Position numbers and translations under genes: made by a program
Assembly (NCBI RefSeq): GCF_044324785.1
Contig: NZ_CP172127.1
DNA from: Escherichia coli
GTDB lineage: Bacteria > Pseudomonadota > Gammaproteobacteria > Enterobacterales > Enterobacteriaceae
Reading direction: 5' to 3' (one strand)
Length of the DNA stretch: 64,000 nt
Notes under the pieces: model-generated
What the model saw: the letters and a program-made list of their open reading frames with translations, nothing else
The model's database searches: none
What the model was told of the DNA's origin: nothing
Part shown: positions 1 to 64,000 of the stretch, one piece after another
How positions within the stretch are numbered: position 1 is the first letter of the stretch
Layout of the letters: every line of letters starts with the position of its first letter

Positions 1-1
1 T

Positions 2-457
<456 letters not shown>

Positions 458-545
458 AATTTCATCGGGTCCGAATTTTTGGACCTTTTCTCCGCTTTTC
501 CTTGCTGTCATCTACACTTAGAAAAAAACCAGTAAGGAAACATTT

Positions 546-1079
546 ATGCGCCTGCTCCCTCTCGTTGCCGCAGCGACAGCTGCATTTCTGGTCGTTGCCT
601 GCAGTTCTCCTACGCCGCCCCGTGGCGTGACCGTAGTGAATAATTTCGATGCTAAACGCTATCTCGGTACCTGGTATGAGATTGCCCGTTTTGATCACCG
701 CTTTGAACGTGGACTGGAAAAAGTCACCGCAACATACAGCCTGCGTGATGACGGCGGCCTGAATGTCATTAATAAAGGCTATAACCCTGACAGAGAAATG
801 TGGCAGCAGAGTGAAGGGAAAGCGTACTTTACCGGCGCACCAACTCGCGCTGCGCTGAAAGTGTCATTCTTTGGTCCTTTCTATGGCGGTTATAACGTTA
901 TTGCACTCGATCGGGAATACCGCCATGCGCTGGTTTGCGGTCCGGACCGCGACTACCTGTGGATACTCTCCCGCACGCCAACCATTTCTGACGAAGTGAA
1001 ACAGGAGATGCTGGCAGTTGCGACCCGGGAAGGGTTTGATGTCAGTAAGTTTATTTGGGTACAGCAACCCGGTAGTTAA
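546..1079 (+). CDS. blc: outer membrane lipoprotein Blc (bacterial lipocalin)
   Basis: 177-aa ORF with lipoprotein signal (LVVACSS); K-12 synteny next to ampC. Confidence 0.9.
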
Positions 1080-1393
1080 TGAGTGCTGAGTTTCAGACCA
1101 ATAATCCCCAATACGATTAACGTCAGACTCGCCAGGCGCATCGGGTTAGCGGACTCGCCGAGCAGCACAATGCCGGTGATGGCCGCGCCGACTGCGCCAA
1201 TACCCGTCCACACGGCATAAGCCGTCCCTACCGGTAGCGATTTCATCGCCCAGGCAAGTAGCGCCATACTGACAATCATCGCCGTCACGGTAATAACACT
1301 TGGCGTCAAACGACTAAAGCCGTGGGTATATTTCAGGCCAACGGCCCATACCACTTCCAGCAGACCAGCAATAACTAAGATAATCCAGGACAT
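1076..1393 (-). CDS. gdx: SMR-family guanidinium exporter Gdx/SugE
   Basis: 105-aa product [26 protein letters not shown]...; the ORF-track N-terminal extension to 1456 is probably not translated; start ATG at 1391-1393. Confidence 0.9.
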
Positions 1394-1409
1394 ATCAGGC
1401 TCCGGAGAA

Positions 1410-1456
1410 TTGGGGCCGTCCCCGGTGAAAAGACGCGTTTGCAGGTCGTCCTGCAA
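1410..1456 (-). ncRNA. guanidine-II (mini-ykkC) riboswitch-like element in the sugE leader
   Basis: two short hairpins each with an ACGR loop (GGGGACGGCCCC and GCAGGACGACCTGC on the minus strand) immediately upstream of the gdx start. Confidence 0.55.
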
Positions 1457-1567
1457 AGCTGATGGTTGAACGGATATTTTGCCAGGTGGCAGAGGAATTT
1501 CAACTATTACCTTTGTGACTATCGCAAAAAAACAAACGGCACGACACAGCTGCCGTACCGTTATTGC

Positions 1568-1714
1568 TTATTGCTGCGCTTTCGTTGCTGCGCCAGAAAT
1601 CGCGTTACCGCCATCAGAAATGTCTTCACCAACGCCACGCGTGGTGTTGCAGGCAGTTAATACTGTTGAAAGCACCAGAACAGAAAAGATCGCTGCAATT
1701 GTCTTCTTCACCAT
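1568..1714 (-). CDS. ecnB: entericidin B lipoprotein
   Basis: 48-aa product [48 protein letters not shown]; below the 60-aa cutoff of the ORF track. Confidence 0.9.
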
Positions 1715-1824
1715 AACGTCTTCCTTTTAGGTAATGTTATTTATGTTTGCCTATAGCAAATTAATAATAGACAACATCGCCAAAAATGATGGAAATCTGA
1801 TGATTTTTCGGAAGAGAAGAAAAA

Positions 1825-1950
1825 TTAGCTGGCAGCGCGGGAGATGGAGTTGCCGAGGTGTTTGATATCTTCGCCGAAACCGCGAGCGGTGTTACAGCCC
1901 GTAAGCAGCGTGCTGGCAAGCAAAACAAGAACGATAAGGCGTTTCATCAT
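1825..1950 (-). CDS. ecnA: entericidin A lipoprotein
   Basis: 41-aa product MMKRLIVLVLLASTLLTGCNTARGFGEDIKHLGNSISRAAS; below the ORF-track cutoff. Confidence 0.9.
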   Translation of the reverse strand: MMKRLIVLVLLASTLLTGCNTARGFGEDIKHLGNSISRAAS

Positions 1951-2001
1951 CTCTAACCTGAATAAGTGATGGTGCAGCCTGCAGGCCGCACCACAACCGC
2001 A

Positions 2002-2568
2002 TTACTTCACGCGAGAGACGTATTCACCAGAGCGGGTATCCACTTTGATGACTTCGCCGATTTGTACAAACAGCGGAACTTTAACCACAGCGCCAGTAGA
2101 CAGGGTAGCCGGTTTGCCGCCAGTACCTGCGGTATCACCTTTCAGGCCCGGATCGGTATCCACGATTTCCAGTTCAACGAAGTTCGGTGGAGTAACGGAG
2201 ATCGGCTGACCATTCCACAGAGTTACGATACACTCTGCCTGATCCAGCAACCATTTGGCGTTGTCGCCAATTGCTTTTGCATCAGCAGACAGCTGCTCGA
2301 AAGTTTCGTTGTTCATGAAGTGCCAGAACTCACCGTCGTTGTACAGGTAAGTCAGGTTCATATCGACAACATCAGCGCCTTCAGCGGAATCAGTAGATTT
2401 GAAGGTTTTTTCTACGCGAGTACCGGTCAGCAGACGACGCAGTTTAACGCGAGCAAATGCCTGGCCTTTACCCGGTTTTACGAATTCACTCGCTTCAACC
2501 GCGTAAGGTTCGCCGTCTAACATGATTTTAAGACCAGCACGAAAATCGTTGCTATAGTACGTTGCCAT
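2002..2568 (-). CDS. efp: elongation factor P
   Basis: 188-aa [25 protein letters not shown]...; K-12 synteny. Confidence 0.95.
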
Positions 2569-2609
2569 AAGGCCCTCTGAAATTTGTTAATTGGTAGCTA
2601 AGCCACAAA

Positions 2610-3638
2610 ATGGCGCATATTGTAACCCTAAATACCCCATCCAGAGAAGATTGGTTAACGCAACTTGCCGATGTTGTGACCGATCCTGATGAACTTCTGC
2701 GTCTTTTGAATATAGACGCGGACGAAAAACTGTTGGCCGGACGCAGCGCCAAAAAGCTTTTTGCCCTGCGTGTGCCCCGCTCATTTATCGATCGCATGGA
2801 GAAAGGCAATCCGAACGATCCGCTTTTGCGTCAGGTAATTACCTCGCAAGATGAGTTTGTCGTCGCGCCCGGATTCTCCACCGACCCGCTGGAAGAACAG
2901 CACAGCGTAGTGCCAGGTTTGTTGCATAAATACCACAACCGGGCGCTTTTGCTGGTCAAAGGCGGCTGCGCGGTAAATTGCCGCTATTGCTTCCGTCGCC
3001 ACTTCCCCTATGCCGAAAATCAGGGCAACAAGCGTAACTGGCAGACTGCACTTGAGTATGTTGCTGCGCATCCGGAACTGGACGAGATGATTTTCTCCGG
3101 CGGCGATCCGCTGATGGCGAAAGATCACGAGCTGGACTGGTTGCTCACACAACTGGAAGCCATCCCGCATATCAAACGTCTGCGGATTCACAGCCGTCTG
3201 CCGATTGTGATCCCGGCACGCATCACAAATGCGCTGGTTGAACGCTTTTCACATTCTACGCTGCAAATCTTGCTGGTGAATCACATCAACCATGCCAATG
3301 AGATAGATGAAACATTCCGTCAGGCGATGGCTAAGTTGCGCCGGGTAGGCGTTACTTTGCTGAACCAGAGCGTTCTGTTACGTGGCGTGAACGATAACGC
3401 GCAAACGCTGGCAAACCTGAGTAATGCGTTGTTCGATGCGGGCGTGATGCCGTATTACCTGCATGTGCTCGATAAAGTTCAGGGCGCGGCGCATTTTATG
3501 GTGAGTGATGACGAAGCACGGCAGATTATGCGTGAGTTGCTGACACTGGTGTCGGGATATCTGGTGCCTAAACTGGCGCGAGAAATTGGCGGCGAACCCA
3601 GCAAAACGCCGTTGGATCTCCAGCTACGCCAGCAGTAA
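2610..3638 (+). CDS. epmB: EF-P beta-lysylation enzyme EpmB (lysine 2,3-aminomutase-like radical SAM)
   Basis: 342-aa ORF with CxxxCxxC radical-SAM motif (CAVNCRYCFRRHF); divergent from efp. Confidence 0.9.
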   Translation: MAHIVTLNTPSREDWLTQLADVVTDPDELLRLLNIDADEKLLAGRSAKKLFALRVPRSFIDRMEKGNPNDPLLRQVITSQDEFVVAPGFSTDPLEEQHSVVPGLLHKYHNRALLLVKGGCAVNCRYCFRRHFPYAENQGNKRNWQTALEYVAAHPELDEMIFSGGDPLMAKDHELDWLLTQLEAIPHIKRLRIHSRLPIVIPARITNALVERFSHSTLQILLVNHINHANEIDETFRQAMAKLRRVGVTLLNQSVLLRGVNDNAQTLANLSNALFDAGVMPYYLHVLDKVQGAAHFMVSDDEARQIMRELLTLVSGYLVPKLAREIGGEPSKTPLDLQLRQQ

Positions 3639-3872
3639 CTGATTAAACAGGGAAGTTTAATCTTTGCACGTTGCATAACCTTTAATTATTCATATACATT
3701 GCTGTTATTACTTTTTATATAACCAACACCAATAATTAACCTTTCTTTTCTGTTTATATAGAGTGAGCACGGCTATTTATGTTATTTTAACAACTATTAC
3801 TACCAAGCCCATTTATCTGGCTTATAAATTAAAATTAATTATTTAATTGAGAAATGGTTAGGGAGAACCTAC

Positions 3873-4742
3873 ATGGCCATAAGCATCAAGGGTGTTAATA
3901 CCGGTGTTATTCGCAAGAGCAATAATTTCATTGCACTGGCGCTGAAAATTAAAGAGCCTCGCAATAAAGAATCGTTGTTCTTTCTGTCTGTCATGGAACT
4001 GCGCGACCTTCTGATTGCGCTGGAAAGCCGTCTGCATCAAAAGCATAAACTGGATGCTGCTGCACGCCTTCAGTATGAGCAAGCTCGCGATAAAGTCATT
4101 AAGAAAATGGCAGAAAATATCCCAGAAATTCTGGTTGATGAGCTTAAAAATGCCGATATTAATCGTCGGGTTAACACGCTGGAACTTACCGATAATCAGG
4201 GTGAAAATCTTACCTTCGTATTAACGCTACATGACGGTAGCAAATGTGAGTTAGTCATCAATGAATTGCAGATTGAAATGCTGGCGCGAGCAATCATTCA
4301 TGCAATTAATAATGCGGAAATGCGTGAACTGGCATTACGTATTACCTCACTGTTAGATTTCCTGCCGTTATACGACGTTGACTGCCAGGACAATGGCAAT
4401 CTGGAATATGACACCTATTCCCAACCGGAATGGAAACATAACTTGTTCAACCATTATCTGGCGGTGCTTTACCGCTTTAAAGATGAAAGTGGCAAAGAAC
4501 AATTTAGCGGCGCAGTGGTGAAAACGCGTGAAGCAACGCCGGGTAAAGAAGTGGAGGCGATCACTCGCCGAATGCTTGATTTCAGCCCACGACTGAAAAA
4601 ACTCGCGGGTGTACCATGTCAGGTCTATGTTCGCACCGTAGCGGCAAATAACGCCCAACTGCTAACCCAGGATCAATGCTTACGCGCGCTACATCACTTA
4701 CGTGTTCAATCCACCAGCAAAACTGCACCACAGGCGAAATAA
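3873..4742 (+). CDS. yjeJ: uncharacterised protein YjeJ
   Basis: 289-aa ORF in the K-12 position between epmB and yjeI/groL. Confidence 0.75.
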   Translation: MAISIKGVNTGVIRKSNNFIALALKIKEPRNKESLFFLSVMELRDLLIALESRLHQKHKLDAAARLQYEQARDKVIKKMAENIPEILVDELKNADINRRVNTLELTDNQGENLTFVLTLHDGSKCELVINELQIEMLARAIIHAINNAEMRELALRITSLLDFLPLYDVDCQDNGNLEYDTYSQPEWKHNLFNHYLAVLYRFKDESGKEQFSGAVVKTREATPGKEVEAITRRMLDFSPRLKKLAGVPCQVYVRTVAANNAQLLTQDQCLRALHHLRVQSTSKTAPQAK

Positions 4743-4791
4743 TCCCATCTGTTTTACTACGAGGCTGGAAGTATCCAGCCTCTGGATCCCA

Positions 4792-5145
4792 TCAGTTCGG
4801 GCACTTATATACCTGGCCGATAATCTGGCTATCCGTCGGGACAAAACTGGACAACATCCCCTGCGACGGGCTGCTGATGCCATAAATCACGTTACCGCCC
4901 ATTGCAGCCGCCTGGTTGCGCAGATCGTTTGCTGCGCCGCGCATAGAACCGCCCTCTTCACCGTGTTGCCCGGAAAGCCAGTTGCTTTGCTTACCTGTCG
5001 CAGTACCAATCAGCTGGCACTCTGCGCCTGGCTGCTCGTCCACAATGCGTACACTCTGACCGGCAGCACTCAATTCGTTGCTGGAGCTACAACCCGCCAT
5101 CAGTAGCGCGGCACCGACAATCCCTGCTAAGTATTTTACGTGCAT
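4792..5145 (-). CDS. yjeI: putative lipoprotein YjeI
   Basis: 117-aa product MHVKYLAGIVGAALLMAGCSS... with lipobox; ORF-track N-terminal extension discarded. Confidence 0.8.
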   Translation of the reverse strand: MHVKYLAGIVGAALLMAGCSSSNELSAAGQSVRIVDEQPGAECQLIGTATGKQSNWLSGQHGEEGGSMRGAANDLRNQAAAMGGNVIYGISSPSQGMLSSFVPTDSQIIGQVYKCPN

Positions 5146-5225
5146 GTTATTCCCCATAATCAATGAGCTGGACGCCACTCGCGTCGTCCGTGTCTGAATC
5201 TTATACTAGAAAGATGACCAAAAGA

Positions 5226-5262
5226 AAAACCCCCAGACATTTCTGCCCGGGGGTTTGTTTAT
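5226..5262. terminator. bidirectional rho-independent terminator between groL and yjeI
   Basis: AAAAACCCCCagacatttctgcccGGGGGTTTgtttattt: GC stem flanked by A-run and T-run. Confidence 0.6.
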
Positions 5263-5282
5263 TTCTGCGAGGTGCAGGGCAA

Positions 5283-6941
<1,659 letters not shown>

Positions 6942-6972
6942 TTAAATTCGTATGTTCAGTGTCGTGCGCGGA

Positions 6973-7317
<345 letters not shown>

Positions 7318-7344
7318 TTACGTGGTTTCCCGGCTGGTGACCAG

Positions 7345-7376
7345 AGAAATGGGGATGAGGCTTCGCCCCTTCAAGG
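7345..7376 (-). promoter_or_regulatory. sigma-32 heat-shock promoter of groSL
   Basis: minus strand reads CCCCCTTGAAggggcgaagcctcatCCCCATTTc, matching the sigma-32 -35 CTTGAA and -10 CCCCATnT consensus, about 80-110 bp upstream of groS. Confidence 0.7.
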
Positions 7377-7541
7377 GGGGAAAAGAAAAAAAATTCTGAT
7401 CAGCACAAAATCGGGTGAAAACCCTGATTCACCTCACATTTCATCGCAATTTCTTCATCACCGTCATAAGCGAATCTGATTGTGCTACCATCGAAAATCT
7501 ACGCAGTTGCCCATAATTTGGGCGCAATCGGACATCAACCC

Positions 7542-8798
7542 ATGAGTGGACTCAAACAAGAACTGGGGCTGGCCCAGGGCATTGGCCTGCTATCGACGTC
7601 ATTATTAGGCACTGGCGTGTTTGCCGTTCCTGCGTTAGCTGCGCTGGTAGCGGGCAATAACAGCCTGTGGGCGTGGCCCGTTTTGATTATCTTAGTGTTC
7701 CCGATTGCGATTGTGTTTGCGATTCTGGGTCGCCACTATCCCAGCGCAGGCGGTGTCGCGCACTTCGTCGGTATGGCGTTTGGTTCGCGGCTTGAGCGAG
7801 TCACCGGCTGGTTGTTTTTATCGGTCATTCCCGTGGGTTTGCCTGCCGCGTTACAAATTGCTGCCGGGTTCGGCCAGGCAATGTTTGGCTGGCATAGCTG
7901 GCAACTGTTGTTGGCAGAACTCGGTACGCTGGCGCTGGTGTGGTATATCGGTACTCGCGGTGCCAGTTCCAGTGCTAATCTACAAACAGTTATTGCCGGA
8001 CTTATCGTCGCGCTGATTGTCGCTATCTGGTGGGCGGGCGATATCAAACCTGCGAATATCCCCTTCCCTGCACCTGGTAATATCGAACTTACCGGGTTAT
8101 TTGCTGCGTTATCAGTGATGTTCTGGTGCTTTGTCGGTCTGGAAGCATTTGCCCATCTTGCCTCGGAATTTAAAAATCCAGAGCGTGATTTTCCTCGTGC
8201 TTTGATGATTGGTCTGCTGCTGGCAGGATTAGTCTACTGGGGCTGTACGGTAGTCGTCTTACACTTCGACGCCTATGGTGAACAAATGGCGGCAGCAGCA
8301 TCGCTTCCAAAAATTGTAGTGCAACTGTTCGGTGTAGGAGCGTTATGGATTGCCTGCGTGATTGGCTATCTGGCCTGCTTTGCCAGTCTCAACATTTATA
8401 TACAGAGCTTCGCCCGCCTGGTCTGGTCGCAGGCACAACATAATCCTGACCACTACCTGGCACGCCTCTCTGCTCGTCATATCCCGAATAATGCCCTCAA
8501 TGCGGTGCTCGGCTGCTGCGTGGTGAGCACGTTGGTGATTCATGCTTTAGAGATCAATCTGGACGCTCTTATTATTTATGCCAATGGCATCTTTATTATG
8601 ATTTATCTGTTATGCATGCTGGCAGGTTGTAAATTATTGCAAGGACGTTATCGACTACTGGCGGTGGTTGGCGGGCTGTTATGCGTTCTGTTACTGGCAA
8701 TGGTCGGCTGGAAAAGTCTCTATGCGCTGATCATGCTGGCGGGGTTATGGCTGTTTCTGCCAAAACGAAAAACGCCGGAAAATGGCATAACCACATAA
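7542..8798 (+). CDS. yjeH: APC-family amino acid exporter YjeH
   Basis: 418-aa polytopic membrane protein from MSGLKQELGLAQGIGLL...; the ORF-track 20-aa N-terminal extension is probably not translated. Confidence 0.85.
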   Translation: MSGLKQELGLAQGIGLLSTSLLGTGVFAVPALAALVAGNNSLWAWPVLIILVFPIAIVFAILGRHYPSAGGVAHFVGMAFGSRLERVTGWLFLSVIPVGLPAALQIAAGFGQAMFGWHSWQLLLAELGTLALVWYIGTRGASSSANLQTVIAGLIVALIVAIWWAGDIKPANIPFPAPGNIELTGLFAALSVMFWCFVGLEAFAHLASEFKNPERDFPRALMIGLLLAGLVYWGCTVVVLHFDAYGEQMAAAASLPKIVVQLFGVGALWIACVIGYLACFASLNIYIQSFARLVWSQAQHNPDHYLARLSARHIPNNALNAVLGCCVVSTLVIHALEINLDALIIYANGIFIMIYLLCMLAGCKLLQGRYRLLAVVGGLLCVLLLAMVGWKSLYALIMLAGLWLFLPKRKTPENGITT

Positions 8799-8813
8799 TC
8801 CGGCGTTTCGGCA

Positions 8814-9290
8814 TTAATCCTGGCGATCGTCTTTATGATCAAGGCGGTCGCGGTCATCATCCTTTCGCTGGTACTCACCATCAAAAGTATTACCGCCACC
8901 GGTCCCGGCGCTAAAACCGCCGCCTGGCATGCGAGAAAAGCGCAAATGCGGCATCAACTTCACAGTCAGATGCTTTTGCACCGGCGGTAATAAAAGCAGA
9001 AGACCGAGGAAGTCGGTGAAAAAGCCCGGTAATAAAAGCAGCAAACCGGCAATGATCAGCGAAACACTTTTAATCATCTCCGCCGCTGGGTTTTCACCTG
9101 CTGCCATTTTTTGCTGCATCAGCACGAAATTCTTAAAGCCCTGGTTACGTACCAGTGACATACCGATAACTGACGTGAATATAACCAGCACGAGGGTCAG
9201 CAATACCCCCAATACATGGGCAACCTGAATAAAGATTGAAATCTCAATATAGACATAAAGGAAAATGGCAATAAAAGGTAACCAGCGCAA
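8814..9290 (-). CDS. fxsA: inner membrane protein FxsA
   Basis: 158-aa ORF with N-terminal transmembrane segments and acidic C-terminus; K-12 synteny. Confidence 0.85.
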   Translation of the reverse strand: MRWLPFIAIFLYVYIEISIFIQVAHVLGVLLTLVLVIFTSVIGMSLVRNQGFKNFVLMQQKMAAGENPAAEMIKSVSLIIAGLLLLLPGFFTDFLGLLLLLPPVQKHLTVKLMPHLRFSRMPGGGFSAGTGGGNTFDGEYQRKDDDRDRLDHKDDRQD

Positions 9291-9626
9291 AGGTTTCTCC
9301 TGTAATAGCAGCCGGTTAAACCCGGCTACCTGAATGGGTTGCGAATCGCGTTCAGCTTATATTGTGGTCATTAGCAAAATTTCAAGATGTTTGCGCAACT
9401 ATTTTTGGTAGTAATCCCAAAGCGGTGATCTATTTCACAAATTAATAATTAAGGGGTAAAAACCGACACTTAAAGTGATCCAGATTACGGTAGAAATCCT
9501 CAAGCAGCATATGATCTCGGGTATTCGGTCGATGCAGGGGATAATCGTCGGTCGAAAAACATTCGAAACCACATATATTCTGTGTGTTTAAAGCAAATCA
9601 TTGGCAGCTTGAAAAAGAAGGTTCAC

Positions 9627-11063
9627 ATGTCAAACAACATTCGTATCGAAGAAGATCTGTTGGGTACCAGGGAAGTTCCAGCTGATGCCTACTATGGTGT
9701 TCACACTCTGAGAGCGATTGAAAACTTCTATATCAGCAACAACAAAATCAGTGATATTCCTGAATTTGTTCGCGGTATGGTAATGGTTAAAAAAGCCGCA
9801 GCTATGGCAAACAAAGAGCTGCAAACCATTCCTAAAAGTGTAGCGAATGCCATCATTGCCGCATGTGATGAAGTCCTGAACAACGGAAAATGCATGGATC
9901 AGTTCCCGGTAGACGTCTACCAGGGCGGCGCAGGTACTTCCGTAAACATGAACACCAACGAAGTGCTGGCCAATATCGGTCTGGAACTGATGGGTCACCA
10001 GAAAGGTGAATATCAGTACCTGAACCCGAACGACCATGTTAACAAATGTCAGTCCACTAACGACGCCTACCCGACCGGTTTCCGTATCGCTGTTTACTCT
10101 TCCCTGATTAAGCTGGTAGATGCGATTAACCAACTGCGTGAAGGCTTTGAACGTAAAGCTGTCGAATTCCAGGACATCCTGAAAATGGGTCGTACCCAGC
10201 TGCAGGACGCAGTACCGATGACCCTCGGTCAGGAATTCCGCGCTTTCAGCATCCTGCTGAAAGAAGAAGTGAAAAACATCCAACGTACCGCTGAACTGCT
10301 GCTGGAAGTTAACCTTGGCGCAACAGCAATCGGTACTGGTCTCAACACGCCGAAAGAGTACTCTCCGCTGGCAGTGAAAAAACTGGCTGAAGTCACTGGC
10401 TTCCCATGTGTACCGGCTGAAGACCTGATCGAAGCGACCTCTGACTGCGGCGCTTATGTAATGGTTCACGGCGCGCTGAAACGCCTGGCTGTGAAGATGT
10501 CCAAAATCTGTAACGACCTGCGCTTGCTCTCTTCTGGCCCACGTGCCGGCCTGAACGAGATCAACCTGCCGGAACTGCAGGCGGGCTCTTCCATCATGCC
10601 AGCTAAAGTAAACCCGGTTGTTCCGGAAGTGGTTAACCAGGTATGCTTCAAAGTCATCGGTAACGACACCACTGTTACCATGGCAGCAGAAGCAGGTCAG
10701 CTGCAGTTGAACGTTATGGAGCCGGTCATTGGCCAGGCTATGTTCGAATCCGTTCACATTCTGACCAACGCTTGCTACAACCTGCTGGAAAAATGCATTA
10801 ACGGCATCACTGCTAACAAAGAAGTGTGCGAAGGTTACGTTTACAACTCTATCGGTATCGTTACTTACTTGAACCCGTTCATCGGTCACCACAACGGTGA
10901 CATCGTGGGTAAAATCTGTGCCGAAACCGGTAAGAGTGTACGTGAAGTCGTTCTGGAACGCGGTCTGTTGACTGAAGCGGAACTTGACGATATTTTCTCC
11001 GTACAGAATCTGATGCACCCGGCTTACAAAGCAAAACGCTATACTGATGAAAGCGAACAGTAA
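9627..11063 (+). CDS. aspA: aspartate ammonia-lyase
   Basis: 478-aa product [34 protein letters not shown]..., fumarase/aspartase family. Confidence 0.95.
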
Positions 11064-11085
11064 TCGTACAGGGTAGTACAAATAA

Positions 11086-11115
11086 AGAAGGCACGTCAGA
11101 TGACGTGCCTTTTTT
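11086..11115 (+). terminator. rho-independent terminator after aspA
   Basis: GGCACGTCAgatGACGTGCC hairpin followed by TTTTTTCTT. Confidence 0.65.
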
Positions 11116-11180
11116 CTTGTGAGCAGTAACTTAAAAATAACAATCTAATATCAACTTGTTAAAAAACAAGGAAGGCTAAT

Positions 11181-12482
11181 ATGCTAGTTGTAGAACTCAT
11201 CATAGTTTTGCTGGCGATCTTCTTGGGCGCCAGATTGGGGGGAATAGGTATTGGTTTTGCAGGCGGATTGGGGGTGCTGGTTCTTGCCGCTATTGGCGTT
11301 AAACCCGGTAACATCCCGTTCGATGTCATTTCCATTATCATGGCGGTTATCGCCGCTATTTCTGCCATGCAGGTTGCTGGCGGTCTGGACTATCTGGTTC
11401 ATCAGACAGAAAAGCTGCTGCGCCGTAACCCGAAATACATCACGATCCTCGCGCCGATCGTGACCTATTTCCTGACAATCTTTGCTGGTACTGGCAACAT
11501 CTCTCTGGCGACACTGCCAGTTATCGCTGAAGTTGCGAAGGAACAAGGCGTTAAACCTTGCCGTCCGCTGTCTACTGCAGTGGTATCCGCGCAGATTGCG
11601 ATCACCGCATCGCCAATCTCAGCGGCAGTGGTTTACATGTCTTCCGTGATGGAAGGTCATGGCATCAGCTACCTCCATCTGCTCTCCGTGGTCATCCCGT
11701 CCACCCTGCTGGCGGTTCTGGTGATGTCCTTCCTGGTCACTATGCTGTTCAACTCCAAACTCTCTGACGATCCGATTTATCGCAAGCGTCTGGAAGAAGG
11801 CCTGGTTGAACTGCGCGGTGAAAAGCAGATTGAAATCAAATCCGGTGCAAAAACGTCCGTCTGGCTGTTCCTGCTGGGCGTAGTTGGCGTGGTTATCTAT
11901 GCAATCATCAACAGCCCAAGCATGGGTCTGGTTGAAAAACCGCTGATGAACACCACCAACGCAATCCTGATCATCATGCTCAGCGTTGCAACTCTGACCA
12001 CCGTTATCTGTAAAGTCGATACTGACAACATCCTCAACTCCAGCACCTTCAAAGCAGGTATGAGCGCCTGTATTTGTATCCTGGGTGTTGCGTGGCTGGG
12101 CGATACTTTCGTTTCCAACAATATCGACTGGATCAAAGATACCGCTGGTGAAGTGATTCAGGGTCATCCGTGGCTGCTGGCCGTCATCTTCTTCTTTGCT
12201 TCTGCTCTGCTGTACTCTCAGGCTGCAACCGCAAAAGCACTGATGCCGATGGCTCTGGCACTGAACGTTTCTCCTCTGACCGCTGTTGCTTCTTTCGCTG
12301 CGGTGTCTGGTCTGTTCATTCTGCCGACCTACCCGACGCTGGTTGCTGCGGTACAGATGGATGACACGGGTACTACCCGTATCGGTAAATTCGTCTTCAA
12401 CCATCCGTTCTTCATCCCGGGTACTCTGGGTGTTGCCCTGGCCGTTTGCTTCGGCTTCGTGCTGGGTAGCTTCATGCTGTAA
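11181..12482 (+). CDS. dcuA: anaerobic C4-dicarboxylate transporter DcuA
   Basis: 433-aa polytopic membrane protein; K-12 aspA-dcuA arrangement. Confidence 0.93.
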   Translation: MLVVELIIVLLAIFLGARLGGIGIGFAGGLGVLVLAAIGVKPGNIPFDVISIIMAVIAAISAMQVAGGLDYLVHQTEKLLRRNPKYITILAPIVTYFLTIFAGTGNISLATLPVIAEVAKEQGVKPCRPLSTAVVSAQIAITASPISAAVVYMSSVMEGHGISYLHLLSVVIPSTLLAVLVMSFLVTMLFNSKLSDDPIYRKRLEEGLVELRGEKQIEIKSGAKTSVWLFLLGVVGVVIYAIINSPSMGLVEKPLMNTTNAILIIMLSVATLTTVICKVDTDNILNSSTFKAGMSACICILGVAWLGDTFVSNNIDWIKDTAGEVIQGHPWLLAVIFFFASALLYSQAATAKALMPMALALNVSPLTAVASFAAVSGLFILPTYPTLVAAVQMDDTGTTRIGKFVFNHPFFIPGTLGVALAVCFGFVLGSFML

Positions 12483-12487
12483 TGACC

Positions 12488-12512
12488 AATCGCGGGGCGT
12501 TCACGCCCCGCT
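12488..12512 (+). terminator. rho-independent terminator after dcuA
   Basis: GCGGGGCGttcaCGCCCCGC hairpin followed by TTTCTTT. Confidence 0.6.
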
Positions 12513-12597
12513 TTCTTTCCCGCCGACTAACATCCTTCCCCCGTCCGTTGTATAGTGACCTCTCTCTTGCGGTTCCATCTGTTCTTGCGAGGTGTTT

Positions 12598-12936
12598 ATG
12601 CTTGATGAAAAAAGTTCGAATACCGCGTCTGTCGTGGTGCTATGTACGGCACCGGATGAAGCGACAGCCCAGGATTTAGCCGCCAAAGTGCTGGCGGAAA
12701 AACTGGCGGCCTGCGCGACCTTGATCCCCGGCGCTACCTCTCTCTATTACTGGGAAGGTAAGCTGGAGCAAGAATACGAAGTGCAGATGATTTTAAAAAC
12801 TACCGTATCTCACCAGCAGGCACTGCTGGAATGCCTGAAGTCTCATCATCCATACCAAACCCCGGAACTTCTGGTTTTACCTGTTACACACGGAGACACA
12901 GATTACCTCTCATGGCTCAACGCATCTTTACGCTGA
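12598..12936 (+). CDS. cutA: divalent-cation tolerance protein CutA
   Basis: 112-aa product [32 protein letters not shown]... Confidence 0.9.
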
Positions 12937-14609
12937 TCCTGCTACTTTGCAGCACTTCCGTTTTTGCCGGATTATTCGACGCGCCGGGACGTTCACAATT
13001 TGTCCCCGCGGATCAAGCCTTTGCTTTTGATTTTCAGCAAAACCAACATGACCTGAATCTGACCTGGCAGATCAAAGACGGTTACTACCTCTACCGTAAA
13101 CAGGTCCGCATTACGCCGGAACACGCGAAAATTGCCGACGTGCAGCTGCCGCAAGGCGTCTGGCATGAAGATGAGTTTTACGGCAAAAGCGAGATTTACC
13201 GCGATCGGCTGACGCTTCCCATAACCATCAACCAGGCGAGTGCGGGAGCGACGTTAACTGTCACCTACCAGGGCTGTGCTGATGCCGGTTTCTGTTATCC
13301 GCCAGAAACCAAAACCGTTCCGTTAAGCGAAGTGGTCGCCAACAACGCAGCGTCACAGCCTGTGTCTGTTCCGCAGCAAGAGCAGCCCTCCGCGCAATTG
13401 CCCTTTTCCGCGCTCTGGGCGTTGTTGATCGGTATTGGTATCGCCTTTACGCCATGCGTGCTGCCAATGTACCCACTGATTTCTGGCATCGTGCTGGGCG
13501 GTAAACAGCGGCTTTCCACTGCCAGAGCATTGTTGCTGACCTTTATTTATGTGCAGGGGATGGCGCTGACTTACACGGCACTGGGTCTGGTGGTTGCTGC
13601 CGCAGGGTTACAGTTCCAGGCGGCGCTACAGCACCCATACGTGCTCATTGGCCTCGCTATCGTCTTTACCTTGCTGGCGATGTCAATGTTTGGCTTGTTT
13701 ACTCTGCAACTCCCCTCTTCGCTGCAAACACGTCTCACGCTGATGAGCAATCGCCAACAGGGCGGCTCACCTGGCGGTGTGTTTGTTATGGGGGCGATTG
13801 CCGGACTGATCTGTTCACCATGCACCACCGCACCGCTTAGCGCGATTCTGCTGTATATCGCCCAAAGCGGGAACATGTGGCTGGGCGGCGGCACGCTTTA
13901 TCTCTATGCGTTGGGCATGGGCCTGCCGCTGATGCTAATAACCGTCTTTGGTAACCGCCTGCTGCCGAAAAGCGGCCCGTGGATGGAACAAGTCAAAACC
14001 GCGTTTGGTTTTGTGATCCTCGCATTGCCGGTCTTCCTGCTGGAGCGAGTGATTGGTGATATATGGGGATTACGCTTGTGGTCGGCGCTTGGTGTCGCAT
14101 TCTTTGGCTGGGCCTTTATCACCAGCCTACAGGCCAAACGCGACTGGATGCGCGTGGTGCAAATAATCCTGCTGGCAGCGGCATTGGTTAGCGTGCGCCC
14201 ACTTCAGGATTGGGCATTTGGTGCGACGCATACCGCGCAAACTCAGACGCATCTCAACTTTACACAAATCAAAACGGTAGATGAGTTAAATCAGGCGCTC
14301 GTTGAAGCCAAAGGCAAACCAGTGATGTTAGATCTCTATGCCGACTGGTGCGTCGCCTGTAAAGAGTTTGAGAAATACACCTTCAGCGACCCGCAGGTGC
14401 AAAAAGCGTTAGCAGACACGGTATTACTTCAGGCCAACGTCACTGCCAACGACGCACAAGATGTGGCGCTGTTAAAGCATCTTAATGTCCTTGGCCTACC
14501 GACAATTCTCTTTTTTGACGGACAAGGCCAGGAGCATCCACAAGCACGCGTCACGGGCTTTATGGATGCTGAAACCTTCAGCGCACATTTGCGCGATCGC
14601 CAACCGTGA
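12912..14609 (+). CDS. dsbD: thiol:disulfide interchange protein DsbD
   Basis: 565-aa product from [19 protein letters not shown]..., with central membrane domain and C-terminal thioredoxin-like CVAC motif; overlaps the cutA 3' end as in K-12. Confidence 0.92.
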
Positions 14610-14645
14610 ACGACACTTGCAGTGGGAAAGACGGAGGAAAATAGC

Positions 14646-15221
14646 GTGCAACGTGAAGATGTACTGGGAGAAGCCCTGAAATTATTAGAATTACAAGGGA
14701 TTGCCAACACCACGCTGGAGATGGTTGCTGAACGTGTGGATTATCCACTGGACGAGCTACGCCGCTTCTGGCCAGACAAAGAGGCAATCCTCTACGATGC
14801 GCTGCGTTATCTTAGCCAACAGATAGATGTCTGGCGTCGTCAGCTGATGCTGGACGAAACGCAAACCGCCGAACAAAAGCTGCTGGCACGTTATCAGGCG
14901 TTATCGGAGTGCGTTAAAAACAACCGCTATCCGGGCTGTCTGTTTATCGCTGCCTGTACGTTTTATCCCGATCCTGGCCACCCTATTCATCAACTGGCCG
15001 ATCAGCAAAAAAGCGCGGCCTACGATTTCACCCACGAACTGTTAACCACACTGGAAGTTGACGATCCGGCGATGGTAGCAAAGCAGATGGAACTGGTGCT
15101 GGAAGGCTGTTTAAGCCGAATGCTGGTGAATCGTAGCCAGGCGGATGTCGACACCGCACATCGGCTGGCAGAAGATATCCTGCGCTTCGCCCGCTGCCGC
15201 CAGGGTGGCGCACTGACCTGA
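14646..15221 (+). CDS. yjdC: TetR-family transcriptional regulator YjdC
   Basis: 191-aa product from a GTG start ([31 protein letters not shown]...), HTH N-terminus. Confidence 0.8.
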
Positions 15222-15327
15222 CAGAAACACAGAAAAGAAGCGATTTGCCGCAATCTTAAGCAGTTGAATCGCTTTTACTGAAATTAGGTTGACGAGATGT
15301 GCATATTACGGTTTAATGCGCCCCGTT

Positions 15328-15403
15328 GCCCGGATAGCTCAGTCGGTAGAGCAGGGGATTGAAAATCCCCGTGTCCTTGGTTCGATTCCGAGTCCGGGCA
15401 CCA
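15328..15403 (+). tRNA. pheU: tRNA-Phe (GAA anticodon)
   Basis: exact 76-nt match to the E. coli tRNA-Phe sequence GCCCGGATAGCTCAGTCGGTAGAGCAGGGGATTGAAAATCCCC...GGGCACCA; K-12 position next to yjdC. Confidence 0.97.
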
Positions 15404-15579
15404 CTTTCACTTCCAGATTCATCTCCCGAACTCCACGAAACTCAAGTATAATCACATCGTTACAAGCAATCTGAACATCCTGAACTCCACCGAACTCTAC
15501 TGAACTCTCTCTCAATCAAGCGTTCATTGGGGGCACCGGTGGGGGCTCATTGTGTTCAGTCAGTTTCAGGAGCCCCCAT

Positions 15580-16764
15580 ATGGCACTTACAGCCAGACAG
15601 GTCGAAACAGCCAGACCTAAAGAAAAAGACTATAAACTCTCTGACGAACGTGGTTTATATCTGCTGGTAAAAACCACGGGTGCCCGCTACTGGCGGCTTA
15701 AATACCGGATAGCAGGAAAAGAGAAAAAACTGGCCCTCGGCGTCTATCCCGACGTCTCCCTTGCTGAAGCCAGAATCAAACGCGACGATGCCCGAAAAAT
15801 TATCTCCGAAGGTGGCGACCCGGGCGAAAAGAAGCGAAAGGAAAAACTCACTCAGAAAATCTCTGCCACCAATACGTTCCATGCCCTTGCTACGGAATGG
15901 CATCAGCATAAATCTTTGTCATGGTCTGAAAGTTACGCCAGAAGCGTACTGGAGGCTCTGGATAAAGATATTTTCCCGTATCTGGGCAAACGAAGCGTTA
16001 CTGATATCCTCCCGCTGGAAATGCTGGAAATTCTGCGCCGCATAGAAAAACGTGGCTCGCTGGAAAAACTTCGTAAGGTGCGTCAATACTGTAATCAGAT
16101 TTTTCGTTATGCCATCGCCACCGGACGAGCCACTGTCAATCCGGCATCTGAACTGACCAGTACGCTGGCGGCGCCAAAAGCTGCACATTTCCCCCACCTG
16201 AGAGCAGATGAGCTCCCTGTTTTTCTCCGGAAGCTCGCTGAATATCATGGCAGTCCTGTTACCCGCATGGCGACAAATCTGCTGCTTCTGACAGGCCTCA
16301 GAACGATTGAACTACGGTCCGCTGAATGGTCAGAAATTGATTTTGATAATGCCCTGTGGACAATCCCTGAAAGCCGCATGAAAATGCGACGTAAACATGT
16401 CGTACCACTGTCACGACAGGCCACTGACATTCTGCTGCAGCTCAAAACTTTCTCCGGACAATACCGGCTGGTTTTCCCGGGACGTTGTGATATCAACAAG
16501 CCAATGAGCGAAGCCAGCATCAATATGGTGCTCAAACGTATCGGTTACGATGGCAGGGCAACCGGTCATGGTTTTCGTCACACCATGAGTACCATTCTGC
16601 ACGAACAGGGCTTTAATTCTGCCTGGATTGAAATGCAGTTAGCTCATGTGGATAAAAATTCCATCAGGGGTACCTATAATCATGCCCTGTATCTCGATGG
16701 TCGCCGTGAAATGATGCAATGGTACGCTGACTACATTGATTCACTTTCCATCCAGGAGAGTTAA
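15580..16764 (+). CDS. P4-type tyrosine integrase of a pheU-inserted genomic island
   Basis: about 394 aa, MALTARQVETARPKEKDYKLSDERGLYLLVKTTGARYWRLKYRIAGKEKKLALGVYP..., with C-terminal catalytic region (HGFRHT...Y); located 177 bp after the tRNA 3' end. Confidence 0.88.
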   Translation: MALTARQVETARPKEKDYKLSDERGLYLLVKTTGARYWRLKYRIAGKEKKLALGVYPDVSLAEARIKRDDARKIISEGGDPGEKKRKEKLTQKISATNTFHALATEWHQHKSLSWSESYARSVLEALDKDIFPYLGKRSVTDILPLEMLEILRRIEKRGSLEKLRKVRQYCNQIFRYAIATGRATVNPASELTSTLAAPKAAHFPHLRADELPVFLRKLAEYHGSPVTRMATNLLLLTGLRTIELRSAEWSEIDFDNALWTIPESRMKMRRKHVVPLSRQATDILLQLKTFSGQYRLVFPGRCDINKPMSEASINMVLKRIGYDGRATGHGFRHTMSTILHEQGFNSAWIEMQLAHVDKNSIRGTYNHALYLDGRREMMQWYADYIDSLSIQES

Positions 16765-16849
16765 TTACACTTTGTCCTGAAATTATTCTCACAATCAATA
16801 ACCTTTCCCTCTGATCTTACAGATCAGAGGGATTCCGTTAACTTACAAT

Positions 16850-16889
16850 AAGTGATATTGGTTGTCTGGAGATTTAGGGGGACGGTCTA
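16850..16889. repeat. solo IS2 terminal inverted repeat (about 40 bp remnant)
   Basis: AAGTGATATTGGTTGTCTGGAGATTTAGGGGGACGGTCTA is near-identical to the IS2 end at 26363-26402, same orientation. Confidence 0.7.
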
Positions 16890-16913
16890 CTATAATAATT
16901 AGCAGGAGATAAT

Positions 16914-17924
16914 ATGTCACTTAAGGCGATTGCCACTGCACTCGGAGTTTCTGTCACCACTGTCAGTCGGGCTCTTGGAGGCTATGCAGATGTGTCAGCT
17001 TCCACCCGTGCACGGGTGGAAGCTGAAGCTCGTCGACGCGGTTACCGTCCTAATACTCAGGCAAGAAGACTCAAAACCGGTAAAACCGATGCTGTCGGTC
17101 TGGTTTATCCTGGACGTGATGTGCCATTTAACAGTGGTGTTTTTATGGATATGGTCAGTTGCATCAGCCGGGAACTTGCTCACCATGATATTGACTTACT
17201 ACTGATAGCTGATGATGAGCATGCCGATTGCCACAGCTATATGCGGCTTGTTGAAAGTCGCAGGGTTGATGCTCTCATCATTGCACACACTCTGGATGAC
17301 GATCCCCGTATCACACACCTTCATAAAGCAGGTATTCCATTTCTGGCTCTTGGTCGGGTACCATCTGGTCTGCCCTGTGCGTGGTTTGACTTTGATAATC
17401 ATGCCGGGACTGGACAGGCAACCCAGAAACTGATTGCTTTGGGACATAAACGTATTGCATTGTTGAGTGAAGACACTTCACATAGCTATGTTGTTGCAAG
17501 ACGTCAGGGATGGCTTGATGCACTGAATGAGCATGAACTGGAAGATACATGGCTGCGGCTGGTTTCTCCCACACGGCGAGCAGGATATCAGGCCGTGATG
17601 GAGTTAATGTCACTACCGATACCACCAACAGCTATTATTACTGACAATGACCTGAGTGGAGATGGTGCTGCCATGGCACTGCAGTTGAGCGGTCGTCTTT
17701 CAGGAAAAGATGCGGTATCTCTGGTTGTATATGATGGTTTGCCACAGGACAGTATTATTGAGCTGGATGTGGCTGCAGTTATTCAGTCAACACGAAGCCT
17801 CGTTGGTCGCCAGATTTCCGAGATGATATATCAGATAATTACTGATTCATCATCAAAACCACTACAGGTTGTCTGGAACCCGGTATTTTATCCGGGAAAG
17901 ACGATTCATCCTCCTTGCTCCTGA
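16914..17924 (+). CDS. rafR: LacI/GalR-family repressor of the raffinose operon
   Basis: 336-aa ORF with N-terminal HTH (LKAIATALGVSVTTVSRAL) and sugar-binding core; followed by operator palindromes and rafA. Confidence 0.8.
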   Translation: MSLKAIATALGVSVTTVSRALGGYADVSASTRARVEAEARRRGYRPNTQARRLKTGKTDAVGLVYPGRDVPFNSGVFMDMVSCISRELAHHDIDLLLIADDEHADCHSYMRLVESRRVDALIIAHTLDDDPRITHLHKAGIPFLALGRVPSGLPCAWFDFDNHAGTGQATQKLIALGHKRIALLSEDTSHSYVVARRQGWLDALNEHELEDTWLRLVSPTRRAGYQAVMELMSLPIPPTAIITDNDLSGDGAAMALQLSGRLSGKDAVSLVVYDGLPQDSIIELDVAAVIQSTRSLVGRQISEMIYQIITDSSSKPLQVVWNPVFYPGKTIHPPCS

Positions 17925-17944
17925 TTTTTTTATCCAGCTCACAT

Positions 17945-17983
17945 ATCCGAAACGTTTTGGTTGATACCCGAAACGTTTCGGAT
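17945..17983. promoter_or_regulatory. paired palindromic operators (RafR-type) in the rafA promoter
   Basis: two near-identical palindromes CCGAAACGTTTTGG (17947-17960) and CCGAAACGTTTCGG (17968-17981) between rafR and rafA. Confidence 0.7.
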
Positions 17984-18019
17984 CAACAGTAAGGCATCCC
18001 TGAGAAAGGAGAATGTCTT

Positions 18020-20146
18020 ATGGTTTCAAAGTACTGCAGACTGAGCAGTCCTCGCTCTGATTTAATTATTAAAACCCGTCCACATGCAGAAATTATCTGG
18101 TGGGGCTCTGCACTGAAACATTTCTCACCGGATGACTGTGCCAGCCTGGAAAGACCGGTTGCGAATGGTCGTCTGGATATTGATACGCCACTAACACTGA
18201 TGGCTGAAAATGCCCTGGGACTTTTTAGCTCTCCGGGACTGGAAGGACACAGGAATGGGCTGGATGCATCTCCTGTTTTTTATACAGTTGACGTGGAACA
18301 TACCGAAAACACTCTGAGACTTACCAGTGAAGATTCGGTAGCCGGCCTGCGTCTGGTCAGCGAGCTGGTGATGACGCCATCAGGAATTCTGAAAGTTCGT
18401 CATGCACTGACCAACCTCAGAGAGGGGGACTGGCAGATAAATCGTTTCGCCATCACTTTACCTTTAGCGGAACGTGCGGAAGAAGTCATGGCTTTTCACG
18501 GACGCTGGACTCGTGAATTTCAGCCGCACAGGGTACGTCTCACTCATGATGCTTTTGTTCTGGAAAATCGCAGAGGGCGGACATCTCATGAGCATTTTCC
18601 GGCGCTGATTGTCGGCACGCCAGGCTTCTCGGAACAACAGGGAGAGGTGTGGGCTGTGCATCTGGGGTGGAGTGGAAATCACCGCATGAGATGTGAGGCA
18701 AAAACTGACGGCAGGCGTTACGTTCAGGCTGAGGCTCTGTGGATGCCGGGTGAGAAGGCTCTCAGGAAGAATGAAACCCTGTACACCCCGTGGCTATATG
18801 CCTGCCACTCTGCGGATGGCCTGAATGGAATGAGTCAGCAATACCATCGTTTTTTGCGTGATGAAATTATCCGTTTCCCTGAGCAAAAACCCCGCCCTGT
18901 ACATCTCAATACCTGGGAAGGTATTTATTTCAATCACAATCCTGATTACATCATGCAGATGGCTGAGCGTGCAGCAGCACTGGGCGTTGAACGTTTCATT
19001 ATTGATGATGGCTGGTTTAAAGGACGTAACGATGACCGCGCGGCTCTGGGCGACTGGTATACCGATGAACAGAAATACCCGAACGGGCTGATGCCGGTTA
19101 TTAAACATGTGAAATCTCTCGGTATGGAATTTGGCATATGGGTTGAGCCGGAAATGATTAACCCGGATTCTGACCTGTTTCGTCTTCATCCTGACTGGGT
19201 ATTGTCAATGCCTGGATATTCCCAGCCAACCGGAAGATATCAGTATGTTCTTAACCTGAATATTCCAGAGGCCTTTGCTTACATTTATGAACGTTTCTTA
19301 TGGTTACTGGGAGAACATCCGGTTGATTATGTGAAATGGGACATGAATCGTGAGCTTGTACAGGCAGGGCATGAAGGCCGTGCGGCAGCAGATGCACAGA
19401 CCCGTCAGTTCTATCGATTGCTTGATCTCCTCCGTGAACGTTTTCCACATGTTGAGTTTGAGTCCTGTGCTTCCGGTGGGGGGCGTATTGACTTCGAAGT
19501 CCTGAAACGCACACACCGGTTCTGGGCATCTGACAATAATGATGCCCTGGAGCGCTGCACCATACAACGTGGCATGAGTTACTTTTTCCCTCCTGAGGTG
19601 ATGGGGGCGCATATTGGCCATCGCCGCTGCCATGCAACTTTCCGGCAGCACAGCATCGCTTTTCGTGGGCTGACGGCATTGTTCGGCCATATGGGGCTGG
19701 AGCTGGATCCGGTGGCCGCAGATGCGAAGGAATCTGACGGTTATCGCCGGTATGCCTTGCTCTATAAAGAATGGCGACAACTGATTCATACAGGAGTTCT
19801 CTGGCGTGTGGATATGCCAGATCCTTCGATACAGGTTCAGGGAGTCGTCAGCCCTGATCAGTCTCAGGCACTTTTTATGATCAGCCAGCTTGCAATGCCG
19901 GATTACACCTTACCAGGCATACTTCGTTTTCCCGGTCTGGCGGCGGAAGTGCGTTACCGGCTTCGGGTTATTGATCACCCGGACCTCCAGGTGGTTGGTG
20001 AAGGCGGTCATACCATGCGCAAATTACCTGTCTGGATGAATCAGAGCCTTGAGGCCAGTGGTGAATGGCTGGCACAGGGAGGGATTCAGCTCCCCGTACT
20101 GGATCCGGAGAGTGCGATTTTGATAGCACTTGAAAGAGCTGTGTGA
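18020..20146 (+). CDS. rafA: alpha-galactosidase (GH36), raffinose operon
   Basis: 708-aa ORF; gene order with a LacY-like permease and a GH32 invertase downstream. Confidence 0.85.
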   Translation: MVSKYCRLSSPRSDLIIKTRPHAEIIWWGSALKHFSPDDCASLERPVANGRLDIDTPLTLMAENALGLFSSPGLEGHRNGLDASPVFYTVDVEHTENTLRLTSEDSVAGLRLVSELVMTPSGILKVRHALTNLREGDWQINRFAITLPLAERAEEVMAFHGRWTREFQPHRVRLTHDAFVLENRRGRTSHEHFPALIVGTPGFSEQQGEVWAVHLGWSGNHRMRCEAKTDGRRYVQAEALWMPGEKALRKNETLYTPWLYACHSADGLNGMSQQYHRFLRDEIIRFPEQKPRPVHLNTWEGIYFNHNPDYIMQMAERAAALGVERFIIDDGWFKGRNDDRAALGDWYTDEQKYPNGLMPVIKHVKSLGMEFGIWVEPEMINPDSDLFRLHPDWVLSMPGYSQPTGRYQYVLNLNIPEAFAYIYERFLWLLGEHPVDYVKWDMNRELVQAGHEGRAAADAQTRQFYRLLDLLRERFPHVEFESCASGGGRIDFEVLKRTHRFWASDNNDALERCTIQRGMSYFFPPEVMGAHIGHRRCHATFRQHSIAFRGLTALFGHMGLELDPVAADAKESDGYRRYALLYKEWRQLIHTGVLWRVDMPDPSIQVQGVVSPDQSQALFMISQLAMPDYTLPGILRFPGLAAEVRYRLRVIDHPDLQVVGEGGHTMRKLPVWMNQSLEASGEWLAQGGIQLPVLDPESAILIALERAV

Positions 20147-20208
20147 AGAGAGGTACGGAGCCTCAGCTCCGTCCTGTTTCTCAATATTATCCCGTGAGGG
20201 TAAGAATA

Positions 20209-21486
20209 ATGAATTCTGCAAGTACGCATAAAAATCCCGATTTCTGGATTTTCGGTCTGTTCTTCTTTCTCTACTTTTTCATCATGGCAACCTGTTTTCC
20301 GTTTTTGCCTGTATGGCTGTCCGATGTGGTCGGACTGAGTAAAACGGATACAGGTATAGTCTTTTCATGTCTTTCTCTGTTTGCCATCAGTTTCCAGCCA
20401 TTGCTTGGGGTCATATCAGATCGCCTGGGACTGAAAAAAAACCTGATCTGGAGTATCAGCCTGTTACTTGTATTTTTCGCCCCCTTTTTTTTATATGTAT
20501 TTGCGCCCCTGCTGCGCTTCAATATCTGGGCAGGCGCACTGACTGGCGGTGTCTTTATTGGTTTTGTGTTTTCTGCAGGTGCCGGAGCTATTGAAGCTTA
20601 TATAGAGCGGGTCAGTCGCAGTCGTGGATTTGAATACGGTAAAGCGAGGATGTTCGGGTGTCTGGGCTGGGCGTTATGTGCGGCTATGGCTGGAATGCTT
20701 TTTAATGTCGATCCTTCTCTGGTTTTCTGGATGGGGTCAGTAAGCGCATTATTGTTGCTTCTTCTGTTGTTTCTGGCGCGCCCCAGTACCAGCCAGACGG
20801 CAATGGTTATGAATACACTGGGTGCCAATTCTTCCCTGATTTCGACCAGAATGGTCTTCAGCCTGTTTCGCATGCGTCAGATGTGGATGTTTGTTCTCTA
20901 CACGATTGGTGTGGCCTGTGTCTATGATGTATTTGATCAGCAGTTTGCCACATTTTTTCGTTCATTCTTTGACACTCCTCAGGCAGGAATAAAAGCATTC
21001 GGATTTGCTACCACTGCGGGGGAGATTTGTAATGCCATTATCATGTTCTGTACACCATGGATAATTCATCGCATTGGTGCCAAAAATACCCTGCTTGTTG
21101 CGGGGGGAATTATGACCATCCGCATTACCGGTTCTGCTTTTGCCACCACCGCGACAGAAGTGGTGATTCTGAAAATGCTTCACGCTCTTGAAGTTCCATT
21201 TTTGCTGGTTGGGGCGTTCAAATATATTACGGCAGTGTTTGACACCCGACTGTCAGCGACCGTTTATTTAATAGGTTTTCAGTTTTCCAAACAACTTGCT
21301 GCAATACTTCTCTCTACCTTTGCCGGCCACCTGTATGATCGTATGGGATTCCAGAATACGTATTTTGTGCTCGGGATGATTGCTCTGACTGTTACCGTGA
21401 TATCAGTTTTCACGCTGAGTTCTTCCCGCGGGAGCGTACACCCTTCTGTAGAAAAAGCCCCTGCAGCGCATTCGGAGATTAACTGA
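20209..21486 (+). CDS. rafB: raffinose permease (LacY-family MFS symporter)
   Basis: 425-aa product from MNSASTHKNPDFWIFGLFFFLYFFIMATCFPF...; RBS GAGGG upstream; overlaps the rafD start. Confidence 0.85.
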   Translation: MNSASTHKNPDFWIFGLFFFLYFFIMATCFPFLPVWLSDVVGLSKTDTGIVFSCLSLFAISFQPLLGVISDRLGLKKNLIWSISLLLVFFAPFFLYVFAPLLRFNIWAGALTGGVFIGFVFSAGAGAIEAYIERVSRSRGFEYGKARMFGCLGWALCAAMAGMLFNVDPSLVFWMGSVSALLLLLLLFLARPSTSQTAMVMNTLGANSSLISTRMVFSLFRMRQMWMFVLYTIGVACVYDVFDQQFATFFRSFFDTPQAGIKAFGFATTAGEICNAIIMFCTPWIIHRIGAKNTLLVAGGIMTIRITGSAFATTATEVVILKMLHALEVPFLLVGAFKYITAVFDTRLSATVYLIGFQFSKQLAAILLSTFAGHLYDRMGFQNTYFVLGMIALTVTVISVFTLSSSRGSVHPSVEKAPAAHSEIN

Positions 21487-22916
21487 TGAAACAGCGTCTT
21501 GCTTTGGCACAGTCTGCCCTTGAAAAACTTTGCGCACGTCGTGGTAATGCCTGGTACCCGATTTTTCATCTGGCTCCACCTGCCGGCTGGATGAATGATC
21601 CAAATGGCCTTATTTACTTCAATGGGCGTTACCATGCGTTCTTCCAGCATCATCCTGCAAGCGCATATCAGGGGCCAATGCACTGGGGGCATGCCACCAG
21701 TACCGACATGTTGCACTGGCAACACGAACCTGTCGCGCTGGCACCCGGAGATAAATATGATCGTGATGGCTGTTTTTCAGGGAGTGCCGTGGATGATGAT
21801 GGCGTGCTATCACTTATTTATACTGGTCATATTTGTCTCGATGATCGTGGTAATGACAGCATTATCCGTGAAGTACAGTGTCTGGCTACAAGTCATGATG
21901 GTATTCACTTTGAGAAGCAGGGCTGTGTGCTGACACCTCCGGAAGGTATAATGCATTTCCGTGATCCCAAAGTCTGGCACGAAGACGGCTCCTGGTGGAT
22001 GGTCATTGGTGCCCGGGACGCTTCTGACAATGGGCAAGTTCTGTTGTATCGCGGGACATCTTTGCGGGACTGGCATCTGGAGCATGTTCTTGCTCATTCC
22101 GCAGCCGGAAAAAGTTATATGTGGGAATGCCCCGATTTCTTCAGGTGTGGTAATTTTCACTGGCTGATGTTCTCACCACAGGGGATGCCCCCTTCCGGTT
22201 ATCGGTTCCGTAACCTTTTTCAGAGCGGTGTGTTGGCAGGGAGCTGGAAGCCTGGTTCTGTCTTTGCGCTGAAAGGGGGATTTGAAGAGCTGGATTATGG
22301 TCATGACTTTTATGCTCCACAGTCCATGCTGGCTGAGGACGGCAGGCGTATCATTATGGCATGGATGAATATGTGGGATTCACCCGTGCCCACCCGCAGT
22401 GAAGCCTGGGCAGGATGTCTGACGCTGCCCAGAGAGGTTTTTGAGCGCGATGGCCGGCTGTGCCAGCGACCTGTGCGTGAAGTCGAATCTCTGCGCAAAA
22501 AATGCCAGCCATTATCCCCTGTAAGGTTACAGGGTTTGCAATTACTGACCGAAAATGTACAGGCCGCAGAATTATTGGTGACGTGGCATACGGTTGACAG
22601 TCATGCGGAGCACTATGGCGTCCGCCTTGGAGACGGTCTGCGACTTTATGTGGATAATCAGGCCGGGCGACTGGTACTGTGGCGCTATTACCCTGAGGAA
22701 GGGTTGGATGGTTACCGCAGTGTTGAACTTCCTGATACAGAATATCTGACTCTTCGTATTTTCTTGGATCGTTCATCTGTTGAAGTGTTTGTTAACGATG
22801 GTGAGGCAACCTTATCAAGTCGTATTTATCCGCAAGCGGACTCGAGACAATTATCGTTATATGCCGCTCATGGCGATGCGATATTAACTGATGGCACTTT
22901 ATGGATGCTGACCTGA
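21486..22916 (+). CDS. rafD: raffinose invertase / sucrose-6-phosphate hydrolase-like (GH32)
   Basis: 476-aa ORF with GH32 motifs (WMNDPNGL, FRDPKV, WECPD). Confidence 0.85.
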   Translation: MKQRLALAQSALEKLCARRGNAWYPIFHLAPPAGWMNDPNGLIYFNGRYHAFFQHHPASAYQGPMHWGHATSTDMLHWQHEPVALAPGDKYDRDGCFSGSAVDDDGVLSLIYTGHICLDDRGNDSIIREVQCLATSHDGIHFEKQGCVLTPPEGIMHFRDPKVWHEDGSWWMVIGARDASDNGQVLLYRGTSLRDWHLEHVLAHSAAGKSYMWECPDFFRCGNFHWLMFSPQGMPPSGYRFRNLFQSGVLAGSWKPGSVFALKGGFEELDYGHDFYAPQSMLAEDGRRIIMAWMNMWDSPVPTRSEAWAGCLTLPREVFERDGRLCQRPVREVESLRKKCQPLSPVRLQGLQLLTENVQAAELLVTWHTVDSHAEHYGVRLGDGLRLYVDNQAGRLVLWRYYPEEGLDGYRSVELPDTEYLTLRIFLDRSSVEVFVNDGEATLSSRIYPQADSRQLSLYAAHGDAILTDGTLWMLT

Positions 22917-23110
22917 GACATATCGATATCAGTATTTTTTCTGACATTATCTGTCATTACTTTGCCAGTACACATTAATTATCTTTGCTGTGTGCTTTTG
23001 GTAATGTGTTGCGATTATATATACCAGTCTGGTGAAGAATATGAATGGTATTTTGTGTTGATACAGAGAATATAAGAGTACCCACATTTGTTTTTATTTA
23101 AGGGGGTAAA

Positions 23111-24505
23111 ATGAATAAGTTACTTTTGGGTTTATCTCTTTTTTTATTACTGGAATACAATGCGTGTGCAGCAAAAACAGGGGGGCTAACGCTTGAACAA
23201 AGAATGGCATTGCTGGAAGAACGCCTGGAAGCTGCAGAAAAAAGGGCGGAAAAAGCAGAAAGAATGTTAAAGAGTTTTGATATAGAACAACATTCTGAAA
23301 TACGTCAAATTAGTTCAGAGCAGAATAAAAAAGATGCTAACAGCTATGCAGTAGTTGAGTCAACAAAAGAAAAAACATCTTCTCCAGGTTTTCTGCTCTC
23401 TGGTTACAATGATTTGAAGTTTTATGGTGATGTGGAGTTTAATATAGATGCTGCCAGTAAACCCGGTCAGTTAGTAATGATAAGTTCCGGGGCGAACAGT
23501 GAGTCAGTGAATGAACGGTGGGACCTTAATGGCCGTATTCTATTAGGTTTTGACGGTACCCGTAAGCTTGATAATGGTTATTTCGCTGGATTTTCAGCAC
23601 AACCACTGGCGGATATGCACGGTTCAGTGAATATTGATGATGCATTATTCTTTTTTGGAAAAGATGACGAGTGGAAAGTGAAAGTCGGTCGTTTTGAAGC
23701 TTACGATATGTTCCCTCTAAATCAGGATACTTTCATTGAGTATTCCGGTAATACAGCTAATGATATTTATGCTGATGGCCGTGGTTATATCTATATGATG
23801 AAAGAGGGACGCGGTCGTTCTGACGCTGGTGGTAATTTCCTCATCAGTAAACAACTCGATAACTGGTATTTTGAGTTAAACACGTTACTTGAAGACGGAA
23901 CATCTTTATATAATAACGGTAATTATCATGGACGATATATGGAGCAGCAGAAAAATGTCGCTTATCTGCGCCCGGTAATTGCCTGGTCGCCAACGGAAGA
24001 ATTCACAGTCTCCGCAGCGATGGAAGCGAACGTGGTAAAAAATGCTTATGGCTATACCGATAATAAGGGGAATTTTGTCGATCAGTCCAATCGTTCCGGT
24101 TATGGTATTAGCATGACATGGAACGGTCTGAAAACAGATCCGGAAAATGGCATCGTGGTTACTCTTAATACCGCCTATTTGGATGCCAGTAATGAGAAAG
24201 ATTTCACTGCCAGTATTAATGCTCTGTGGAAACGTTTCGAACTGGGTTATATCTACGCACATAATAAGATTGATGAATTTAGTGGTGTCGTGTGTAATAA
24301 TGGTTGCTGGATTGATGGTGAAGGAATATACAACATTCACACCATTCATGCATCTTATCAGTTTGCTAATGTGATGGATATGGAGAACTTTAATATTTAC
24401 CTCGGGGCTTATTACTCAATTCTGGATAGTAACTGTAGATATAGTAATTGTGACATTACCGATGATCGTTACGGTGCCCGATTACGTTTCAAATACTTTT
24501 TTTGA
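23111..24505 (+). CDS. rafY: raffinose glycoporin (outer membrane)
   Basis: 464-aa ORF with signal peptide and aromatic-rich C-terminus ending in F, typical of outer-membrane beta-barrels; position after rafD. Confidence 0.7.
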   Translation: MNKLLLGLSLFLLLEYNACAAKTGGLTLEQRMALLEERLEAAEKRAEKAERMLKSFDIEQHSEIRQISSEQNKKDANSYAVVESTKEKTSSPGFLLSGYNDLKFYGDVEFNIDAASKPGQLVMISSGANSESVNERWDLNGRILLGFDGTRKLDNGYFAGFSAQPLADMHGSVNIDDALFFFGKDDEWKVKVGRFEAYDMFPLNQDTFIEYSGNTANDIYADGRGYIYMMKEGRGRSDAGGNFLISKQLDNWYFELNTLLEDGTSLYNNGNYHGRYMEQQKNVAYLRPVIAWSPTEEFTVSAAMEANVVKNAYGYTDNKGNFVDQSNRSGYGISMTWNGLKTDPENGIVVTLNTAYLDASNEKDFTASINALWKRFELGYIYAHNKIDEFSGVVCNNGCWIDGEGIYNIHTIHASYQFANVMDMENFNIYLGAYYSILDSNCRYSNCDITDDRYGARLRFKYFF

Positions 24506-25005
24506 TGCATAGTAACAAAGTATTGTTCCACACTTACATTAACGCGTTTTTCGGGCGCGTCATCAGCGATGCATACGAATGATCGCAGTCTGCCAATGGT
24601 CGATTTATCTTGGTTGCGCAGGGGCGAGCACCGGGCAGGTACCGGCGGCTGACTCTGAAGCTCTGAGTCGGGTAATTGCGTCAGGTCACGAAGGACTGAC
24701 ACGGGTATTGGTGGCAGGTGATGAAGTACTGAGTGTGGTAATTTCGGGGATGCAATGCAGGAGCTGAGTCAGGTTTGCACTGAGCTGAGGACCCGTAGCG
24801 AGCGGGTTCCTGCTATTTTTCGGTGTCAGGGGCGCAAGTCCCGACGTCGGGACTTGCCGGGAGATTGTCAGGTCATTGACCGGGTGTGAGCGGCTCGACG
24901 TAAGCGGTAGATATGCCCAATTCCCCCCGATAAATTCATTACCAAACACATTATTCAATTTGTTTTTATTTTTCCGCTTTCAGTCATTATCGCTATCGCT
25001 TCGTC

Positions 25006-25071
25006 GGTAATGACTCCAACTTATTGATAGTGTTTTATGTTCAGATAATGCCCGATGACTTTGTCATGCAG
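25006..25071. mobile_element. IS1 terminal fragment (66 bp) truncated by IS2
   Basis: GGTAATGACTCCAACTTATTGATAGTGTTTTATGTTCAGATAATGCCCGATGACTTTGTCATGCAG is identical to the start of the complete IS1 at 27354. Confidence 0.85.
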
Positions 25072-25082
25072 TGGATTTGCCC

Positions 25083-25988
25083 CTATATTTCCAGACACCT
25101 GTTATCACTTAACCCATTACTGGTCCGCTGCCGCAGATATTCCCGTGGCGAGCGATAACCCAGCGCACTATGCGGATGCCATTCGTTATAATGCTCGAAC
25201 GCCTCTGCAAGGTTCTTTGCTGCCGTTAACCCGTCTGGTTTGGGCATGATACTGATGTAGTCACGCTTTATCGTTTTCACGAAGCTCTCTGCTATTCCGT
25301 TACTCTCCGGACTCCGCACCGCCGTGTTCTTCGGTTCAAGTCCCAACATCCGGGCGAACTGGCGTGTTTCATTAGCCCGGTAGCATGAACCATTATCCGT
25401 CAGCCACTCCACTGGAGACGACGGAAGATCGTTGCCGAAGCGGCGTTCCACCGCTCCTGGCATGACGTCCTGTACTGTTTCACTGTTGAAGCCGCCGGTA
25501 GTGACCGCCCAGTGCAGTGCCTCACGATCACAGCAGTCCAGCGCGAACGTGACACGCAGTCTCTCTCCGTTATCACAGCAGAACTCGAACCCGTCAGAGC
25601 ACCATCGCTGATTGCTTTCTTTCACGGCCACTCTGCCAGTATGTGCCCGTTTCGATGGCGGTACAGCGGTTTTTCGCTCAAGCAACAGCGCATTCTGGCG
25701 CATGATCCGGTAAACACGTTTGGCATTGATCGCAGGCATACCATCAAGTTCGGCCTGTCTGCGAAGCAGCGCCCATACCCGACGATAACCATACGTGGGC
25801 AGCTCTCCGATAACATGGTGTATACGGAGAAGCACATCCGTATCATCTGAGTGACGGCTGCGGCGACCATCTTTCCAGTCATCGGTTCGTCTGAGAATTA
25901 CGTGCAACTGCGCACGCGACACCCGGAGACAACGGCTGACTAAGCTTACTCCCCATCCCCGGGCAATAAGGGCGCGTGCGCTATCCAC
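25083..25988 (-). CDS. insD: IS2 transposase InsD (OrfB)
   Basis: 301-aa ORF with DDE integrase-core features, overlapping insC. Confidence 0.9.
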
Positions 25989-26311
25989 TTTTTTGCACGC
26001 CCGTATTCAACGGCTTCTTTAAGGAGTTCATTTTCCATCGTTTTTTTGCCGAGCAGGCGCTGGAGTTCTTTAATCTGCTTCATGGCAGCAGCAAGTTCAG
26101 AGGCAGGAACGACCTGCTCTCCTGCGGCCACAGCAGTAAGACTTCCCTCCTGGTATTGCTTGCGCCAGAGAAATAACTGGCTGGCTGCCACACCGTGTTG
26201 CCGGGCAACAAGGGAGACCGTCATTCCCGGTTCAAAACTCTGCTGAACAATAGCGATCTTTTCCTGTGTAGTACGCCGTCTGCGTTTCTCCGGTCCTAAG
26301 ACATCAATCAT
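25946..26311 (-). CDS. insC: IS2 transposase InsC (OrfA)
   Basis: [56 protein letters not shown]...; the ORF-track start at 26356 is an extension. Confidence 0.9.
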
Positions 26312-26562
26312 CTGCTCTCCAATGACTAGTCTAAAAACTAGTATTAAGACTATCACTTATTTAAGTGATATTGGTTGTCTGGAGATTCATGGGGCCAGTC
26401 TAGCAGATTATGGTGCGCAGTTATACAACAGCAGTAATGAGGAGTCTACTATTTCTCTTGTTATGCCAGATGCAATTGAATGGAACGGAAAGAATACGCC
26501 AAGACGGCAATACATGATAAAATATATTGCCGTATTTAAATATTAAAATTTATTTTTGTAGA

Positions 26563-26970
26563 TCATCTGAATTTTCGGTGACCTTCAAGTTTTATATCGT
26601 TCATTTTATCCAGAGACTCACGTAATGATTCTATATTCCCGTCCTCAACTTTCTTTTTTGCAATATTGATTTCATGTTGTAGTTTTTTTAACTCTTCCTT
26701 ATAACTATCTACAGAAACTTTATCATTAACATCTATCTTTTCAGGAATAATATTCATAGAAGAATCTACAGATTTATCCATCATTTCAAGAGCATTTAAT
26801 AGTGATGATTTATCATTGGAAGATTGTAGAATACTCATACTTTTGGCAAGAGACTGCATGTTTTTATCCAGGCCGGAAGCCAAAGATACGTTGCTGAGAG
26901 ATAAAAAAATAGCTAGTACAGCACCTGAGAAAAATACCTTTTGTTTTTTCATTAATATATTCCTGTTCAA
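26563..26970 (-). CDS. cytochrome b562-family periplasmic protein (putative)
   Basis: 135-aa AT-rich ORF with signal peptide; pattern LDKNMQSL...GHRKFR parallels cytochrome b562 (LEDNMETL...YHQKYR) including candidate Met and His haem ligands. Confidence 0.45.
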   Translation of the reverse strand: MNRNILMKKQKVFFSGAVLAIFLSLSNVSLASGLDKNMQSLAKSMSILQSSNDKSSLLNALEMMDKSVDSSMNIIPEKIDVNDKVSVDSYKEELKKLQHEINIAKKKVEDGNIESLRESLDKMNDIKLEGHRKFR

Positions 26971-27368
26971 AGTTGATTATAGTTATGTCAATTTAAGTTT
27001 ATTATTATGATTTTTTATTTTTGTACTATGAATCTCCTGTATGCTTATATGTGCAGAAAATCTCATTTTATCAAGAAGAATATCAAATTTTCTCCGATAC
27101 TTCTACATACTCCATCATTCATGCTCCTTTTATCCGTGCACCGTAAAACCCCGTCCTTCAGCGGGGGATATAAGGCGCTGTTTTCCACCTAACCAGGTGT
27201 CTGCTGCTATTCAATGTATTGGCGGATGACGGATGCCGCCCGTTGAAGCAGGACCCCTCGTCCTTAGGGCGTGGAGGATGTCAAAATGAAAACTTGTGGT
27301 ATGAATCAATCCATTCATCATCCTTTCGGATCATTGCATTCAGTATAACGCTGGGTAATGACTCCAAC

Positions 27369-27872
27369 TTATTGATAGTGTTTTATGTTCAGATAATGCC
27401 CGATGACTTTGTCATGCAGCTCCACCGATTTTGAGAACGACAGCGACTTCCGTCCCAGCCGTGCCAGGTGCTGCCTCAGATTCAGGTTATGCCGCTCAAT
27501 TCGCTGCGTATATCGCTTGCTGATTACGTGCAGCTTTCCCTTCAGGCGGGATTCATACAGCGGCCAGCCATCCGTCATCCATATCACCACGTCAAAGGGT
27601 GACAGCAGGCTCATAAGACGCCCCAGCGTCGCCATAGTGCGTTCACCGAATACGTGCGCAACAACCGTCTTCCGGAGACTGTCATACGCGTAAAACAGCC
27701 AGCGCTGGCGCGATTTAGCCCCGACATAGCCCCACTGTTCGTCCATTTCCGCGCAGACGATGACGTCACTGCCCGGCTGTATGCGCGAGGTTACCGACTG
27801 CGGCCTGAGTTTTTTAAGTGACGTAAAATCGTGTTGAGGCCAACGCCCATAATGCGTGCACTGGCACGACAT
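27369..27872 (-). CDS. insB: IS1 transposase InsB
   Basis: 167-aa ORF inside IS1. Confidence 0.9.
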
Positions 27873-28066
27873 CCGACGCCATTCATGGCCATATCAATGA
27901 TTTTCTGGTGCGTACCGGGTTGAGAGGCGGTGTAAGTGAACTGTAGTTGCCATGTTTTACGGCAATGAGAGCAGAGATAGCGCTGATGTCCGGCAGTGCT
28001 TTTGCCGTTACGCACCACGCCTTCAGGAGCGGAGCAGGAAGGACATCTGATGGAAATGGAAGCCAC
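27791..28066 (-). CDS. insA: IS1 protein InsA
   Basis: 91-aa [46 protein letters not shown]... with zinc-finger cysteines. Confidence 0.9.
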
Positions 28067-28329
28067 GCAAGCACCTTAAAATCACCATCATACACTAAAT
28101 CAGTAAGTTGGCACCATTACCTGACCAAGCTTCCTCTATTGCGGCACCTGATTGCATCAATATCGAAAGTGATAAGATCCTCTCACTAGCAGGGCATGAC
28201 AAGTGTAACTGCTGATTTGTTAGCCTGTTTTAAGTTTTTTAAGATCAATTATTTCTCATTTTTTGACTTTATTGCTAGCCGTGAAAATGCAAAGCCTATA
28301 GGATACAAAAATTACAATTTGTAGGTTTT

Positions 28330-28836
28330 GTGAGTCATATGAAGGCAACCAATATAGACCCTCAACTGCTTGAAAAAGCCACGAGTATCTTTGCTGAGTT
28401 GGGCTTACCTATTGAGCAGGCTATTAACGTCTTTTTAGCTAAATCCGTTCAAGCCAAAGGTTTTCCGTTTTCTGTTGCTCTTGAAAATGAAGTAGAGACA
28501 CGGGAAGTTGCACAAACGCAACACAATATCAGCAATGCAGAGATAACCGAAGCTATCCAAGACTTGGTTGAACATGCTCTACCACTGAGTGAAATAGAAA
28601 ACCTCACGCAGCTAACCTATTGTCGCAACATTTTTGGGTTGTCATTCCCCGTGCTCAAACTGGCTAAATCATCACGGCCAGAAGACATTCGCAGTGCAGC
28701 CAAAGATGCCAAAGAGCGAAACCGCTACTCCACCACTAAAGTGGCCCAGCGAGATGAAAAAACCTATGTTATTTGCACCCAATGGACCGACAGACATCGT
28801 TCTGCATTTTGCCGTTGGCAAGCCATCTTTAGCTAG
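28330..28836 (+). CDS. RelB/DinJ-like antitoxin-domain protein with C-terminal extension
   Basis: 168-aa ORF; N-terminal 50 aa resemble the DinJ/RelB ribbon-helix-helix (ATSIFAELGLPIEQAINVFLAKSVQAKGFPF); no toxin ORF adjacent. Confidence 0.5.
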   Translation: MSHMKATNIDPQLLEKATSIFAELGLPIEQAINVFLAKSVQAKGFPFSVALENEVETREVAQTQHNISNAEITEAIQDLVEHALPLSEIENLTQLTYCRNIFGLSFPVLKLAKSSRPEDIRSAAKDAKERNRYSTTKVAQRDEKTYVICTQWTDRHRSAFCRWQAIFS

Positions 28837-28902
28837 AACGCAAAATAATAACCAAACAATACACTGATTTTTTAACGATTTAACTTCATTTAGGTAGTAT
28901 CA

Positions 28903-30882
28903 ATGAACTTACAAGACAAAGAACAAAGCGCCAAACTCTCCAGTGCTATTTGGCGTATGGCAGATGATTTATGGGGTGATTTCAAACACACCGATTTTGC
29001 GCGGATTATCCTGCCATTTTTGCTACTGCGTCGTATTGAATGCGTGTTAGAACCCACCCGTGAGGAAGTTCGTAAGTTCTATCTGGCCGAAAAACAATCC
29101 GGCATAGACCTTGGTTTAGTGTTGCCAGAAATTGCGGGATTCGCCTTTTACAACACCAGTGAATATAGCCTAGAAACCTTAGGCGCGTCAGACACCGGCG
29201 ACAACCTAGAACACTACATCAGCCAGTTCAGCAAAAACGTTCGTACCATCTTTGATGAGTTTAAATTTGGTCAAACCATAGAAGATCTGGAAAAAGCCAA
29301 GTTGCTGTATCGCATGGTAAACCATTTTGCCAACCTCGACTTGCATCCTGATGTAGTGTCTGACCGCGTATTATCAGATGCTTATGAAGAGCTGATTCTA
29401 AAGTTCGCCAGTTCGGTTAATGAAAAGGCCGGGGAATTTATGACCCCGCGTGATGCCGTGCGTCTTGCCACCAAACTGGTGCTGGCGGCGGATGAAGATA
29501 TCTTTAGTGAAAAGGGTGTGATCCGCACCATCTATGACCCAACCTGTGGCACGGGCGGTTTCCTTTCCGATGCCATTAGCCAAATTGAAGAAATGGGCAG
29601 CAGCGCTAAAGTCGTGCCTTTTGGTCAAGAGCTCGACCCCGCGACCCATGCCATGGCGCTGACCAATATGATGATCCGCGGTTTTGATGCCAATAACATC
29701 AAGCAAGGCAACACCTTATCAGACGATCAGTTACGTGCCGACAAGTTTCACTACGGCCTTGCCAACCCGCCATTTGGCATTAAGTGGGAAAAAGCCAAGA
29801 AAGAAGTAGAACGTGAGCACAAACAGCTCAAATACGCCGGACGCTTTGGGCCAGGCCTGCCGAGTATTTCTGATGGTTCAATGCTGTTTTTACTGCACTT
29901 GGTATCAAAAATGGAAACGCCGGAAAATGGTGGTGGCCGAGTGGGTATAGTCCTTTCTGGCTCGCCACTGTTTAATGGCGATGCAGGCTCAGGCCCATCA
30001 GAAATCCGCCGTTGGCTGCTAGAACAAGACTTAGTCGAAGCGATTGTTGCCCTGCCAACCGATATGTTCTTCAACACCGGCATTGGCACCTACATCTGGA
30101 TTTTGACTAACCATAAAGAGCCAAGACGCAAGAATCAGGTGCAACTGATTAACTTGGCAGATATTTGGACTCCCATGCGTAAATCGCAAGGCGATAAGCG
30201 CAAGTACCTGAGTGATGAACAGATTGACGATATTGTCCGTGCGTACGATGGCTTTGAAGCCAGTGACAACTGTAAGATCTTCCAGACTACTGATTTTGCC
30301 TACCGTAAAGTCACCATTCAGCGTCCACTGCGTGCCAAACTAGATATTACCGCTGCGGGCATTGCTGCATTTGTGCAGCAAGATACGTTTAAAAAACTCA
30401 AACCAGAGCAACAAGCGGCATGGGTACAATACCTCACCGATAACCTTGGCCTTCAGCCTTATGAATGGGCACGTTTGGCGGTTAAGAAGAATAACAATAA
30501 GGGTGACTTTGGTAAGTGCTCAAAAGCACTGGCTACGGCCTTAACTGCGCACTTTGTAAAAATTGATCCGCAATTTGAGCCTGCACTGGATGAAAAAGGC
30601 CAAGTGATCGCCGACCCTAAACTCAAAGACACCGAAAGCATTCCTTTTGACCGCGACGTTGAAGATTACTTCGCACAAGAGGTGCTGCCACATGTACCGG
30701 ATGCCTTTATTGATCACTCAGTGCGTGATGAAAAAGACGGCGAAGTGGGCATTGTCGGTTATGAAATTAACTTTAACCGCTATTTCTACCAATACGTGCC
30801 ACCACGCGAGTTGAGTGTGATTGATCGTGAGCTAAAAGCATGTGAAGCGCGCATTCAGGCTCTGCTGAATGAGGTGGCGTAA
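28903..30882 (+). CDS. hsdM: type I restriction-modification system, DNA methyltransferase subunit
   Basis: 659-aa ORF with AdoMet motif DPTCGTGGFL and catalytic NPPFG; TAATG overlap with hsdS. Confidence 0.9.
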   Translation: MNLQDKEQSAKLSSAIWRMADDLWGDFKHTDFARIILPFLLLRRIECVLEPTREEVRKFYLAEKQSGIDLGLVLPEIAGFAFYNTSEYSLETLGASDTGDNLEHYISQFSKNVRTIFDEFKFGQTIEDLEKAKLLYRMVNHFANLDLHPDVVSDRVLSDAYEELILKFASSVNEKAGEFMTPRDAVRLATKLVLAADEDIFSEKGVIRTIYDPTCGTGGFLSDAISQIEEMGSSAKVVPFGQELDPATHAMALTNMMIRGFDANNIKQGNTLSDDQLRADKFHYGLANPPFGIKWEKAKKEVEREHKQLKYAGRFGPGLPSISDGSMLFLLHLVSKMETPENGGGRVGIVLSGSPLFNGDAGSGPSEIRRWLLEQDLVEAIVALPTDMFFNTGIGTYIWILTNHKEPRRKNQVQLINLADIWTPMRKSQGDKRKYLSDEQIDDIVRAYDGFEASDNCKIFQTTDFAYRKVTIQRPLRAKLDITAAGIAAFVQQDTFKKLKPEQQAAWVQYLTDNLGLQPYEWARLAVKKNNNKGDFGKCSKALATALTAHFVKIDPQFEPALDEKGQVIADPKLKDTESIPFDRDVEDYFAQEVLPHVPDAFIDHSVRDEKDGEVGIVGYEINFNRYFYQYVPPRELSVIDRELKACEARIQALLNEVA

Positions 30883-32168
30883 TGAATGCTGGCAACATAG
30901 TAGATGCTTTCGTATCTGACTCGAAATGGAACTCAGTACCAGCTAAACGTTTATTTACGAGTAGCAAAGAAATCAATCAAGGAATGAAAGAATCTAATCG
31001 TCTTGCACTAACAATGAAAGGTGTCATAAACCGCTCGTTAGACGATTTACAAGGACTTCAATCTTCTGATTACTCTGTTTATCAGATTTTTGAAAAAGAT
31101 GACTTAGTTTTTAAGCTCATAGATCTTGAAAATATAAAGACTAGCCGAGTGGGGATTGTGCATGAACGAGGAATAATGAGCCCTGCATACATCCGTGTTT
31201 CAGCGAGTTCAAATAGCATCTACCCAAGGTTCTATTACTGGTACTTTTTTGCTCTATACCTAACCAATATTTATAACAAACTGGGTGGAGGAGTTCGTCA
31301 GAACCTAACAGCTGGTGATCTTTTAGAAATACCTGTTCCACTGATTGATATTTCATTACAGAAGCAGGTTAGCACATTCCTTGATCGCGAAACCCAGCGC
31401 ATCGACAGTCTGATCGAGGAAAAGCAGACCTTTATTAAGCTGCTCAAAGAAAAACGCCAAGCACTGATCAGCCATGTGGTCACAAAGGGGCTCTATCCCA
31501 ATGTGGAGATGCAGGACTCTGGCATCGAGTGGATTGGGCAAGTGCCGAAGCATTGGGAAGTCAAAAAGATAAAGCATATTTGCTCCAACTTTATGTATGG
31601 AACCTCTCAAGACTGTAACCAGTCTGATGTTGGCTATCCTGTTCTCAGGATACCAAACATCAAGAGTACCAATGTTGATTTTGAAGATCTCAAATATGCA
31701 AATATCAGTGATGTTGATGCTTTAACTTATCTTTTATCAAGAGGCGACATTTTAGTCATCAGAACTAACGGTAACCCTAATCTGGTCGGCCAAAGCGCGC
31801 TTTTTGATTCAAATGGGCAGTATTTATTTGCGTCGTACCTAATAAAGTTAACACCAAAGCAAGGAGTGGATACTAGCTTCTTAGTGGAAGCGATGAACTC
31901 ACTATCTGTTCGTCAAGCATTAACATTTCAGTCAAGAACATCGGTAGGTAACTACAACCTGAGCATTCCTTCACTAGCTAATACAAGTATTGCTATCCCA
32001 CCAATTGATGAGCAAAAGACAATAACGAATTACTTGAGTGCAGCAACGATAAACATTGATTTACTGATTCAAGAGACTGATAAATCGATTGATCTTCTAA
32101 AAGAACACCGCACATCGCTGATCAACGCGGCTGTCACAGGAAAAATAGACGTCAGGGAGGCGGTGTAA
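30882..32168 (+). CDS. hsdS: type I restriction-modification system, specificity subunit
   Basis: 428-aa ORF with two-TRD architecture and conserved central and C-terminal repeats (SLIEEKQTFIKLLKEKRQALISHVVTKG / LLKEHRTSLINAAVTGKIDV). Confidence 0.88.
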   Translation: MNAGNIVDAFVSDSKWNSVPAKRLFTSSKEINQGMKESNRLALTMKGVINRSLDDLQGLQSSDYSVYQIFEKDDLVFKLIDLENIKTSRVGIVHERGIMSPAYIRVSASSNSIYPRFYYWYFFALYLTNIYNKLGGGVRQNLTAGDLLEIPVPLIDISLQKQVSTFLDRETQRIDSLIEEKQTFIKLLKEKRQALISHVVTKGLYPNVEMQDSGIEWIGQVPKHWEVKKIKHICSNFMYGTSQDCNQSDVGYPVLRIPNIKSTNVDFEDLKYANISDVDALTYLLSRGDILVIRTNGNPNLVGQSALFDSNGQYLFASYLIKLTPKQGVDTSFLVEAMNSLSVRQALTFQSRTSVGNYNLSIPSLANTSIAIPPIDEQKTITNYLSAATINIDLLIQETDKSIDLLKEHRTSLINAAVTGKIDVREAV

Positions 32169-35100
32169 TGGCTGCACATCATGAAGTGCATTTTGAACAA
32201 TATATTACCGAGCAGTTGGTGAACAATGGCTGGAAAGAAGGCCATTCCTGCCACTATGACCAGCAACGCGCCCTTTACCCGCAAGATGTCATGGATTGGG
32301 TAAAGGCCACCCAGCCAGATGCCTGGCACAAACTGAATAAACTGCATGGTGTGAATGCCGAGCAGGTGCTGTTGGAGCGTTTGGAAAAAGCCCTCTCTTC
32401 CCACAAAGCTGGCAGTAAAACAGGTGGCACCATTAATGTGCTGCGTAAAGGCTTTACCATTGCAGGTTGCGGCACGATTGCCATGGGCCAACGCAAACCC
32501 GAAGATGCGCGCAATGAAGAGCGTATAGCCCGTTATGAGCACAACATTTTGCGCGTGGTGCGCCAACTGAAATATTGCCCGACTCGCGAGTGGGAAATTG
32601 ACTTGGTGTTCTTTATCAACGGTCTACCCGTTGCCACCGCCGAGCTAAAAACCGATTTTACCCAGTCGCTAGAATCGGCGATTGCGCAGTACAAAGAGGA
32701 TCGTCTGCCCGTTGACCCAAAAACCAAGCGTAAAGAGCCGCTGTTAACCTTTAAACGCGGTGCAGTGGTACATTTTGCCATGTCTGATACAGAAATCGCC
32801 ATGGCGACCAAACTGGCGGGAGAAAATACCTATTTTCTGCCCTTCAATAAAGGCCATGATGGTTCTACCTCTGATTTGCCCGTACACATCAACTTGCCGG
32901 GTGAAGATGGAGAGTATCCGGTCAGCTATTTTTGGCAAGAAATTGCCCAAAAAGATAATTGGCTACGCATTTTCTACAGCTTTGTGTATGTCGAAACCAA
33001 AGAGGTTGCCGATAGCAATGGCAAGGTTGAGCGTAAGGAAACACAGATTTTTCCGCGTTATCATCAGTTAGCCGCAGTCAACAAGATGATTGATGATGCC
33101 CGCCAGAACGGCGCAGGCATGCAGTATCTTTGTGAGCACAGCGCCGGTTCGGGAAAAACCTCTACCATAGCCTGGACGGCCCATGATTTGATTCGTTTAC
33201 GCAGCACCGATGGTAAAGCGGTCTTTAAATCAGTGATCATTGTGACCGACCGCACCGTGCTGGATTCGCAGTTGCAAGATGCGGTGCAACAGCTGGATCA
33301 TCAATATGGGGTGATTAAGGTGATTGATCGCGAAAAGAGCAGCGAGTCGAAATCAAAACAGCTGACTGAAGCGCTATTGACTGGCACGCCGATCATTGTA
33401 GTGACGATTCAAACCTTCCCATATGCGTTAGAAGCGATTCTGACCAATCAATCTTTGGCACAAAGTAACTTTGCGGTGATCATCGATGAAGCACACACCT
33501 CGCAAACAGGCTCTACAGCCAAAGGGTTACGCGCAGCGCTTACTCTAAACCTTAGCCCTCAAGAGTTGGAGCAAATGAGCATTGAGGACATTCTTACTAA
33601 GGTGCAAGAAGCGCGCGCCATGCCCAAGAACGTTTCGCACTTTGCTTTTACGGCAACACCCAAGCACAGCACCAAGATGTTGTTTGGCCGCCCGAAAGAC
33701 CCTAACCAACCAGTGTCAGATGACAATCTTCCTGAATCGTTCCACCTCTACACCCAACGTCAGGCCATTGATGAGGGTTTTATTCTTGATGTGCTGGAGA
33801 ATTACACCCACTACGATACAGCCTACAAAATTGGTGAGAACAATCTGGATGAGAAGCGCGTAGACAGCAAACAAGCTCGCCGCGCGTTGGCGCGCTGGAT
33901 GTCACTGCACCCAACCACGGTCAGCCAAAAAGTCGAATTTATTATTAAGCACTTCAAGGCCAATATCGCTCACCTACTGGAAGGTGAAGCCAAAGCCATG
34001 GTGGTCACATCGGGCAGGCCACAGGCGGTGAAATACAAGCTTGCTTTTGATAAATACATTAAAAAGCATGGTATTGAAGGTATCCAAGCCTTGGTTGCCT
34101 TCTCGGGCAAAGTCCCCGGCAAAGATTTGGGTGATGAAGACAGCCAAGACCCGCTAGAAATTGATTTCGATAAAGAGTACACCGAGTACAACTTAAACCC
34201 AGACACGCACGGGGCTGACCTGCGCCATGAGTTTGAGAAAACCGAATATCGCGTCATGTTAGTCGCCAACAAGTTCCAAACGGGCTTTAATCAACCAAAA
34301 CTGGTTGCCATGTATTTGGATAAGAAAATATCCGATGTAGAAGCGGTGCAAACGCTGTCTCGCCTAAACCGCACCTATCCAGGCAAAGACACAACCTTCG
34401 TGATTGATTTTGTTAACGATCCACAAACCATTCTCAATGCGTTCAAAAAGTACGACAAAGGCGCGCAGCTTAATGAAGTGCAAGATGTGAACGTCATCTA
34501 TGACATCAAAGATATTTTGGATGAACAGAACATATACAACCATCAAGATTTAGAGTTGTTTAAGCAAGCGCGTGGTAAATCGATTCTCGGCCAATCACCT
34601 GACAAAAAGTCACACGCGCACAAGAAACTGCTAGCTGCCACACAACGCCCTACCGATGTGTTCAACGTTAAGCTCAAAGAGCTGGTTGATGCTGCAAACC
34701 ATTGGGATCAGCAATACAACAAAGCGCACCTTGCGGGTGATGAAAAAGCGGCGAACTACGCAGAATCTCAGCGCAGTGATTTCACCAAGCAGCGCGAAGC
34801 ACTAATGCGTTTTAAGTCAGATTTAGCTCGATTTGTGAAGCACTATAGCTATATGGCGCAATTGATTGAGTTTGGTGATCCTGAACTGGAAAACTTTGCC
34901 GCGTTTGCTCATTTGCTATCACGTCGATTGAAAGGGGTAACACCAGAAAACATCGATCTCAGTGCACTGGTACTAGAAAAATTCAAAATCAAATACGACA
35001 AAGAGCCGCTTCCAGAAGCGTTTAATCAGGTACTTGAACCTATCCGCCCCAACTATAACGACCCTGCGGATCGTGAACAGGCATTTCTTGCCGATATCAT

Positions 35101-35404
35101 TCGCCGCCTAAACGAACTGTTTGGCGATGTCGGCGACGAACCCGGTCGCCGAAACTTTGCCAACGGTACTATTACGCGTGTCACCCAAAATCCAATTGTG
35201 GTTGAGCAGATAGAAAAGCACGACAAGTCGATTGCCCTCAAAGGCGACTTGCCGCAAGCGGTGAAGCAAGCCGTTGTGCAGGCTCTGCTGAAAGAAGGTG
35301 ATATAGCCCGAACGCTACTCAAAGACCCACAAGTTATGGCAAGTTATGTTGAGTTGATTTTTGACATGATGAAGCAAGGTGCAGAACAGGCGGCGGTGAA
35401 ATAA
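32168..35404 (+). CDS. hsdR: type I restriction-modification system, restriction endonuclease/helicase subunit
   Basis: 1078-aa ORF with Walker A (SAGSGKT), DEAH-like VIIDEAH and helicase motifs; TAATG overlaps on both sides. Confidence 0.9.
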   Translation: MAAHHEVHFEQYITEQLVNNGWKEGHSCHYDQQRALYPQDVMDWVKATQPDAWHKLNKLHGVNAEQVLLERLEKALSSHKAGSKTGGTINVLRKGFTIAGCGTIAMGQRKPEDARNEERIARYEHNILRVVRQLKYCPTREWEIDLVFFINGLPVATAELKTDFTQSLESAIAQYKEDRLPVDPKTKRKEPLLTFKRGAVVHFAMSDTEIAMATKLAGENTYFLPFNKGHDGSTSDLPVHINLPGEDGEYPVSYFWQEIAQKDNWLRIFYSFVYVETKEVADSNGKVERKETQIFPRYHQLAAVNKMIDDARQNGAGMQYLCEHSAGSGKTSTIAWTAHDLIRLRSTDGKAVFKSVIIVTDRTVLDSQLQDAVQQLDHQYGVIKVIDREKSSESKSKQLTEALLTGTPIIVVTIQTFPYALEAILTNQSLAQSNFAVIIDEAHTSQTGSTAKGLRAALTLNLSPQELEQMSIEDILTKVQEARAMPKNVSHFAFTATPKHSTKMLFGRPKDPNQPVSDDNLPESFHLYTQRQAIDEGFILDVLENYTHYDTAYKIGENNLDEKRVDSKQARRALARWMSLHPTTVSQKVEFIIKHFKANIAHLLEGEAKAMVVTSGRPQAVKYKLAFDKYIKKHGIEGIQALVAFSGKVPGKDLGDEDSQDPLEIDFDKEYTEYNLNPDTHGADLRHEFEKTEYRVMLVANKFQTGFNQPKLVAMYLDKKISDVEAVQTLSRLNRTYPGKDTTFVIDFVNDPQTILNAFKKYDKGAQLNEVQDVNVIYDIKDILDEQNIYNHQDLELFKQARGKSILGQSPDKKSHAHKKLLAATQRPTDVFNVKLKELVDAANHWDQQYNKAHLAGDEKAANYAESQRSDFTKQREALMRFKSDLARFVKHYSYMAQLIEFGDPELENFAAFAHLLSRRLKGVTPENIDLSALVLEKFKIKYDKEPLPEAFNQVLEPIRPNYNDPADREQAFLADIIRRLNELFGDVGDEPGRRNFANGTITRVTQNPIVVEQIEKHDKSIALKGDLPQAVKQAVVQALLKEGDIARTLLKDPQVMASYVELIFDMMKQGAEQAAVK

Positions 35405-35958
35405 TGAATACTGCGTTTCGGGTTTTACTTACGTTCAATGCAACATCACTACTAGTGATTATCTTTGCGGTACAAAAAGGGTACTCACTCGGATATTTCT
35501 TTGGTGGTTTCGCTTGCTTCGATTGGATAGCAGCACTTCCGAACGCAGTATCATATTTACTCTATTTTCTTATCCCTGTTTTATCGACTGGATTGAGTAT
35601 TTGGCTGAGTAAGTATTTGGGTAAAGACGATTTTAAGGCGGGTGAAGTAGCGAGTATTGAGCATGCCAATAACAGCTTCCTACCAAGTTATTTGGGTTAC
35701 TTTTTCGTGGCGTTGAGCATTGGTAACTGGGAGACATTGTGGTTTGTTTATGGCGTTTTGTTTGTTTTTACTCTCTTATCGCAAGCACTCTACTTTAACC
35801 CATTGTTTTTACTGTTTGGTTATGAGTTTTATAACATTACAACCAAAAACGGAACGGCCATTTTCCTTATTAGCCGAGAGCGCTACAAGAAGCCAGATGA
35901 CATCGAAATATCATTGGCTTATCGAATCAATAATTACACATTTATCGAGCGAGGATAA
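35404..35958 (+). CDS. uncharacterised predicted membrane protein (about 4 TM), candidate defence-system component
   Basis: 184-aa ORF with four hydrophobic segments; start codon overlaps the hsdR stop (TAATG) and its own stop overlaps the next gene. Confidence 0.6.
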   Translation: MNTAFRVLLTFNATSLLVIIFAVQKGYSLGYFFGGFACFDWIAALPNAVSYLLYFLIPVLSTGLSIWLSKYLGKDDFKAGEVASIEHANNSFLPSYLGYFFVALSIGNWETLWFVYGVLFVFTLLSQALYFNPLFLLFGYEFYNITTKNGTAIFLISRERYKKPDDIEISLAYRINNYTFIERG

Positions 35959-36800
35959 TGATGGACCATGTACTGGCACATATAAAAACTAGAGCAAAAA
36001 AACGCATTTTCAAATTGGTTTCTGATCAATCTCTTTTTGATACCGTCACAATCGACTTAAATGCCTGTATTCCATACAATCCAGACCATAACCTTGACGA
36101 AGACTCATGGTTTAAAATTGAAGACTTTAGTCAAAAAGAGTTTTGTATTGAACTGCTAAAAAAAGACTATGATTCAAAAGACTACGATGACTTAACCAAA
36201 GATAACTTCGCCAAGATCGCCTACTTATTTGCAATTCAAGGTAATGATTTTTACTTTCAAAAAATCACTCCAAGCCTATTCGTAAAACGCAAAACGCTTG
36301 TTTTTGGTGAAGCCGCAGAAATTGAGAAGAGCCAAACACGTTTAGTAATAAACGCCTTACCTGATGCAGTGTACTTCAAAGTGGCCGATACCTTGATATT
36401 CAAAAATCTGGCAACGATCTCGAGCATTTTTAAAGGTATCGATGAGTTGTACAAGGAAGCAACAAAAGAAGAAGTTGAGCAGTTTTTAGATGCACAGTTT
36501 ATAGAGTTGGGTAATGACTACAACGTAGATAGCGTCTCAAAACCTAATAGAAAACGTATTGGCCTTGCTATGGCAACACTTGATGCGATGTCTGCTGACG
36601 ATAAAGCTAACATGCTTGATTATATCGACGGTTACTGCGGTGAACAGAAGCTGAAATTCGATAAAGAAAATCAGAAGTTTGAAATATCTAATGACGATGA
36701 GTTGAAGTTACTGCTTTATGGCATTGAACAACGCTTCTATACGACCCCGTTTGGCAAAGAAAAAAGGCTCGCTAACTCTGTAACCGCTATGGATAAATAA
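35958..36800 (+). CDS. uncharacterised 280-aa soluble protein, candidate defence-system component
   Basis: translationally coupled to the upstream membrane-protein gene (TAATG); AT-rich; no motif recognised by eye. Confidence 0.6.
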   Translation: MMDHVLAHIKTRAKKRIFKLVSDQSLFDTVTIDLNACIPYNPDHNLDEDSWFKIEDFSQKEFCIELLKKDYDSKDYDDLTKDNFAKIAYLFAIQGNDFYFQKITPSLFVKRKTLVFGEAAEIEKSQTRLVINALPDAVYFKVADTLIFKNLATISSIFKGIDELYKEATKEEVEQFLDAQFIELGNDYNVDSVSKPNRKRIGLAMATLDAMSADDKANMLDYIDGYCGEQKLKFDKENQKFEISNDDELKLLLYGIEQRFYTTPFGKEKRLANSVTAMDK

Positions 36801-36820
36801 TAGCCCATTATCAGTAACAT

Positions 36821-37870
36821 ATGAAGGTTGATTCAATGGCCGATAACATCCCACAAGCTCCTCAAGGTGAGTTTGTTCTTTTCACCAGTGCTGATGGTCA
36901 AACCCGCGTTGAGTGTCGTTTTGAGTCTGACACCTTGTGGCTTTCTCAGGCTGCAATGGCAGAGCTTTATCAAGTTAGCTCTCAAGCAATCACCCAACAC
37001 GTAAAAGCTGTCTATTCTGAAGAAGAGCTTGAGCAAATTTCAACTTGTAAGGATTACTTACAAGTTCAACTGGAAGGTGGCAGAGAAGTAAAGCGAAGCA
37101 TTCGTCACTACAGTCTTCCGGTTATTCTTGCAGTAGGATACCGAGTTCGCTCAACACGTGGCACCCAGTTCCGCCAATGGGCAACCAGAATGTTGCAAGA
37201 ATACCTAATCAAAGGATTCGTCATGGATGACGAGCGCCTGAAAAATCCGCCCATTGGCCATTCTGCTGTGCCAGATTACTTTGATGAAATGCTGGAACGC
37301 ATTCGTGATATCCGAGCTAGTGAGCGTCGCGTTTATCTGCGAGTCAAAGAAATCTTTACCATGGCTGCTGATTACGAGCCATCTAACCAAGAGACCAACC
37401 GCTTCTTCCAAACCATTCAGAATAAGCTGCATTATGCTTGTACGCATATGACGGCTGCTGAGCTTATCGCCAGCCGTGTGGATGCCAGTAAGCCGGATAT
37501 GGGCTTAACCAGCTATAAAGGCGATGAAGTGCGCAAGACAGACGTTACTGTTGCCAAGAACTATTTGCGTGAAGACGAAATCAAAGAGCTTAATCGCATC
37601 GTCAATATGTGGCTCGACTTTGCTGAAGACCAAGCACTGCGTCGCAAGCAGGTATTTTTACAGGACTGGGCCGATAAGCTTGACCAGTTCTTGAGTTTTA
37701 ACGATAGAGATGTATTAAACGGTGCAGGAAAAATCTCCAAGAAAGACGCTGATGACAAAGCGAAATTGGAGTTTGACCGCTTTGCCCAGCAGCGCCGTCG
37801 TTTAAAAGAAGCCGAAGGCGCACGGGCCAATATCGCAGCCCTCAAGGCCATACTAAAAAAAGATAAATAG
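36821..37870 (+). CDS. RhuM-family virulence/defence-island protein
   Basis: 349-aa ORF; N-terminal region (FTSADGQTRVECRFESDTLWLSQAAMAELYQVSSQAITQHVKAVY...VAYRVRSTRGTQFRQWATRMLQEYLIKGF) is typical of the RhuM family. Confidence 0.7.
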   Translation: MKVDSMADNIPQAPQGEFVLFTSADGQTRVECRFESDTLWLSQAAMAELYQVSSQAITQHVKAVYSEEELEQISTCKDYLQVQLEGGREVKRSIRHYSLPVILAVGYRVRSTRGTQFRQWATRMLQEYLIKGFVMDDERLKNPPIGHSAVPDYFDEMLERIRDIRASERRVYLRVKEIFTMAADYEPSNQETNRFFQTIQNKLHYACTHMTAAELIASRVDASKPDMGLTSYKGDEVRKTDVTVAKNYLREDEIKELNRIVNMWLDFAEDQALRRKQVFLQDWADKLDQFLSFNDRDVLNGAGKISKKDADDKAKLEFDRFAQQRRRLKEAEGARANIAALKAILKKDK

Positions 37871-37927
37871 CCGATATAGTACAGCCCTGATCTCTAATGA
37901 GTTGAGGGCTGTGTTGTAAGATCATAA

Positions 37928-38314
37928 CTATAAAGGATTATCCATCTTAAAATCGTCGATATCGCCTGTCATTTTGAATAGATTGGTGTCATTCCAACGG
38001 CACAGTTGTCTAACCCGCATTAGATTTGAGTTGGCTCTGCGGATTATTGAGAAAGCATCTTCAACAGCAGTAATCACCGATTTTTCCCAATCTTGTGCTC
38101 GGGTAAAGGTGCTTTGTGAATAGCGATAATTGCCCTCACGGGGGAGGTAATGGCTGATCACCTGGTATTTGTCAGAATTCTTTTTAGGTTTAAACTCGTT
38201 GTAAACCCAGAAAATTTCGAGTTTTTTGTTTCTTTGCCTTACACGACAACCAAAATGACCTGGGTAGCCTTCAGAGTTTTTACCTCTATGTGCAACGTTG
38301 TTCAGCCAGAACAA
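37928..38314 (-). CDS. hypothetical protein (start uncertain)
   Basis: 128-aa AT-rich ORF between the RhuM gene and an IS3-family element. Confidence 0.35.
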   Translation of the reverse strand: MFWLNNVAHRGKNSEGYPGHFGCRVRQRNKKLEIFWVYNEFKPKKNSDKYQVISHYLPREGNYRYSQSTFTRAQDWEKSVITAVEDAFSIIRRANSNLMRVRQLCRWNDTNLFKMTGDIDDFKMDNPL

Positions 38315-38403
38315 GTCTGCAATTTTTTGTGCTATGTAGAAGTAGCGGAGCTGTTCTATTTCGGTTGATTTATGGGTGTAGTGTAGATATTGCTCTGATA
38401 TGG

Positions 38404-38604
38404 TTAAGGAAAAAGCATTGCGTCGTCTTGATTAACATTTGTGCTATTGACAATAAAGGTTTCCCAAATATTAATTTGTGTTTCTAGTCCTTTAAATGAT
38501 TTTGAGAAGGCTTCTATGTACTCAGATTGCGGTTGATTTCCCCCATTTAGTGCTGCACCAAATGTAGCTATCTGTTGTTCTAAAAATGAATGATTTTTGG
38601 TCAT
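38404..38604 (-). CDS. hypothetical small protein
   Basis: 67-aa ORF from MTKNHSFLEQQ...; the longer ORF-track version runs into the IS terminal repeat. Confidence 0.3.
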   Translation of the reverse strand: MTKNHSFLEQQIATFGAALNGGNQPQSEYIEAFSKSFKGLETQINIWETFIVNSTNVNQDDAMLFP

Positions 38605-38682
38605 TACATAATCCTCTGTGTGGTTGATACTGCGTATTTTCATGAAAGGAGATCACTCAATAACCCCCCTGTGTCAGCATAG

Positions 38683-39225
38683 TTGTCGCCTCAATTTTTT
38701 AAGGAGATAACAATGCCAGGACAACCAATACCAAATGAGCTCAAAGAAAAAGGACTGATATGGCTTTTGCCACCATACTGTTGGTCACACCGTCAGATAG
38801 CCCGGAAGCTGAAGATCAGTGCCTCAGTTGTATCAAAATGGAGATGTGAGTTAGTGGAGCAAGGACTTTTACCTGAAAATGAAAAGATTACCTCCGTTGA
38901 TGTTGAAGACTGGACACCGGAGCGTCGATTCTCAGTTGTTCTTGAGACGGCTACGCTGTCAGAAATGGAACTTGCTGATTATTGCCGACGCATGGGATTG
39001 TTTGTTGAACAGGTTAAAGAATGGCGGGCTATCTCAATTCAGGCGCATGAAAAGAAATTGACGGAAAATATCCGAACAGACAGGGCATTGCGTGACGCAA
39101 AAAATAAGTTACGAGAACTGGAGAAAGAGCTTAAGCGCAAAGATAAAGCTCTGGCGGAAGCAGCTGCCCTGCTTATATTAAGGGAAAAGTTCAATGCCCT
39201 CTGGGACAACAGCGAGGAAGACTGA
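38683..39225 (+). CDS. IS3-family transposase OrfA (HTH, leucine-zipper-like C-terminus)
   Basis: 180-aa ORF with HTH and coiled-coil (LRELEKELKRKDKALAEAAALLILREKF). Confidence 0.7.
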   Translation: MSPQFFKEITMPGQPIPNELKEKGLIWLLPPYCWSHRQIARKLKISASVVSKWRCELVEQGLLPENEKITSVDVEDWTPERRFSVVLETATLSEMELADYCRRMGLFVEQVKEWRAISIQAHEKKLTENIRTDRALRDAKNKLRELEKELKRKDKALAEAAALLILREKFNALWDNSEED

Positions 39226-40252
39226 CCCCTCTCCTGGAGCGGCATAAAATTATTTCTCTTGTCCGTGAGGCCGTCGCCAACGGCGCCCGGAAAGGTCAGG
39301 CTTGTAGGTGTATCGGTATTTCTATTCGGACACTTCAGCGCTGGACTAATGGCAACATCATCACCACGGACCGAAGATCCGATACTGTAAACAGCTCTCC
39401 CCGAAATAAGCTGTCAGAAGCGGAAAGATTGCGAATACTGGAGTTGTGCAACTCTCCAGAGTTTGCATCCTTGCCTCCAAATGTGATCGTACCAACTCTG
39501 GCAGACAGAGGTATTTATATTGCTTCTGAATCAAGTTTTTATCGTGTACTGAAATCAGCCAAGCAGTTGAAGAAACGATCCCGTGAATGCCAGTATAAAC
39601 TGGCCTGATGTACTCAGGGCCGTTGCACCGAATCAAGTCTGGAGTTGGGACATCAGCTATTTGCCGTCCTGGGTCAGAGGCCAGCATTTTTACCTCTATA
39701 TGATCGTCGATATTTACAGTCGCAAAATTATTGCTGCTGAGGTATTTGCCAGCGAATCTGGAAAACATGCAGCAGAACTACTCCAGCGTGCAGTATGGAA
39801 TGAAAAATGTTCATCCAACAATCTGGTACTCCATTCTGATAACGGTGGTCCCATGCGCAGTGACACGTTGTTGGCGAAAATGTATGCGCTTGGTGTGCTA
39901 AGTTCTTATTCCCGGCCAAGAGTCAGTAATGATAATCCTTACTCAGAATCTTTGTTCCGGACTCTCAAATATTGTCCCTGGTGGCCTGAGAACGGTTTTC
40001 GCACTATTGATGATGCCAGAGTATGGGTAAACCAGTTTTGTAAACTGGTACAACTTTGAACATAAGCACAGCGGGATCAAATACGTCACGCCAGCCGAGC
40101 GTCATCAAGGTAATGATATGAAAATACTGGCGGCCAGAAAAGCAGTATACCAGCTGGCACGCGAACAGCATCCTGAACGTTGGGGAAAGCATCTACGTAA
40201 CTGGGACTACATATCAGAAGTCTACCTGAATCCAGAAAAAGAGGCTGCATAA
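39226..40252 (+). pseudogene. IS3-family transposase OrfB (DDE integrase core), at least two frameshifts
   Basis: pieces in three frames: ...RTLQRWTNG.../...PNQVWSWDISYLPSW...HSDNGGPM...YSRPRVSNDNPYSESLFRTLK.../...NFEHKHSGIKYVTPAERHQ... Confidence 0.75.
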
Positions 40253-40328
40253 CGTAATTTTATTACAAAAGGCGACAACTACCTTGAAAAACGCCGTTAT
40301 TGAGTGATCTCCTTTCATGAAAATACGC

Positions 40329-40870
40329 ACCATGACCATACCCTCTGCAACCTGACCATCGTAGTCACGCAGCGTCAGTGAACCTCCGAACAACTGTTTT
40401 ACCCGGTACATCGCTGTTTCCGCTATCGAACGACGGTTATAATCTGTTGTCCATTTACACCGGGCATTACTTCCGGTCAGCCGCTGATTAGCCACTGCAC
40501 GGTTACGGTCTTCGTATTCACCGGGCTAGTAACCCGCACCTTTTCGGGAAGGGGTAAGCGCGCTGATTTTCTTACGCCTCAGTTCATCGTGACAGAGTCG
40601 GGGGTCGTAAGCCCCGTCTACCGCTGCAGCCATGATTTTTCTGTGAGTCTGTTGGAGAAGCCCCGGGAAGGCTTCTGAGTCCGTGACGTTGTTCAGCGAC
40701 AGGTCTGCACAGACAATTTCATGTGTGTTGCCATCAACAGACAGATGCGACGCCCCTCTTTGCCGTGCTTTTTGGCTTTCCTTTCGCCTTCCCCAAAGAC
40801 TTTTAGCCCGTTGGAATCAATCACGAGGTGTATGATTTCACCCCGGGTGGGGATTTATGTATAAGAAACA
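40329..40870 (-). pseudogene. IS5-family (IS903-like) transposase fragment, truncated by the IS3-family element
   Basis: minus-strand translation contains ...NRAVANQRLTGSNARCKWTTDYNRRSIAETAMYRVKQLFGGSLTLRDYDGQVAEGMVM and upstream frameshifted pieces; ends exactly at the IS3-family element boundary. Confidence 0.6.
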
Positions 40871-40959
40871 GCGTATTCGTGAGGGGTGAGCCATGAATAA
40901 AATCCCTTTTGAAGTATTAATCCACTCTGAAAATGCATTAATCTGCGCAAAGGAAATGG

Positions 40960-41305
40960 ACGCGTTATTAATTAAGTTAATTGATATTCCGGAAAGTGGC
41001 GATAAAACATATTCGATGACGGACAGGCGACAATGTGGTTATCTGTGCTGGCGTTTGGCAGACAGGCCGAAGCACTGGCCAGACACCAGAAAGGCGAACT
41101 GGTAAGCGTGGCAGGTAACATGCAGGTCAGCCAGTGGACAGGGCAGAACGGGAAAACGCGGCAGGGACGGCAGGTTATCGCAGACAGCGTAATCAATACT
41201 CAAACGGTGCGGCCAGGAGGAAGCAGACGCGAAACCACAGGTACACAGGGTAATCAGCCACCAACGGGAGGCGACGCCACTTACGGAGATGATATACCCT
41301 TATGA
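40960..41305 (+). pseudogene. single-stranded DNA-binding protein (plasmid/island-type ssb) remnant, frameshifted
   Basis: SSB-like C-terminal part ...AFGRQAEALARHQKGELVSVAGNMQVSQWTGQNGKTRQGRQVIADSVINTQ... ending in acidic tail GDDIPL; N-terminal part out of frame. Confidence 0.55.
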
Positions 41306-41322
41306 ATTAAGCGGGGCGCAAC

Positions 41323-41643
41323 ATGAACAACAGCACACTGAAGAGCCGGACAATAAGCGACGCGACAGCGGAAGAACTCGAGAGCAGGGGACTGTGGCGA
41401 CGTGCTGCCAGAAGGTGGCAGGATGTGATGATTACTCTTGAGAAAGACAGTCACAGACAGCTTGCAGTAATGAGAGCAAGGGAATGTATCAGGAAGGCAA
41501 AACGCCCGATACCTGAAAGCCGTATTGATATTCATACAGTCAGAAAGGCCGCAGACAGGACAATACAAAAAATGGGGCTACCGTCGCTTACTGATGAAAT
41601 ATGGCGCGATTACCCTGATAGCGTTAACGATGACGGTTATTAA
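41323..41643 (+). CDS. small island-encoded regulator-like protein (possibly PerC family)
   Basis: 106-aa ORF with motif ELESRGLWRRAARRWQDVM; family assignment is from memory only. Confidence 0.35.
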   Translation: MNNSTLKSRTISDATAEELESRGLWRRAARRWQDVMITLEKDSHRQLAVMRARECIRKAKRPIPESRIDIHTVRKAADRTIQKMGLPSLTDEIWRDYPDSVNDDGY

Positions 41644-41926
41644 CTGGCGGGGGAAACACGATACCAGCGGGCGTGACTCGGGAGAATATATACCGCTGGT
41701 GGAACATTACCGGCCCTGATGGCTGGTGGCGTGCGTTACGACCTGAAAGACCATCCATGCGGGAAGGTGACACAGGAGCACCTGGCGAACGCGGGGAAGC
41801 GACTGGATGAGATTAAGAAAAAACAGCAGGAGCGCAGAAAAAGTAACCGTCTCATTAAAACGTCTTTCGCCTCCCTTTCCTGTTTCCTATGCTAATGTCC
41901 ATTTTCGCAGTAAAAGGACATTTACG

Positions 41927-42175
41927 ATGAATGCACGAAAGGCGGTACTGGCAGATAATCCGGAATTGATCCTGCGTTTGCTACAACTGAAATTTGACGA
42001 GACACTGTCGTACCCGCGCATTTCTGCACAGACCGGTGTCAGCAAAACCGCTATTTTTTCTCTGGTGAGGCGATTTCATCAGGTATTCACTGACGGGCAT
42101 CTTTCTGGTGAATATTCCTGCGTGCAACTGACCGGGCTCTTTTCCCGGGGCGATAATATTCAGCCCCGACAGTGA
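41927..42175 (+). CDS. hypothetical HTH-like protein
   Basis: 82-aa ORF from internal ATG with RBS-like AAAGGACA upstream. Confidence 0.3.
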   Translation: MNARKAVLADNPELILRLLQLKFDETLSYPRISAQTGVSKTAIFSLVRRFHQVFTDGHLSGEYSCVQLTGLFSRGDNIQPRQ

Positions 42176-42184
42176 CTCAGCCTG

Positions 42185-42440
42185 TAAAAACAGAGAAAAC
42201 CCGTCGGAACCGATTTTCACCAGAGTAAAAATGGAGACTTGTTCAGCAAACTCTTTTACCCGGAGCCTGTGTGGCCCAGATTGCACGAGAGTCTGGCATC
42301 AATGATAATGTTATTTTCAAATGGCTCAGACTCTGGCAAAACGAAGGGCGTGTTTCGCGGCGTCTTCCGGTAACAACCACTTCTGACGCAGGCGTTGAAT
42401 TATTACCTATGGAGATAACGCCGGATGAGCAGAAAGATCC
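42185..42440 (+). pseudogene. IS3-family transposase OrfA remnant (frameshifted, 3' deleted)
   Basis: pieces ...KTRRNRFSPE... and VAQIARESGINDNVIFKWLRLWQNEGR resemble IS3-family OrfA HTH regions; followed by unrelated sequence. Confidence 0.45.
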
Positions 42441-42978
42441 GATGATTCCCCTACCGCCAGCTTTTCGCCTGCGCCGGTATACGTTTCTTTATCTTTGCCC
42501 TGCATCACCCACAGGCTGGCTCCGCCGATAATGGCGTTTTGTGGTGCATCTTTCGCGTCAGCGTCGTAAGGCATCATGCCTACGCCGTAGTTGAATTTGG
42601 CGTACTCGCGAATGTTGGCAAGAGAACCGGAAGAGGCGGTGGTCATCGCGCAATCACCTCTATAGAACTTCTCGGTGGATTCATCCTTACGCCCGACGTA
42701 GATGAAGTCGCCCTTCTTGTTCATCTCCTCGAGCATGACGATGTGTTTCACCTGCTCCGGCTTGTTGAACTCCAGCACCGCGTCCGTGGCGTCAAAACCG
42801 TTGTTTTTGCTGGCAAACGGCAGACCGTTCCTGGCGCTAAAGTTTTCCAGTTGTATCCACCTCTTTGCCCATTTCCCCTTCCATAGAGTTCCAAAACGGA
42901 ATGGTCGTCACTGCCTGTGCATTGCCCATTAACGCCAGTCCGAGCACCAGTGATGAAGCTGTATAATGTAACGGTTTC
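42440..42978 (-). pseudogene. ugpB-like glycerol-3-phosphate ABC transporter substrate-binding protein remnant
   Basis: minus strand encodes [42 protein letters not shown] then frameshift joined to ...[49 protein letters not shown]...[18 protein letters not shown]; central part deleted and C-terminus truncated. Confidence 0.7.
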
Positions 42979-43735
42979 ATCGTTTATCTCTCTTGCTTGT
43001 TGTACCTGATGTGCAAATTCACTCGTTTTATGCTCGCGGGATTACATATCATGCCCGAATTGCAGAAAAATAACTTTTTATTACATGTGTAAGACAGTAA
43101 AACCTCAGAAAGATGACAGTGTGGTGCCGGCGCGGGTGAGGAAAAATGGAAGATGGGGAATGTATAAGCGGGAAAATAGGAGGGCCTGTGGATTGTAGAT
43201 AATGTGCTCATCGTTTTCATGCCGGATGAGACATAAACACTTTTATCTGAGCATTTCTATGTATTCGGACAGTTGTTCTTGGCATCCAATGGTGCAGGTT
43301 CTGTAGTGTGTGGTGGTAGCAATAGCCTCAGCTTCATTACAATATTTATTATCTCAAACATTCAAATGTCCTTGGCCCACTTTGATAGTCACTTTGTCGT
43401 GGTTATTATGTCTTTCCTTTTCCTAAAGCCCCATTATCTGTGCTGCAGCTTTCCCTCCATCAACGAACCAACAACCAGCAATGCCTGTCCCCCATAACAG
43501 CCCGGAAAATGGCACATTCTCAGATGATTTATCCCGCGAGCTATCCCGCCTACAGCTAATCGACCTGTTTAATACATCTTGACAGTCTGCTGGCAAGGTT
43601 ACCCTTCCCAATATTGTCCGTTTTTAACATATCTAATACGAGCCCCCATCAAATATGCTTCGTGTTCACTGTAAGTGACTAAAAGTGCTGTCTGCCCTGC
43701 CTCATGCAAAATATCACGAACTTCACGGCTCAGTC

Positions 43736-44237
43736 CTACCCTTGTTTTTTATCCAAGCTGGAAAATGGTTCATCTAGCAACAGGATATCTGGATTTGGAA
43801 CCAGTGACCTTGCAAGGGCAATACGTTGCTGCTGACCTCCTGAAAGTTCATGAGGATAGCTGTCTGAATAGTGGAATAAATCCACCATTTTCAACAGTTC
43901 TGTAACTCTGGTTCGCTGTACATCTCTCGGCAGTCTTCTCAGACCAAAGCCACGTTTTGTGAAACTGTAAGGTGGGGAAAGAGCGCATATTCCTGAAAGA
44001 CTATACCGACATGACATTTCTCCGGCGGAAAATGCATATCTGCGCTGGCCACACAATGCTGTGATACAAAAATTTCCCCTTGTTCAGGCGCTCAAAACCA
44101 GCTACAGCACGTAGTACTGTTGTTTTTCCACAACCTGATGTACCAAGCAGACATGCCAGTTCACCTTTACAGACTGACATACCCCCCGCCCCGCAATACA
44201 GGATATGGGCTATTGGGATAAACAACATGGACATCAT
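43736..44237 (-). pseudogene. ABC transporter ATP-binding protein remnant (frameshifted)
   Basis: Walker A GTSGCGKTT in one frame, signature LSGGQQQR and Walker B ILLLDEP in another. Confidence 0.7.
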
Positions 44238-44267
44238 TAATACATAAAGCTGTTTCTTCAGACATAA

Positions 44268-44868
44268 TCAATCCTCTGATTTCAGTCTTTCAGCTGGAAC
44301 AAACAAAATAACCGGAAATGTCCCTGCAAGAACAATCATTAAAGCAGAGATGGCCCCTTCTTCAAAAGTTCCACGGGCTGCTTCAGCATAAAGAAGTGTT
44401 ACTGGCAGTTCTTTCATCGCATCAGTGAAAACCAGCAGGGCACTGCTCACCAGAGCAACACAGGAAAGTGAACCCGAACAAAAGTTCCTGTACCATTTTC
44501 TCCCAGCAGACGTGAGGCTTGTTCCAGTGACTCTGGTATACGTCCCAGCCGGACATCAAGTGCGCCGATGGCTATTGCCTGAAATCGCATCGTACAGCAA
44601 ATCACCAACAGGACACCGACAGACATTAAAGGTAACCCCCTGTAATCCAGTAGTTCCGCCAGCCAGCGGTCATTTAGGGAGTCAGAAAACCAATCGCCAG
44701 AATCGTGCCTGGAAAGGCATAACCCAGCGACGCCACTCTCATCACACCGCGCCTGAACAGTGGCATAGCGTTGAGGAATTCCGGGCATTCCAGACTACGA
44801 GCAGACTGACAAAAATTACGACAAAGCGTTGAAGGAAGCCAGCGCGCGGACTGACAGGACTTTACCAT
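44268..44868 (-). pseudogene. ABC transporter permease remnant (frameshifted)
   Basis: three consecutive ORF pieces with permease-like hydrophobic segments split across frames. Confidence 0.55.
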
Positions 44869-44918
44869 AAAAACACAGGCTAACCGCGCCTGCGTTTTTA
44901 ATGACGGATGAAACAGAA

Positions 44919-46499
44919 TCAGGTGCCGATTATGCCGCCGTCGGCTTTTACGATAACGACAGTTGAGGAGCGCGGACGACCAGCCTTATCGCCGTCAGGC
45001 CAGCTTGATACTGCCGTCGGATGCTGCGGATCGCTAAGCCCTTCGCTTGGCTCGCCAGGGTGCTGGATGTTAATAAACAGCGTCCGGTTATCCGGAGTGA
45101 ACGCGATGCCGGTGATTTCGCAGCCGCGCGGGCCGGTCAGGAAGCGGCGGAACTCATTGGTACCGGGGATCGTCGCCACCATCTGGTTGTTGCCCATGCC
45201 TTTGTAATCTTTAATATTTATGGTTGATGACGACACGTCGGTCTGGATCCATAGCACGCCGCGGTGATCAAAGCTCAGGCCATCGGCGCTGCCGAATTCC
45301 GCACCCTTCATGCTGCCTTTGGTTTCCAGTTTGTCTGTATCGGTGCGACCGCCCATCACAAGAATATCCCAGGCAAACTGCAGCGCGGTCGGGTCACCGT
45401 TATGCTCCAACCAGTGAATGATGTGGCCGTAAACGTTTTTGGCGCGCGGGTTGGCCGCATCCACTGGCGCTTTTCCTTCCTTACCGCGATCGCTGTTGTT
45501 GGTGAGCGTGCAGTAAACGCTGCCGGCGTGATATGGATCGACCGCAATCCACTCCGGGCGGTCCATTTTAGTGGCCCCCACGGCGTCTGCCGCCAGACGG
45601 GTTTTAATCAACAGGTCGCCCTGGTTTTCAAACCCTTTACTGGCGTCGAGCCCATTTTGTCCGAACACCAGCGGTAGCCACTCGCCTTTGCCGTCGTCGT
45701 TAAATTTCGCCACGTACAGAGTGCCTTTTTCCAGCAGGTGCATGTTGGCTTTGCGATCCTGCGGGTTGAATTTTCCTTCCGAGACAAATTTATATATGTA
45801 TTCGAATTTCTGGTCATCGCCCATATAGACCACAACGCGGTTATCCGGGGCAATTGTCACCGCTGCGCCTTCGTGTTTGATGCGACCAAGCGCGGTGTGC
45901 TTGCGCGGCACTGAATGCGGATCGTATGGATCGATTTCCACCACCCAGCCGAAGCGGTTCGGCTCGTTCGGCGTGGCGTCGACGCTGAACCTTTTATCCA
46001 CTTCGTTCCAGCGGTAAGAGTCGTCGCTCCCGCTGATACCGTAACGTTTTTCCAGCGGGTTCATCTCTGCTTTTTTTACGAAAATATCGGACCAGTTCTC
46101 TTCACACGTCAGATAGGTGCCCCACGGCGTAAATCCGTTGGCACAGTTCTGCATGGTGCCGAGAATGATTTCGCCTTTCGGATCGTCAACTGTTTGCATC
46201 AGTGGGTTATGCAGCGCCGGACCGGTGATTTTCATCGGCGTGTTAACGGTGATGCGGCGTGCGAACGATGACGGGCGCACCACTTCCCAGCCCAGGGGCA
46301 CTTTTTTTACTTCAATGACCGACACGCCCATCGCGTTCTGGCCTTTAAGAGCTTTATCGGCGCTCCAGTTGGCATCGCCATCTTTAAACAGTAGACCGTT
46401 ATCGATGTATTCATGGTTTATGGCAAGCAGGCCGTGATCGGAGCTGTTCCCTGATGCGCCGCGCGATAAATGCACTCTATCTTGTGCGATAAATGGCAT
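44919..46499 (-). pseudogene. PhoX-like (DUF839) phosphatase, N-terminally truncated at the prophage junction
   Basis: 526-aa ORF lacking a signal peptide and N-terminal region; homology starts near ...GLLAINHEY...; upstream end abuts the invertase end of the prophage. Confidence 0.5.
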
Positions 46500-46529
46500 C
46501 CACGCGGCGTTTCATTATTTGAAAAAGAA

Positions 46530-47102
46530 TTACATTTCAGGTTGCGTTATGACAGTCCCAACAGGGTGGTAGCGGTAGATCGTTGACAGTCCAATATCAT
46601 AGATAATTGCCAGCCGCTTTCTGTCATACCCTTTCTGGAGCAATCTTGCGATCTGCTCATGCTGCTCCTTCGTCAGTTTCGGGCGACGTCCTCCAACTCT
46701 TCCTTGTGCTCGCGCAGCAGCCAGTCCTGCCAGCGTGCGCTCAACTATCAGTTCACGCTCCATTTCTGCCAGTGCACCCATCATATGAAAAAAGAACCTT
46801 CCCATCGGAGTGCTGGTATCGATTGAATCCGTCAGACTGCGAAAATTGACACCTTTTGCGCGTAGCTCTTCTGTGAGAGCAATGAGGTGTTTCATTCTTC
46901 TACCCAACCGATCCAGCTTCCAGACCACCAATGTATCCCCTCTTTTAAGGCACTTTAAAGCGCGTTTCAGGCCTGGTCGTTCCGACTTGGTTCCGCTCAT
47001 TTTGTCCTCAAAAATCTGTTCACATCCTGCGCACATTAATGCATTGCGTTGCAAATCTGTGTTTTGGTCATTTGTTGACACACGTATGTAGCCAATCAGC
47101 AT
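46530..47102 (-). CDS. site-specific DNA invertase (serine recombinase, Gin/Pin/Cin/Hin family)
   Basis: 190-aa product MLIGYIRVSTNDQNTDLQ... with catalytic Ser in YIRVST and C-terminal HTH; adjacent to inverted tail-fibre cassettes. Confidence 0.9.
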   Translation of the reverse strand: MLIGYIRVSTNDQNTDLQRNALMCAGCEQIFEDKMSGTKSERPGLKRALKCLKRGDTLVVWKLDRLGRRMKHLIALTEELRAKGVNFRSLTDSIDTSTPMGRFFFHMMGALAEMERELIVERTLAGLAAARAQGRVGGRRPKLTKEQHEQIARLLQKGYDRKRLAIIYDIGLSTIYRYHPVGTVITQPEM

Positions 47103-47156
47103 TAAAAATACTCCCTTTTGAGTGGTTAAAGTACTGAGATAATGTGGGGAGGATTT

Positions 47157-47182
47157 GAGAGATAAACGTTGGTTTAGGAGAA
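47157..47182. promoter_or_regulatory. candidate gix/cix-like crossover site 1
   Basis: GAGAGATAAACG-TT-GGTTTAGGAGAA; right half matches the gix half-site GGTTTTGGATAA at 10 of 12 positions; lies at the start of cassette C. Confidence 0.5.
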
Positions 47183-47686
47183 GGCTCGGCGCTACCCGTT
47201 GGTGTGCCTGTTCCGTGGCCCACCGCCACACCGCCAGCAGGCTGGTTAAAGTGCGACGGGCGCGCCTTTACAAAAGAACAATATCCTGTTCTGGCCAGAG
47301 TCTACCCGACCCTCCGTCTTCCCGATTTACGCGGTGAGTTTATCCGTGGATGGGACGACGGGCGCAAAGTTGATACAGGACGTAAGTTGCTGTCCGCACA
47401 AGGGGCAACGCTGTTAAGAACAGCAATGCTGGATTATTATAACCAGGACACTACGGGAACCTCGGGGATAGTCGGCATGGGATTCAACAATGAAGATTCC
47501 ATTACAGACCTTCGTGAGGGCAGCTTTAAAATGCCGGACGGGACAACATTCAGCGATCCTGTCGTGGCAATGTCAGACAATGGTATGCAGGCTACTATTC
47601 TGACCTCTATCAGAAGCGGGTATGCGAAGGGTATCACTGTCAGACCCCGTAGCATTGCACTTAATTACATTGTGAGGGCAGTTTAA
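47162..47686 (+). CDS. tail-fibre C-terminal (receptor-binding) cassette C, promoterless, inverted relative to the tail-fibre gene
   Basis: reading frame open from 47159 (no ATG) encoding NVGLGEGSALPVGVPVPWPTATPPAGW...RGWDDGRK...NYIVRAV, homologous to the C-terminus of the 642-aa tail fibre. Confidence 0.7.
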   Translation: MNVGLGEGSALPVGVPVPWPTATPPAGWLKCDGRAFTKEQYPVLARVYPTLRLPDLRGEFIRGWDDGRKVDTGRKLLSAQGATLLRTAMLDYYNQDTTGTSGIVGMGFNNEDSITDLREGSFKMPDGTTFSDPVVAMSDNGMQATILTSIRSGYAKGITVRPRSIALNYIVRAV

Positions 47687-48300
47687 TGAGTAACACTGCA
47701 GTTCTGGATGAAAACGGTATCGCCACTGTAGCGGGCGAGATCACTGTATATCACTATGACGAGGAAACCCGGGAATACACCTCATCCTCTGTGGAGTATC
47801 TCGCCCTTGGGGTGGGTACTCCGGCACATTCGTGCGCCGATGCACCGCCGGAGGCAATTTCGGGTTACGTGGTTTGCCGGACTGCCACGCTGAACGGGTG
47901 GGAGCATGTGCCTGATCACCGCGGCGAGACGGTATACAGCACGGAGAACGGTAACCCCGTTCTGATTACCCAACCGGGTGATTACCCGGCGGACACCACC
48001 ACAAAACAGCCGGCCACGCCATGGGATACCTGGAACGGTGAGGCGTGGGTAACCGATACTGAACGGCAGCGAGCCGCAGAACTGGAGGTTGCCAGACAGC
48101 AACGCCAGCAACGGGTGAAACAGGCGATGGCGTCCGTCGATCTTATCAACCTCAAACTGCGTGCTGGTCGCAGTCTGACACCAGAAGAAACGGCAAAACT
48201 GAACGCCGTGCTGGATTATATCGACGAGCTGAACGCACTGGATATCAGCACGGCACCTGAAATCAGCTGGCCGGAAGCGCCACTGGCACTTGCCAGCTGA
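47686..48300 (+). CDS. tail-fibre assembly protein (Tfa/U-type chaperone)
   Basis: 204-aa ORF overlapping the end of cassette C (ATGA), in the usual position of a tail-fibre chaperone. Confidence 0.7.
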   Translation: MSNTAVLDENGIATVAGEITVYHYDEETREYTSSSVEYLALGVGTPAHSCADAPPEAISGYVVCRTATLNGWEHVPDHRGETVYSTENGNPVLITQPGDYPADTTTKQPATPWDTWNGEAWVTDTERQRAAELEVARQQRQQRVKQAMASVDLINLKLRAGRSLTPEETAKLNAVLDYIDELNALDISTAPEISWPEAPLALAS

Positions 48301-48306
48301 ACGGTA

Positions 48307-48780
48307 TCACGCCGCCCTCACGATATAGTTAAACGCGATATTGCGGGGGCGGGTTATGTTAAAGAATGCTCCGTTTAATTCGGCTTTTGCGCGACTGTTT
48401 GTTCCACCCAGAATTGCGTACCACAAATAATCGCTACGGTAATTCCCCGCAAACACCTTATCGCCGCCATAGTCAATATTATTTCCGTTACTCATGTACG
48501 AGATATCCAGCGAAGAATCGTTATCGTCATGACCGCCGACCAGTGTACCTTTCTGCCATGAAAGCAACTTACGCCCCTCGTCAATCTTGCGCCCGTCGTC
48601 CCATCCACGGATAAACTCACCGCGTAAATCGGGAAGACGGAGGGTCGGGTAGACTCTGGCCAGAACAGGATATTGTTCTTTGGTGAACGTAGCTCCGTTG
48701 CACTGTAACCAGCCTGCTGGCGGTGTGGCGGTGGGCCACGGAACAGGCACACCAACAGGCAATGCAGAGCCTTCCCCCAA
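48307..48780 (-). CDS. tail-fibre C-terminal cassette B (alternative receptor-binding domain)
   Basis: 157-aa ORF (TTG start) GEGSALPVGVPVPWPTATPPAGWLQCNGATF...NYIVRAA; frame open upstream through crossover site 2. Confidence 0.65.
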   Translation of the reverse strand: MGEGSALPVGVPVPWPTATPPAGWLQCNGATFTKEQYPVLARVYPTLRLPDLRGEFIRGWDDGRKIDEGRKLLSWQKGTLVGGHDDNDSSLDISYMSNGNNIDYGGDKVFAGNYRSDYLWYAILGGTNSRAKAELNGAFFNITRPRNIAFNYIVRAA

Positions 48781-48795
48781 ACCAACGTTTTTATG
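48770..48795. promoter_or_regulatory. candidate gix/cix-like crossover site 2
   Basis: reverse complement CATAAAAACG-TT-GGTTTGGGGGAAGG, inverted relative to site 1; lies between the tail-fibre stop and cassette B. Confidence 0.5.
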
Positions 48796-50719
48796 CGGCC
48801 CTTACGATGTAATTAAACGCAACATTGCGGGGGCGCATTGATATCCATGCCCCGGTAAAATTATCCTCCGCTGTCCTTTGAATACCCGTTATAGAGTTAT
48901 CTGCTGATGCAGGAACATAATCGCTATTATTTCCTGCTTTAGGATTAGCTGGGTTTCCAACGGTTATAACAGAATCAGCAGTAGCAAAAGCGATACCTAC
49001 TTTGACATTAGTATTCAGATCGTAACCGTAATAATCCTGCAAAGCTGTACGAATAAATGTTGCAGCCTGACCACTTAGCAATGAACGCCCCGTATCAACT
49101 TTGCGCCCGTCGTCCCATCCACGGATAAACTCACCGCGCAAATCGGGAAGACGGAGGGTCGGGTAGACTCTGGCCAGAACAGGATATTGTTCTTTTGTAA
49201 AGGCGCGCCCGTCACACTTTAACCAGCCTGCTGGCGGTGTGGCGGTGGGCCATGGAACAGGCACACCAACAGGCAGTGCAGAGCCTTCCCCCAAACCAAG
49301 GTAATTGAGGACATCTTTTATACTGCCCTTAGCGATAATAGCGCGACCAATAGCTGTAAGGGTTGCCAGCGCTGCGCGGTCTGCTCCGGTAAAATAAGGC
49401 AACCGATCTGCTGCAGTGGCAAGTCCTGCCAGAGCAGTGAGCGTGGCATCTGCCGGTTGTTTTCCGTTTGCCAGATCGTATGCAGCCTTGACCGCTTTCG
49501 GTGTGGCGGCCAGTATTTCAGACGTGCTGTTGATGGCACTGCTCAATTGTATGGTGCCTTTTGCCGTCAGCGAGGCAGCAGGCACTCCCGTTATCTGACT
49601 CCACGGGTGAGTGTGGCTGACGGGCGCCTTGCCGGCTGCAAGGTCGTATGCAGCCTTGACCGCCTTCGGCGTGGCAGCCTCAGTTTCTGATTGACTGTCC
49701 GTGGCGCTGCTCAGTTGTACGGTGCCTTTTGCCGTCAGCGAGGCAGCAGGCACTCCCGTTATCTGACTCCACGGGTGAGTGTGGCTGACGGGGGCCTTGC
49801 CGGCAGCCAGGTCATATGCAGCCTTGACGGCCTTTGGTGTGGCGGCCAGCGTTTCAGAGGTGCTGTTGGTGGCACTGCTCAGTTGTACGATCCCTTTACG
49901 GGTCGTTGTTGCATCCTGGGCTGTGTATTTTCCCCGGGCCAGATCATACGCGATTTTCACAGCCTTCGGCGTGGCAGCCTCAGTTTCTGATTGACTGTCC
50001 GTGGCGCTGCTCAGTTGTACGGTGCCTTTTGCCGTCAGCGAGGCAGCAGGCACTCCCGTTATCTGACTCCACGGGTGAGTGTGGCTGACGGGGGCCTTGC
50101 CGGCAGCTAGGTCATATGCAGCCTTGACGGCCTTTGGTGTGGCGGCCAGCGTTTCAGAGGTGCTGTTGGTGGCACTGCTCAGTTGTACGATCCCTTTACG
50201 GGTCGTTGTTGCATCCTGGGCTGTGTATTTTCCCCGGGCCAGATCATACGCGATTTTCACAGCCTTCGGCGTGGCAGCCTCAGTTTCTGATTGACTGTCC
50301 GTGGCACTGCTCAGCTGTACGGTGCCTTTTGCCGTCAGCGAGGCAGCAGGCACTCCCGTTATCTGACTCCACGGGTGAGTGTGACTGACGGGTGCCTTGC
50401 CGGCTGCAAGGTCGTATGCAGCCTTGACGGCTTTTGGTGTGGCGGCCAGCGTTTCAGAGGTGCTGTTGGTGGCACTGCTCAGTTGGGTGAACCCCTTAGC
50501 TGTCAGTGTCGCGTCCGGGTGGTTACGGGAACGTACGTGTTCAGCCAGTGACTGTGCGGCTTCCTCCGTTTTTTTCTTCAGCCATTTCGTCCTGTTTGCC
50601 AGTTGCCGGGGGGCTCGATTTGATATCCCGTCAGCACCACCCAGAACCGGATCTGATGTCTCCAGTTGATAGATTTTTTCTTCCCACTTTTCTGTTTCAT
50701 TCAGGTTTCCCATAATCAA
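48791..50719 (-). CDS. phage tail fibre protein with repeat-containing shaft and C-terminal domain A
   Basis: 642-aa ORF; central about 100-aa tandem repeats (SETLAATPKAVKAAYDLAAGK...); C-terminus GLGEGSALPVGVPVPWPT...NYIVRAA. Confidence 0.85.
   Translation of the reverse strand: MIMGNLNETEKWEEKIYQLETSDPVLGGADGISNRAPRQLANRTKWLKKKTEEAAQSLAEHVRSRNHPDATLTAKGFTQLSSATNSTSETLAATPKAVKAAYDLAAGKAPVSHTHPWSQITGVPAASLTAKGTVQLSSATDSQSETEAATPKAVKIAYDLARGKYTAQDATTTRKGIVQLSSATNSTSETLAATPKAVKAAYDLAAGKAPVSHTHPWSQITGVPAASLTAKGTVQLSSATDSQSETEAATPKAVKIAYDLARGKYTAQDATTTRKGIVQLSSATNSTSETLAATPKAVKAAYDLAAGKAPVSHTHPWSQITGVPAASLTAKGTVQLSSATDSQSETEAATPKAVKAAYDLAAGKAPVSHTHPWSQITGVPAASLTAKGTIQLSSAINSTSEILAATPKAVKAAYDLANGKQPADATLTALAGLATAADRLPYFTGADRAALATLTAIGRAIIAKGSIKDVLNYLGLGEGSALPVGVPVPWPTATPPAGWLKCDGRAFTKEQYPVLARVYPTLRLPDLRGEFIRGWDDGRKVDTGRSLLSGQAATFIRTALQDYYGYDLNTNVKVGIAFATADSVITVGNPANPKAGNNSDYVPASADNSITGIQRTAEDNFTGAWISMRPRNVAFNYIVRAA
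49284..49309. promoter_or_regulatory. candidate crossover site 3 inside the tail-fibre gene
   Basis: reverse complement CTCAATTACC-TT-GGTTTGGGGGAAGG encoding NYLGLGEG at the constant/variable junction; same orientation as site 2. Confidence 0.4.
49390..50520. repeat. 300-bp tandem repeats (about 3.5 copies) inside the tail-fibre gene
   Basis: identical 71-aa and 84-aa antisense ORFs recur 300 bp apart (49779/50079 and 49834/50134); protein shows repeated ...SSATNSTSETLAATPKAVKAAYDLAAGKAPVSHTHPWSQITGVPAASLTAKGTVQLSSATDSQSETEAATPKAVK... Confidence 0.85.
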
Positions 50720-51306
50720 CTGCTCCCGTGGTTATAACTGCCATCATGGATGGCGGTATTGTTATAGCGAATGGCCACAGACTGATACTCCAGGCTGGCC
50801 AGATGGCAGCGGGCCGGTGCAAATGCAGCGAGCGTCTGACGCAGCATCGCGGCCTGATCGTTAGTAATGGGCTGTTTCAGAATAACGCGATAAACCGCCC
50901 AGGCGGCTGCATCTCCATGAACAAACAGTCCGTTATAGCTGCGATTGCCGTCGTAACTGAGACGACCTGTGCCTTCAATCAGATCCACTTCACCAAAGCC
51001 AAAACGGCGGATAACTTCCCGGATTGACCACGGCGTCCCTTTATACCGGTGTAGTTCGATGGCTGCTTTTATAAGCATGCGGCGAACATCGTCCGATTCC
51101 GCCAGCTCCCAGCCATCGCCAGACAGTGAGAACTGCTCGCCCAGCCATGGCAGCGCAGAACTGTCGACGATATCGACGAGAAAGACCATCAGTACGCTCA
51201 GGTCGATGTTATCCAGCCGCCCTGCCAGTCTTCCCAGCGTCCTGAGACTGATATCACCCTCAAGCGGTGGCGGGAGTTGTAATGGCTCAGTCATCAGACA
51301 CTCCAC
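50716..51306 (-). CDS. phage baseplate/tail protein (P2 gpI-like)
   Basis: 196-aa ORF directly upstream of the tail fibre, overlapping the J-like gene. Confidence 0.6.
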   Translation of the reverse strand: MECLMTEPLQLPPPLEGDISLRTLGRLAGRLDNIDLSVLMVFLVDIVDSSALPWLGEQFSLSGDGWELAESDDVRRMLIKAAIELHRYKGTPWSIREVIRRFGFGEVDLIEGTGRLSYDGNRSYNGLFVHGDAAAWAVYRVILKQPITNDQAAMLRQTLAAFAPARCHLASLEYQSVAIRYNNTAIHDGSYNHGSS

Positions 51307-52390
51307 TCATGTTAAGTGTGATCGCCGTACAGTTTGCCCATTCGTTTTCTGCCACCACCCTCAGTGCCGGTGTCACCAGTTCAACCTGGTACACCCCGGA
51401 AACGGACAATGCACTGATAATCTGGCTGGGGACAATATCACGCCCCAGCGTGGCGGCACGTGATGCCACCCAGTTCTGTATGGCGCTGTTAGCGGCATCT
51501 TTTACAGACCTGGCATCCTGATCACGATAGATCGTAATCCTGGCTTCAATGGTGTAATCCACCTTCACTGGTGTTTTAGCCCGCACTGTATCAGTGAGTG
51601 GCCTGACTTTCTCATCAGAGCAGAAACTCTCTACCAGCGTGAGAACACCGCCGTCCGGCAGACCGGTACTGAGCAGCGGATACAGATCTACGGTCCCGGG
51701 AACCGGGGAAAGCACAGCAACATCGACAATGTTGGGATGGGCCTGCATGGCATGAAAGCGGTATGCGCCACGGCTTCCGGCATTGGTGAATGACTCCGGG
51801 GCCAGCCTGATACGCTCCCGGAGCCTGTCATCGTCTTCCTGTTCTGAACCGCCGGAACTGGCCGTCAGATTGCTCACCAGCAGGTCGACGTTATCAATCT
51901 CATCGAGTAACTGACTGACCTGCGCAGGTTGCCAGCCGTTACCAGCGGTACCGGGTTCGGTACAGGTGGACGTGACATTGACCAGCAGCAATCCGGCCTT
52001 CAGTACCACATCTGTATCGGTGGCAAAAATAACGCTGTCGGAAGCGCTGACGCGGGTGCCTGCCGGGATCAGCACATCAATGGTCAGTGCCTCATCCACA
52101 GAGAACTGAAGTGTGGTGGTGGCAGGCTGCGCGGCAAGGCGGTATACACCAACCAGTTCTCCGAGGTAATCAATCATCGGCTCTCGTGAAAAGGCGACCA
52201 GATTCTGCTTTGCTGCCTCCTGTACCGCAACCCTGACCAGCATTTCGCGATAGGCCCACAGATCAATCAGCAGACGTTCTGCCTGTGCCGGGTACAGCGT
52301 TTTGCCGGTATCCGCTTCATACTTCGCAATCATTTCTGCCGTGATTTTGTCGGCATCGCGTTCAATAAAATCGGGTTCTGTCAGCGCCAT
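51287..52390 (-). CDS. phage baseplate J-like protein
   Basis: 367-aa ORF in the conserved V-W-J-I-H order. Confidence 0.7.
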   Translation of the reverse strand: MALTEPDFIERDADKITAEMIAKYEADTGKTLYPAQAERLLIDLWAYREMLVRVAVQEAAKQNLVAFSREPMIDYLGELVGVYRLAAQPATTTLQFSVDEALTIDVLIPAGTRVSASDSVIFATDTDVVLKAGLLLVNVTSTCTEPGTAGNGWQPAQVSQLLDEIDNVDLLVSNLTASSGGSEQEDDDRLRERIRLAPESFTNAGSRGAYRFHAMQAHPNIVDVAVLSPVPGTVDLYPLLSTGLPDGGVLTLVESFCSDEKVRPLTDTVRAKTPVKVDYTIEARITIYRDQDARSVKDAANSAIQNWVASRAATLGRDIVPSQIISALSVSGVYQVELVTPALRVVAENEWANCTAITLNMSGVSDD

Positions 52391-52728
52391 AGCAACTCCT
52401 GAGTCCGGGTCTGTCCGTCTGAGCCTTTCCAGCTCACCCGGAGCGTAAGATGTTCGCCGTCGACGGCGGGTTTAACTGACATAAGCTGGCAGCGGGGCTC
52501 CCAGCGTCGGATGGCATCGACGGATTCGCGCACCACATGCGGAATGGCCCGGTCTACAGGCCAGTCGATATAAAGATGCAGATTGCTGCCGAACTCCGGG
52601 CGATGCGGGTCGCTGCCGCGGGGAGTCCGCAGGATAATTTGAATCGCCTGCCGGATATCATCCAGCCCCCGGACAATTTCGCCGGGAGCCTGCAGGGTCG
52701 GTTGCCAGAATACTGAGGTTGTTTTCAT
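52381..52728 (-). CDS. phage baseplate wedge protein (GPW/gp25 family)
   Basis: 115-aa ORF overlapping the J-like gene. Confidence 0.7.
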   Translation of the reverse strand: MKTTSVFWQPTLQAPGEIVRGLDDIRQAIQIILRTPRGSDPHRPEFGSNLHLYIDWPVDRAIPHVVRESVDAIRRWEPRCQLMSVKPAVDGEHLTLRVSWKGSDGQTRTQELLWR

Positions 52729-52782
52729 GGGGGCAGTATTGCCCCCGTGCGGGAACGCTGATATTAAAGGCGTTTAAAAAGC

Positions 52783-53379
52783 TCAGTGGGAGTGGTGGCT
52801 GGAGTTTTCGCCATCAGACAACATACTGCCCGTGGCATGGGCATTCCCTTTAATCTCGATATTGCCATGGATGGTCGCGGTAACACCTTCACCACCAGAA
52901 CCCGCCATGCCTCCTTCGTAAATCAGCTTACCCCTGACACGCAGATCTCCGGTAAGTTCGGTTTCCGGTGCGTCAATCGTGGCTTTCTGTGTTTTCAATA
53001 CCACATCAGCACCACACTCAATGACAATATGCTCAATGCCGCCCCGGATGATCAGAGTGTGCGTCTTCCGGTTGTAGCTGTACTCTGCACCATCAGCAAA
53101 CCGGGTTCCCCGGATATTTTTGTCACTGAACGGTGGTTTATCGACGTCTGAATACACCGCGCCCAGAATAACACCATCCTCGCCGTTGGCATCGAGCAGC
53201 ACCTCAACCTGCTCCCCCACGTCAGGGAGCCAGTAATCTTTGTTATCCTGGGTATTGCGCTGCAGCACGTTAAGCCAGTTTGTGCGCAGGTTATCGCATT
53301 CAGGCAGACGAACGCGGGCCTGAACCCTGTCGGCATCAACGGCACTGACCGTACCGACCTGACGAGTGACACCAGTCAT
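52783..53379 (-). CDS. phage baseplate assembly protein V (spike)
   Basis: 198-aa ORF with OB-fold-like N-terminus and glycine-rich C-terminus. Confidence 0.65.
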   Translation of the reverse strand: MTGVTRQVGTVSAVDADRVQARVRLPECDNLRTNWLNVLQRNTQDNKDYWLPDVGEQVEVLLDANGEDGVILGAVYSDVDKPPFSDKNIRGTRFADGAEYSYNRKTHTLIIRGGIEHIVIECGADVVLKTQKATIDAPETELTGDLRVRGKLIYEGGMAGSGGEGVTATIHGNIEIKGNAHATGSMLSDGENSSHHSH

Positions 53380-54548
53380 TTTTTCTTCTCTCTTATTACT
53401 GTGGACGTGCTGCCGTCCGGTTTATAGATGGTCAGCATCCGGGTTTTGCCGATTTTTTTACCTTTCTTCGCCTTGCCCTGTGTGATCGGCCCCCGTGCCA
53501 CTTCCAGCTCTGTGGTGTAGCCGCTGTTACGGTCAAACGCATGGCGGGCAGTGGTTATGAGCCATGGCCCGGATAACTGCCCAAAACCCACCAGTTCAAT
53601 TTTGTTGCCTGCTGTCAGTTGAGGTGTTCCCGTCAGCGTCAGGGAGCCGTTCTGCTGGTATTCGTTATGTCTGGCCAGTGCTGAATCCGCTTTAATCCGG
53701 GCACTGTCCGGGTCGCTGACGCGGCTGTTAACTTTAAGTGAGTCAGCGCTGGTAACCTTACCACCTTTGAGCTTTTTGTCGCTTTCACGGGTACCACCAT
53801 CAGCTTCGTAGACGATCAGTTTTTTACTGCTGCTTTTCTGGTGTTTTACCTTTGCAGATTTATAGACCCGGTTGATGGTGTCACGCAGGGAAAAGCGGGC
53901 CACATCCTGCGGTTTTAACTGCCTGACCGGCTCCTGACTGCGCAGTGTGGCCAGATGAGAAAAAATCAGCTGGTCACTGACCACTTTCACTGCATAACCA
54001 TACTCGCTGGCCAGCCGGCGCAGAAAACCCACGTCGGTTTCAGCATACTGGGTCACCCGGTCGATTCTGATGGACTCAATGCTGCCCACCAGTTTCAGCC
54101 GGTGCTTTCTGGCAATCCGCCCCGCAACAGCTGCCAGCGTGGTGTTCTCAAAACCACGACTGGTTTTAGTCCGCAGGGCACTGTTAACCGAGGTGGCCAC
54201 CCCACGGATAGAAACAACGGAAGCGGGCGAACTCACTTCGATCTCGTCTATAGAGAACGTACCGCAGGACAGCAGCTTCTCGTCCTGATAGCCCATTTTC
54301 AGCGTCAGCGTGTCACCCTTGCCCGGATACCACTTATCCAGCCAGCGGCCATCGGTGTCGTCCAGCTCCACCTCAATGGTATCGGACTCATTTTTGATGT
54401 TATCGCTCCAGGTCACACGGGTGACATAAGGCGCGATATCAGAGGTGATGTTTTTCTGCAGATACCACAGAGTGAACACCGGTGTCAGCACATCGCTGAC
54501 GCCGGTTAACGCTGATGTGACTTGCGCAGTGCTGTTTATCTCAGCCAT
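53376..54548 (-). CDS. phage tail protein (P2 gpD / Mu P-like, late control D family)
   Basis: 390-aa ORF between the X/U-like and V-like genes. Confidence 0.65.
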   Translation of the reverse strand: MAEINSTAQVTSALTGVSDVLTPVFTLWYLQKNITSDIAPYVTRVTWSDNIKNESDTIEVELDDTDGRWLDKWYPGKGDTLTLKMGYQDEKLLSCGTFSIDEIEVSSPASVVSIRGVATSVNSALRTKTSRGFENTTLAAVAGRIARKHRLKLVGSIESIRIDRVTQYAETDVGFLRRLASEYGYAVKVVSDQLIFSHLATLRSQEPVRQLKPQDVARFSLRDTINRVYKSAKVKHQKSSSKKLIVYEADGGTRESDKKLKGGKVTSADSLKVNSRVSDPDSARIKADSALARHNEYQQNGSLTLTGTPQLTAGNKIELVGFGQLSGPWLITTARHAFDRNSGYTTELEVARGPITQGKAKKGKKIGKTRMLTIYKPDGSTSTVIREKKK

Positions 54549-54751
54549 GGGGCAATATCCTCTTCTGTACGGGCTTCTTCAGCCTCAATCACCGGGATCA
54601 GTAACAACAGCCCGGAGGGCAGCACCGGCGTGATGGCCACGTGCGGATTGGCGGCAATAATCCGGGGATAGCCCAGCGGGTCACCGTAGTACTGCCATGC
54701 CAGCGAATCCCAGCGCTCTCCGTCACGGGTAACATGTTCAAGAAACATCAC
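54536..54751 (-). CDS. phage tail protein X-like (small LysM-like tail protein)
   Basis: 71-aa ORF overlapping neighbours in the tail operon. Confidence 0.55.
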   Translation of the reverse strand: MMFLEHVTRDGERWDSLAWQYYGDPLGYPRIIAANPHVAITPVLPSGLLLLIPVIEAEEARTEEDIAPWLR

Positions 54752-55632
54752 ACACTCCTCGTCAGTATTCTGGCGGCCATTGCACTTAATCCCGGAGACA
54801 TGCGGTTGAATGCTGTTCCGACGGCGTTAAGCTGCCCGGAAACGGTATCCAGAGCACCTGCAATATTTCTTTTGTCCACACCACTCAGCGCAGACTGTGC
54901 CTGCTGTACATACGTGGCTGCTTCGCTGGCTGTTCTGGCCAGACTGATGGCATCGGGCATGGATTCAGAGAGTGCGTTAAACGCCGGAACACTTTTCCCC
55001 AGAGCCCCGGAGATATTACCCAGTCCGCTCATCAGCCCCGGCACACGGGTCAGTGCGACAACGGGGTTATCCTTCATTTTCTGTGTCACCCGAACGGCGC
55101 TGATAGTGGTCTGGAGTACAGACTGCGCCTGTTTCGCATAGTTGACGCCGTTGCGGATGAACTGCGCCACCCCGGAAGGTGAAGGAATGGCACCGGAGAC
55201 CGCCCCGACACCCGGGAGCTTCGTGCGTATTGCCGGTGGTTGCAGAGGATTTTTCGGGTCACCGGTGTATTCCCGGAGAGACACGGTGGCACTGACAGCC
55301 AGCACGTTGCCGGTACTGTCAGTCTGCTCGCTGGTTGCAGTCACATCGGTAATCACGAACCAGCCGCGATAGTCACCGTTGCCGAAGACCAGCGCCAGTG
55401 CCTGATGGGCTTTCATGGCTGTTCGCAGTCTCGCCAGCTCCACATCGGGTACACAATAATGCTGATGGAAAACCAGAGTTATCTGGATTTCGTCCAGCCT
55501 GTCGCCGACGAACTGCAGGCCAGGCTTACCCCCGATGCGGGCATGCTCCGCATAATCGACGCCGAACGTGGCCTCGAAGCCGTCCCAGTAGGTAATCAGC
55601 TCAAACTCAATATCACCCAGTACGGCAAACAT
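54748..55632 (-). CDS. phage tail protein (gpU-like N-terminal domain with C-terminal extension)
   Basis: 294-aa ORF immediately after the tape measure gene; ...GDYRGWFVITDV... resembles gpU. Confidence 0.55.
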   Translation of the reverse strand: MFAVLGDIEFELITYWDGFEATFGVDYAEHARIGGKPGLQFVGDRLDEIQITLVFHQHYCVPDVELARLRTAMKAHQALALVFGNGDYRGWFVITDVTATSEQTDSTGNVLAVSATVSLREYTGDPKNPLQPPAIRTKLPGVGAVSGAIPSPSGVAQFIRNGVNYAKQAQSVLQTTISAVRVTQKMKDNPVVALTRVPGLMSGLGNISGALGKSVPAFNALSESMPDAISLARTASEAATYVQQAQSALSGVDKRNIAGALDTVSGQLNAVGTAFNRMSPGLSAMAARILTRSV

Positions 55633-58600
55633 CAGCGGTACTCCTTACGTTGTTTCTGAGCCAGCAGACGCTCCAGCATTTTTTCCAGCTCATGCAGACT
55701 CATATTCAGGGCACCAGTCAGTCCTGCAGGCGCTGTGGTTTCCCTGCCATTGAGGAAAAACTGAGGATTAAAGCTGACCTGGATACCACCAGACGTTCCA
55801 CCGCCGGTTGCAGCTGCACCACGGCCTGAATATCCGGCAGCCAGGATTTCAGGCGAGGGGATACGGGGAACATCCGGTGTCATCTCATTTGCCAGACGTT
55901 GCCCTGGTAAAATCGATGCCCGGGTGGAGAGCGGAATAACGGGCATGGAAGACAAACTATTGATTACGGCTCCGATCGCATTTTTAGCAGACGACATAAA
56001 CCCATTGATATCGGGCAACGGCATACTGAAGCGAACACCTGAAGTGTTATCCCGTATTTCTGGCCCCTGAATGCTCACGGGCATTCTGGGGAGCAGTTCA
56101 CTGGCCATTCGCTGCCCGGCCAGAGCTGCAAGCGGAGTGGTCCGCTGCAGGCCAATGGCGGCCCCCTGCGCGATATTGTCACCAAAGCCCATAAACACGC
56201 GGCTCGGCGAATGAATGCCCAGCTTTTCGCTGAACCAGCCACTGATGCTGTCACCCATTCCGGTTACACTGGATTTGAGCGACTCCCATTTGTTTTTGAT
56301 ACCGTTAATCAGACCGTCGACAAGATGGCCACCGAAGTCGGTGAACTTTGCCGGCAGATCAACACCAAGATATTTCAGCGCAGCTGCAAAGGCTTTATAG
56401 AGCAGACCTGCCGGCGACCAGTTAATCAGCAGCTTACCAGTTCCCGCGATACCGCCGTTAAAGGCTTCCTGAATGTCAGCCCAGCACTGTTTAAACCAGC
56501 TACTGATGCTGTCACCCATTCCGGTTACACTGGATTTGAGCGACCCCCATTTGTTTTTGATACCGTTAATCAGACCGTCGATAAGATGGCCACCGAAGTC
56601 GGTGAACTTTGCCGGCAGAGCAACGCCGAAATATTTCAGCGCAGCCGCAAAGGCTTTATAGAGCAGGCCTGCCGGCGACCAGTTAATCAGCAACTTACCA
56701 ATTCCCACAATGCCGCCGTTAAAGGCTTCCTGAATGTCAGCCCAGCGCTGTTTAAACCAGCTACTGATGCTGTCACCCATTCCGGTTACACTGGATTTGA
56801 GCGACCCCCATTTGCTTTTGATACCGTTAATCAGACCGTCGATAAGATGGCCACCGAAGTCGGTGAACTTTGCCGGCAGAGCAACGCCGAAATATTTCAG
56901 CGCAGCCGCAAAGGCTTTATAGAGCAGGCCTGCCGGCGACCAGTTAATCAGCAACTTACCAATTCCCACAATGCCGCCGTTAAAGGCTTCCTGAATGTCA
57001 GCCCAGCGCTGTTTAAACCAACCACTGACAGCCCCCCAGTTGCGGTAGATAAGGTAAGCTGCTGTCGCGACAGCGGTGATAACGAGACCGATGGGATTCA
57101 TCATCAGCGCTCGCCCAATCCAGAGAACGGCACGTGCAGCGCTCATAAAACCGCGAACGAGGCTGCCCGCCAGAACTTTGCTGAGTTTCAGTCCTCCGCT
57201 GGTCAGTCGGCTGAATCCAGTGACAAGCCAGCGTAATTTGCCACCTTCTCCGAGTGCGGTAGTCAGTCGATGCCAGTTGGTCCGGAGTAAAACAGTAGTT
57301 TTCCAGACGTTCACAAAGGGGGAAATAAGGAGATTCAGCCCCAGTTTGAGACCAATAGTCGCTATCTTAATCGCAAGGAGCGCACTGATGAGCTTAAAAG
57401 CCCCACTGACAAATTGCGGGTGAGTCGCTACCCAGTGTTTTGTCCCCTGAATGAGTGGGAGCAGTTCCTGAGTCAGAGAAATAAAAGATGGAGCTAATTG
57501 ATCGCCCAGCGTAATTGCCAGATCGCGACTGCTGACCATAAGTGTTTTAGTGGCTTCAAGGGGAGATTTCAGCCGCTGATCATAAGCACTGGCAAGCAAA
57601 TCGTTATCCGCAGCCCTGAGAGCACCGGCACGGATCTCTCGATATCTGTCCATGTTGGCCAGCATCGGGCGGATAAATGCCATGACCTGCATATCCGCGA
57701 ACATATCGCCCAGACCAAAGTTTTTCGCCAGAGCCTGAAGTGCCTCATCTCTTGCCGTATCATTCTTTATTTTCATGGCTGATTTGAAGCCGGCCAGCGC
57801 TTCGGGGCTTTTGGCATTGAGGTAACGTTCTATAACACTCAACATCCCTTCAATCGGAGAGATCCCCGCAGCTTTATAACTCGCAATAGATCCCTGCAAA
57901 TCAATACCCAGATCAGCAAACTGTTTCTGAGTATCGCGGGCAAAAATTTTGGTAAGAAAGTTTTTAAAATTATTGGCTGCTTCGTCGGTGGAACCTGCAC
58001 CGATTTTTGCTATCTGGAGACTGGCCCCGATTTCAGCAACAGCCTCTTTTCCACTGGCAAGACCCGCCATCATTGGGGCCAGGGACTGCATCCACTTGAC
58101 CTGATCCGGGATTTCAAATGACCCCTGGTCACCGGCATAAGCCATAATATTCTGAACGGCACCAAAATCTCTGGCCGCACCTTTCAGGGAGTTTTGCCAG
58201 ACTGCGGCCACTTTTGCCCAGTCCTGAGCAGACGTGCGTGTTGCCGTTGCCGCGCGGGCAATATCCGGCATCAGAAAACCGATATCTGACACATTATCAA
58301 TATTGTCGCTGATGAGTGAACCCACCGCCTCCTGCAGCTCATCCTGATACTGATTGTATTTAAGCGCCCAGCCTTTTATCTGTCCGGCAAGTGCATCCCG
58401 CGTTTTATTGTCATATTTTGCGGTGATCGACATATCAATCATTTTGTCCTGAAAAGACATGGACTGCTGAACGGCAGGGGAAACCGTATGATAAACAGTC
58501 TGTGCCATGCCATACGCTTCAATCCCCTGACCATACAGCGCCATGCGGTTAGCTTTCAGCGCATCACTGGTAGCGGATGCCGCTGACAGACGGCGCTGCT

Positions 58601-58844
58601 GGCGCTCAATTTGCTCCATGGTGCGGCTTACCCGCAGCAGCTCGCTGTTGAGATGCTGCATCCGGGAAGAACCCAGTTGACCATAACGTTCTGTTGCACG
58701 GGTTAAAGCGTTCTGACGTTCCTGCAGGCGGCGTGAGGTATCGCTCAGGGAATCAAGCGCACGGCGGGTACCGCTCATTGCAGAACGGAATGTGCTGCCA
58801 ATCATCCCGCCGATAACAACGCCGACTGAAAACTGTCCCGACAT
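55632..58844 (-). CDS. phage tail tape measure protein
   Basis: 1070-aa ORF with coiled-coil N-terminus, hydrophobic segments and internal tandem repeats, downstream of the chaperone pair. Confidence 0.85.
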   Translation of the reverse strand: MSGQFSVGVVIGGMIGSTFRSAMSGTRRALDSLSDTSRRLQERQNALTRATERYGQLGSSRMQHLNSELLRVSRTMEQIERQQRRLSAASATSDALKANRMALYGQGIEAYGMAQTVYHTVSPAVQQSMSFQDKMIDMSITAKYDNKTRDALAGQIKGWALKYNQYQDELQEAVGSLISDNIDNVSDIGFLMPDIARAATATRTSAQDWAKVAAVWQNSLKGAARDFGAVQNIMAYAGDQGSFEIPDQVKWMQSLAPMMAGLASGKEAVAEIGASLQIAKIGAGSTDEAANNFKNFLTKIFARDTQKQFADLGIDLQGSIASYKAAGISPIEGMLSVIERYLNAKSPEALAGFKSAMKIKNDTARDEALQALAKNFGLGDMFADMQVMAFIRPMLANMDRYREIRAGALRAADNDLLASAYDQRLKSPLEATKTLMVSSRDLAITLGDQLAPSFISLTQELLPLIQGTKHWVATHPQFVSGAFKLISALLAIKIATIGLKLGLNLLISPFVNVWKTTVLLRTNWHRLTTALGEGGKLRWLVTGFSRLTSGGLKLSKVLAGSLVRGFMSAARAVLWIGRALMMNPIGLVITAVATAAYLIYRNWGAVSGWFKQRWADIQEAFNGGIVGIGKLLINWSPAGLLYKAFAAALKYFGVALPAKFTDFGGHLIDGLINGIKSKWGSLKSSVTGMGDSISSWFKQRWADIQEAFNGGIVGIGKLLINWSPAGLLYKAFAAALKYFGVALPAKFTDFGGHLIDGLINGIKNKWGSLKSSVTGMGDSISSWFKQCWADIQEAFNGGIAGTGKLLINWSPAGLLYKAFAAALKYLGVDLPAKFTDFGGHLVDGLINGIKNKWESLKSSVTGMGDSISGWFSEKLGIHSPSRVFMGFGDNIAQGAAIGLQRTTPLAALAGQRMASELLPRMPVSIQGPEIRDNTSGVRFSMPLPDINGFMSSAKNAIGAVINSLSSMPVIPLSTRASILPGQRLANEMTPDVPRIPSPEILAAGYSGRGAAATGGGTSGGIQVSFNPQFFLNGRETTAPAGLTGALNMSLHELEKMLERLLAQKQRKEYR
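56200..57010. repeat. 261-bp tandem repeats (3 copies) inside the tape measure gene
   Basis: near-identical 87-aa units SSWFKQRWADIQEAFNGGIVGIGKLLINWSPAGLLYKAFAAALKYFGVALPAKFTDFGGHLIDGLINGIK; antisense ORFs at 56215, 56473, 56734. Confidence 0.85.
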
Positions 58845-58919
58845 AGTGGTTAACCTCCGGGGAAGGTGAAAAGACGTGAGGGGATAACGCAGAACAGCCG
58901 CTACTGGCGGCTGTCTGTA

Positions 58920-59177
58920 CTATGATTTGTCGCCGTACTCGCTTTTGATTTGCTCTTCAGCCTGCTCCAGCCACATCTCCAGATCGTCAGTATCGAGGGC
59001 ATCAATCTCCCCCGGCTGAAACCGGAACCATCTCGCCAGCAGCCCCTGCGCCTGCGTCAGCGCCCTGGTTGCTCTCACCCATCCCCGTGATGAGCTGAAA
59101 TCGTTTCTGTAACTGCAGGTAATCAGCCAGATCCATATTGTCGAGATCTTCCGGGAGAAGACCAGTACTGCGGGCAA
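58920..59177 (-). CDS. tail assembly chaperone frameshift extension (GT/E'-like), probable programmed frameshift product
   Basis: 85-aa ORF overlapping the 3' part of the 111-aa chaperone ORF in another frame. Confidence 0.4.
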   Translation of the reverse strand: MPAVLVFSRKISTIWIWLITCSYRNDFSSSRGWVRATRALTQAQGLLARWFRFQPGEIDALDTDDLEMWLEQAEEQIKSEYGDKS

Positions 59178-59337
59178 TCAGCGGTTCGTCCCAGTCTGCC
59201 GGGTTTTTGCTGATTTTGCGCACCTGCTTCAGGTCTTTTACCGTCAGGCGTTTCAGTTCAACCAGCTCAATTCTGGTGCCTGCAGCAGTGGTGAAGGGAT
59301 AAGACAATTTAAAAGTATCGGATGGGGTCTGTGACAT
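59002..59337 (-). CDS. tail assembly chaperone (G/E-like)
   Basis: 111-aa acidic ORF immediately upstream of the tape measure gene. Confidence 0.55.
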   Translation of the reverse strand: MSQTPSDTFKLSYPFTTAAGTRIELVELKRLTVKDLKQVRKISKNPADWDEPLIARSTGLLPEDLDNMDLADYLQLQKRFQLITGMGESNQGADAGAGAAGEMVPVSAGGD

Positions 59338-59434
59338 GATTGTGCTCCTGTGTAAGTTCAGGGCAGTATGTCGGGAGAAGCGCGTGACGGATATTAAAGG
59401 AGATTAAGAAGAAGGGGCCGGAGCCCCTGTGATG

Positions 59435-59716
59435 TCAGCAAGTGCGAAACCCCTTGCAGTTACGCAGGAAAGCGATGAGAAGCGTCTTTCCCTCAGATTT
59501 GCCGATGCCGGAGAACCAGTGGTCGGGAGGCTCCCATGCTTCAATCAAATCCGCCAGTTTGCGGGCCTTTGAACGTGTGCAGTCAATCGGGTCATTGGTT
59601 TTACGGGTATTAAAAAGGGTTTCCACCCCCGGAATATCAAGGAGGGTAAACCACGTACCATTTGACATGCCCAGTGCCGCACATCGTCCTCCTTTATCCG
59701 TCAGTTCAACACTCAC
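59435..59716 (-). CDS. hypothetical phage tail-module protein
   Basis: 93-aa ORF between the tube gene and the chaperone genes. Confidence 0.4.
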   Translation of the reverse strand: MSVELTDKGGRCAALGMSNGTWFTLLDIPGVETLFNTRKTNDPIDCTRSKARKLADLIEAWEPPDHWFSGIGKSEGKTLLIAFLRNCKGFRTC

Positions 59717-59718
59717 CG

Positions 59719-60240
59719 TCAGCCCCCGATATTGATACGGTAGTCAGTCAGTTGATCAACACCGCCGACCCGGAAGATGTTGGCCAGATAGTCCAGTTGC
59801 AGCAGCTCTTCACCATCCAGTACCTGTCTGATATACGTGCAGGTGAAGCTACTGGAGAACTCGGCGTTCTCGTGCTGTTTGAACGTCCCCAGCGGGTTCT
59901 TCTTGAACATAATCGTCAGGAAGGTGACCAGCGGGATTTCGTCAATCAGCCCCTGCGAGCTGTAGCGCTGGACGCTGGAACGACACTGCAGTGCCAGCGA
60001 CCTGTACGGGTTCGCGGCAGACAGCATCGCATCGCGGTAAAAGCTGTTCCATTTGATTTCGCCTTCCAGCTTGTCAAAACCAGCCGGGAGTTCCACCTTA
60101 CCCACCATCCCCAGCGCCTTGTGTTCCTGCATAATCATGGAGACATCGGGGAGTTTGACTTCCTCAGCCCGTCCCAGCAGGTTAGTACCATCCAGATAGA
60201 TGTTGGCATTCGTGATGCGGTTTATCTCAATCTTTGACAT
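59719..60240 (-). CDS. phage tail tube protein
   Basis: 173-aa ORF directly downstream of the sheath gene. Confidence 0.75.
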   Translation of the reverse strand: MSKIEINRITNANIYLDGTNLLGRAEEVKLPDVSMIMQEHKALGMVGKVELPAGFDKLEGEIKWNSFYRDAMLSAANPYRSLALQCRSSVQRYSSQGLIDEIPLVTFLTIMFKKNPLGTFKQHENAEFSSSFTCTYIRQVLDGEELLQLDYLANIFRVGGVDQLTDYRINIGG

Positions 60241-61667
60241 CAGTTGCCCCCTTTCAGGGTTAACAGGTATTCCGAGGTGATCTCAGTCTCAAACGTCAGT
60301 CGCTCCAGCGGCGGTGGTGGCGTATATTTGTAGCTCAGCAACAGGTGCCCGGCGGCCAGCTCCGTCTCCGGATTGCGGGCCGGATCAAACCAGCAACGGA
60401 AGCCCAGTACCGCACCATCACCAGTCATTTTGCGACCGTAGGCGTTGACCGACTCCGTCAGTGCATCAATCAGCGCCTGAGTAATCGGCATGTCGATGTA
60501 CTGCTGGCTGAAATAACGAATGGACTCGTTGATCACATCACCGGTGCGGCGAACGTTCTCAAAGTTACGCATATGGGTGACCGTTGGCCATGCTGCCGTC
60601 CGGTTACCCCACAGACGAAGGCCGCTGCCGTAACTGCTGAATACCGTGGTGATCCCCTGTTCGTTAAGCAGGTTCACCTCACTCTGCGGGTCATCAATCA
60701 TCGCGGACAGCTGGCGCTCCACGCCGGTGATCCCCAGAATCTCCTGATTGGAGGATGACCACCAGTAGCCCTTGTCCAGATCGACTCTGGCACGCAGACC
60801 TGCTGCACGCTGGCTGAGCGGCTCCAGACGCTCTGTGTTTGTCACCGGGTCATATACCTTCACATGCGGATAGCACAGACGGACGCGGTCGGAGCTGGTA
60901 TTGAAGTTGATGGTGCCTTCCGGGCCACGACCTGCCAGAGCCTGTGCAAAGGTGGTACCGACAGGCGCATCAATGTAGGTTACCGCGCCCAGCTTCTCTG
61001 CCATGGCGATAAGCTCAACTGCGACACTCTTCTGGGTGCAGAACACCGGCGCAATCAGAATTTTGGCGAAATAGCCGTACAGGTTGAAGCTGTCGTTAAG
61101 CAGCTTCATGCCGGTTCGGTTTCCGGCGCTGTTCACCCCGCCGATGATGTCCGCCGCAGTCACCTTCGACGGGTCCGCGTACTCATAGCTCACCTTCACG
61201 CTGCCACCGGCCTCAATAGCCTTGCCCAGGTTCGTGAGCACACCCGCCTGCGCATCAACACGGTAGTCCGTGTTCGCCGTGTGGGTGGTGCTGCCTTCAC
61301 TGTTTTTCACCACCACATTAGCGACAACCGGATGCGCCAGTCTGGCCTGCCCTGTCGATTTGTCAAAGGTAACCACCTCATCCTCGATCGCCGTTTTATG
61401 TTTCGCCGGGTCGAGGACGTTAATGACCAGAACGGTGCCTGCACCATGGTCATAAATCGCATCCAGCGCCTGCGGAATGGTAAAGCCGGTGAACTGGCTG
61501 CCAAATGCCGCTGCGTCTTTCTCAGACAGGCACTGTACCAGCGTATTGACATCCCCCATCGGGGCGGTACCAATCAGGCCAATAACGGCAGATTTCACCG
61601 TTTTAACCGGGCGGGCACCGTTTTCCACCTCAATGGTTTCGGGACCATGCAGATAGTTAGCTGCCAT
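60240..61667 (-). CDS. phage contractile tail sheath protein
   Basis: 475-aa ORF MAANYLHGPETIEVENGARPVKTVKSAVIGLIGTAP..., followed by the tube gene. Confidence 0.85.
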   Translation of the reverse strand: MAANYLHGPETIEVENGARPVKTVKSAVIGLIGTAPMGDVNTLVQCLSEKDAAAFGSQFTGFTIPQALDAIYDHGAGTVLVINVLDPAKHKTAIEDEVVTFDKSTGQARLAHPVVANVVVKNSEGSTTHTANTDYRVDAQAGVLTNLGKAIEAGGSVKVSYEYADPSKVTAADIIGGVNSAGNRTGMKLLNDSFNLYGYFAKILIAPVFCTQKSVAVELIAMAEKLGAVTYIDAPVGTTFAQALAGRGPEGTINFNTSSDRVRLCYPHVKVYDPVTNTERLEPLSQRAAGLRARVDLDKGYWWSSSNQEILGITGVERQLSAMIDDPQSEVNLLNEQGITTVFSSYGSGLRLWGNRTAAWPTVTHMRNFENVRRTGDVINESIRYFSQQYIDMPITQALIDALTESVNAYGRKMTGDGAVLGFRCWFDPARNPETELAAGHLLLSYKYTPPPPLERLTFETEITSEYLLTLKGGN

Positions 61668-61911
61668 GGGTGTCCTCCGTTTTCACTTCGCTGTCACTGC
61701 TGCTTCTGCGCTTTGGTGACTGCACAGCCGGTGTGCCGGCGGGTTTAGTCTCTTCAGGTACCGGCGTCAGATGTTTCAGCGCCACCAGTACCTTCACGTA
61801 GTCATGCTCCTCCGGCAGGGAAACCGTCTTCCCCGGCCAGAGCAGGATTTCGGTTCCGTCCGACAGCGTGACGCCGCTGGCCGGGCCGGAATAGCGGTAT
61901 TCTTTCATCAC
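61657..61911 (-). CDS. hypothetical phage protein (Mu gp38-like position)
   Basis: 84-aa ORF overlapping the sheath gene start. Confidence 0.4.
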   Translation of the reverse strand: MMKEYRYSGPASGVTLSDGTEILLWPGKTVSLPEEHDYVKVLVALKHLTPVPEETKPAGTPAVQSPKRRSSSDSEVKTEDTHGS

Positions 61912-62372
61912 TCGCTTTCCTCATAGTTCACTTCGGTTAACAGCGGGCCGGACGGTAAATCGCTGTCTTCGATAAAGACGCTTTCAGTCGCGAAGTCGAG
62001 GGCGTACTGCCACAGCCCCCTGACTTCACCGATAAACACCTCGCGGGTCAGCCAGATACGGCGGCGGCAGCCGGGCGGGGTGTGGCCACCGAGAATGCGG
62101 CGGACAGCATCCAGGACATTAATCGCCCCTTTTTTACCGTTGAGCTGGCGGAAGACCACCGTGACGCAGAGCTGGATAGTCTGAGACTGGATCACCGCAC
62201 CGGTATCATCCGGCCTGTCAAAGCGCGAACCGGCATAGCTCAACAGCAACGCGCCAACCGGATGGTTCAGGCGATATTCAGCCGGTTTCTCCGGGAAGTA
62301 CTCCACCTGCAGTTGCGGCAGCTTCTCGCGTAACCGGGCCAGTACCGCATCAAGGACGGGCAGAACGTTCAT
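61908..62372 (-). CDS. phage head-tail joining protein (Mu gp37-like, DUF1834-like)
   Basis: 154-aa ORF, overlapping neighbours. Confidence 0.45.
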   Translation of the reverse strand: MNVLPVLDAVLARLREKLPQLQVEYFPEKPAEYRLNHPVGALLLSYAGSRFDRPDDTGAVIQSQTIQLCVTVVFRQLNGKKGAINVLDAVRRILGGHTPPGCRRRIWLTREVFIGEVRGLWQYALDFATESVFIEDSDLPSGPLLTEVNYEESE

Positions 62373-62818
62373 CAGTATTTCTCCAGTAAACCGTCACGAC
62401 CGCCGAAAGTAGCCGGGCGACTGCGTACACGAAACTCGCCAGGCTCAGGCACATCTTTCTGAGTGGACGGCAGCCCCAGCGTGAGCCTGTTATCACGTAA
62501 CTCCCTGAGTTGCCGCAGCGCTTCTTTGTGGTCATCCTTCACCGTATCCGGGAGGTCACCTTCCGGGCGGCGGGCGTAGAGCCGGTAACGGACCAGCGTG
62601 ATGGCAATGTCCCGCAGAACAGTCGGTATCTCTGCCAGTGGCAGGATATAGCGTCCGCGCAGATGGGCATCAATCAGCTCGTCGGCATAGCGGATACAGC
62701 TGTCCACCACACGGGTATTCACTGTTGCAGGTGAGTCGAAGTCCATCTCTTCACTGGTGAGCTCGATAAGCGTCCGCTCCGGCACCTGCGCAAGCAAATC
62801 CTCCAGGGTGCAGTACAT
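62372..62818 (-). CDS. phage head-tail joining protein (Mu gp36-like, DUF1320-like)
   Basis: 148-aa product from internal ATG (MYCTLEDLLAQ...) overlapping the upstream stop (ATGTCA); the ORF-track start at 62980 is an extension. Confidence 0.45.
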   Translation of the reverse strand: MYCTLEDLLAQVPERTLIELTSEEMDFDSPATVNTRVVDSCIRYADELIDAHLRGRYILPLAEIPTVLRDIAITLVRYRLYARRPEGDLPDTVKDDHKEALRQLRELRDNRLTLGLPSTQKDVPEPGEFRVRSRPATFGGRDGLLEKY

Positions 62819-62819
62819 G

Positions 62820-63158
62820 TCACACCCCGCGCAGGATACGAATGACGTCGCCTTCACCCCCGGCTTCATCAAGTGCAATACCACAGGATTTACCGTCGCC
62901 GGACTGCGGCACGGCTCTGGCCTGAGCATCTGACTGAACAGCCACACCACGGCTGACAGCGGCCCCGGCCTCGACAGCAATAATGCCCAGAACGCTCACC
63001 GGCGTGCTGTCGCCGGTAACAGCATCCACTTCGGCAACCCCGAGCGCTGCGGCACCGGCTTTACAGGGGGTATTATTTGCCCCGACAAAACGCTGCTGTG
63101 CCAGTGCTGCCCCTGCCGTTACGGTTGTGATCAGAATGACCTGCTGAGTGGTTCCCAT
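62820..63158 (-). CDS. hypothetical phage head-associated protein
   Basis: 112-aa Ala/Gly/Val-rich ORF between the capsid gene and head-tail joining genes. Confidence 0.4.
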   Translation of the reverse strand: MGTTQQVILITTVTAGAALAQQRFVGANNTPCKAGAAALGVAEVDAVTGDSTPVSVLGIIAVEAGAAVSRGVAVQSDAQARAVPQSGDGKSCGIALDEAGGEGDVIRILRGV

Positions 63159-63167
63159 AACGCCTCC

Positions 63168-63995
63168 TTATTTACTGATACCGGTAATGAGATACCCGGC
63201 ATCGCCACCAACCACGGCGACTTTGTAGATATCGGTATAACGGCAGTACTTCACCTTGCCACCGGCTCCGTCGTATTTGTCGGCAACAGGCATCCCCTTA
63301 CGACGCAGGGTGTAGCCGAAGGACGGCTCGTTCTCGTCCGCGCTGTCCGCCCCCGGCTGCGGTTTGCCGACATAGTGCAGCATCAGATTGTCTCCCCAGA
63401 TATCCGCCGGCACGCTGTTCTTATCCATTGCCGCTTTCATGGACGGCAGGGAGACTGGGGCACCGATGACGATCTCTTCGATCTGAAAGAGGTCCTGCAG
63501 GATTTCTGTGGTGATGCGCTTGCGTTCGTTGGCTCCGATGGCGGCCTGAATCGCCGGGTGGAACTTCAGCAGCGCCATCACGCCGGCCCCCATGGTCATC
63601 AGGTTAGGACGCAGCCCCGTGGCCGTACGGACCGCTTCCATACCGGCTTCAATCACCCCGATGGGGTCCCCCTTACCACCGGCCCAGCGATCACTGGCTG
63701 TCAGTTTTTTGACGTGCCCGGTACGGTAGACCTTTTCATCCTGAGCCAGACGGGCAGCGATAAGTTCACGGCGCAGGTTCACGCCATTCGTGGCGCGACG
63801 GATGGCCTTGCTCTCTTCGTTAAACATGGACTCCGCCTGCTCGCGATAGTCCACCGGCGCAGCCAGATCGTGTTCACCCAGCACCAGGTCCAGCGTGCCT
63901 GTTTTTTCACGGACCAGAACATTGCTGTCCGCCCCGACGGCACGCTCGGTGTCATATTCCACAAAGGCGGTTTTCCCGAAGGTCGGTACACGCAC
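63168..63995 (-). CDS. phage major head (capsid) protein, probable (Mu gpT-like); 5' end at or beyond window edge
   Basis: 275-aa or longer ORF immediately upstream of head-tail joining genes. Confidence 0.45.
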   Translation of the reverse strand: MRVPTFGKTAFVEYDTERAVGADSNVLVREKTGTLDLVLGEHDLAAPVDYREQAESMFNEESKAIRRATNGVNLRRELIAARLAQDEKVYRTGHVKKLTASDRWAGGKGDPIGVIEAGMEAVRTATGLRPNLMTMGAGVMALLKFHPAIQAAIGANERKRITTEILQDLFQIEEIVIGAPVSLPSMKAAMDKNSVPADIWGDNLMLHYVGKPQPGADSADENEPSFGYTLRRKGMPVADKYDGAGGKVKYCRYTDIYKVAVVGGDAGYLITGISK

Positions 63996-64000
63996 GCCTT

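Follow-up and report, generated by a model that had tools for sequence, protein, structure and literature searches.

The short leader that precedes sugE/gdx on the minus strand of the 64,000-nucleotide Escherichia coli sequence analysed here (the window) raises two questions: is it an RNA regulator of this gene, and which of its segments would pair with the ribosome-binding site (RBS) when the gene is off? An initial annotation, made from the letters of the sequence, had noticed two small stem-loops with ACGR tetraloops just upstream of the gdx start and had read them as a mini-ykkC (guanidine-II) riboswitch. The mini-ykkC motif dates from 2007, when it was described as a pair of tandem hairpins with ACGR loops close to the Shine-Dalgarno (SD) sequence of ykkC-type genes (PMC1950547). 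It was subsequently found to bind guanidinium and to switch on translation (reviewed in PMC5558903 and PMC12186494).

Layout and identity of the sugE/gdx leader

The sugE/gdx coding sequence (1076..1393, minus strand; NCBIfam NF008512, RefSeq) encodes an SMR-family guanidinium exporter of 105 amino acids. The protein scores 192.5 bits against the SugE equivalog model NF008512, for which the cut-off is 126, and covers positions 1-104 of 104, while EmrE models give about 43-47 bits and stay under their cut-offs. The nearest solved structures are the SMR chains 6wk5/6wk8 (E = 1.6e-32), compared to ~2e-10 for EmrE. Judged by these similarities, the regulated gene is of the Gdx/SugE subtype of SMR transporters, nearer to Gdx than to EmrE.

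The upstream neighbour on the same strand is ecnB (1714..1568). An intrinsic-terminator-like hairpin at the end of ecnB (1562..1535, minus strand), in which a 12-bp stem is followed by the U-run TGTTTTTTTG, delimits the transcription unit of sugE/gdx on its 5′ side. Between this hairpin and the leader lies a candidate σ70 promoter (1503..1476, minus strand), composed of TTGAAA (1503..1498), a 16-nt spacer and TG-CAAAAT (1483..1476). It is no more than a match to the consensus (9 of 12 positions, with the TG extension): the region contains 1 such site, and 1.1 are expected from shuffled sequences. The promoter core is kept in K-12 and in a plasmid copy of the locus that is described below. Transcription is predicted from this site to start near 1469, about 12 nt before the first hairpin.

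The element itself, 1457..1411 on the minus strand, reads UUUGCAGGACGACCUGCAAA-CGCGUCUUUUCACC-GGGGACGGCCCC-A. Its first hairpin, P1 (core 1457..1438), has 8 bp and the sequence UUUGCAGG-ACGA-CCUGCAAA with the loop at 1449..1446. P1 can be extended to 1459..1435 by the pairs G1459-C1435 and C1458-G1436 across a bulged C1437, pairs that show GC to AU changes among orthologs, and it is also present in the minimum free energy (MFE) fold. A 14-nt linker (1437..1424, CGCGUCUUUUCACC) leads to the second hairpin, P2 (1423..1412), which is a 4-bp stem, GGGG-ACGG-CCCC, with the loop at 1419..1416. An 8-nt spacer, AAUUCUCC, located between 1412 and 1403, separates P2 from the SD sequence GGAG (1403..1400). 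The latter was read directly from the sequence, and the same GGAG is labelled as the SD in Fig. 1 of PMC13064478. The 6-nt SD-AUG spacer, CCUGAU, is followed by the start codon AUG at 1393..1391.

The initial annotation had proposed an Rfam covariance scan, and had named the lack of a hit above threshold as evidence against its reading. The scan returned a match to RF01068 (Guanidine-II) at 1457..1411 of the minus strand with 49.3 bits (E = 8.9e-8), covering the full model (1-48) with no truncation and exceeding the gathering score of 32 bits by 17 bits. The element had thus been placed correctly at 1410-1456, apart from a shift of one nucleotide relative to the match at 1411-1457. The twin ACGR hairpins are indeed on the minus strand upstream of the gdx start, in the 5′→3′ order ACGA, then ACGG. 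A scan of the whole window reproduced the match as the sole riboswitch at the gathering threshold in 64 kb, and found no guanidine-I, -III or -IV riboswitch in the window. These other classes share with guanidine-II the ligand and the class of genes that they control (Gdx/SugE exporters and guanidine carboxylase operons; PMC12186494), but their folds are unrelated to it, and classes I and IV act on transcription. The pattern GGACGRCC-N(7-37)-GGACGRCC has a single occurrence in the 64 kb and is absent from all 100 dinucleotide-preserving shuffles, which excludes a chance origin.

The details of the element conform to the published description of the class. Both P1 and P2 carry the ACGR tetraloop by which the tandem hairpins are recognised (PMC1950547, PMC5558903), and two G-C pairs close each tetraloop (GG-ACGA-CC and GG-ACGG-CC), giving the 16 conserved nucleotides of PMC5558903. 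The 14-nt linker falls within the 7-40 nt range of guanidine-II linkers (PMC5558903). P2 ends 8 nt before GGAG in the leader of a SugE/Gdx gene, and 90% of mini-ykkC elements lie within 33 nt of an SD (PMC1950547).

Furthermore, the E. coli sugE leader has itself been described as a guanidine-II riboswitch with ACGA in P1 and ACGG in P2 (PMC9300104, PMC9094411, PMC13064478). Its aptamer was studied with the native linker by NMR and SAXS (PMC9300104) and by smFRET combined with simulations (PMC9094411), both of which report guanidinium binding and loop-loop kissing of this sequence in vitro. The E. coli P1 hairpin has also been crystallised as a dimer (PDB 5NDI, cited in PMC9094411). In vivo, guanidinium induces E. 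coli gdx (PMC13064478). The window contains the same element as this E. coli representative, with the same P1 and P2 tetraloops, linker-length class and gene.

Considering the Rfam match, the SugE/Gdx gene downstream, the presence of the element at all 20 orthologous loci in Enterobacterales (see below) and the literature on the same leader, the mini-ykkC reading of the initial annotation is well supported. The minus-strand leader of sugE/gdx is the chromosomal guanidine-II riboswitch of E. coli, an identification that we regard as practically certain and that no observation contradicts. That it works as a translational ON switch is very highly probable, and the joint reading, in which a guanidine-II riboswitch acts as a translational ON switch and which includes the OFF state proposed below, is highly probable. 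The element is thus a known one that has been correctly identified; of value beyond this are a gap in its annotation and a refined, testable model of its expression platform.

Conservation of the element among gdx leaders

A scan with the Gdx protein, taking one genome per species, gave 80 loci ranging from Enterobacterales to Chloroflexi. The twin GGACGRCC motif is found just 5′ of the start in 53 of the 80 gdx leaders, the window included, and always on the gene strand. At the 20 orthologous loci in Enterobacterales, RF01068 matches in every case at the same position with 38-49 bits.

Covariation was examined in an ungapped alignment of both hairpins from 52 distinct leaders that were selected by the GGACGRCC motif. 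The tetraloop and its closing G-C columns are invariant in 52/52 of these motif-selected leaders. Standard pairs occupy 88% of the cells across the 52 leaders versus 66.8% in shuffles, and double-sided changes are seen at 10 of the 14 pairs (6 of 8 in the P1 core and 4 of 6 in P2). The covariation score of 0.554 compares with 0.168 for shuffled alignments, none of which reaches this value in 500 trials, and with 0.06-0.23 for slid controls (maximum 0.225). Within Enterobacterales, P1 covaries freely, and P2 is almost invariant and hence uninformative: the window and 19 of its 20 orthologs share GGGG/CCCC, and the remaining ortholog (L021) has CUCC. The covariation of P2 comes from other proteobacteria.

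The initial annotation had also remarked that the leader is merged into an extended open reading frame (ORF), and this ORF exists: it begins with an in-frame TTG (1456) and is 126 codons long in terms of its product (126 aa, 1456..1076). It is on account of this ORF that one might dispense with an RNA element altogether, and read the leader as the coding N-terminus of a 126-aa SugE or its hairpins as products of chance. Such a reading is hardly conceivable given the absence of the twin pattern from all 100 shuffles and the RNA-like covariation of the stems. Moreover, the distance from P2 to AUG differs among orthologs by non-multiples of three (offsets −23 to −38), and because these indels break the frame, no reading frame is conserved across the leader. 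With the SugE equivalog model fully covered by the 105-aa form, the frame-breaking indels led us to reject a coding N-terminal extension.

Guanidine-II control is widespread in this gene family and does not extend to all of its members. For 19 of 20 loci with motif-less gdx homologues, no Rfam riboswitch match at the gathering threshold was found within 1.5 kb, and riboswitch control is therefore common, not universal, among gdx homologues.

Two variations in the arrangement were observed in the survey. Eight Mesorhizobium loci (L052, L054, L057, L063, L066, L067, L070 and L075, about positions 1390-1500) have a 35-65-nt insert between P2 and the SD, which often contains a hairpin of its own (e.g. 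GCAUC...GAUGC). With this insert, 54-110 nt separate the aptamer and the start codon, an unusually large distance for the guanidine-II class. In addition, extra twin GGACGRCC motifs are located away from the gdx start in L069 (551-587) and in L032 (3039-3082), of which the L032 copy is under the Rfam gathering score; these extra motifs probably control neighbouring genes.

Proposed pairing of the ribosome-binding site in the OFF state

The guanidine-II class is described as exclusively translational (PMC10351892), and translational control is also reported in PMC5558903. The published OFF states leave P1 and P2 folded in both states and use strands outside the hairpins to mask the RBS, strands that are parted by kissing of the loops. 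The schemes drawn for E. coli show a putative linker anti-SD that pairs with GGAG (PMC9300104, PMC9094411). In P. aeruginosa, deep mutagenesis gave no covariation for pairing of a linker anti-SD, and the platform there is a P0b helix formed by the 5′ tail and the SD-AUG spacer, backed by double-mutant covariation (PMC10351892). The P. aeruginosa riboswitch has in common with the window the architecture of the aptamer, the ligand, the translational ON logic and the position of the SD just 3′ of P2, and in its OFF state the two tails, 5′ and 3′, form a P0 helix while both hairpins stay intact (PMC10351892). By contrast, in the E. coli-type leader the complementarity of the tails is weak and unconserved, and we infer that it is P2 to which the RBS is complementary instead.

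The predicted fold points in the same direction. In the MFE structure of the window leader, P1 is kept and P2 is replaced by a helix between P2 and the RBS, in which G1403/G1402 pair with C1412/C1413, G1400, C1399 and C1398 pair with C1415, G1416 and G1417, and G1391 to U1387 pair with C1418 to G1422. The same exchange is predicted for most Enterobacteriaceae orthologs. The energy of P1 combined with this alternative helix is −25.0 kcal/mol, versus −20.5 kcal/mol for P1 combined with P2, and −19.7 kcal/mol if a P0b-like AUCAG:CUGAU helix is added to the latter. The modelled OFF state of the E. coli leader would thus be the helix formed by 1422..1412 and a 3′ arm at 1403..1387, to which, in this specific form, we give an even chance. 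The broader proposition, that P2 itself serves as the anti-RBS element in E. coli-type and, more generally, gdx-associated guanidine-II riboswitches, is suggested by the sequence comparisons that follow and is put forward tentatively, at slightly less than even probability.

The duplex of P2 (14 nt) with its own RBS has an energy of −15.2 kcal/mol and ranks first among the 42 natural RBSs of the genome stretch (mean −7.3, sd 2.7). The linker forms a duplex of just −3.5 kcal/mol with its own RBS in both the window and K-12 alleles, which for the window ranks 41st of 42, and the 5′ tail one of −4.6 kcal/mol (z = +0.1). Compared to shuffled RBSs, the mean z over the 53 leaders, kinship among them being ignored, amounts to −1.03 for P2 and to +0.14 for both the linker and the 5′ tail. 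The mean P2:RBS energy of the 53 leaders, likewise taken irrespective of kinship, is −14.1 kcal/mol versus −11.3 kcal/mol for dinucleotide shuffles, with 0 of 40 shuffled sets reaching the natural value. The RBS regions of motif-less gdx genes give a mean P2:RBS energy of −8.1 kcal/mol.

These figures bear directly on the published-type OFF states. Pairing of the linker with the RBS receives some support from K-12, the linker of which contains CCUCU that could pair weakly with GGAG, and a P0b-like helix from a perfect 5-bp complement in the window, AUCAG (1463..1459) with CUGAU (1398..1394), which the plasmid/Citrobacter-type copy (L008) retains, one of the pairs there being G-U. Nevertheless, probes for the linker and the 5′ tail display no excess complementarity to the RBS in the 53 leaders (z from +0.14 to −0.24), and all four bases occur at the relevant linker position in close relatives. 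The P0b-like helix does not lower the energy of the fold, and its strands are unconserved in other Citrobacter/Enterobacter loci. We therefore rejected the linker as an anti-SD, it being without excess complementarity to the RBS, as well as a P. aeruginosa-style P0b helix, the five pairs of which are not stabilising, conserved or enriched. For this leader, an OFF state of either published type is in our judgement rather unlikely.

The complementarity between P2 and the RBS is reached by different means in different lineages. In Bradyrhizobium, GGUCGUC, located between the SD and the AUG, is the exact complement of GACGACC, whereas in Massilia the sequence complementary to P2 is UUGUC, and in two Rhizobiaceae MAG loci (L053 and L059) GUCGU at the start codon provides the complementarity. 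A further trace is seen in the coding sequence, where NCC is the second codon of 39 of the 52 genes with the riboswitch and of 6 of the 19 without it (Fisher p = 0.0017, uncorrected for phylogeny), while C at other third positions has frequencies of 0.41 and 0.35, respectively. This hints at an RNA-level constraint on positions +4..+6 of gdx. The amino acid encoded by codon 2 varies (Ser, Ala, Thr, Pro) despite NCC. Among Enterobacteriaceae, the last of the four P2 loop bases combines with the base that follows GGAG as G:C in 10 leaders, G:U in 1 and A:U in 2, a pattern that represents few independent events and fails outside this family (Serratia, Budvicia).

The sole in vivo deletion reported for this leader also distinguishes between the models. 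Removal of 20 bp, mRNA-sense CCGGGGACGGCCCCAAUUCU, results in constitutive gdx expression, as read by RNA abundance with n=1 (PMC13064478). The deleted segment maps to 1425..1406 in the window, which means that P2 and the 8-nt spacer are lost, and that the linker, the 5′ tail, the SD, both P0b-like strands and a local hairpin between the SD and codon 2 are kept. Derepression is what P2 as the anti-RBS element would predict, and not what the other models predict, because the linker, 5′ tail, P0b-like strands and SD:codon-2 hairpin all remain.

Some of the calculations do not favour the P2:RBS helix. In the nearest-neighbour model, enforcing P1 and P2 shifts the probability that the SD is unpaired only from 0.26 to 0.27, since the local SD:codon-2 hairpin (UCCGGAGC/GUCCUGGA) then forms. 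As the partition-function accessibility of the SD barely changes between the free and the P1+P2-enforced ensembles, it was dropped as a read-out of switching in both directions. The cost of opening the RBS is 8.1 kcal/mol for the wild type, 7.3 kcal/mol with P1 and P2 enforced and 6.2 kcal/mol for the deletion, a spread of only 0.8-1.9 kcal/mol. The complementarity between P2 and the RBS could also be coincidental, as both GGGGAC and AUG-UCC-UGG are under constraints of another kind. Moreover, the member of the class that has been studied best, that of P. aeruginosa, relies on another platform, the P0b helix (PMC10351892).

A different type of control altogether would result if P1 and the U-rich linker acted as an intrinsic terminator or attenuator, i.e. 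on transcription. A terminator scan flags P1 (1457..1438) together with CGCGTCTTTT, and the phenotype of the deletion was, after all, read as RNA abundance (PMC13064478). Yet the U-run is interrupted, begins 6 nt past the stem and is unconserved in orthologs (e.g. CGCAUCUCACACC in L002), the background of the scan is high (3 hits found versus 1.3 expected), and mRNA stabilisation coupled to translation is also expected to raise RNA levels. In view of the geometry of the U-tract and its lack of conservation, and with the class described as exclusively translational, P1 was rejected as an intrinsic terminator; we consider transcriptional control of this kind very improbable.

The sequence of events, with P2 as the proposed anti-RBS element, would be as follows. 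Each ACGR tetraloop (ACGA in P1 and ACGG in P2) binds one guanidinium ion, and the ligand-loaded loops kiss via C-G pairs, as reported in vitro for this sequence, which locks both hairpins. Ribosomes would then use the GGAG SD (1403..1400) and the AUG (1393..1391), so that Gdx would be made and guanidinium exported. Without ligand, the weak 4-bp P2 hairpin would open, and its 5′ strand, loop and 3′ strand (1422..1412) would pair with the SD, the SD-AUG spacer, the start codon and codon 2 (1403..1387). Kissing driven by guanidinium would win P2 back from the RBS.

Neither the linker anti-SD of the E. coli schemes nor the P0b tail helix of P. aeruginosa corresponds to an OFF state of this kind. 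If it is correct, one aptamer class would be combined with at least two distinct designs of the expression platform. Sequence comparison thus offers a specific and cheaply testable alternative for the OFF state, which fits the one deletion reported in vivo.

Genomic context, alleles and annotation

Over positions 1000-1800 (801 nt), the window shows 100% identity to E. coli strain N3, and nearly all of 5,426 complete E. coli genomes match it there at 95-99% identity. Its genes follow the standard order of E. coli, ampC-blc-sugE-ecnB-ecnA-efp-epmB. The convergent genes sugE (minus strand) and blc (plus strand) share 4 nt at their 3′ ends (1076-1079). The window is identical to the N3 record over its first 6,692 bases and diverges from 6693 onwards, with an indel between 6693 and ~12,600 shifting the coordinates relative to N3 (the start of cutA is displaced). 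Because of the divergence beyond 6692, the window derives from a close relative of N3, not from N3 itself.

No riboswitch or other regulatory feature is annotated at 1411-1457 in the two RefSeq records that were inspected (strain N3 and a K-12 MG1655 assembly; RefSeq/PGAP). The initial annotation had expected the extended ORF to hide the leader from protein-based annotation. The ORF is real, as described above, but RefSeq nonetheless calls the 105-aa form with the ATG start at 1393, and the riboswitch is simply unannotated. With such feature-less records, analyses that start from annotation will overlook a validated regulator, and the gene under its control is also carried on resistance plasmids.

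In an alignment of 161 nt, the window leader differs from that of the E. coli K-12 representative only at one position of the promoter spacer and at position 1434 of the linker, which is G here and C in K-12, and P1, P2, the 16 conserved nucleotides, the SD and the start region are all without differences. Position 1434 is U in the plasmid copy and A or U in other genera. The K-12 base at this position belongs to CCUCU, the most SD-complementary stretch of the linker. Of the 5,711 matching records, only 112 share 99% identity or more with the window leader, so that G1434 appears to be a minority allele.

The plasmid copy belongs to a mobile, Citrobacter-derived blaCMY-blc-sugE module, in which sugE is carried beside a class C β-lactamase gene. 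In the copy examined (L083, 2480-2645), both hairpins are identical to those of the window, as are the SD and the start region; the linker is 1 nt shorter and the P2-SD spacer is AUUGUUCU instead of AAUUCUCC. The leader matches 301 places on plasmids of E. coli, at ~84% identity. The sugE gene of such resistance islands is presumably still regulated by guanidine, which agrees with PMC12186494.

Elsewhere in the window, the minus-strand region 5389..5218 gave sub-threshold Rfam matches (ctRNA_p42d with 23 bits, His_leader and Rev39 5′UTR) that we rejected as chance matches to one G+C-rich hairpin followed by a U-run. This hairpin is located directly downstream of groL and resembles a groSL terminator. 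Finally, the region 15327-15759 contains a tRNA-Phe gene (68 bits) and, about 200 nt further on, a frameshifted and N-terminally truncated tyrosine-recombinase pseudogene; the two may be the remnant of an island integrated at the phe-tRNA site.

Follow-up and report, generated by a model that had tools for sequence, protein, structure and literature searches.

Results

Organization of the junction between pheU and the integrase gene

The 64-kb stretch of Escherichia coli DNA analysed here (the window) carries dsbD, dicD/yjdC and a tRNA-Phe gene in the order of the K-12 pheU neighbourhood. An integrase gene (int, 15580-16764, + strand) lies directly downstream of the tRNA-Phe gene (15328-15403, + strand) in the same orientation. 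The features of the locus are listed below.

12831-14609: dsbD, upstream of pheU
14622-15221: dicD/yjdC, between dsbD and pheU
15328-15403, + strand: tRNA-Phe (GAA) gene pheU, intact (ARAGORN)
15381-15403, + strand: attachment core or left direct repeat, 23 bp, TTCGATTCCGAGTCCGGGCACCA, single copy in the window
15404-15579: pheU-int spacer, 176 bp
15407-15446, + strand: block A, stack of four phased 10-bp units TCACTTCCAG / ATTCATCTCC / CGAACTCCAC / GAAACTCAAG, proposed RDF sites
15447-15462, strand unassigned: conserved box TATAATCAC...TTA between blocks A and B, possible IHF (H') site
15470-15519, + strand: block B, five phased 10-bp units TCTGAACATC / CTGAACTCCA / CCGAACTCTA / CTGAACTCTC / TCTCAATCAA, proposed RDF sites
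15528-15551, + strand: P'1 and P'2, tandem 12-bp repeats TGGGGGCACCGG and TGGGGGCTCATT, same layout as the annotated arm repeats of P4
15554-15558, + strand: conserved GTTCA box, invariant columns G174-A178 of alignment A1 (12 loci from different genera, three tRNA targets)
15568-15572, + strand: Shine-Dalgarno sequence (SD) AGGAG, 7 nt before the ATG, by reading of the sequence
15570-15578, - strand: P'3, inverted arm copy, reads GAGCCCCCA on the + strand, 9/9 complementary inverted repeat
15580-16764, + strand: P4-family tyrosine integrase, intact, 394 aa (Pfam)

The K-12 sequence departs from the window straight after CACCA. The ARAGORN prediction of a complete tRNA, together with the K-12 gene order upstream, bears out an earlier sequence-only reading of this DNA, which had placed an island junction at an intact pheU. 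The ATG of int lies at 15580, in agreement with the RefSeq annotation at identical loci, and the spacer is therefore 176 bp long, not 177 bp as given in that reading.

The Pfam domains of Int are Arm-DNA-bind_3 (PF13356, aa 3-88), Phage_int_M (PF22022) and Phage_integrase (PF00589), all matched at near full length with E < 1e-25. The phage integrases nearest to it belong to the IntS group (46% identity). Across 373 complete E. coli genomes, spacer and integrase share 99.8% identity, and a similar spacer is found in 531 of 5426 genomes.

A scan of positions 15250-15700 gave no match to a sigma-70 promoter and none to a terminator. The pheU terminator of K-12 is not present at the island-bearing pheU of the window; since the island displaces it, read-through from the tRNA promoter into int is possible. 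The int promoter can be placed solely by analogy with P4 and KplE1, which would put the -35 element at offset 96-101. The hexamers at the analogous position (CTGAAC or CTCAAT, then CACCGG) are poor.

Phased GAACTC units form two blocks in the spacer

Exact copies of GAACTC were located on the + strand of the spacer at 15428, 15482, 15492 and 15502. These are 4 of the 25 copies in the window, counting both strands. Two further copies are degenerate but stay in the 10-bp phase (GAAACTC, 15437; TGAACATC, 15472). The Poisson probability of finding at least four GAACTC in an 80-bp span anywhere in the window is ~4e-6 to 2e-5. The repeated motifs to which the sequence-only reading had drawn attention are real and non-random, with a Poisson estimate of ~1e-5 for such a cluster anywhere in the window.

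The units are head-to-tail direct repeats spaced by one helical turn (10 bp), and their conserved core here is xCTCYA, one per turn. Block A extends over +4..43 and block B over +67..116 from the tRNA end. The last unit of block B occupies the position of the int -35 hexamer in P4 and KplE1.

Between the blocks, TATAATC (15447-15453) is nearly invariant in alignment A1, and WATCAA is seen at the same offset in P4 and KplE1. By analogy this box may be an IHF (H') site, with a weak match to the consensus. The IHF consensus WATCAANNNNTTR gave partial matches only, at 15450-15462 and 15514-15526, and the TTR half of the match is not kept in relatives. An IHF site has been mentioned for the int promoter region of P4 (PMC7286903).

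Arm-type repeats precede the start of int

A second repeat word, TGGGGGC[A/T]C, occurs twice in direct orientation, and one inverted copy is present at the int start. The TGGGGGCACCGG/TGGGGGCTCATT tandem is the sole one of its kind in the window. These arm-type repeats had gone unnoticed in the sequence-only reading. P'3 fills the gap between SD and ATG and can pair with P'2 in the mRNA, so that a hairpin covering the SD can form (-28.6 kcal/mol, z = -1.78). The inverted arm copy is positioned exactly on the SD-ATG spacer in nearly all members of the family.

Comparison with the attachment regions of KplE1 and P4

In the attL of KplE1 (CPS-53), located between argW and intS, five sites for TorI (RDF), I1-I5, were mapped in two blocks by mutagenesis, and four IntS arm-type sites, P'1-P'4, adjoin the int promoter (Panis et al., PLoS Genet 2010, PMC2951348). 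When placed on the K-12 sequence, the TorI blocks fall at +6..33 (I1;2) and +69..96 (I3;4;5) from the argW end, with the words GTTCG/GTCCG/GATCG at +8, +28, +71, +81 and +91. The int -35 hexamer TTGACA follows at +96..101. The arm sites run up to the ATG, two of them direct (GGGTAAAA, GGATAAAA) and two inverted (TTTTACCC twice).

The spacer in the window resembles KplE1 in the tRNA 3' end, in the two blocks of one-turn repeats at equal offsets, in the -35 region and in the direct and inverted arm sites that reach to the ATG. The positions of the units coincide with the mapped TorI sites of KplE1 attL, and block A is proposed, by this analogy, to be equivalent to sites I1-I2 and block B to I3-I5. 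These TorI-equivalent positions favour another proposal of the sequence-only reading, that the motifs are protein-binding sites of the attachment region, which they very probably are.

The two elements differ in the target tRNA (argW in KplE1, pheU in the window) and in the length of the spacer (161 bp vs 176 bp). They also differ in the unit word (GTYCG vs CTCYA, within GAACTCYAC), in the arm word (GGxTAAAA vs TGGGGGCxC) and in the number of inverted arm copies (two vs one). For KplE1 the RDF gene, torI, is known, whereas none is found within the window.

The GenBank annotation of P4 contains a 12-bp 'attP arm sequence repeat', with a tandem pair on each arm and one further copy, inverted, across the int start. 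The repeats on the int side are ATTGGGGGCATA and ATTGGGGGCATC. Words of the form xTCC(G) are present between the core and the arm repeats at +9/19/29/38 and +72/82/92/102. The likeness to the window thus extends to the tandem 12-bp GGGGGC-type repeats, found on each P4 arm, to the inverted copy at the int start and to the unit offsets 9/19/29 and 72/82/92/102. Between P4 (ATTGGGGGCATA) and the window (TGGGGGCACCGG) the arm word hardly differs, whereas the unit word is xTCC(G) in P4 and of the GAACTC type in the window. P4 further differs in its integration at leuX and in its Int of 440 aa (394 aa at pheU in the window), and it is an 11.6-kb phage satellite, while the window element is a mosaic island of >48 kb. 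Vis, the RDF of P4, belongs to the AlpA family; TorI is without a Pfam match.

The arm repeats of P4 were reportedly the subject of Pierson and Kahn in 1987. In Cali 2004, Vis is reported to bind two boxes between int and the core of P4. Box I and Box II would, by their position, correspond to the phased units. Words of the GTCCG type also occur near the vis and sid starts in P4, where the Vis-regulated late promoters are presumably situated. Piazzolla 2006 is said to cover the autoregulation of P4 int as well as Vis, its RNA binding and post-transcriptional regulation of Int. Binding of Vis to P4 attP was demonstrated by EMSA and footprint, and Vis has been reported as an RNA-binding, post-transcriptional regulator of Int (both cited in PMC2603039). 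Direct repeats spaced by one helical turn are the general form of RDF sites (PMC7498355). The architecture of the spacer is that of P4 attP and KplE1 attL, i.e. of a known kind, with no new mechanism.

The GI-pheV/GI-pheU islands of E. coli, which have intP4 alleles, end in imperfect attR variants of 19-23 bp, e.g. TTTCATTCCGA[G/T]TCCGGGCACCA, and many of them are without attR (PLoS Genet 2024, PMC11537424). At a selC island, GGGGGT repeats near both ends have been noted descriptively (PMC6174562). The insertion logic of these islands is that of the window island. In the parts consulted, the two papers (PMC11537424, PMC6174562) catalogue repeats and integrase alleles, with no division of the P' arm into arm sites and units for an RDF. 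No published dissection of this pheU/pheV junction was found. The cargo of the pheU/pheV island type includes raffinose, resistance and virulence determinants.

Conservation of units and arm sites across the integrase family

A scan of GTDB genomes with the integrase yielded 80 loci with 43-81% protein identity. A tRNA or tmRNA is located upstream of int in the same orientation in 62 of them, and these together with the window gave a comparison set of 63 spacers. The targets include tRNAs for Phe, Asn, Arg-TCT, Arg-CCT, Thr, Gly, Ser, SeC, Leu and Ala, and also tmRNA. Among related loci the spacer length is mostly 160-177 bp.

Repeated words were observed in the 63 spacers at offsets of ~+8-9/18-19/28-29 and +71-72/81-82/91-92/101-102 from the tRNA end. 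The word itself depends on the lineage (TCAAC, GTCTC, TCCAT, TTACC or CGAT; AACTC in the window). In the 53 non-redundant spacers, lag-10 identity is 0.47 in block A and 0.40 in block B vs a background of ~0.25, and the cross-correlation between the blocks has maxima at lags 53, 63 and 73. The match between blocks A and B is 0.471 within a locus vs 0.399 between loci, and the within-locus value was reached in 0 of 5000 permutations. In alignment A1, the TC of each unit, the AATCA that ends block B and both GGGGGC words are invariant, as are the GTTCA box and the CCCCC preceding the ATG.

For the arm sites, the rule applied was two direct 8-mers 11-13 bp apart with an inverted copy downstream. 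This arrangement was found in 45 of the 63 spacers vs 3 of 1260 shuffled controls. The arm words differ by lineage (GGGGGCxx, GGGGGTA, TGTATAG, GCGGGCAT, ACGGTAT, GATGGTA), with all copies changing together.

The far end of the island and the RDF gene

The pheU 3' 23-mer has no second copy in the window, whether up to 3 mismatches, an edit distance of up to 5 or shorter 3' sub-patterns were allowed. A far direct repeat would thus lie outside the window, and the expectation of one in the sequence-only reading is reasonable. An imperfect 23-bp copy, TTTCATTCCGAGTCCGGGCACCA, with 2 mismatches, ends the island in the genomes 14EC017 and VTB97420v, which encode an identical Int protein (WP_001218742.1). 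In 14EC017 the junction is at pheU, and TTTCATTCCGAGTCCGGGCACCA is located 69.3 kb downstream; the next bases are AATTCATA, matching the flank of pheU in K-12. The island of VTB97420v is colinear with the window up to 46451, and TTTCATTCCGAGTCCGGGCACCA is found 112.3 kb away, beside yghD. Only a 48-nt 3' fragment of tRNA-Phe precedes int in VTB97420v, and the arrangement there is therefore a tandem island array at pheV. A pheU/pheV chromosomal inversion in VTB97420v, considered for the island end beside yghD, was ruled out by the same fragment.

In tblastn searches with TorI, P4 Vis and an island AlpA-like protein, nothing below E = 0.09 was detected in the window, which holds 48.6 kb of the island. 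Genes of the AlpA family (PF05930) are present in the complete islands of 14EC017 and VTB97420v, and hence the RDF gene may lie beyond the window. Island proteins of this family include WP_000958154.1 and WP_000958153.1. The cognate RDF of the window island we infer from relatives only.

Arm words and phased units follow different parts of the system

The P arm of 14EC017 and VTB97420v contains TGGGGGCCTCAT and TGGTGGCCTCAA ~69-92 bp before attR, and no GAACTC/CTCYAC units were found on it. From these far ends, the GGGGGC word is present on both arms, as expected of arm-type sites. The phased units are confined to a single arm, an arrangement shared with KplE1 and P4.

Units and arms vary independently of one another across the loci: GGGGGC, GGGGGT and GTATAG arms are all found next to ACTC units, and both GGGGGT and GTATAG arms next to TCTC units. 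A natural chimera is provided by two Proteus elements at tRNA-Ser, L044 and L056. The tRNA and the first ~110 nt of the spacer, comprising blocks A and B, are 80-100% identical between them. The arm repeats and the first ~330 nt of int (aa 1 to ~110) are only ~50% identical; over the remainder of Int, protein identity is 97-98%. Together with the N-terminal domain (49% identity), GGGGTAC gives way to TGTATAG as the arm word, while both elements keep GTCTC as the unit. This couples the arm word with the N-domain of Int and shows the phased units to be something other than arm-type sites.

Discussion

A P' arm with proposed separate sites for integrase and RDF

The sequence from 15404 to 15579 is almost certainly a canonical P' arm of attL, belonging to an island with a P4-family integrase that is inserted at the pheU 3' end. 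The order of elements along the arm, common to this integrase family, is the core (tRNA 3' end), block A, the TATAATC box (possibly for IHF), block B, two tandem 12-bp arm sites, the RBS, the inverted arm site and the int ATG. The catalytic and central domains of Int would be engaged on the core, and its N-domain on P'1, P'2 and P'3 here as well as on two P-arm sites at the other island end. The GAACTC units are probably the binding sites of an RDF (excisionase) of the AlpA/Vis/TorI type, to judge from their phasing and from the KplE1 and P4 attachment regions. Such an RDF would bind the one-turn units of blocks A and B cooperatively, and its binding would bend attL and favour assembly of the excisive intasome.

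The RDF, together with Int on the adjacent arm sites, may also repress the int promoter. Shutdown of int by RDF with Int has been shown for KplE1 (PMC2951348), and int shutdown has likewise been reported for P4 and PAI I536. Since no consensus sigma-70 promoter is detectable in the spacer, repression of int in the window element is proposed by analogy only. For this element, then, we infer the identity of the protein on the units as well as bending and repression.

Alternative readings of the repeats

The phased units could instead be bound by something other than an RDF, i.e. the central or catalytic part of Int or IHF/Fis, or could be mere intrinsic curvature. The unit register is held from KplE1 (TorI) to P4 (Vis) to beta-proteobacterial loci; because elements with RDFs of no detectable sequence similarity share it, the binding partner could be a host factor common to them or a region of Int outside the N-terminal domain. 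The units also co-segregate with the central and catalytic domains of Int in L044/L056, and tblastn with TorI, Vis and AlpA-like queries found no RDF gene in the window. On the other hand, mutagenesis of KplE1 showed that TorI acts through these exact positions (PMC2951348). Each lineage has its own unit word, and blocks A and B vary in concert, which is no requirement of a host factor, and head-to-tail one-turn repeats are the signature of RDF sites (PMC7498355). Binding by a non-RDF factor is thus considered unlikely.

A role of the GAACTC units as arm-type sites bound by the Int N-terminal domain is less likely still, although their repetition and their location in the arm between int and the core would suit it, and Int does have an Arm-DNA-bind_3 domain. 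It is TGGGGGC, not GAACTC, that stands where P4 has its annotated arm repeats and KplE1 its mapped IntS P' sites. Next to attR in 14EC017 and VTB97420v, the P arm lacks GAACTC units but has TGGGGGC-type repeats, the N-domain and the arm word are swapped in L044/L056 while the units stay constant, and unit word and arm word are independent across loci. The sequence-only reading had offered arm-type integrase sites and excisionase sites as alternatives. The excisionase half is favoured by the TorI offsets and the one-turn repeats, whereas the absence of the units from the P arm of relatives and their unchanged state in L044/L056 argue against the arm-type half.

A further possibility is that the spacer acts mainly as RNA, as an int leader reached possibly by read-through from pheU, in which the TGGGGGCTC/GAGCCCCCA hairpin masks the RBS and GAACTC serves as a leader element. 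The hairpin is 9/9 complementary with a predicted -28.6 kcal/mol, the K-12 pheU terminator is absent here, and RNA binding with post-transcriptional control of Int has been reported for P4 Vis (cited in PMC2603039). The z-score of the fold is, however, just -1.78, and the arm word is also carried by the P arm at the other island end, where no such RNA exists. The covariation of the hairpin is fully accounted for by all copies being sites of one protein, and nothing ties the GAACTC units themselves to RNA structure. This reading appears very improbable. As the main explanation of the inverted repeat, the RNA hairpin was set aside as unneeded, given z = -1.78 and the same word on the other arm.

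Finally, a functionless slippage-type tandem or a chance cluster is scarcely credible: the units are short and exact tandem copies number only 3, but a GAACTC cluster has a window-wide chance of ~1e-5, the TC core of the units is invariant over 12 aligned loci of different genera and three tRNA targets, and the periodicity is present in 53 non-redundant loci, conservation data by which this reading is effectively refuted.

Implications

The arm repeats and the N-domain of Int might together form an exchangeable specificity cassette, and P'3 might be both an Int DNA site and one arm of a translation-masking hairpin; this combined proposal is speculative and rather doubtful. The cassette idea was suggested by the Proteus L044/L056 chimera. 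If the dual role of P'3 is true, int would be autoregulated at two levels, possibly with transcripts that read through from the tRNA promoter as the target. Tidy extras are the register, fixed throughout the family, and the swap of N-domain and arm sites as a cassette.

The analysis maps, base by base, the attachment arm of a pheU/pheV island type carried by ~10% of complete E. coli genomes. The map points to the bases through which the island could be locked in place or mobilised. It also provides an annotation rule for the attL of P4-family integrases on any tRNA: a core, two blocks of one-turn units, and two direct and one inverted arm words before the ATG.

Conserved and repeated elements at the integrase start

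Short elements on either side of the integrase (int) start codon were located in the window as follows.

15554-15558: GTTCA box, between the arm-type site P'2 and the SD
15589-15598 and 15607-15616: exact 10-bp direct repeat ACAGCCAGAC, copies 18 bp apart

The GTTCA box is invariant in all 12 aligned loci, which span several genera and three different tRNA targets. Both copies of ACAGCCAGAC lie inside int, within 40 nt of the start of its coding region. In the record of phage P4, one arm-type repeat is also annotated inside int.

Variation of the arm region among related loci

Two Proteus loci at tRNA-Ser, L044 (Proteus mirabilis) and L056 (Proteus cibi), were compared. The arm repeats and the N-terminal arm-binding domain of Int are only ~50% identical between them, whereas the flanking attL blocks and the remainder of Int are 80-100% identical. 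The divergent segment is delimited as follows.

L044/L056, spacer offset ~+110 to int codon ~110: swapped segment

This pattern of identity is that of a natural cassette swap.

At the tRNA-SeC loci (L022-L028, L034, L038 and L080) the spacers are 292-299 nt long. The usual module, consisting of the phased units, two GGGGGT repeats and an inverted copy ending in ...ACCCCCATAATG, is contained within the first ~170 nt. A second GGGGT/GGGGGT pair is seen ~130 nt beyond this module, ahead of the annotated start. In these selC-type spacers the pair points to duplication of the arm module or, alternatively, to an int start that is extended or was called wrongly. A further locus, L031, carries two tRNA-SeC genes in tandem.

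Occupied and decayed tRNA-Phe sites

Two comparison loci lie at tRNA-Phe targets.

L089 (strain VTB97420v), 2226-2273, minus strand: 3' 48 nt of tRNA-Phe with no whole tRNA gene, preceding the same integrase and spacer
L087 (K-12, NC_000913.3), ~1860-2010, minus strand: decayed P'-arm-like stretch downstream of pheU

In VTB97420v, a different element lies upstream of the 48-nt fragment. The arrangement looks like two islands accreted in tandem at pheV, the other element having left behind a longer duplication. In K-12, the pheU terminator is followed by the decayed P'-arm-like sequence (TTCTACCGAACTCAACCAGATTCTCC ... TTGCGGGCAT), the yjdQ pseudogene, a remnant of a P4-like integrase, and then cadC. 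The 'empty' pheU site of K-12 is not a virgin one.

Island cargo and the Mu-like prophage

The rest of the window holds the following features.

16914-24505: chromosomal raffinose-type operon, directly 3' of the integrase; island cargo
~28903-35404: type I restriction-modification system, after the operon
44919-46499, minus strand: ORF at the island/prophage boundary
46451-64000: Mu-like transposable prophage, carrying genes for the tail and baseplate as well as a Gin-like invertase with its invertible tail-fibre segment

The operon encodes a LacI-family regulator, an alpha-galactosidase, an MFS permease, a GH32 invertase and a carbohydrate porin. A PhoX-family island gene is cut short by the prophage end at ~46451. 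Mu-type head morphogenesis genes were found in relatives, and the same prophage resides within yjjI in strain AR_0081. This second location is consistent with movement of the Mu-like prophage by transposition.

Follow-up and report, generated by a model that had tools for sequence, protein, structure and literature searches.

A raffinose operon behind the integrase of a pheU island in Escherichia coli, with an IS2 end relic upstream of rafR

Raffinose passes the outer membrane via RafY and is imported via RafB; RafA takes off galactose, and RafD cleaves the remaining sucrose. The rafA promoter is repressed by RafR via two operators. The plasmid-borne raf operon of pRSD2 was reportedly described by Aslanidis et al. 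1989, Aslanidis and Schmitt 1990 and Ulmke et al. 1997. It comprises rafR-rafA-rafB-rafD together with rafY (PMC4809568). Chromosomal rafRABDY is already known from the literature as well. According to PMC6392093, such an insertion is present in E. coli Sanji, HB-Coli0, MRY15-117 and others. The operon is listed there as cargo of a 69-kb insertion, in what is the sole passage of that paper on raffinose or rafR. The same passage is silent on an IS2 relic, on an integrase link to plasmids and on pheU/pheV, and neither pheU nor pheV is named anywhere in the paper. Modular islands at tRNA-Phe genes, GI-pheV and GI-pheU, have been described with intP4 as their only conserved gene (PMC11537424). In addition, rafY is reported to be enriched in chicken-associated E. 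coli, for which raffinose-rich soy feed is a plausible cause (PMC12987596).

The locus presented here lies in a stretch of 64,000 nucleotides of E. coli (GCF_044324785.1 NZ_CP172127.1), referred to below as the window. A first-pass annotation, made from the sequence alone, had placed a raf operon directly after the integrase of a pheU island, and this was borne out, with an integrase gene at 15580-16764 followed by five intact raf genes. The tRNA-Phe gene was recognized as pheU from its flanking genes, since it lies downstream of aspA-dcuA-cutA-dsbD-dicD. The order after pheU is P4-type integrase, rafR-A-B-D-Y, a 66-bp IS1 end and a complete IS2. The integrase gene is located directly 3' of the tRNA, and the raf module, which comes immediately behind it, opens the cargo of this tRNA-Phe island. 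The 25-nt 3' end of the tRNA had no second copy that could serve as attR in the 64-kb window, with up to 3 mismatches allowed; the island may reach past the window, or its attR may have been lost. The unit of integrase and tRNA-Phe was also found at pheV, both in other strains and in the same genome. The five genes, their order and orientation, as well as twin palindromes around the -35 element before rafA, are shared with pRSD2; unlike that operon, the one in the window is chromosomal, at pheU, and directly follows an island integrase. The features of the locus are as follows.

15328-15403, plus strand: tRNA-Phe (pheU), found by ARAGORN; island attachment site and left border
15580-16764, plus strand: P4-type tyrosine integrase, mosaic allele (PGAP; NCBIfam integrase domain, 3e-92)
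16807-16831, plus strand: hairpin after the integrase gene, 11-bp stem and 3-nt loop, read from the sequence
16849-16881, minus strand: solo IS2 IRL relic, IS2 positions 9-41, outer end towards rafR
16867-16896, plus strand: promoter-like site TGGAGA-18 nt-TATAAT, first hexamer within the relic (consensus scan, 10/12 matches)
16882-16900, plus strand: 19 bp, ACGGTCTACTATAATAATT, with a perfect TATAAT, from the relic to the start of the raf homology shared across lineages
16914-17924, plus strand: rafR, LacI-family repressor, 336 aa (LacI-family hits)
17947-17981, plus strand: two palindromic operator-like sites, CCGAAACGTTTTGG and CCGAAACGTTTCGG, around TTGATA, upstream of rafA
18020-20146, plus strand: rafA, alpha-galactosidase GH36 (Pfam Melibiase, 6e-113, plus GH36 N- and C-terminal domains)
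20209-21486, plus strand: rafB, raffinose permease, LacY-type MFS (NCBIfam TIGR00882 and galactoside permease model, above cutoff)
21486-22916, plus strand: rafD, invertase GH32 (NCBIfam TIGR01322, 460 bits, above cutoff)
23111-24505, plus strand: rafY, glycoporin (Pfam PF16966, 'Porin-like glycoporin RafY', 4e-148)
24506-25005, no strand: non-coding tail of the raf module, without a protein family match
25006-25071, minus strand: IS1 terminal fragment, 66 bp, cut by IS2; 100% identical to 27354-27419
25072-26402, minus strand: complete IS2, 1331 bp, IRR at 25072 and IRL at 26362-26402

All five raf reading frames are intact. The LacI-type repressor gene lies directly upstream of the others in the same orientation, the order A-B-D is kept and rafY follows downstream. 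The exact RafR protein of the window belongs to the UniRef cluster 'HTH-type transcriptional regulator RafR', which is the Swiss-Prot name. A scan for RafR in about 100,000 species-representative genomes returned no close relative, only distant LacI-family proteins at 27-31% identity. The two palindromes flank the -35 hexamer TTGATA of a predicted rafA promoter, and we take them to be raf O1 and O2 after Aslanidis and Schmitt 1990. Downstream of rafY the raf tail up to 25005 is common to all five chromosomal copies examined, whereas the plasmid raf copies diverge from the window after about 24635-24700, at the start of an IS1.

A 40-bp solo IS2 terminal repeat had been reported before rafR. 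The repeat is real, and its coordinates held within one base. Aligned without gaps, 16849-16889 agrees with the IRL of the complete IS2 (26362-26402) in 37 of 41 positions; it ends 24 bp before rafR and has the same orientation as that IRL. An exact match to the IS2 IRL covers the inner 26 nt, which occur at only these two places in the window, with a chance expectation of 0.00. Homology to IS2 ends at the inner edge of the repeat and no IS2 interior adjoins it. The extent of the repeat, on the other hand, had to be reduced. In plasmid pIP1206 a perfect 41/41 IRL is present and is followed by ACGGTCTA, so positions 16882-16889 of the window, also ACGGTCTA, are flanking DNA that resembles the IS2 tip, and by the same comparison only the 33 nt at 16849-16881 are derived from IS2. 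These match the IRL in 32 of 33 positions and the IRR in 26 of 32; the assignment to an IS2 terminus thus stands up to alignment, and the IRL is the better match. Relative to the plasmid form, the window relic has its terminal CCAGTCTA deleted (8 bp) and carries C>T at 16875. The terminal CCAGTCTA is missing in the window and in four other aligned chromosomal copies, while on plasmids it is intact. From the way IS ends are cleaved we infer that the chromosomal relic, lacking the tip, cannot act as a transposition end. The 19-bp ACGGTCTACTATAATAATT follows the perfect IRL in plasmids too, and homology to the K88-type raf operon begins at 16901. The relic is thus located where homology of the integrase arm stops and the raf cargo starts. 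A full IS2 at the site of the relic was found neither in complete E. coli genomes nor in PLSDB when a query of IS2 end, junction and rafR was used; that query brought up only the unrelated Sx181-type IS2 described below, which belongs to another raf lineage. The literature searched gave no description of the relic.

The junction of integrase, hairpin, relic and rafR was found in 456 records, and in 452 of 5,426 complete E. coli genomes. In the survey with a 67-nt junction query, 284 records agreed with the window form to at least 99%, and another 172, which have the long form, to 88%; the number of plasmid places in the survey is also 172. The 284 records with the window form were taken as chromosomal from record size and place counts. 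In PLSDB, the long form was present in every junction-bearing plasmid (148/148). All copies of this raf lineage, plasmid or chromosomal, share one integrase-IS2 relic-rafR junction, and the two forms of the relic may reflect one ancestor per branch instead of selection. The same genome contains another raf island, located at pheV. This copy bears the deleted form of the relic, and its homology to the window ends at 25005, neither IS1 nor IS2 being present behind rafY; the integrase there is a full-length gene with plasmid-type variants. The rafR gene of the pheV copy is interrupted by IS66, and expression of that copy would be expected to be constitutive. In other strains the integrase-relic-raf unit is located at pheV (strain 165) or at pheU (HCM-27C-1). 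Chromosomal rafRABDY islands are common, about 5% of the complete genomes of E. coli having one, and the 8-bp marker that separates the two forms helps to assign raf in draft assemblies to plasmid or chromosome.

The integrase gene is a mosaic. The segment 15404-16658 (1255 bp) has 0 differences to raf-free pheV islands, while 16659-16764 differs from them in 11 of 106 positions and from the fragment on raf plasmids in 1 of 106. The crossover was placed at 16477-16658, and three more chromosomal integrase alleles are different mosaics. Such a recombinant gene indicates homologous recombination as the route of exchange; the mosaic alleles are compatible with transfer in either direction. The plasmid raf copies hold only the 3' 760 bp of the integrase (16005-16764). 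Among the raf plasmids listed for the lineage, the gene is cut at the same point, 16005, by another IS2. The hairpin at 16807-16831 is the last recognisable piece of the integrase arm and has a diverged homologue at the same place in raf-free islands; its loop is TAC in the window and the complement, GTA, in other alleles. The 17 nt that separate hairpin and relic are similar to a terminal repeat of IS1, at about 15/19 with one gap, and strain ES3 has an IS1 at this place. The same 17 nt match the T-rich tail of raf-free islands about equally well.

IS2 elements measure about 1331 bp, their terminal inverted repeats (41/42 bp) are imperfect, and a programmed -1 frameshift joins orfA to orfB. 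The downstream part of the first-pass annotation, a complete IS2 with its IRL in the same orientation as the solo repeat and an IS1 fragment in between, agrees with our results. The element is 1331 bp long, its two arms, IRR and IRL, show 76% complementarity across 33 nt, and PGAP describes the gene as 'IS3-like element IS2 family transposase, programmed frameshift' with no pseudogene flag. The IS1 fragment corresponds to the end of the full IS1 of the window, at 27354-27419. There is no 5-bp target duplication around the complete IS2 (TGCAG on the left, GCAGA on the right), and the IS1 sequence does not continue past it. The same IS1::IS2 junction is present in MRY15-117, HCM-27C-1 and strain 165, again with no 5-bp duplication, and the right flanks differ. 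Because of the missing duplication, the lack of IS1 resumption and the differing right flanks, we consider one flank of the complete IS2 to be rearranged. Target-site duplications, a search for which had been proposed for the IS2 ends, were found for none of the elements inspected, i.e., the complete IS2, the plasmid IS2, the Sx181 IS2 and the full IS1. Nor did we find one around the whole unit, the integrase arm left of the relic being unrelated to the GCAGA after the IS2 IRL, or around the plasmid unit of IS2, integrase fragment and IRL (GGAAC versus ACGGT). IS elements without target duplications border raf modules generally, which fits IS-associated rearrangement. The downstream IS2 is missing from the plasmid copies in pIP1206 and p10B and, judged by the extent of the matches, from the other raf plasmids listed.

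We consider the likely explanation of these observations to be an intact island raf module with an ancestral relic and a separate, later IS2, spread without IS2 transposition. Its steps would be the following. An IS2 was once present upstream of rafR, its IRL separated by 19 bp from the ribosome-binding region of that gene, and the body of this IS2 would have been lost except for the 41-bp IRL, which then came to abut the integrase arm. This loss would be a single event that preceded the split between plasmid and chromosomal branches. The plasmid branch would have kept the perfect IRL, its integrase later being cut by another IS2 and its right side bounded by IS1. The chromosomal branch, at pheU or pheV, would have lost the terminal 8 bp of the IRL and gained one substitution. 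Exchange between the pheU and pheV backbones would proceed by homologous recombination within the integrase gene, possibly with integrase-mediated integration, and IS2 transposition would play no part in it. The downstream IS2 would be a later and separate insertion into the IS1 end, restricted to one sub-branch, and IS-associated rearrangements at this element would make the remaining island differ among strains.

A less probable course is that a plasmid-type module, consisting of IS2::integrase fragment, IRL and raf, entered the tRNA-Phe islands by homologous recombination, through crossovers in the 760-bp integrase fragment and at a point further right, so that the chromosomal copies are secondary. 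The crossovers of two alleles (about 16293-16296 and 16477-16658) do lie inside the plasmid-carried 16005-16764, the window integrase left of its crossover is identical to that of raf-free islands, and the window RafR is probably identical to the classical pRSD2 protein. Against this, neither the chromosomal form of the relic nor the chromosomal right end was found on any plasmid among complete genomes and PLSDB, and the pheV allele of the same genome is just as compatible with descent from an intact island. The integrase fragment of the plasmids must itself derive from an island; because the plasmids carry a truncated island integrase, the junction of integrase and raf was first formed in an island-like element. 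For the same reason the suggestion that a plasmid operon had been mobilised into the pheU island is doubtful. The shared junction points to a single origin of plasmid and island forms in an integrase-linked element, and a tRNA-Phe island may be the ancestor of the classic 'plasmid' operon, the same integrase stump being present in every plasmid copy of the lineage.

Like this descent, a reading in which the relic has been co-opted is tentative and less probable. The loss of the 8-bp tip in the chromosomal branch would have created a putative hybrid sigma-70 promoter of rafR. From a pattern scan the relic may provide the -35 element of a predicted rafR promoter; the scan gave 4 sites in 1.4 kb versus 2.6 expected by chance. 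The plasmid relic, i.e., the long form, lacks the promoter-like site, the spacing there being 8 bp longer. The inner part of the relic may still bind IS2-encoded proteins, and if this were true, binding at the relic would couple the level of the repressor to the cellular IS2 load.

It is very improbable that IS2 captured or moved raf here, whether as a composite, by one-ended transposition or by deletion, with the two IRLs as footprints. Two directly oriented IS2 IRLs do flank raf, 9.5 kb apart, the relic sits at the end of the integrase-arm homology, and the complete IS2 without target duplication implies some rearrangement next to it. The two had been proposed as ends of one event, yet the relic is lineage-wide and the downstream IS2 is not: about 170 plasmid copies and the pheV island of the same genome have the relic and no IS2 after rafY. 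The plasmid relic is perfect and that of the window degraded, so the latter did not arise recently from the adjacent IS2. As a pair of repeats, the IRLs are direct and not inverted. The outer ends of the relic (16889) and of the IRR (25072) both face raf, and thus each other; raf therefore lies outside both elements, as outside DNA and not cargo, and is not part of a composite transposon. Together with the missing target duplication and the relic lacking its terminal 8 bp, this speaks against transposition of raf by IS2, and 41 bp is too short for efficient homologous recombination. Of the proposed involvement of IS elements it remains that they border raf modules generally; the part that concerned IS2-driven capture in this pheU island was not upheld.

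We disregard, as having next to no probability, a chance or convergent match of the 41 nt or an origin in another IS3-family element unrelated to IS2, since the 37/41 agreement in the window, with mismatches clustered at the tip, is set against 41/41 in plasmids, the exact 26-nt match and the closer similarity to IRL than to IRR. Returning to the island module with an ancestral relic, the relic is an old scar and not the trace of a recent IS2-driven capture, and the locus is ordinary. It is of little general importance and adds a small piece of natural history.

Among known systems, more distant homologues of the operon occur on K88 (F4)/Raf plasmids of porcine ETEC (pUMNK88_K88) and on the Sx181-0-1 plasmid, with 88.7% and 89.5% identity, respectively. 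These are also bordered by IS elements, like the window, but their homology is limited to 16901-about 24510, from the ribosome-binding site of rafR to the stop of rafY, and they have neither integrase fragment nor relic. On Sx181-0-1, which represents a third raf lineage, a full IS2 of the same orientation lies 92 bp upstream of rafR, at a different site, and is independent of the relic. An identical left border (-13) in three raf lineages was considered as a cassette boundary and rejected, because neutral flanks are unalignable anyway at about 11% coding divergence.

The GI-pheV and GI-pheU islands have the same plan as the locus, tRNA-Phe followed by a P4-type integrase and IS-bordered cargo modules. 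The raf module is not mentioned among them (PMC11537424), and closely related integrase alleles of this type bear differing cargo. As proposed in the first-pass annotation, the locus was also aligned to raf plasmids. The IncF plasmid pIP1206 (NC_010558) is 98.9% identical to the window from 16005 to about 24635, a stretch that spans the 3' end of the integrase, the hairpin, the position of the relic and all raf genes. It is bounded by a complete IS2 on the left, which cuts the integrase at 16005, and on the right by an IS1 at about 24700. Unlike the window, pIP1206 has the relic as a perfect 41-bp IRL, its IS1 is oriented the other way and rafY has no IS2 behind it. The published chromosomal insertion (PMC6392093) is of the same island type as the window, and in MRY15-117 the integrase-relic-raf-IS1::IS2 arrangement at pheU is identical to the one described here.

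The window matches the chromosome of E. coli 23CRST007 (NZ_AP045764.1) at 100% identity, the record position minus 2,605,380 giving the window position. The island begins at a tRNA-Phe gene which is pheU, because it is preceded by aspA-dcuA-cutA-dsbD-dicD, and the elements around the raf genes are the following.

15328-15403, tRNA-Phe gene, downstream of aspA-dcuA-cutA-dsbD-dicD
15580-16764, P4-type tyrosine integrase gene, after pheU
16807-16831, hairpin with an 11-bp stem, after the integrase gene
16849-16889, solo IS2 repeat, TAAGTGATATTGGTTGTCTGGAGATTTAGGGGGACGGTCTA, 17 bases past the hairpin
directly after rafY, 500 bp of non-coding DNA
25006-25071, IS1 end of 66 bp
25072-26402, minus strand, complete IS2 of 1331 bp

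The rafR start lies 24 bp past the solo repeat. The reading frames of rafR, rafA, rafB, rafD and rafY are all intact and belong to the expected families (LacI, GH36 Melibiase, LacY-type permease, GH32 and Pfam 'glycoporin RafY'), and upstream of rafA a TTGATA hexamer is flanked by two palindromes, one on each side. A cytochrome b562 gene and then a full IS1 follow to the right of IS2. The layout described in the first-pass annotation, with five raf genes directly after the island integrase, a solo IS2 end before rafR, a complete IS2 downstream and an IS1 fragment in between, was thus recovered in full. The window RafR sequence is contained in the UniRef cluster bearing the Swiss-Prot name RafR, and is therefore probably identical to the pRSD2 protein. 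Chromosomal rafRABDY is already known: PMC6392093 places it within a large insertion in Sanji and in six further genomes, MRY15-117 among them. As a cargo module of a tRNA-Phe island, scarred by IS elements, the locus is ordinary and widespread. Neither the solo repeat nor the integrase fragment of raf plasmids was described in the literature searched, which did not extend to the original raf papers.

The solo repeat matches the left inverted repeat (IRL) of the neighbouring IS2 in 37 of 41 positions without gaps; its inner 26 nt are exact and found at no third place in the window, with 0.00 occurrences expected by chance. It is closer to IRL than to the right repeat, IRR (32/33 vs 26/32), and its outer end is directed at rafR. 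At the equivalent place before rafR, the IncF plasmid pIP1206 (NC_010558) has a perfect 41/41 IRL, then ACGGTCTA, then CTATAATAATTAGCAGGAG. Aligned to this long form, the window relic differs by a single substitution (C>T at 16875) and by the loss of 8 bp, exactly the terminal CCAGTCTA. The final eight bases of what looks like a 41-nt match are thus adjacent DNA similar to the missing tip. The alignments bear out the earlier identification of an IS2 terminus, genuine but degraded. A consensus scan found TGGAGA-18 nt-TATAAT at 16867-16896 (10/12 matches), with the first hexamer within the relic; plasmid copies have a spacer 8 bp longer, and there the scan yields no plus-strand site. The relic possibly has a function as part of this predicted rafR promoter.

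A 67-nt probe for the integrase-hairpin-relic-rafR junction gave 456 records in 452 of 5,426 complete E. coli genomes. The window form accounts for 284 of the 456 (match of at least 99%) and the long form for 172, matching at 88%; plasmid places also number 172, and the split holds in every row among the matches listed. In PLSDB all junction-bearing plasmids (148/148) have the long form. A record from the strain 405 chromosome (NZ_CM132948.1, 907567-907604) agrees with the probe over its initial 38 nt only, i.e., the relic and ACGGTCTACT, and then diverges, probably through insertion in, or deletion of, the TATAAT/rafR start. Raf plasmids are 97.3-98.9% identical to the window from 16005 onwards, a point within the integrase gene at which they have a complete IS2 oriented like the relic. 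Their homology takes in the integrase 3' end, the hairpin, the relic and every raf gene, and ends at about 24635-24700 with the start of an IS1. The relic is thus a property of the raf lineage, not of the window island, and its presence with the integrase 3' end on plasmid copies too shows that the junction is older than the plasmid/chromosome split. The element in which this junction first arose must have had its integrase gene whole. On raf plasmids (pIP1206, 3981-6191), the segment made up of the complete IS2, an 844-bp piece of the integrase gene and the perfect solo IRL has its ends placed as in a 2.2-kb transposable unit, IRR ... IRL, facing outward; no target duplication surrounds it (flanks GGAAC vs ACGGT).

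The first-pass annotation had proposed that IS2-mediated capture, or a one-ended transposition or deletion, moved raf into the pheU island. This interpretation is borne out in part; as a single event joining relic and downstream IS2, it is not supported. The geometry is not that of a transposon: the outer ends of the relic and of the IRR point at each other, which leaves raf on the outside, and the two IRLs are direct repeats of only 41 bp. A second integrase-relic-raf island in the same genome, at pheV (NZ_AP045764.1, 4106476-4118172, outside the window), has the same 8-bp-deleted relic; its homology to the window stops exactly at 25005/25006, with no IS1 or IS2 after rafY. It is the decisive case for a separate downstream IS2. 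The plasmids examined likewise have no IS2 after rafY. The IS1::IS2 junction 25071/25072 is common to the chromosomal islands of MRY15-117, HCM-27C-1 and strain 165, and these islands all diverge right of IS2 or within it. The proposed search for target-site duplications found no 5-bp repeat at the two flanks of IS2, and no IS1 sequence resumes to its right. The 66-bp IS1 end is identical in sequence to the end of the full IS1 at 27354-28121, 2.3 kb downstream in the same orientation, and the two bracket IS2 and the cytochrome b562 gene; no 9-bp target duplication flanks the full IS1 (left ATAACGCTG, right TGACCAAGC). In the pheV copy an IS66-family element interrupts rafR, and the three proteins of this element are the same as in the window IS66 (about 54973-57368); the pheV copy should express raf constitutively.

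The integrase gene has opposite difference patterns to raf-free pheV islands (ES3, PI12) and to the plasmid fragment. Against the former, 15404-16658 shows 0 differences in 1255 bp, but from 16659 there are 11 in 106 and soon no alignment; against the latter, there are 15 differences in 16005-16480, 0 in 16481-16658, then 1 in 106 and 0 in 84. The gene is therefore a recombinant with a crossover at 16477-16658. Strain 165 (pheV) and HCM-27C-1 (pheU) have one further mosaic allele in common, and the pheV copy in the window's genome has a third, full-length, with several plasmid-type variants. The best-supported route of spread is homologous recombination within the integrase gene, to which site-specific integration at one or other tRNA-Phe gene may have been added. 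A first transfer from island to plasmid is favoured because the plasmid integrase gene is the truncated one; re-entry of raf into the chromosome through that fragment is possible. The hairpin loop (16818-16820) reads TAC in some alleles and the reverse complement GTA in others, and the loop of the IS2 palindrome CACTTA-NN-TAAGTG near 26352-26356 is flipped between IS2 copies (TT vs AA); both look like template-switch inversions in quasi-palindromes. The stretch from hairpin to relic, 16830-16848 (GGGATTCCGTTAACTTAC), is similar to the IS1 terminal inverted repeat (GGTGATGCTGCCAACTTAC), and ES3 has a real IS1 end at exactly the equivalent position after the homologous hairpin. The likeness could be due to chance, to a preference of IS1 for such targets or to a second relic.

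The island is pieced together from many IS-bordered fragments. At 28903-35958 it holds a small defence cluster, in which a type I restriction-modification system (M, S and R subunits) has a KwaA-family gene and one hypothetical gene directly behind it. Decayed integrating-conjugative-element genes and an intact iha siderophore receptor/adhesin gene lie at about 52743-54886 and 58339-60426; the remnants TIGR03756, TraU and TIGR03757 are all pseudogenes, with one IS1 interrupting the group.

The relic lies at the end of the integrase-arm homology, and the original integrase-raf junction may well go back to an old IS2-associated event; no intermediate was found in complete E. coli genomes or PLSDB. 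The raf genes of K88-type plasmids (pUMNK88_K88) and of the Sx181-0-1 plasmid are 88.7% and 89.5% identical to those of the window, with homology confined to the interval between the rafR ribosome-binding site (16901) and the rafY stop; both lack relic and integrase fragment. An independent, full IS2 lies 92 bp upstream of rafR in Sx181-0-1, oriented the same way and without duplication; IS2 therefore recurs beside raf, which lends the general idea of the first-pass annotation some weight at a deeper time level. Very different cargo stands behind closely related integrases here, in agreement with the modular picture published for GI-pheV (PMC11537424).

Follow-up and report, generated by a model that had tools for sequence, protein, structure and literature searches.

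Organization of the raf island

The window, by which we mean the whole 64-kb stretch of DNA that was analysed, is an Escherichia coli chromosomal island at a tRNA-Phe gene. This gene adjoins yqgA and, from its position on the K-12 map, we take it to be pheV. The island carries, in order, an integrase gene, the raf genes rafR-A-B-D-Y, a 66-nt stub of IS1, a complete IS2, a gene for cytochrome b562, a complete IS1, a RelB/DinJ-like gene, a type I restriction-modification system and a set of plasmid- or ICE-like genes. Over 6 kb the window is 99.93% identical to strain 1517k. No usable description of the pheV/raf island, or of a linkage between raf and IS1, was found in the open-access literature.

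The rafY porin gene (23111-24505) is followed on its 3' side by the non-coding flank of the raf block (24506-25005, plus strand), which forms the conserved left flank of the IS1 site and is 99.8-100% identical across genomes with an intact IS1, genomes of the SMS-3-5 form and genomes of the window form (described below). Within this flank lies a GC-rich perfect palindrome of about 24 nt (24834-24857; GGGCGCAAGTCCCGACGTCGGGACTTGC...); it may be a terminator, or a REP-like hairpin, on the 3' side of rafY. The IS1 stub is the right-hand seam of the raf block, and nearly every downstream variant of the pheV island starts there, with at least seven different continuations past the seam. The conserved raf block thus meets variable downstream DNA at this edge, as anticipated in the original prediction, which had placed a rearrangement breakpoint there.

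Between the island integrase gene and rafR, a 41-nt remnant (16849-16889) was found that is 90% identical to the IRL end of IS2 (TAAGTGATATTGGTTGTCTGGAGATTTAGGGGGACGGTCTA). It is oriented as the IS2 IRL at 26362-26402 and is kept in all raf islands fetched, so that the raf block is bounded on the left by an IS2-like scar and on the right by IS1.

Other features of the window

Directly 3' of the hsdM-S-R type I restriction-modification genes, with overlapping stops, and 5' of a RhuM-family gene are two ORFs of 184 and 280 amino acids (35404-36800) with no Pfam match, which may be accessory defence genes. Further along, perfect 34-nt inverted repeats (38631-38664 and 40296-40329) enclose a 1.7-kb element (38631-40329). 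The counterpart of this element in strain 1517k carries the annotation of a frameshifted IS3-family transposase, which makes a decayed IS probable.

The remainder of the window (44900-64000) is a myovirus-type prophage tail module with genes for the sheath, baseplate J, a gpD-like hub and the tape measure, and a PhoX alkaline phosphatase gene lies at 44919-46499. The region 46530-49302 looks like a Gin/Pin-type invertible host-range switch of the prophage: a serine recombinase gene (46530-47231, minus strand; Resolvase and HTH_7 domains) sits beside inverted repeats of 230-274 nt (47164-47439 versus 48560-48790 and 49029-49302), and these span oppositely oriented C-terminal tail-fibre cassettes (Collar domain) together with a tail-fibre assembly gene. 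The tail fibre gene at 48791-50719 contains 300-nt tandem repeats (49470-50537), and 261-nt tandem repeats (56233-57028) lie inside a tape-measure-like gene.

The IS1 stub and the adjoining IS2

The stub (25006-25071, minus strand) was aligned with the complete IS1 of the window (27354-28121), and all 66 of its bases matched 27354-27419. The match breaks at 25071/25072, where a T at 25072 stands against a C at 27420, and the left flanks of the two copies are unrelated (TCGCTTCGTC for the stub and TATAACGCTG for the complete IS1). The pair of 66-mers is the sole IS1-like repeat in the 64-kb window, and a perfect repeat of this length cannot arise in 64 kb by chance. In canonical numbering the stub is nt 703-768 of IS1, the outer 66 nt of the IRR end, distal to insA, and it contains the final 16 codons and the stop of insB as well as the terminal inverted repeat, the partner of the repeat at the other end of IS1. 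Of the roughly 768 bp with insA and insB that make up a complete element, only these 66 nt are left, and the stub is accordingly a fragment of IS1 and not an element. It cannot move by itself and likely has no function beyond that of an IS1 terminal repeat. RefSeq records leave it unannotated.

A complete IS2 (IS3 family, 1331 bp) occupies 25072-26402 on the minus strand, with its IRR at 25072 and its IRL at 26402. It opens with TGGATTTGCCCC... and closes with ...GGGGCCAGTCTA, and its terminal repeats are the imperfect pair of IS2 (IRR TGGATTTGCCCC... and IRL TAGACTGGCCCC...). Both orfA and orfB (DDE/rve) are intact in the layout of a programmed frameshift, with minus-strand ORFs at 25083-25988 and 25946-26356. 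The Pfam domains HTH_Tnp_1, rve and rve_3 match identical IS2 copies, and RefSeq labels the copy in the near-identical strain 1517k as 'IS3-like element IS2 family transposase, programmed frameshift'. The sequence-only account of the locus had placed the stub at these positions with a 66-bp match to the start of IS1, had the match halt at the first base of IS2, and had described the DNA from 26403 onward as other than IS1. Each of these points held on alignment: 25072 is the first base of IS2, and no IS1 similarity was seen from 26403.

Inspection of the two IS2 ends for a target-site duplication, proposed with the original prediction, gave a negative result: there is no 5-bp duplication around IS2, which is preceded by TGCAG and followed by GCAGA. 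Only an offset GCAG (4 nt) is common to both sides (left ...ATGCAG, right GCAGATT...); it is treated here as coincidence. The shared GCAG would be accounted for if the stub had already been fused to the cytochrome b562 segment (...CATGCAG/ATTATGG...) and IS2 had then inserted with an atypical 4-bp duplication. This sequence of events is very improbable. The repeats left by IS2 are 5 bp long, and this right flank is joined elsewhere to five other left flanks, none of them with GCAG. In addition, the IS2-free junction of the stub with ATTATGGTGCGC... (empty seam CATGCAGATTATGGTGCGC) was found at 0 places at 80% coverage or more among complete E. coli genomes and was likewise absent from metagenome contigs.

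IS2 transposes by a copy-out/paste-in route through a minicircle, in which both ends are inserted and direct repeats are left (Lewis et al., PMC3299598). An exact IS2 terminus inside IS1 thus records an event at an IS2 end, and because the break in IS1 coincides with the IS2 terminus, it was the IS2 end that made the junction.

Distribution of the left junction

Counts of the left junction were taken from short junction-specific probes and from ranked matches of the raf-flanked probe. Long composite queries were unusable for this purpose, since separate IS1 and IS2 pieces merge into one 'place' and matches to IS2 only reach 78-80% coverage. With a probe that runs from the raf flank through the stub and 329 nt into IS2 (coverage of at least 80%), the raf-stub-IS2 junction was found in 249 of 5,426 complete E. 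coli genomes. A 106-nt probe for the bare stub/IS2 junction found 256 genomes, a few of which are chance adjacencies. The junction is therefore essentially confined to raf, which points to one origin and to a joining of stub and IS2 that happened once.

By ranked probe matches, two forms of the IS2 copy could be distinguished among the carriers. Full-length IS2, the window form, is present in 17 of the 249. In about 232 the match ends at IS2 nt 293 and the arrangement is stub-IS2[1-293]-IS1[352-768], which we call the SMS-3-5 form; IS2 nt 293 is here fused to IS1 nt 352 by a 6-nt microhomology (CTGGCG), the IS1 remnant is identical to IS1A at 417 of 417 positions, and the DNA to the right of this form varies, with three or more different flanks. 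In one further genome IS2 is cut at nt 130. The presence of IS1 nt 352-768 past the truncated IS2 in some 232 genomes is compatible with a former nested state, although it is no proof of one.

An intact 768-bp IS1 directly follows the identical raf flank in five genomes, with different right flanks in the two that were examined. IS1 thus once stood uninterrupted at this site, and since the intact element occupies the same position as the stub, IS1 came first.

The original prediction had also raised the concern that the arrangement might reflect misassembly, such as a collapse or mis-join of the two IS1 copies. Repeats carry this risk in general, and nothing else speaks for it here. An identical left junction is shared by 249 independent complete genomes that come from a wide range of laboratories and hosts, and the full arrangement by 17, strain 1517k among them, so that an assembly artefact is excluded for the structure as a class, and the chance that one lies behind it is negligible.

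The right junction and its plasmid counterparts

Beyond IS2 lies a plasmid-type segment of 951 bp (26403-27353), bounded on the left by the IS2 IRL and cut on the right by IS1, which contains the cytochrome b562 gene (26563-26952, minus strand; Pfam Cytochrom_B562). The segment matches 84 PLSDB plasmids at 99.4-99.7% identity. The plasmids continue into genes for a LysR-type protein, a cytosine permease and arcC, and homology with the window ends at 27353, where IS1 cuts the segment. The junction of the IS2 IRL with GCAGATTATGG is identical in 18 of the 18 fetched loci that bear it, and among complete E. coli genomes its 40-nt flank was found at 126 plasmid and 19 chromosomal places. The plasmids concerned are of ColV/IncF and IncK2/Z types, and IS2 occurs at their junction in three states: pEc673-2 and pSCZP1 have the whole element, ColV IncF plasmids have it cut at nt 253, and in IncK2/Z plasmids an IS1 has reduced it to its last 15 nt. 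The same right junction in 126 plasmid places, with IS2 in these three states, means that the IS2-end/GCAGATTATGG junction is plasmid-borne, older than the IS1 stub and independent of it. Taken with the missing direct repeat, it also means that the two flanks of the window IS2 derive from two different insertions, in which case no 5-bp repeat is to be expected.

The opposite, IRR side of the cytochrome b562-linked IS2 has at least five unrelated flanks, none of which ends in GCAGA. Three chromosomes (GCA_974490305.1, CP097170.1 and CM125665.1) carry type I restriction-modification genes, IS1, the cytochrome b562 segment and IS2 exactly as in the window but have no stub: unrelated DNA, either ferredoxin-like genes or IS66, adjoins IS2 on its IRR side. 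Inversions or translocations mediated by IS2 seem to have split the island in these chromosomes. The five or more IRR flanks and the three stub-less chromosomes together indicate that flank exchange is common at this IS2 copy.

No IS2-free form of the cytochrome b562 module was found: all 84 full-length plasmid matches start at 26403, every plasmid locus fetched keeps at least 15 nt of the IS2 IRL at that point with no empty site, and the module gave zero matches in GTDB representatives. None of the PLSDB plasmids has the exact cytochrome b562/IS1 junction (27353/27354) or the junction of IS1 with its right flank, and no complete donor was therefore identified.

These data bear on the literal form of the original prediction, in which IS2 inserts into IS1 in situ and a plain deletion then takes out the second copy of the IS2 duplication along with the remainder of IS1, as far as a cytochrome b562 region already lying downstream in the island. 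The stub and the IS2 terminus are consistent with such a course, and other carriers do have rightward deletions that start within IS2, at nt 130 and nt 293. A random deletion endpoint would not, however, fall exactly on the IS2 IRL terminus, nor would it recreate the IRL/GCAGATTATGG junction of 126 plasmid copies, where IS2 is truncated from the other side. We consider plain deletion improbable. The part of the prediction that stands is the left side, where IS1 was pre-existing and an IS2 end lies at the break; for the right side, a junction that is identical in 126 plasmid places has a history separate from that of the stub, and deletion is probably not how it arose.

The complete IS1 and mosaicism of both elements

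IS1 is characterized by a length of 768 bp, terminal repeats, insA-insB' with an A6C frameshift and a target duplication of about 9 bp. The complete IS1 of the window (27354-28121, minus strand, oriented as the stub) has the 768-bp length, the terminal repeats and the ORFs in order, and is labelled by RefSeq as 'IS1 family transposase, programmed frameshift', but the expected duplication is missing, with ATAACGCTG on one side and TGACCAAGC on the other. The copy is chimeric: of 28 sites that differ from IS1A, 27 fall in nt 504-765 (window 27857-28118). Strain 1517k departs from the window at four positions over 6 kb, all within this IS1. Among the four is a change by 1 nt in the length of the T run (27810-27815) that forms the programmed frameshift motif.

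The 3.1-kb unit from the stub IRR to the far IRL of the complete IS1 was considered as a pseudo-compound IS1 transposon. This was rejected because there is no 9-bp duplication and because the stub/IS2 junction is never found away from raf.

Comparison with plasmid pEc673-2 gave 33 differences in the 1331 nt of IS2 (2.5%) and four in the 951 nt of the cytochrome b562 segment (0.4%), so that divergence from the plasmids jumps at the IS2 boundary. Among genomes of the window form, differences are limited to IS2 nt 27-357, where they form nested tracts. Such mosaic tracts in IS2 and in IS1 indicate that both copies have recombined or undergone gene conversion repeatedly. The SMS-3-5 IS2 fragment is equally near both window-type alleles. 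With the IS2 and IS1 alleles this mosaic, a single crossover within IS2 could not be placed, nor could the order of the variants be read from them.

Origin of the arrangement

Homologous recombination between IS copies is a classic route in E. coli to inversions, deletions and plasmid-chromosome fusions, and to hybrid IS copies without a target duplication. The best reading of the locus, which we favour with moderate confidence, is that IS2 entered the IS1 bounding the raf block, that homologous exchange between two IS2 copies followed, and that the right end was then formed on the basis of IS1. The IS1 bounding the raf block would have been the first element at the site. An IS2 end would then have been joined to it between canonical nt 702 and 703, most simply by ordinary insertion of IS2. 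In the lineage of the window, homologous recombination within IS2 would have replaced everything to the right of that junction, the partner being another IS2 copy that had long lain beside the cytochrome b562 gene on ColV/IncF-type plasmids. The predicted product is a hybrid IS2 with the IS1-stub flank on one side, the plasmid flank on the other and no target duplication. The distal 702 nt of the original IS1 would have been lost through this flank exchange; exchange between two IS2 copies, rather than plain deletion, is most likely how the missing part of IS1 disappeared. The right end of the 951-bp segment, at the second, chimeric IS1, may have arisen by IS1-IS1 recombination or by an IS1-mediated deletion.

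An exchange of this kind predicts an intermediate IS1[1-66]-IS2-TGCAG-IS1[67-768], with IS1 on both sides of IS2 across a target duplication, as is expected of a nested insertion. The window does not have this form, its right flank not being IS1, and the intermediate was absent from the 5,426 complete E. coli genomes. The nested right junction (IS2 IRL, TGCAG and IS1 nt 67 onward; GCCAGTCTATGCAGCTCCACC) was also absent from JGI metagenome contigs and from GTDB species representatives. As this intermediate did not turn up, we infer the order of events, and likewise the role of homologous exchange in joining the two junctions. Plasmid D5-A was considered as a case of IS2 nested in IS1 and rejected, as its IS2 and IS1 merely lie 114 bp apart.

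The absence of the nested form from the genomes searched is accommodated by an alternative that needs no such intermediate and only one IS2. Here a plasmid-derived IS2 would already have lain downstream of the raf-bounding IS1, and its IRR end would have been joined by transposase into IS1 at nt 66/67 on the same molecule, with deletion of the DNA between; a tandem IS dimer or an active IRR-IRL junction could have served as substrate. The junction at the exact IS2 terminus, the lack of a duplication and the conserved IRL flank would all follow. A window-like ancestor would then have given rise to the SMS-3-5 form through a deletion at 6 nt of microhomology, with endpoints at IS2 nt 293 and at nt 351 of the IS1 further downstream, and the CTGGCG at the SMS-3-5 junction does fit a deletion from IS2 to a downstream IS1 in direct orientation. 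The SMS-3-5 IS2 fragment, moreover, looks recombinant, with one allele over nt 53-225 and the window allele over nt 270-291. Against this, the IS2 minicircle inserts both of its ends (PMC3299598), and adjacent deletions are unusual for IS2. The IS1 remnant of the SMS-3-5 type is pure IS1A and has other right flanks, and over its 417 nt the window IS1 diverges from it by 6.5%, so that extra IS1 exchanges would still be needed. The ancestor that is required, with the full plasmid module within the island, was not seen. We regard this alternative as possible, if rather unlikely.

The step at its core, formation of the stub/IS2 junction by a transposase-mediated intramolecular attack of the IRR on a neighbouring IS1 in an adjacent deletion of the IS-dimer type, is itself unlikely on balance. 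If true, it would be a natural, population-fixed case of a mode of rearrangement that is rarely documented for IS2.

The locus is a real but ordinary IS mosaic scar of an already known kind, in which every component is a known element, and its importance beyond annotation and island history is small. Between IS2 and IS1 the chromosome has captured 951 bp of a ColV/IncF-type plasmid module, cytochrome b562 gene included. The stub is missing from RefSeq annotation and would be overlooked by tools that count IS copies or infer breakpoints. The locus also offers a natural series for the remodelling of islands by IS-IS recombination, which comprises the intact IS1, IS2 in three states of truncation and five or more exchanges of IS2 flanks.

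Comparison with known systems

Among members of the IS1 family (IS1A and IS1B isoforms), IS1 copies in the window and in many plasmids and chromosomes match the stub at 100% over their IRR-side 66 nt and share its terminal repeat (GGTAATGACTCCAACTTATTGAT). The stub differs from them in retaining 66 of 768 nt, with neither a transposase gene nor an adjacent partner end. The IS2 of the window is like the IS2 described by Lewis et al. (PMC3299598) in length, in both imperfect terminal repeats and in the frameshift layout of orfA and orfB. It differs from a simple IS2 insertion in lacking the 5-bp direct repeat and in the mosaic make-up of its sequence, which combines different IS2 alleles.

The cytochrome b562-LysR-cytosine permease-arcC module of ColV/IncF and IncK2/Z plasmids (e.g. 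pAPEC-O2-211A-ColV) shares the 951-bp segment and the IS2 IRL junction at 99.4-99.7% identity. The window keeps only the first 951 bp of this module, up to the IS1 cut at 27354, and its IS2 is complete, whereas IS2 is truncated in most of the plasmids. The tRNA-Phe (pheV) island of SMS-3-5 with its raf operon (NC_010498) has the same integrase, rafR-A-B-D-Y, left flank and stub/IS2 junction, but there IS2 is cut at nt 293 and fused through CTGGCG to IS1 nt 352-768, and the downstream DNA is different.

A further parallel to the IS2 of the window is with hybrid IS copies that lack target duplications, which it resembles in having one constant and one variable flank, no duplication and allele mosaicism within the IS. 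Unlike the usual hybrid, it has among its exchanged flanks one that lies within a second IS, namely IS1, and the product therefore mimics a nested insertion.

Follow-up and report, generated by a model that had tools for sequence, protein, structure and literature searches.

The minus-strand coding sequence at 26563..26952 of the window, a term used here for the whole analysed stretch of 64,000 nucleotides, is identified by sequence comparison and structure prediction as a real gene, intact and encoding a small member of the cytochrome b562 family with a four-helix-bundle fold. Sequence relationships place the gene in a plasmid-borne b562 branch and not in the chromosomal CybC lineage, and genome comparisons indicate that the segment carrying it normally resides on ColV-type plasmids and reached its present island by IS2/IS1-mediated rearrangement. 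Most probably, the product is an exported haem protein of this plasmid branch of the b562 family, which would serve as a soluble carrier of electrons or would hold haem and whose gene was borne into the island by IS elements.

The identity of the gene is not new, as RefSeq already names the identical protein cytochrome b562. The database entry is ordinary in that its automatic annotation is correct and the gene belongs to the accessory genes already known from ColV-type plasmids. Cytochrome b562 is among the best-studied model haem proteins and has been in use for decades, and to our knowledge no physiological role has been established for it. Since the nearest relatives of the window gene are found repeatedly behind genes for exported catalase-peroxidases (katP, and katY in Yersinia), a concrete hypothesis on a partner becomes testable. 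This recurring link of catalase-peroxidase and b562 constitutes a modest lead on the role of b562, and one that is not a property of the window itself. In addition, virulence plasmids of avian and extra-intestinal E. coli carry a solo copy, which shows that the protein is also kept without the partner, and models of its function have to explain this.

Coding sequence, predicted fold and relation to CybC

The gene and its immediate surroundings comprise the following features:

26563..26952, minus strand: coding sequence of the b562-family paralogue (ORF list, RefSeq, Pfam PF07361, fold and dN/dS)
26878..26952, minus strand: Sec-type signal peptide region, residues 1-25, with cleavage at SLA/SG (sequence, CybC alignment and pLDDT)
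26857..26859, minus strand: codon of Met32 (mature Met7), predicted axial haem ligand, invariant and aligned with CybC Met7
26578..26580, minus strand: codon of His125 (mature His100), predicted axial haem ligand, invariant and aligned with CybC His102
26961..26964, minus strand: Shine-Dalgarno motif AGGA, 8 nt before the ATG and retained by both the 72% and the 66% allele
26976..26981, minus strand: candidate -10 hexamer TATAAT with no good -35 element, read from the sequence
26504..26533, minus strand: terminator-like hairpin with a 12-bp stem and a weak U tail, about 30 nt past the stop codon

The coding sequence of 390 nt specifies a precursor of 129 amino acids with a mature domain of 104 amino acids. 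The original prediction had given the gene the range of the minus-strand ORF 26563..26970, which is present in the ORF list of the window and opens at TTG. While this ORF is real, its start is not conserved: the TTG at 26970 is replaced by TCG or CTG in the 72% and 66% alleles (percentages denote protein-level identity), whereas both alleles keep the ATG at 26952 together with the AGGA upstream of it. Because AGGA stands at the right spacing and is conserved along with the ATG, in contrast to the TTG, translation probably starts from the ATG at 26952. The coding sequence annotated by RefSeq is identical (26563-26952, product WP_029490539.1).

The signal peptide claimed at the outset is borne out by the N-terminal sequence MKKQKVFFSGAVLAIFLSLSNVSLA|SG, in which a basic n-region (MKKQK), a hydrophobic core and a c-region with the S-L-A cleavage motif can be read, and by the alignment of these regions and of the SLA|SG site with their counterparts in E. 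coli CybC. Moreover, pLDDT is low at residues 1-22 of the AlphaFold model. The b562-family product is thus presumably exported to the periplasm by Sec and cleaved after Ala25.

Assignment to the b562 family is provided by Pfam PF07361 (Cytochrom_B562), which scores 55.7 bits against a cut-off of 30 and in which profile positions 2-102 of 102 are matched by residues 28-129, while sequence matches of the protein in the PDB consist of soluble cytochrome b562 only. The AlphaFold model, for which a 26-sequence family alignment including b562 family members served as input, predicts helices at residues 24-44, 48-66, 78-103 and 107-128 with pLDDT above 90 across most of the mature domain, and these form the up-down-up-down four-helix bundle by which the b562 family is defined. 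In a Foldseek comparison with the PDB, the top 50 matches were all b562 or b562 fusion proteins, and superposition on solved b562 structures yielded a TM score of 0.90 and an rmsd of 1.3-1.5 Å over 104 residues. Hence, similarity to b562, which had beforehand been made the deciding check on the original prediction, was found at the level of both profile and structure, and the four-helix bundle proposed there reappears in the predicted model as well as in its top structural matches.

Among the 26 family members aligned, the only invariant columns are those of the Met ligand, the His ligand and a proline aligned with CybC Pro45, and nearly invariant columns correspond to L10, A29, L30, M33, F61 and L68 of CybC. 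Met32 and His125 align with the haem ligands Met7 and His102 of CybC, in line with the Met and His that had been proposed to match the haem ligands of b562. In addition, cleavage after Ala25 puts the Met at mature residue 7, exactly its position in CybC. Taken together, ligand conservation, fold and selection support a functional b562-type protein for which haem binding is predicted.

The similarity to CybC itself (PDB 256B, PF07361) encompasses a signal peptide whose cleavage site lies at the aligned position, a mature domain close to 105 residues in length, the four-helix bundle at the TM score given above, the Met7 and His ligands, the loop proline and a C-terminal H-x-K-[FY]-R motif. On the other hand, the window protein is two residues shorter in the loop between helices 2 and 3, and its gene has 31.5% G+C and resides on plasmids and islands, unlike the chromosomal cybC locus. 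The NCBIfam model of the CybC equivalog, NF011632, scores 66 bits, which is below its cut-off of 130, and identity to CybC amounts to 17% in the mature domain. On account of both values, the window protein is regarded as a paralogue and not as an orthologue of CybC, in agreement with the divergence that had been noted earlier.

This divergence could also be taken to mean that the b562 fold was kept and haem was lost, which would leave a haem-free four-helix protein of the periplasm, engaged for example in metal or protein binding. Apart from the low identity and the missed equivalog cut-off, such a reading could draw on the replacement of haem-adjacent aromatic residues of CybC (Tyr101 by Gly, Phe65 by Leu) and on the fact that four-helix bundles are a common scaffold. 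Nevertheless, it is very improbable, since the axial ligands and one proline are the only side chains that are invariant family-wide, the clade of the window protein included, and such conservation is hard to explain without haem ligation; the preserved distance of Met7 from the predicted cleavage site argues in the same direction.

Beyond CybC, a HMMER search of 1.84 billion representative proteins returned 30 relatives at an E-value of at most 0.001, with a single full-length protein above 40% identity (43%) and the others at 25-34%. Neither this search nor a scan of 100,044 species-representative genomes with the clade alignment identified a donor lineage. The latter yielded five tiny contigs only (L018-L022), which are most likely mis-binned or contaminant because they are 96-99.8% identical to katP-b562 DNA from pO157-type plasmids of E. 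coli; the assemblies they come from are labelled as Lachnospiraceae MAGs, Acinetobacter idrijaensis and Terrisporobacter mayombei.

Plasmid carriage and route into the island

A region of 751 bp around the gene is present at an identity of at least 99% in 138 of 5,426 complete E. coli genomes, where 128 of its locations are on plasmids, mostly conjugative ones of IncF/ColV type, and 19 on chromosomes; in each case the gene is intact and annotated as "cytochrome b562". All of the 85 matching plasmids in PLSDB are conjugative, their hosts being mostly poultry and human isolates. On pAPEC-O2-211A-ColV, b562 is located 433 bp downstream of a LysR gene, itself the last member of a cluster with genes for cytosine permease, carbamate kinase, FdrA and DUF1116. 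The earlier statement that the gene has no operon partners is consequently true of the island copy, whereas the ColV copies lie at the said distance from the LysR gene. No operon partner is conserved across the allele neighbourhoods, as the ColV allele is accompanied by the LysR gene and the metabolic cluster, the 66% allele by PhoX and an autotransporter, and the 72% allele by SSB, PerC, ProQ and YebF.

Several further observations concern these plasmid neighbourhoods. The block of the 66% allele on IncF-type plasmids, comprising a PhoX-family phosphatase gene, a small ORF, b562 and the gene for an autotransporter of 1165 amino acids, is the same in four independent contigs (L003-L006, around 4821-12616). 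Distant solo b562 genes also occur on conjugative elements (L011, 5001-5384; L012, 5001-5390): one is situated in an F-like leading region between a traM-adjacent transglycosylase gene and psiA/psiB/ssb, and the second adjoins TraG and TraU genes. On pAPEC-O2-211A-ColV, paralogous DUF2877-FdrA-DUF1116 clusters stand on both sides of b562 (L002, 231-4004 and 16556-20491), one featuring carbamate kinase and cytosine permease genes and the other an ankyrin-repeat gene and its own LysR gene. Upstream of b562, a G+C-rich, hairpin-rich repeat of 137 bp was observed (window 27149-27285; L002 21436-21571), which is unannotated, has no match in Rfam and is found only in the 138 genomes with the b562 segment, where a plasmid usually has two copies in direct orientation. 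Those of pAPEC-O2-211A-ColV bracket a cluster of about 8.7 kb with genes for a cysteine hydrolase, fdrA, arcC, cytosine permease and LysR.

In the window, the gene is enclosed by mobile elements:

26403..27353: plasmid-derived segment of 951 bp between the IS elements, 98.5% identical to pAPEC-O2-211A-ColV
25072..26402, minus strand: complete IS2 of 1331 bp, no 5-bp target duplication
27354..28121, minus strand: complete IS1 of 768 bp, no 9-bp target duplication
25006..25071: 66-bp IS1 end fragment, which abuts IS2 and is identical to 27354-27419

As had been proposed, the gene is thus flanked by IS2 and IS1, and it is the sole gene of the 951-bp segment. The junction of IS2 and b562 is identical, to the same base, on pAPEC-O2-211A-ColV, where the IS2 copy is truncated. 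On the other side, IS1 sits where the plasmid sequence would run into the LysR gene, about 400 bp upstream of b562. The 66-bp IS1 end shares the orientation of the complete IS1 some 2.3 kb away. Due to the missing target duplications and the presence of this IS1 end beyond IS2, it is concluded that IS-mediated recombination and not a series of simple insertions produced the arrangement. The exact IS2-b562-IS1 structure was encountered in 20 genomes, in all of which the ORF is intact and 99.8-100% identical. A composite transposon formed by IS1 was considered and rejected, in that the left copy is only a 66-bp end interrupted by IS2 and no duplication is shared by the sequences on the outer sides, which read CGCTTCGTC and TGACCAAGC.

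In the chromosome of strain 1517k, which the window matches, the region constitutes an island adjoining tRNA-Phe and comprises, in this order, an integrase gene, a raffinose-type cluster, the IS elements with b562, an antitoxin-like gene and a type I restriction-modification system. With 31.5% G+C against 49.9% for the whole window, the coding sequence is as AT-rich as originally described. This composition, the carriage on conjugative IncF/ColV plasmids and the location in a tRNA-Phe island all speak for the horizontal acquisition that had been suggested.

According to the annotation of 1517k, the left part of the island (window about 15328-24505) carries tRNA-Phe, a tyrosine integrase gene and the raffinose-type cluster, the latter consisting of genes for a regulator, an alpha-galactosidase, an MFS permease, a GH32 hydrolase and a carbohydrate porin. 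At 28338-28835, an unusually long antitoxin gene of the RelB/DinJ family (about 165 amino acids) lies directly upstream of the type I restriction-modification system, whose hsdM begins at 28903, and no annotated toxin gene adjoins it. A defence role of the b562 gene by virtue of its restriction-modification neighbour was dismissed, as a PADLOC scan assigned no family at an E-value of at most 0.1.

Expression signals and selection

The stretch in common with the 72% allele extends from 26501 to 27049 and comprises the coding sequence with some 100 bp before and some 60 bp after it, which implies that the b562 gene moves as a self-contained unit. The terminator-like hairpin at its downstream end has a minimum free energy of -16.2 kcal/mol (z = -3.2), and its stem features a compensatory change in the 72% allele (ACGGCAAT/ATTGCCGT versus ACGGCAAA/TTTGCCGT). 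Upstream of the gene, the candidate -10 hexamer reads GATAAT in the 72% allele. Promoter-like sites number three in the segment compared to 4.4 expected from shuffled sequences, and none of them is conserved among the alleles. Since CybC of Yersinia pestis is listed as Fur-regulated and induced by iron starvation, a Fur box was sought upstream, where the best match of 13/19 is reached by 21% of random sequences. An Rfam scan of 24000-29000 gave nothing relevant with respect to structured RNA, its one sub-threshold miRNA match being due to chance. On the basis of these signals, expression of the window gene is plausible.

Comparison of clade alleles that are 66-72% identical gives dN/dS values of 0.16-0.28, with many synonymous and few non-synonymous differences, and at this depth the alleles are, by sequence, under purifying selection. 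The window and ColV alleles are separated by three non-synonymous and no synonymous changes. Moreover, frameshifted or truncated alleles are present in databases (P0031, P0038, P0034, P0035 and P0053), from which it follows that the b562 gene is dispensable in some hosts.

Such features raise the question of whether the island copy is a silent passenger, namely a trapped AT-rich plasmid fragment that is probably silenced by H-NS, decays and makes no contribution. AT-rich DNA at a G+C content like that of the gene is a typical H-NS target, and a convincing promoter was not found in the segment. In addition, the plasmid context breaks off at IS1, about 400 bp upstream, within a rearranged region devoid of target duplications, recent alleles differ by non-synonymous changes only, and disrupted alleles do exist. 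On the contrary, the ORF is intact and nearly identical throughout the 20 genomes that share the IS2-b562-IS1 structure, the roughly 100 bp upstream, the Shine-Dalgarno motif and the terminator common with the 72% allele all fall inside the retained segment, and deeper comparisons reveal purifying selection. A silent passenger is thus judged unlikely, and the reading of the gene as one for an exported b562-type haem protein is preferred.

katP-linked relatives and proposed function

The nearest relatives of the window gene are b562 genes located directly 3' of katP, the gene for a periplasmic catalase-peroxidase, on plasmids of the pO157 type. Identity between the window clade and these katP-linked b562 proteins is 47-50%, with 47-49% in the mature domain, and both form a joint clade in 197 of 200 bootstraps of a neighbour-joining tree. 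In the plasmid collection, 87 records contain a window-type gene (at least 60% identity), and another 494 contain a b562 gene of about 50% identity downstream of katP. In three independent lineages (P0060 in L009, the pO157 type in L010 and P0075 in L017), 29-42 bp separate a katP-type gene from the start of b562, and the upstream gene encodes a KatG-type enzyme of about 737 amino acids with a signal peptide. Within a sample of 11 neighbourhoods covering the b562 family, eight are without an adjacent catalase-peroxidase gene, and two of these eight are the solo b562 genes on conjugative elements mentioned above.

Searches by tblastn with KatP found no match in the window, in the matching chromosome stretch or at the sampled ColV locus, nor at the loci of the 66% and 72% alleles. 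The possibility that the window gene is itself a katP-linked b562 gene by position was accordingly discarded, there being no katP-type gene upstream. The window gene resembles its counterpart on pO157, L7018, in length, AT-richness and plasmid carriage in E. coli, but it stands alone, whereas genes of the L7018 type have katP 29-42 bp upstream with an intercistronic hairpin. The product of L7018, listed as a putative member of the cytochrome b562 family, was detected at the protein level, 6.3-fold higher in the piglet gut (PMC3686733).

An analogous order is known from Y. pestis, where katY-cybC-cybB constitutes an operon verified by RT-PCR (PMC2231364) and CybC is a periplasmic protein that is up 4.7-fold under iron starvation (PMC2835676). 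The gene for a periplasmic catalase-peroxidase is followed there by a b562 gene, the order also seen in the sister group of the window gene, and in Y. pestis the two are co-transcribed. The Y. pestis operon differs in being chromosomal and in including cybB, which encodes the membrane cytochrome b561, and the likeness described here is one of gene order. Based on the katP-b562 neighbourhoods and the literature, the ancestor of the clade may reasonably be proposed to have supplied electrons or haem to exported catalase-peroxidases. No functional study of the plasmid gene emerged from a literature search on b562 in connection with ColV, APEC or katP.

In the preferred reading, the b562 precursor would be exported by Sec and the mature protein would bind one non-covalent haem b, acting in the periplasm as a soluble one-electron carrier or possibly as a haem holder. 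The ancestral partner was probably a periplasmic catalase-peroxidase, none of which is encoded in the window. Rearrangement by IS2 and IS1 into the tRNA-Phe island would have kept the ribosome-binding site, a possible promoter and the terminator hairpin.

A more specific view would be that the plasmid b562 clade, like CybC of Yersinia, is a dedicated periplasmic partner of exported catalase-peroxidases, from which the solo copy has become detached. In this case, b562 would donate electrons to the peroxidase cycle of the catalase-peroxidase or, alternatively, hand haem b to an enzyme that acquires its haem after Sec export, and the solo copy of ColV plasmids and the island would serve another periplasmic acceptor or buffer haem in extra-intestinal E. 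coli. The repeated katP-b562 order and the Y. pestis operon are in favour of this view, and the prevalence of family contexts lacking an adjacent catalase-peroxidase gene weighs against it. Although dedicated partnership is considered rather improbable, it would, if true, represent the first physiological role for cytochrome b562.

Two features of the katP-linked loci were observed besides. In L010, the signal-peptide region of the pO157-type b562 gene loses its frame at a stretch of five G, and one added G would restore the full precursor, of which RefSeq annotates a signal-less form of 106 amino acids only. Furthermore, a G+C-rich hairpin is present between katP and b562 (L010, 8279-8400; L009, 7962-8001), and its stem shows compensatory differences between the L010 and L009 lineages, with GAGGGAGG..CCTCCCTC compared to CAGGGGGAG..CTCCCCCTG.
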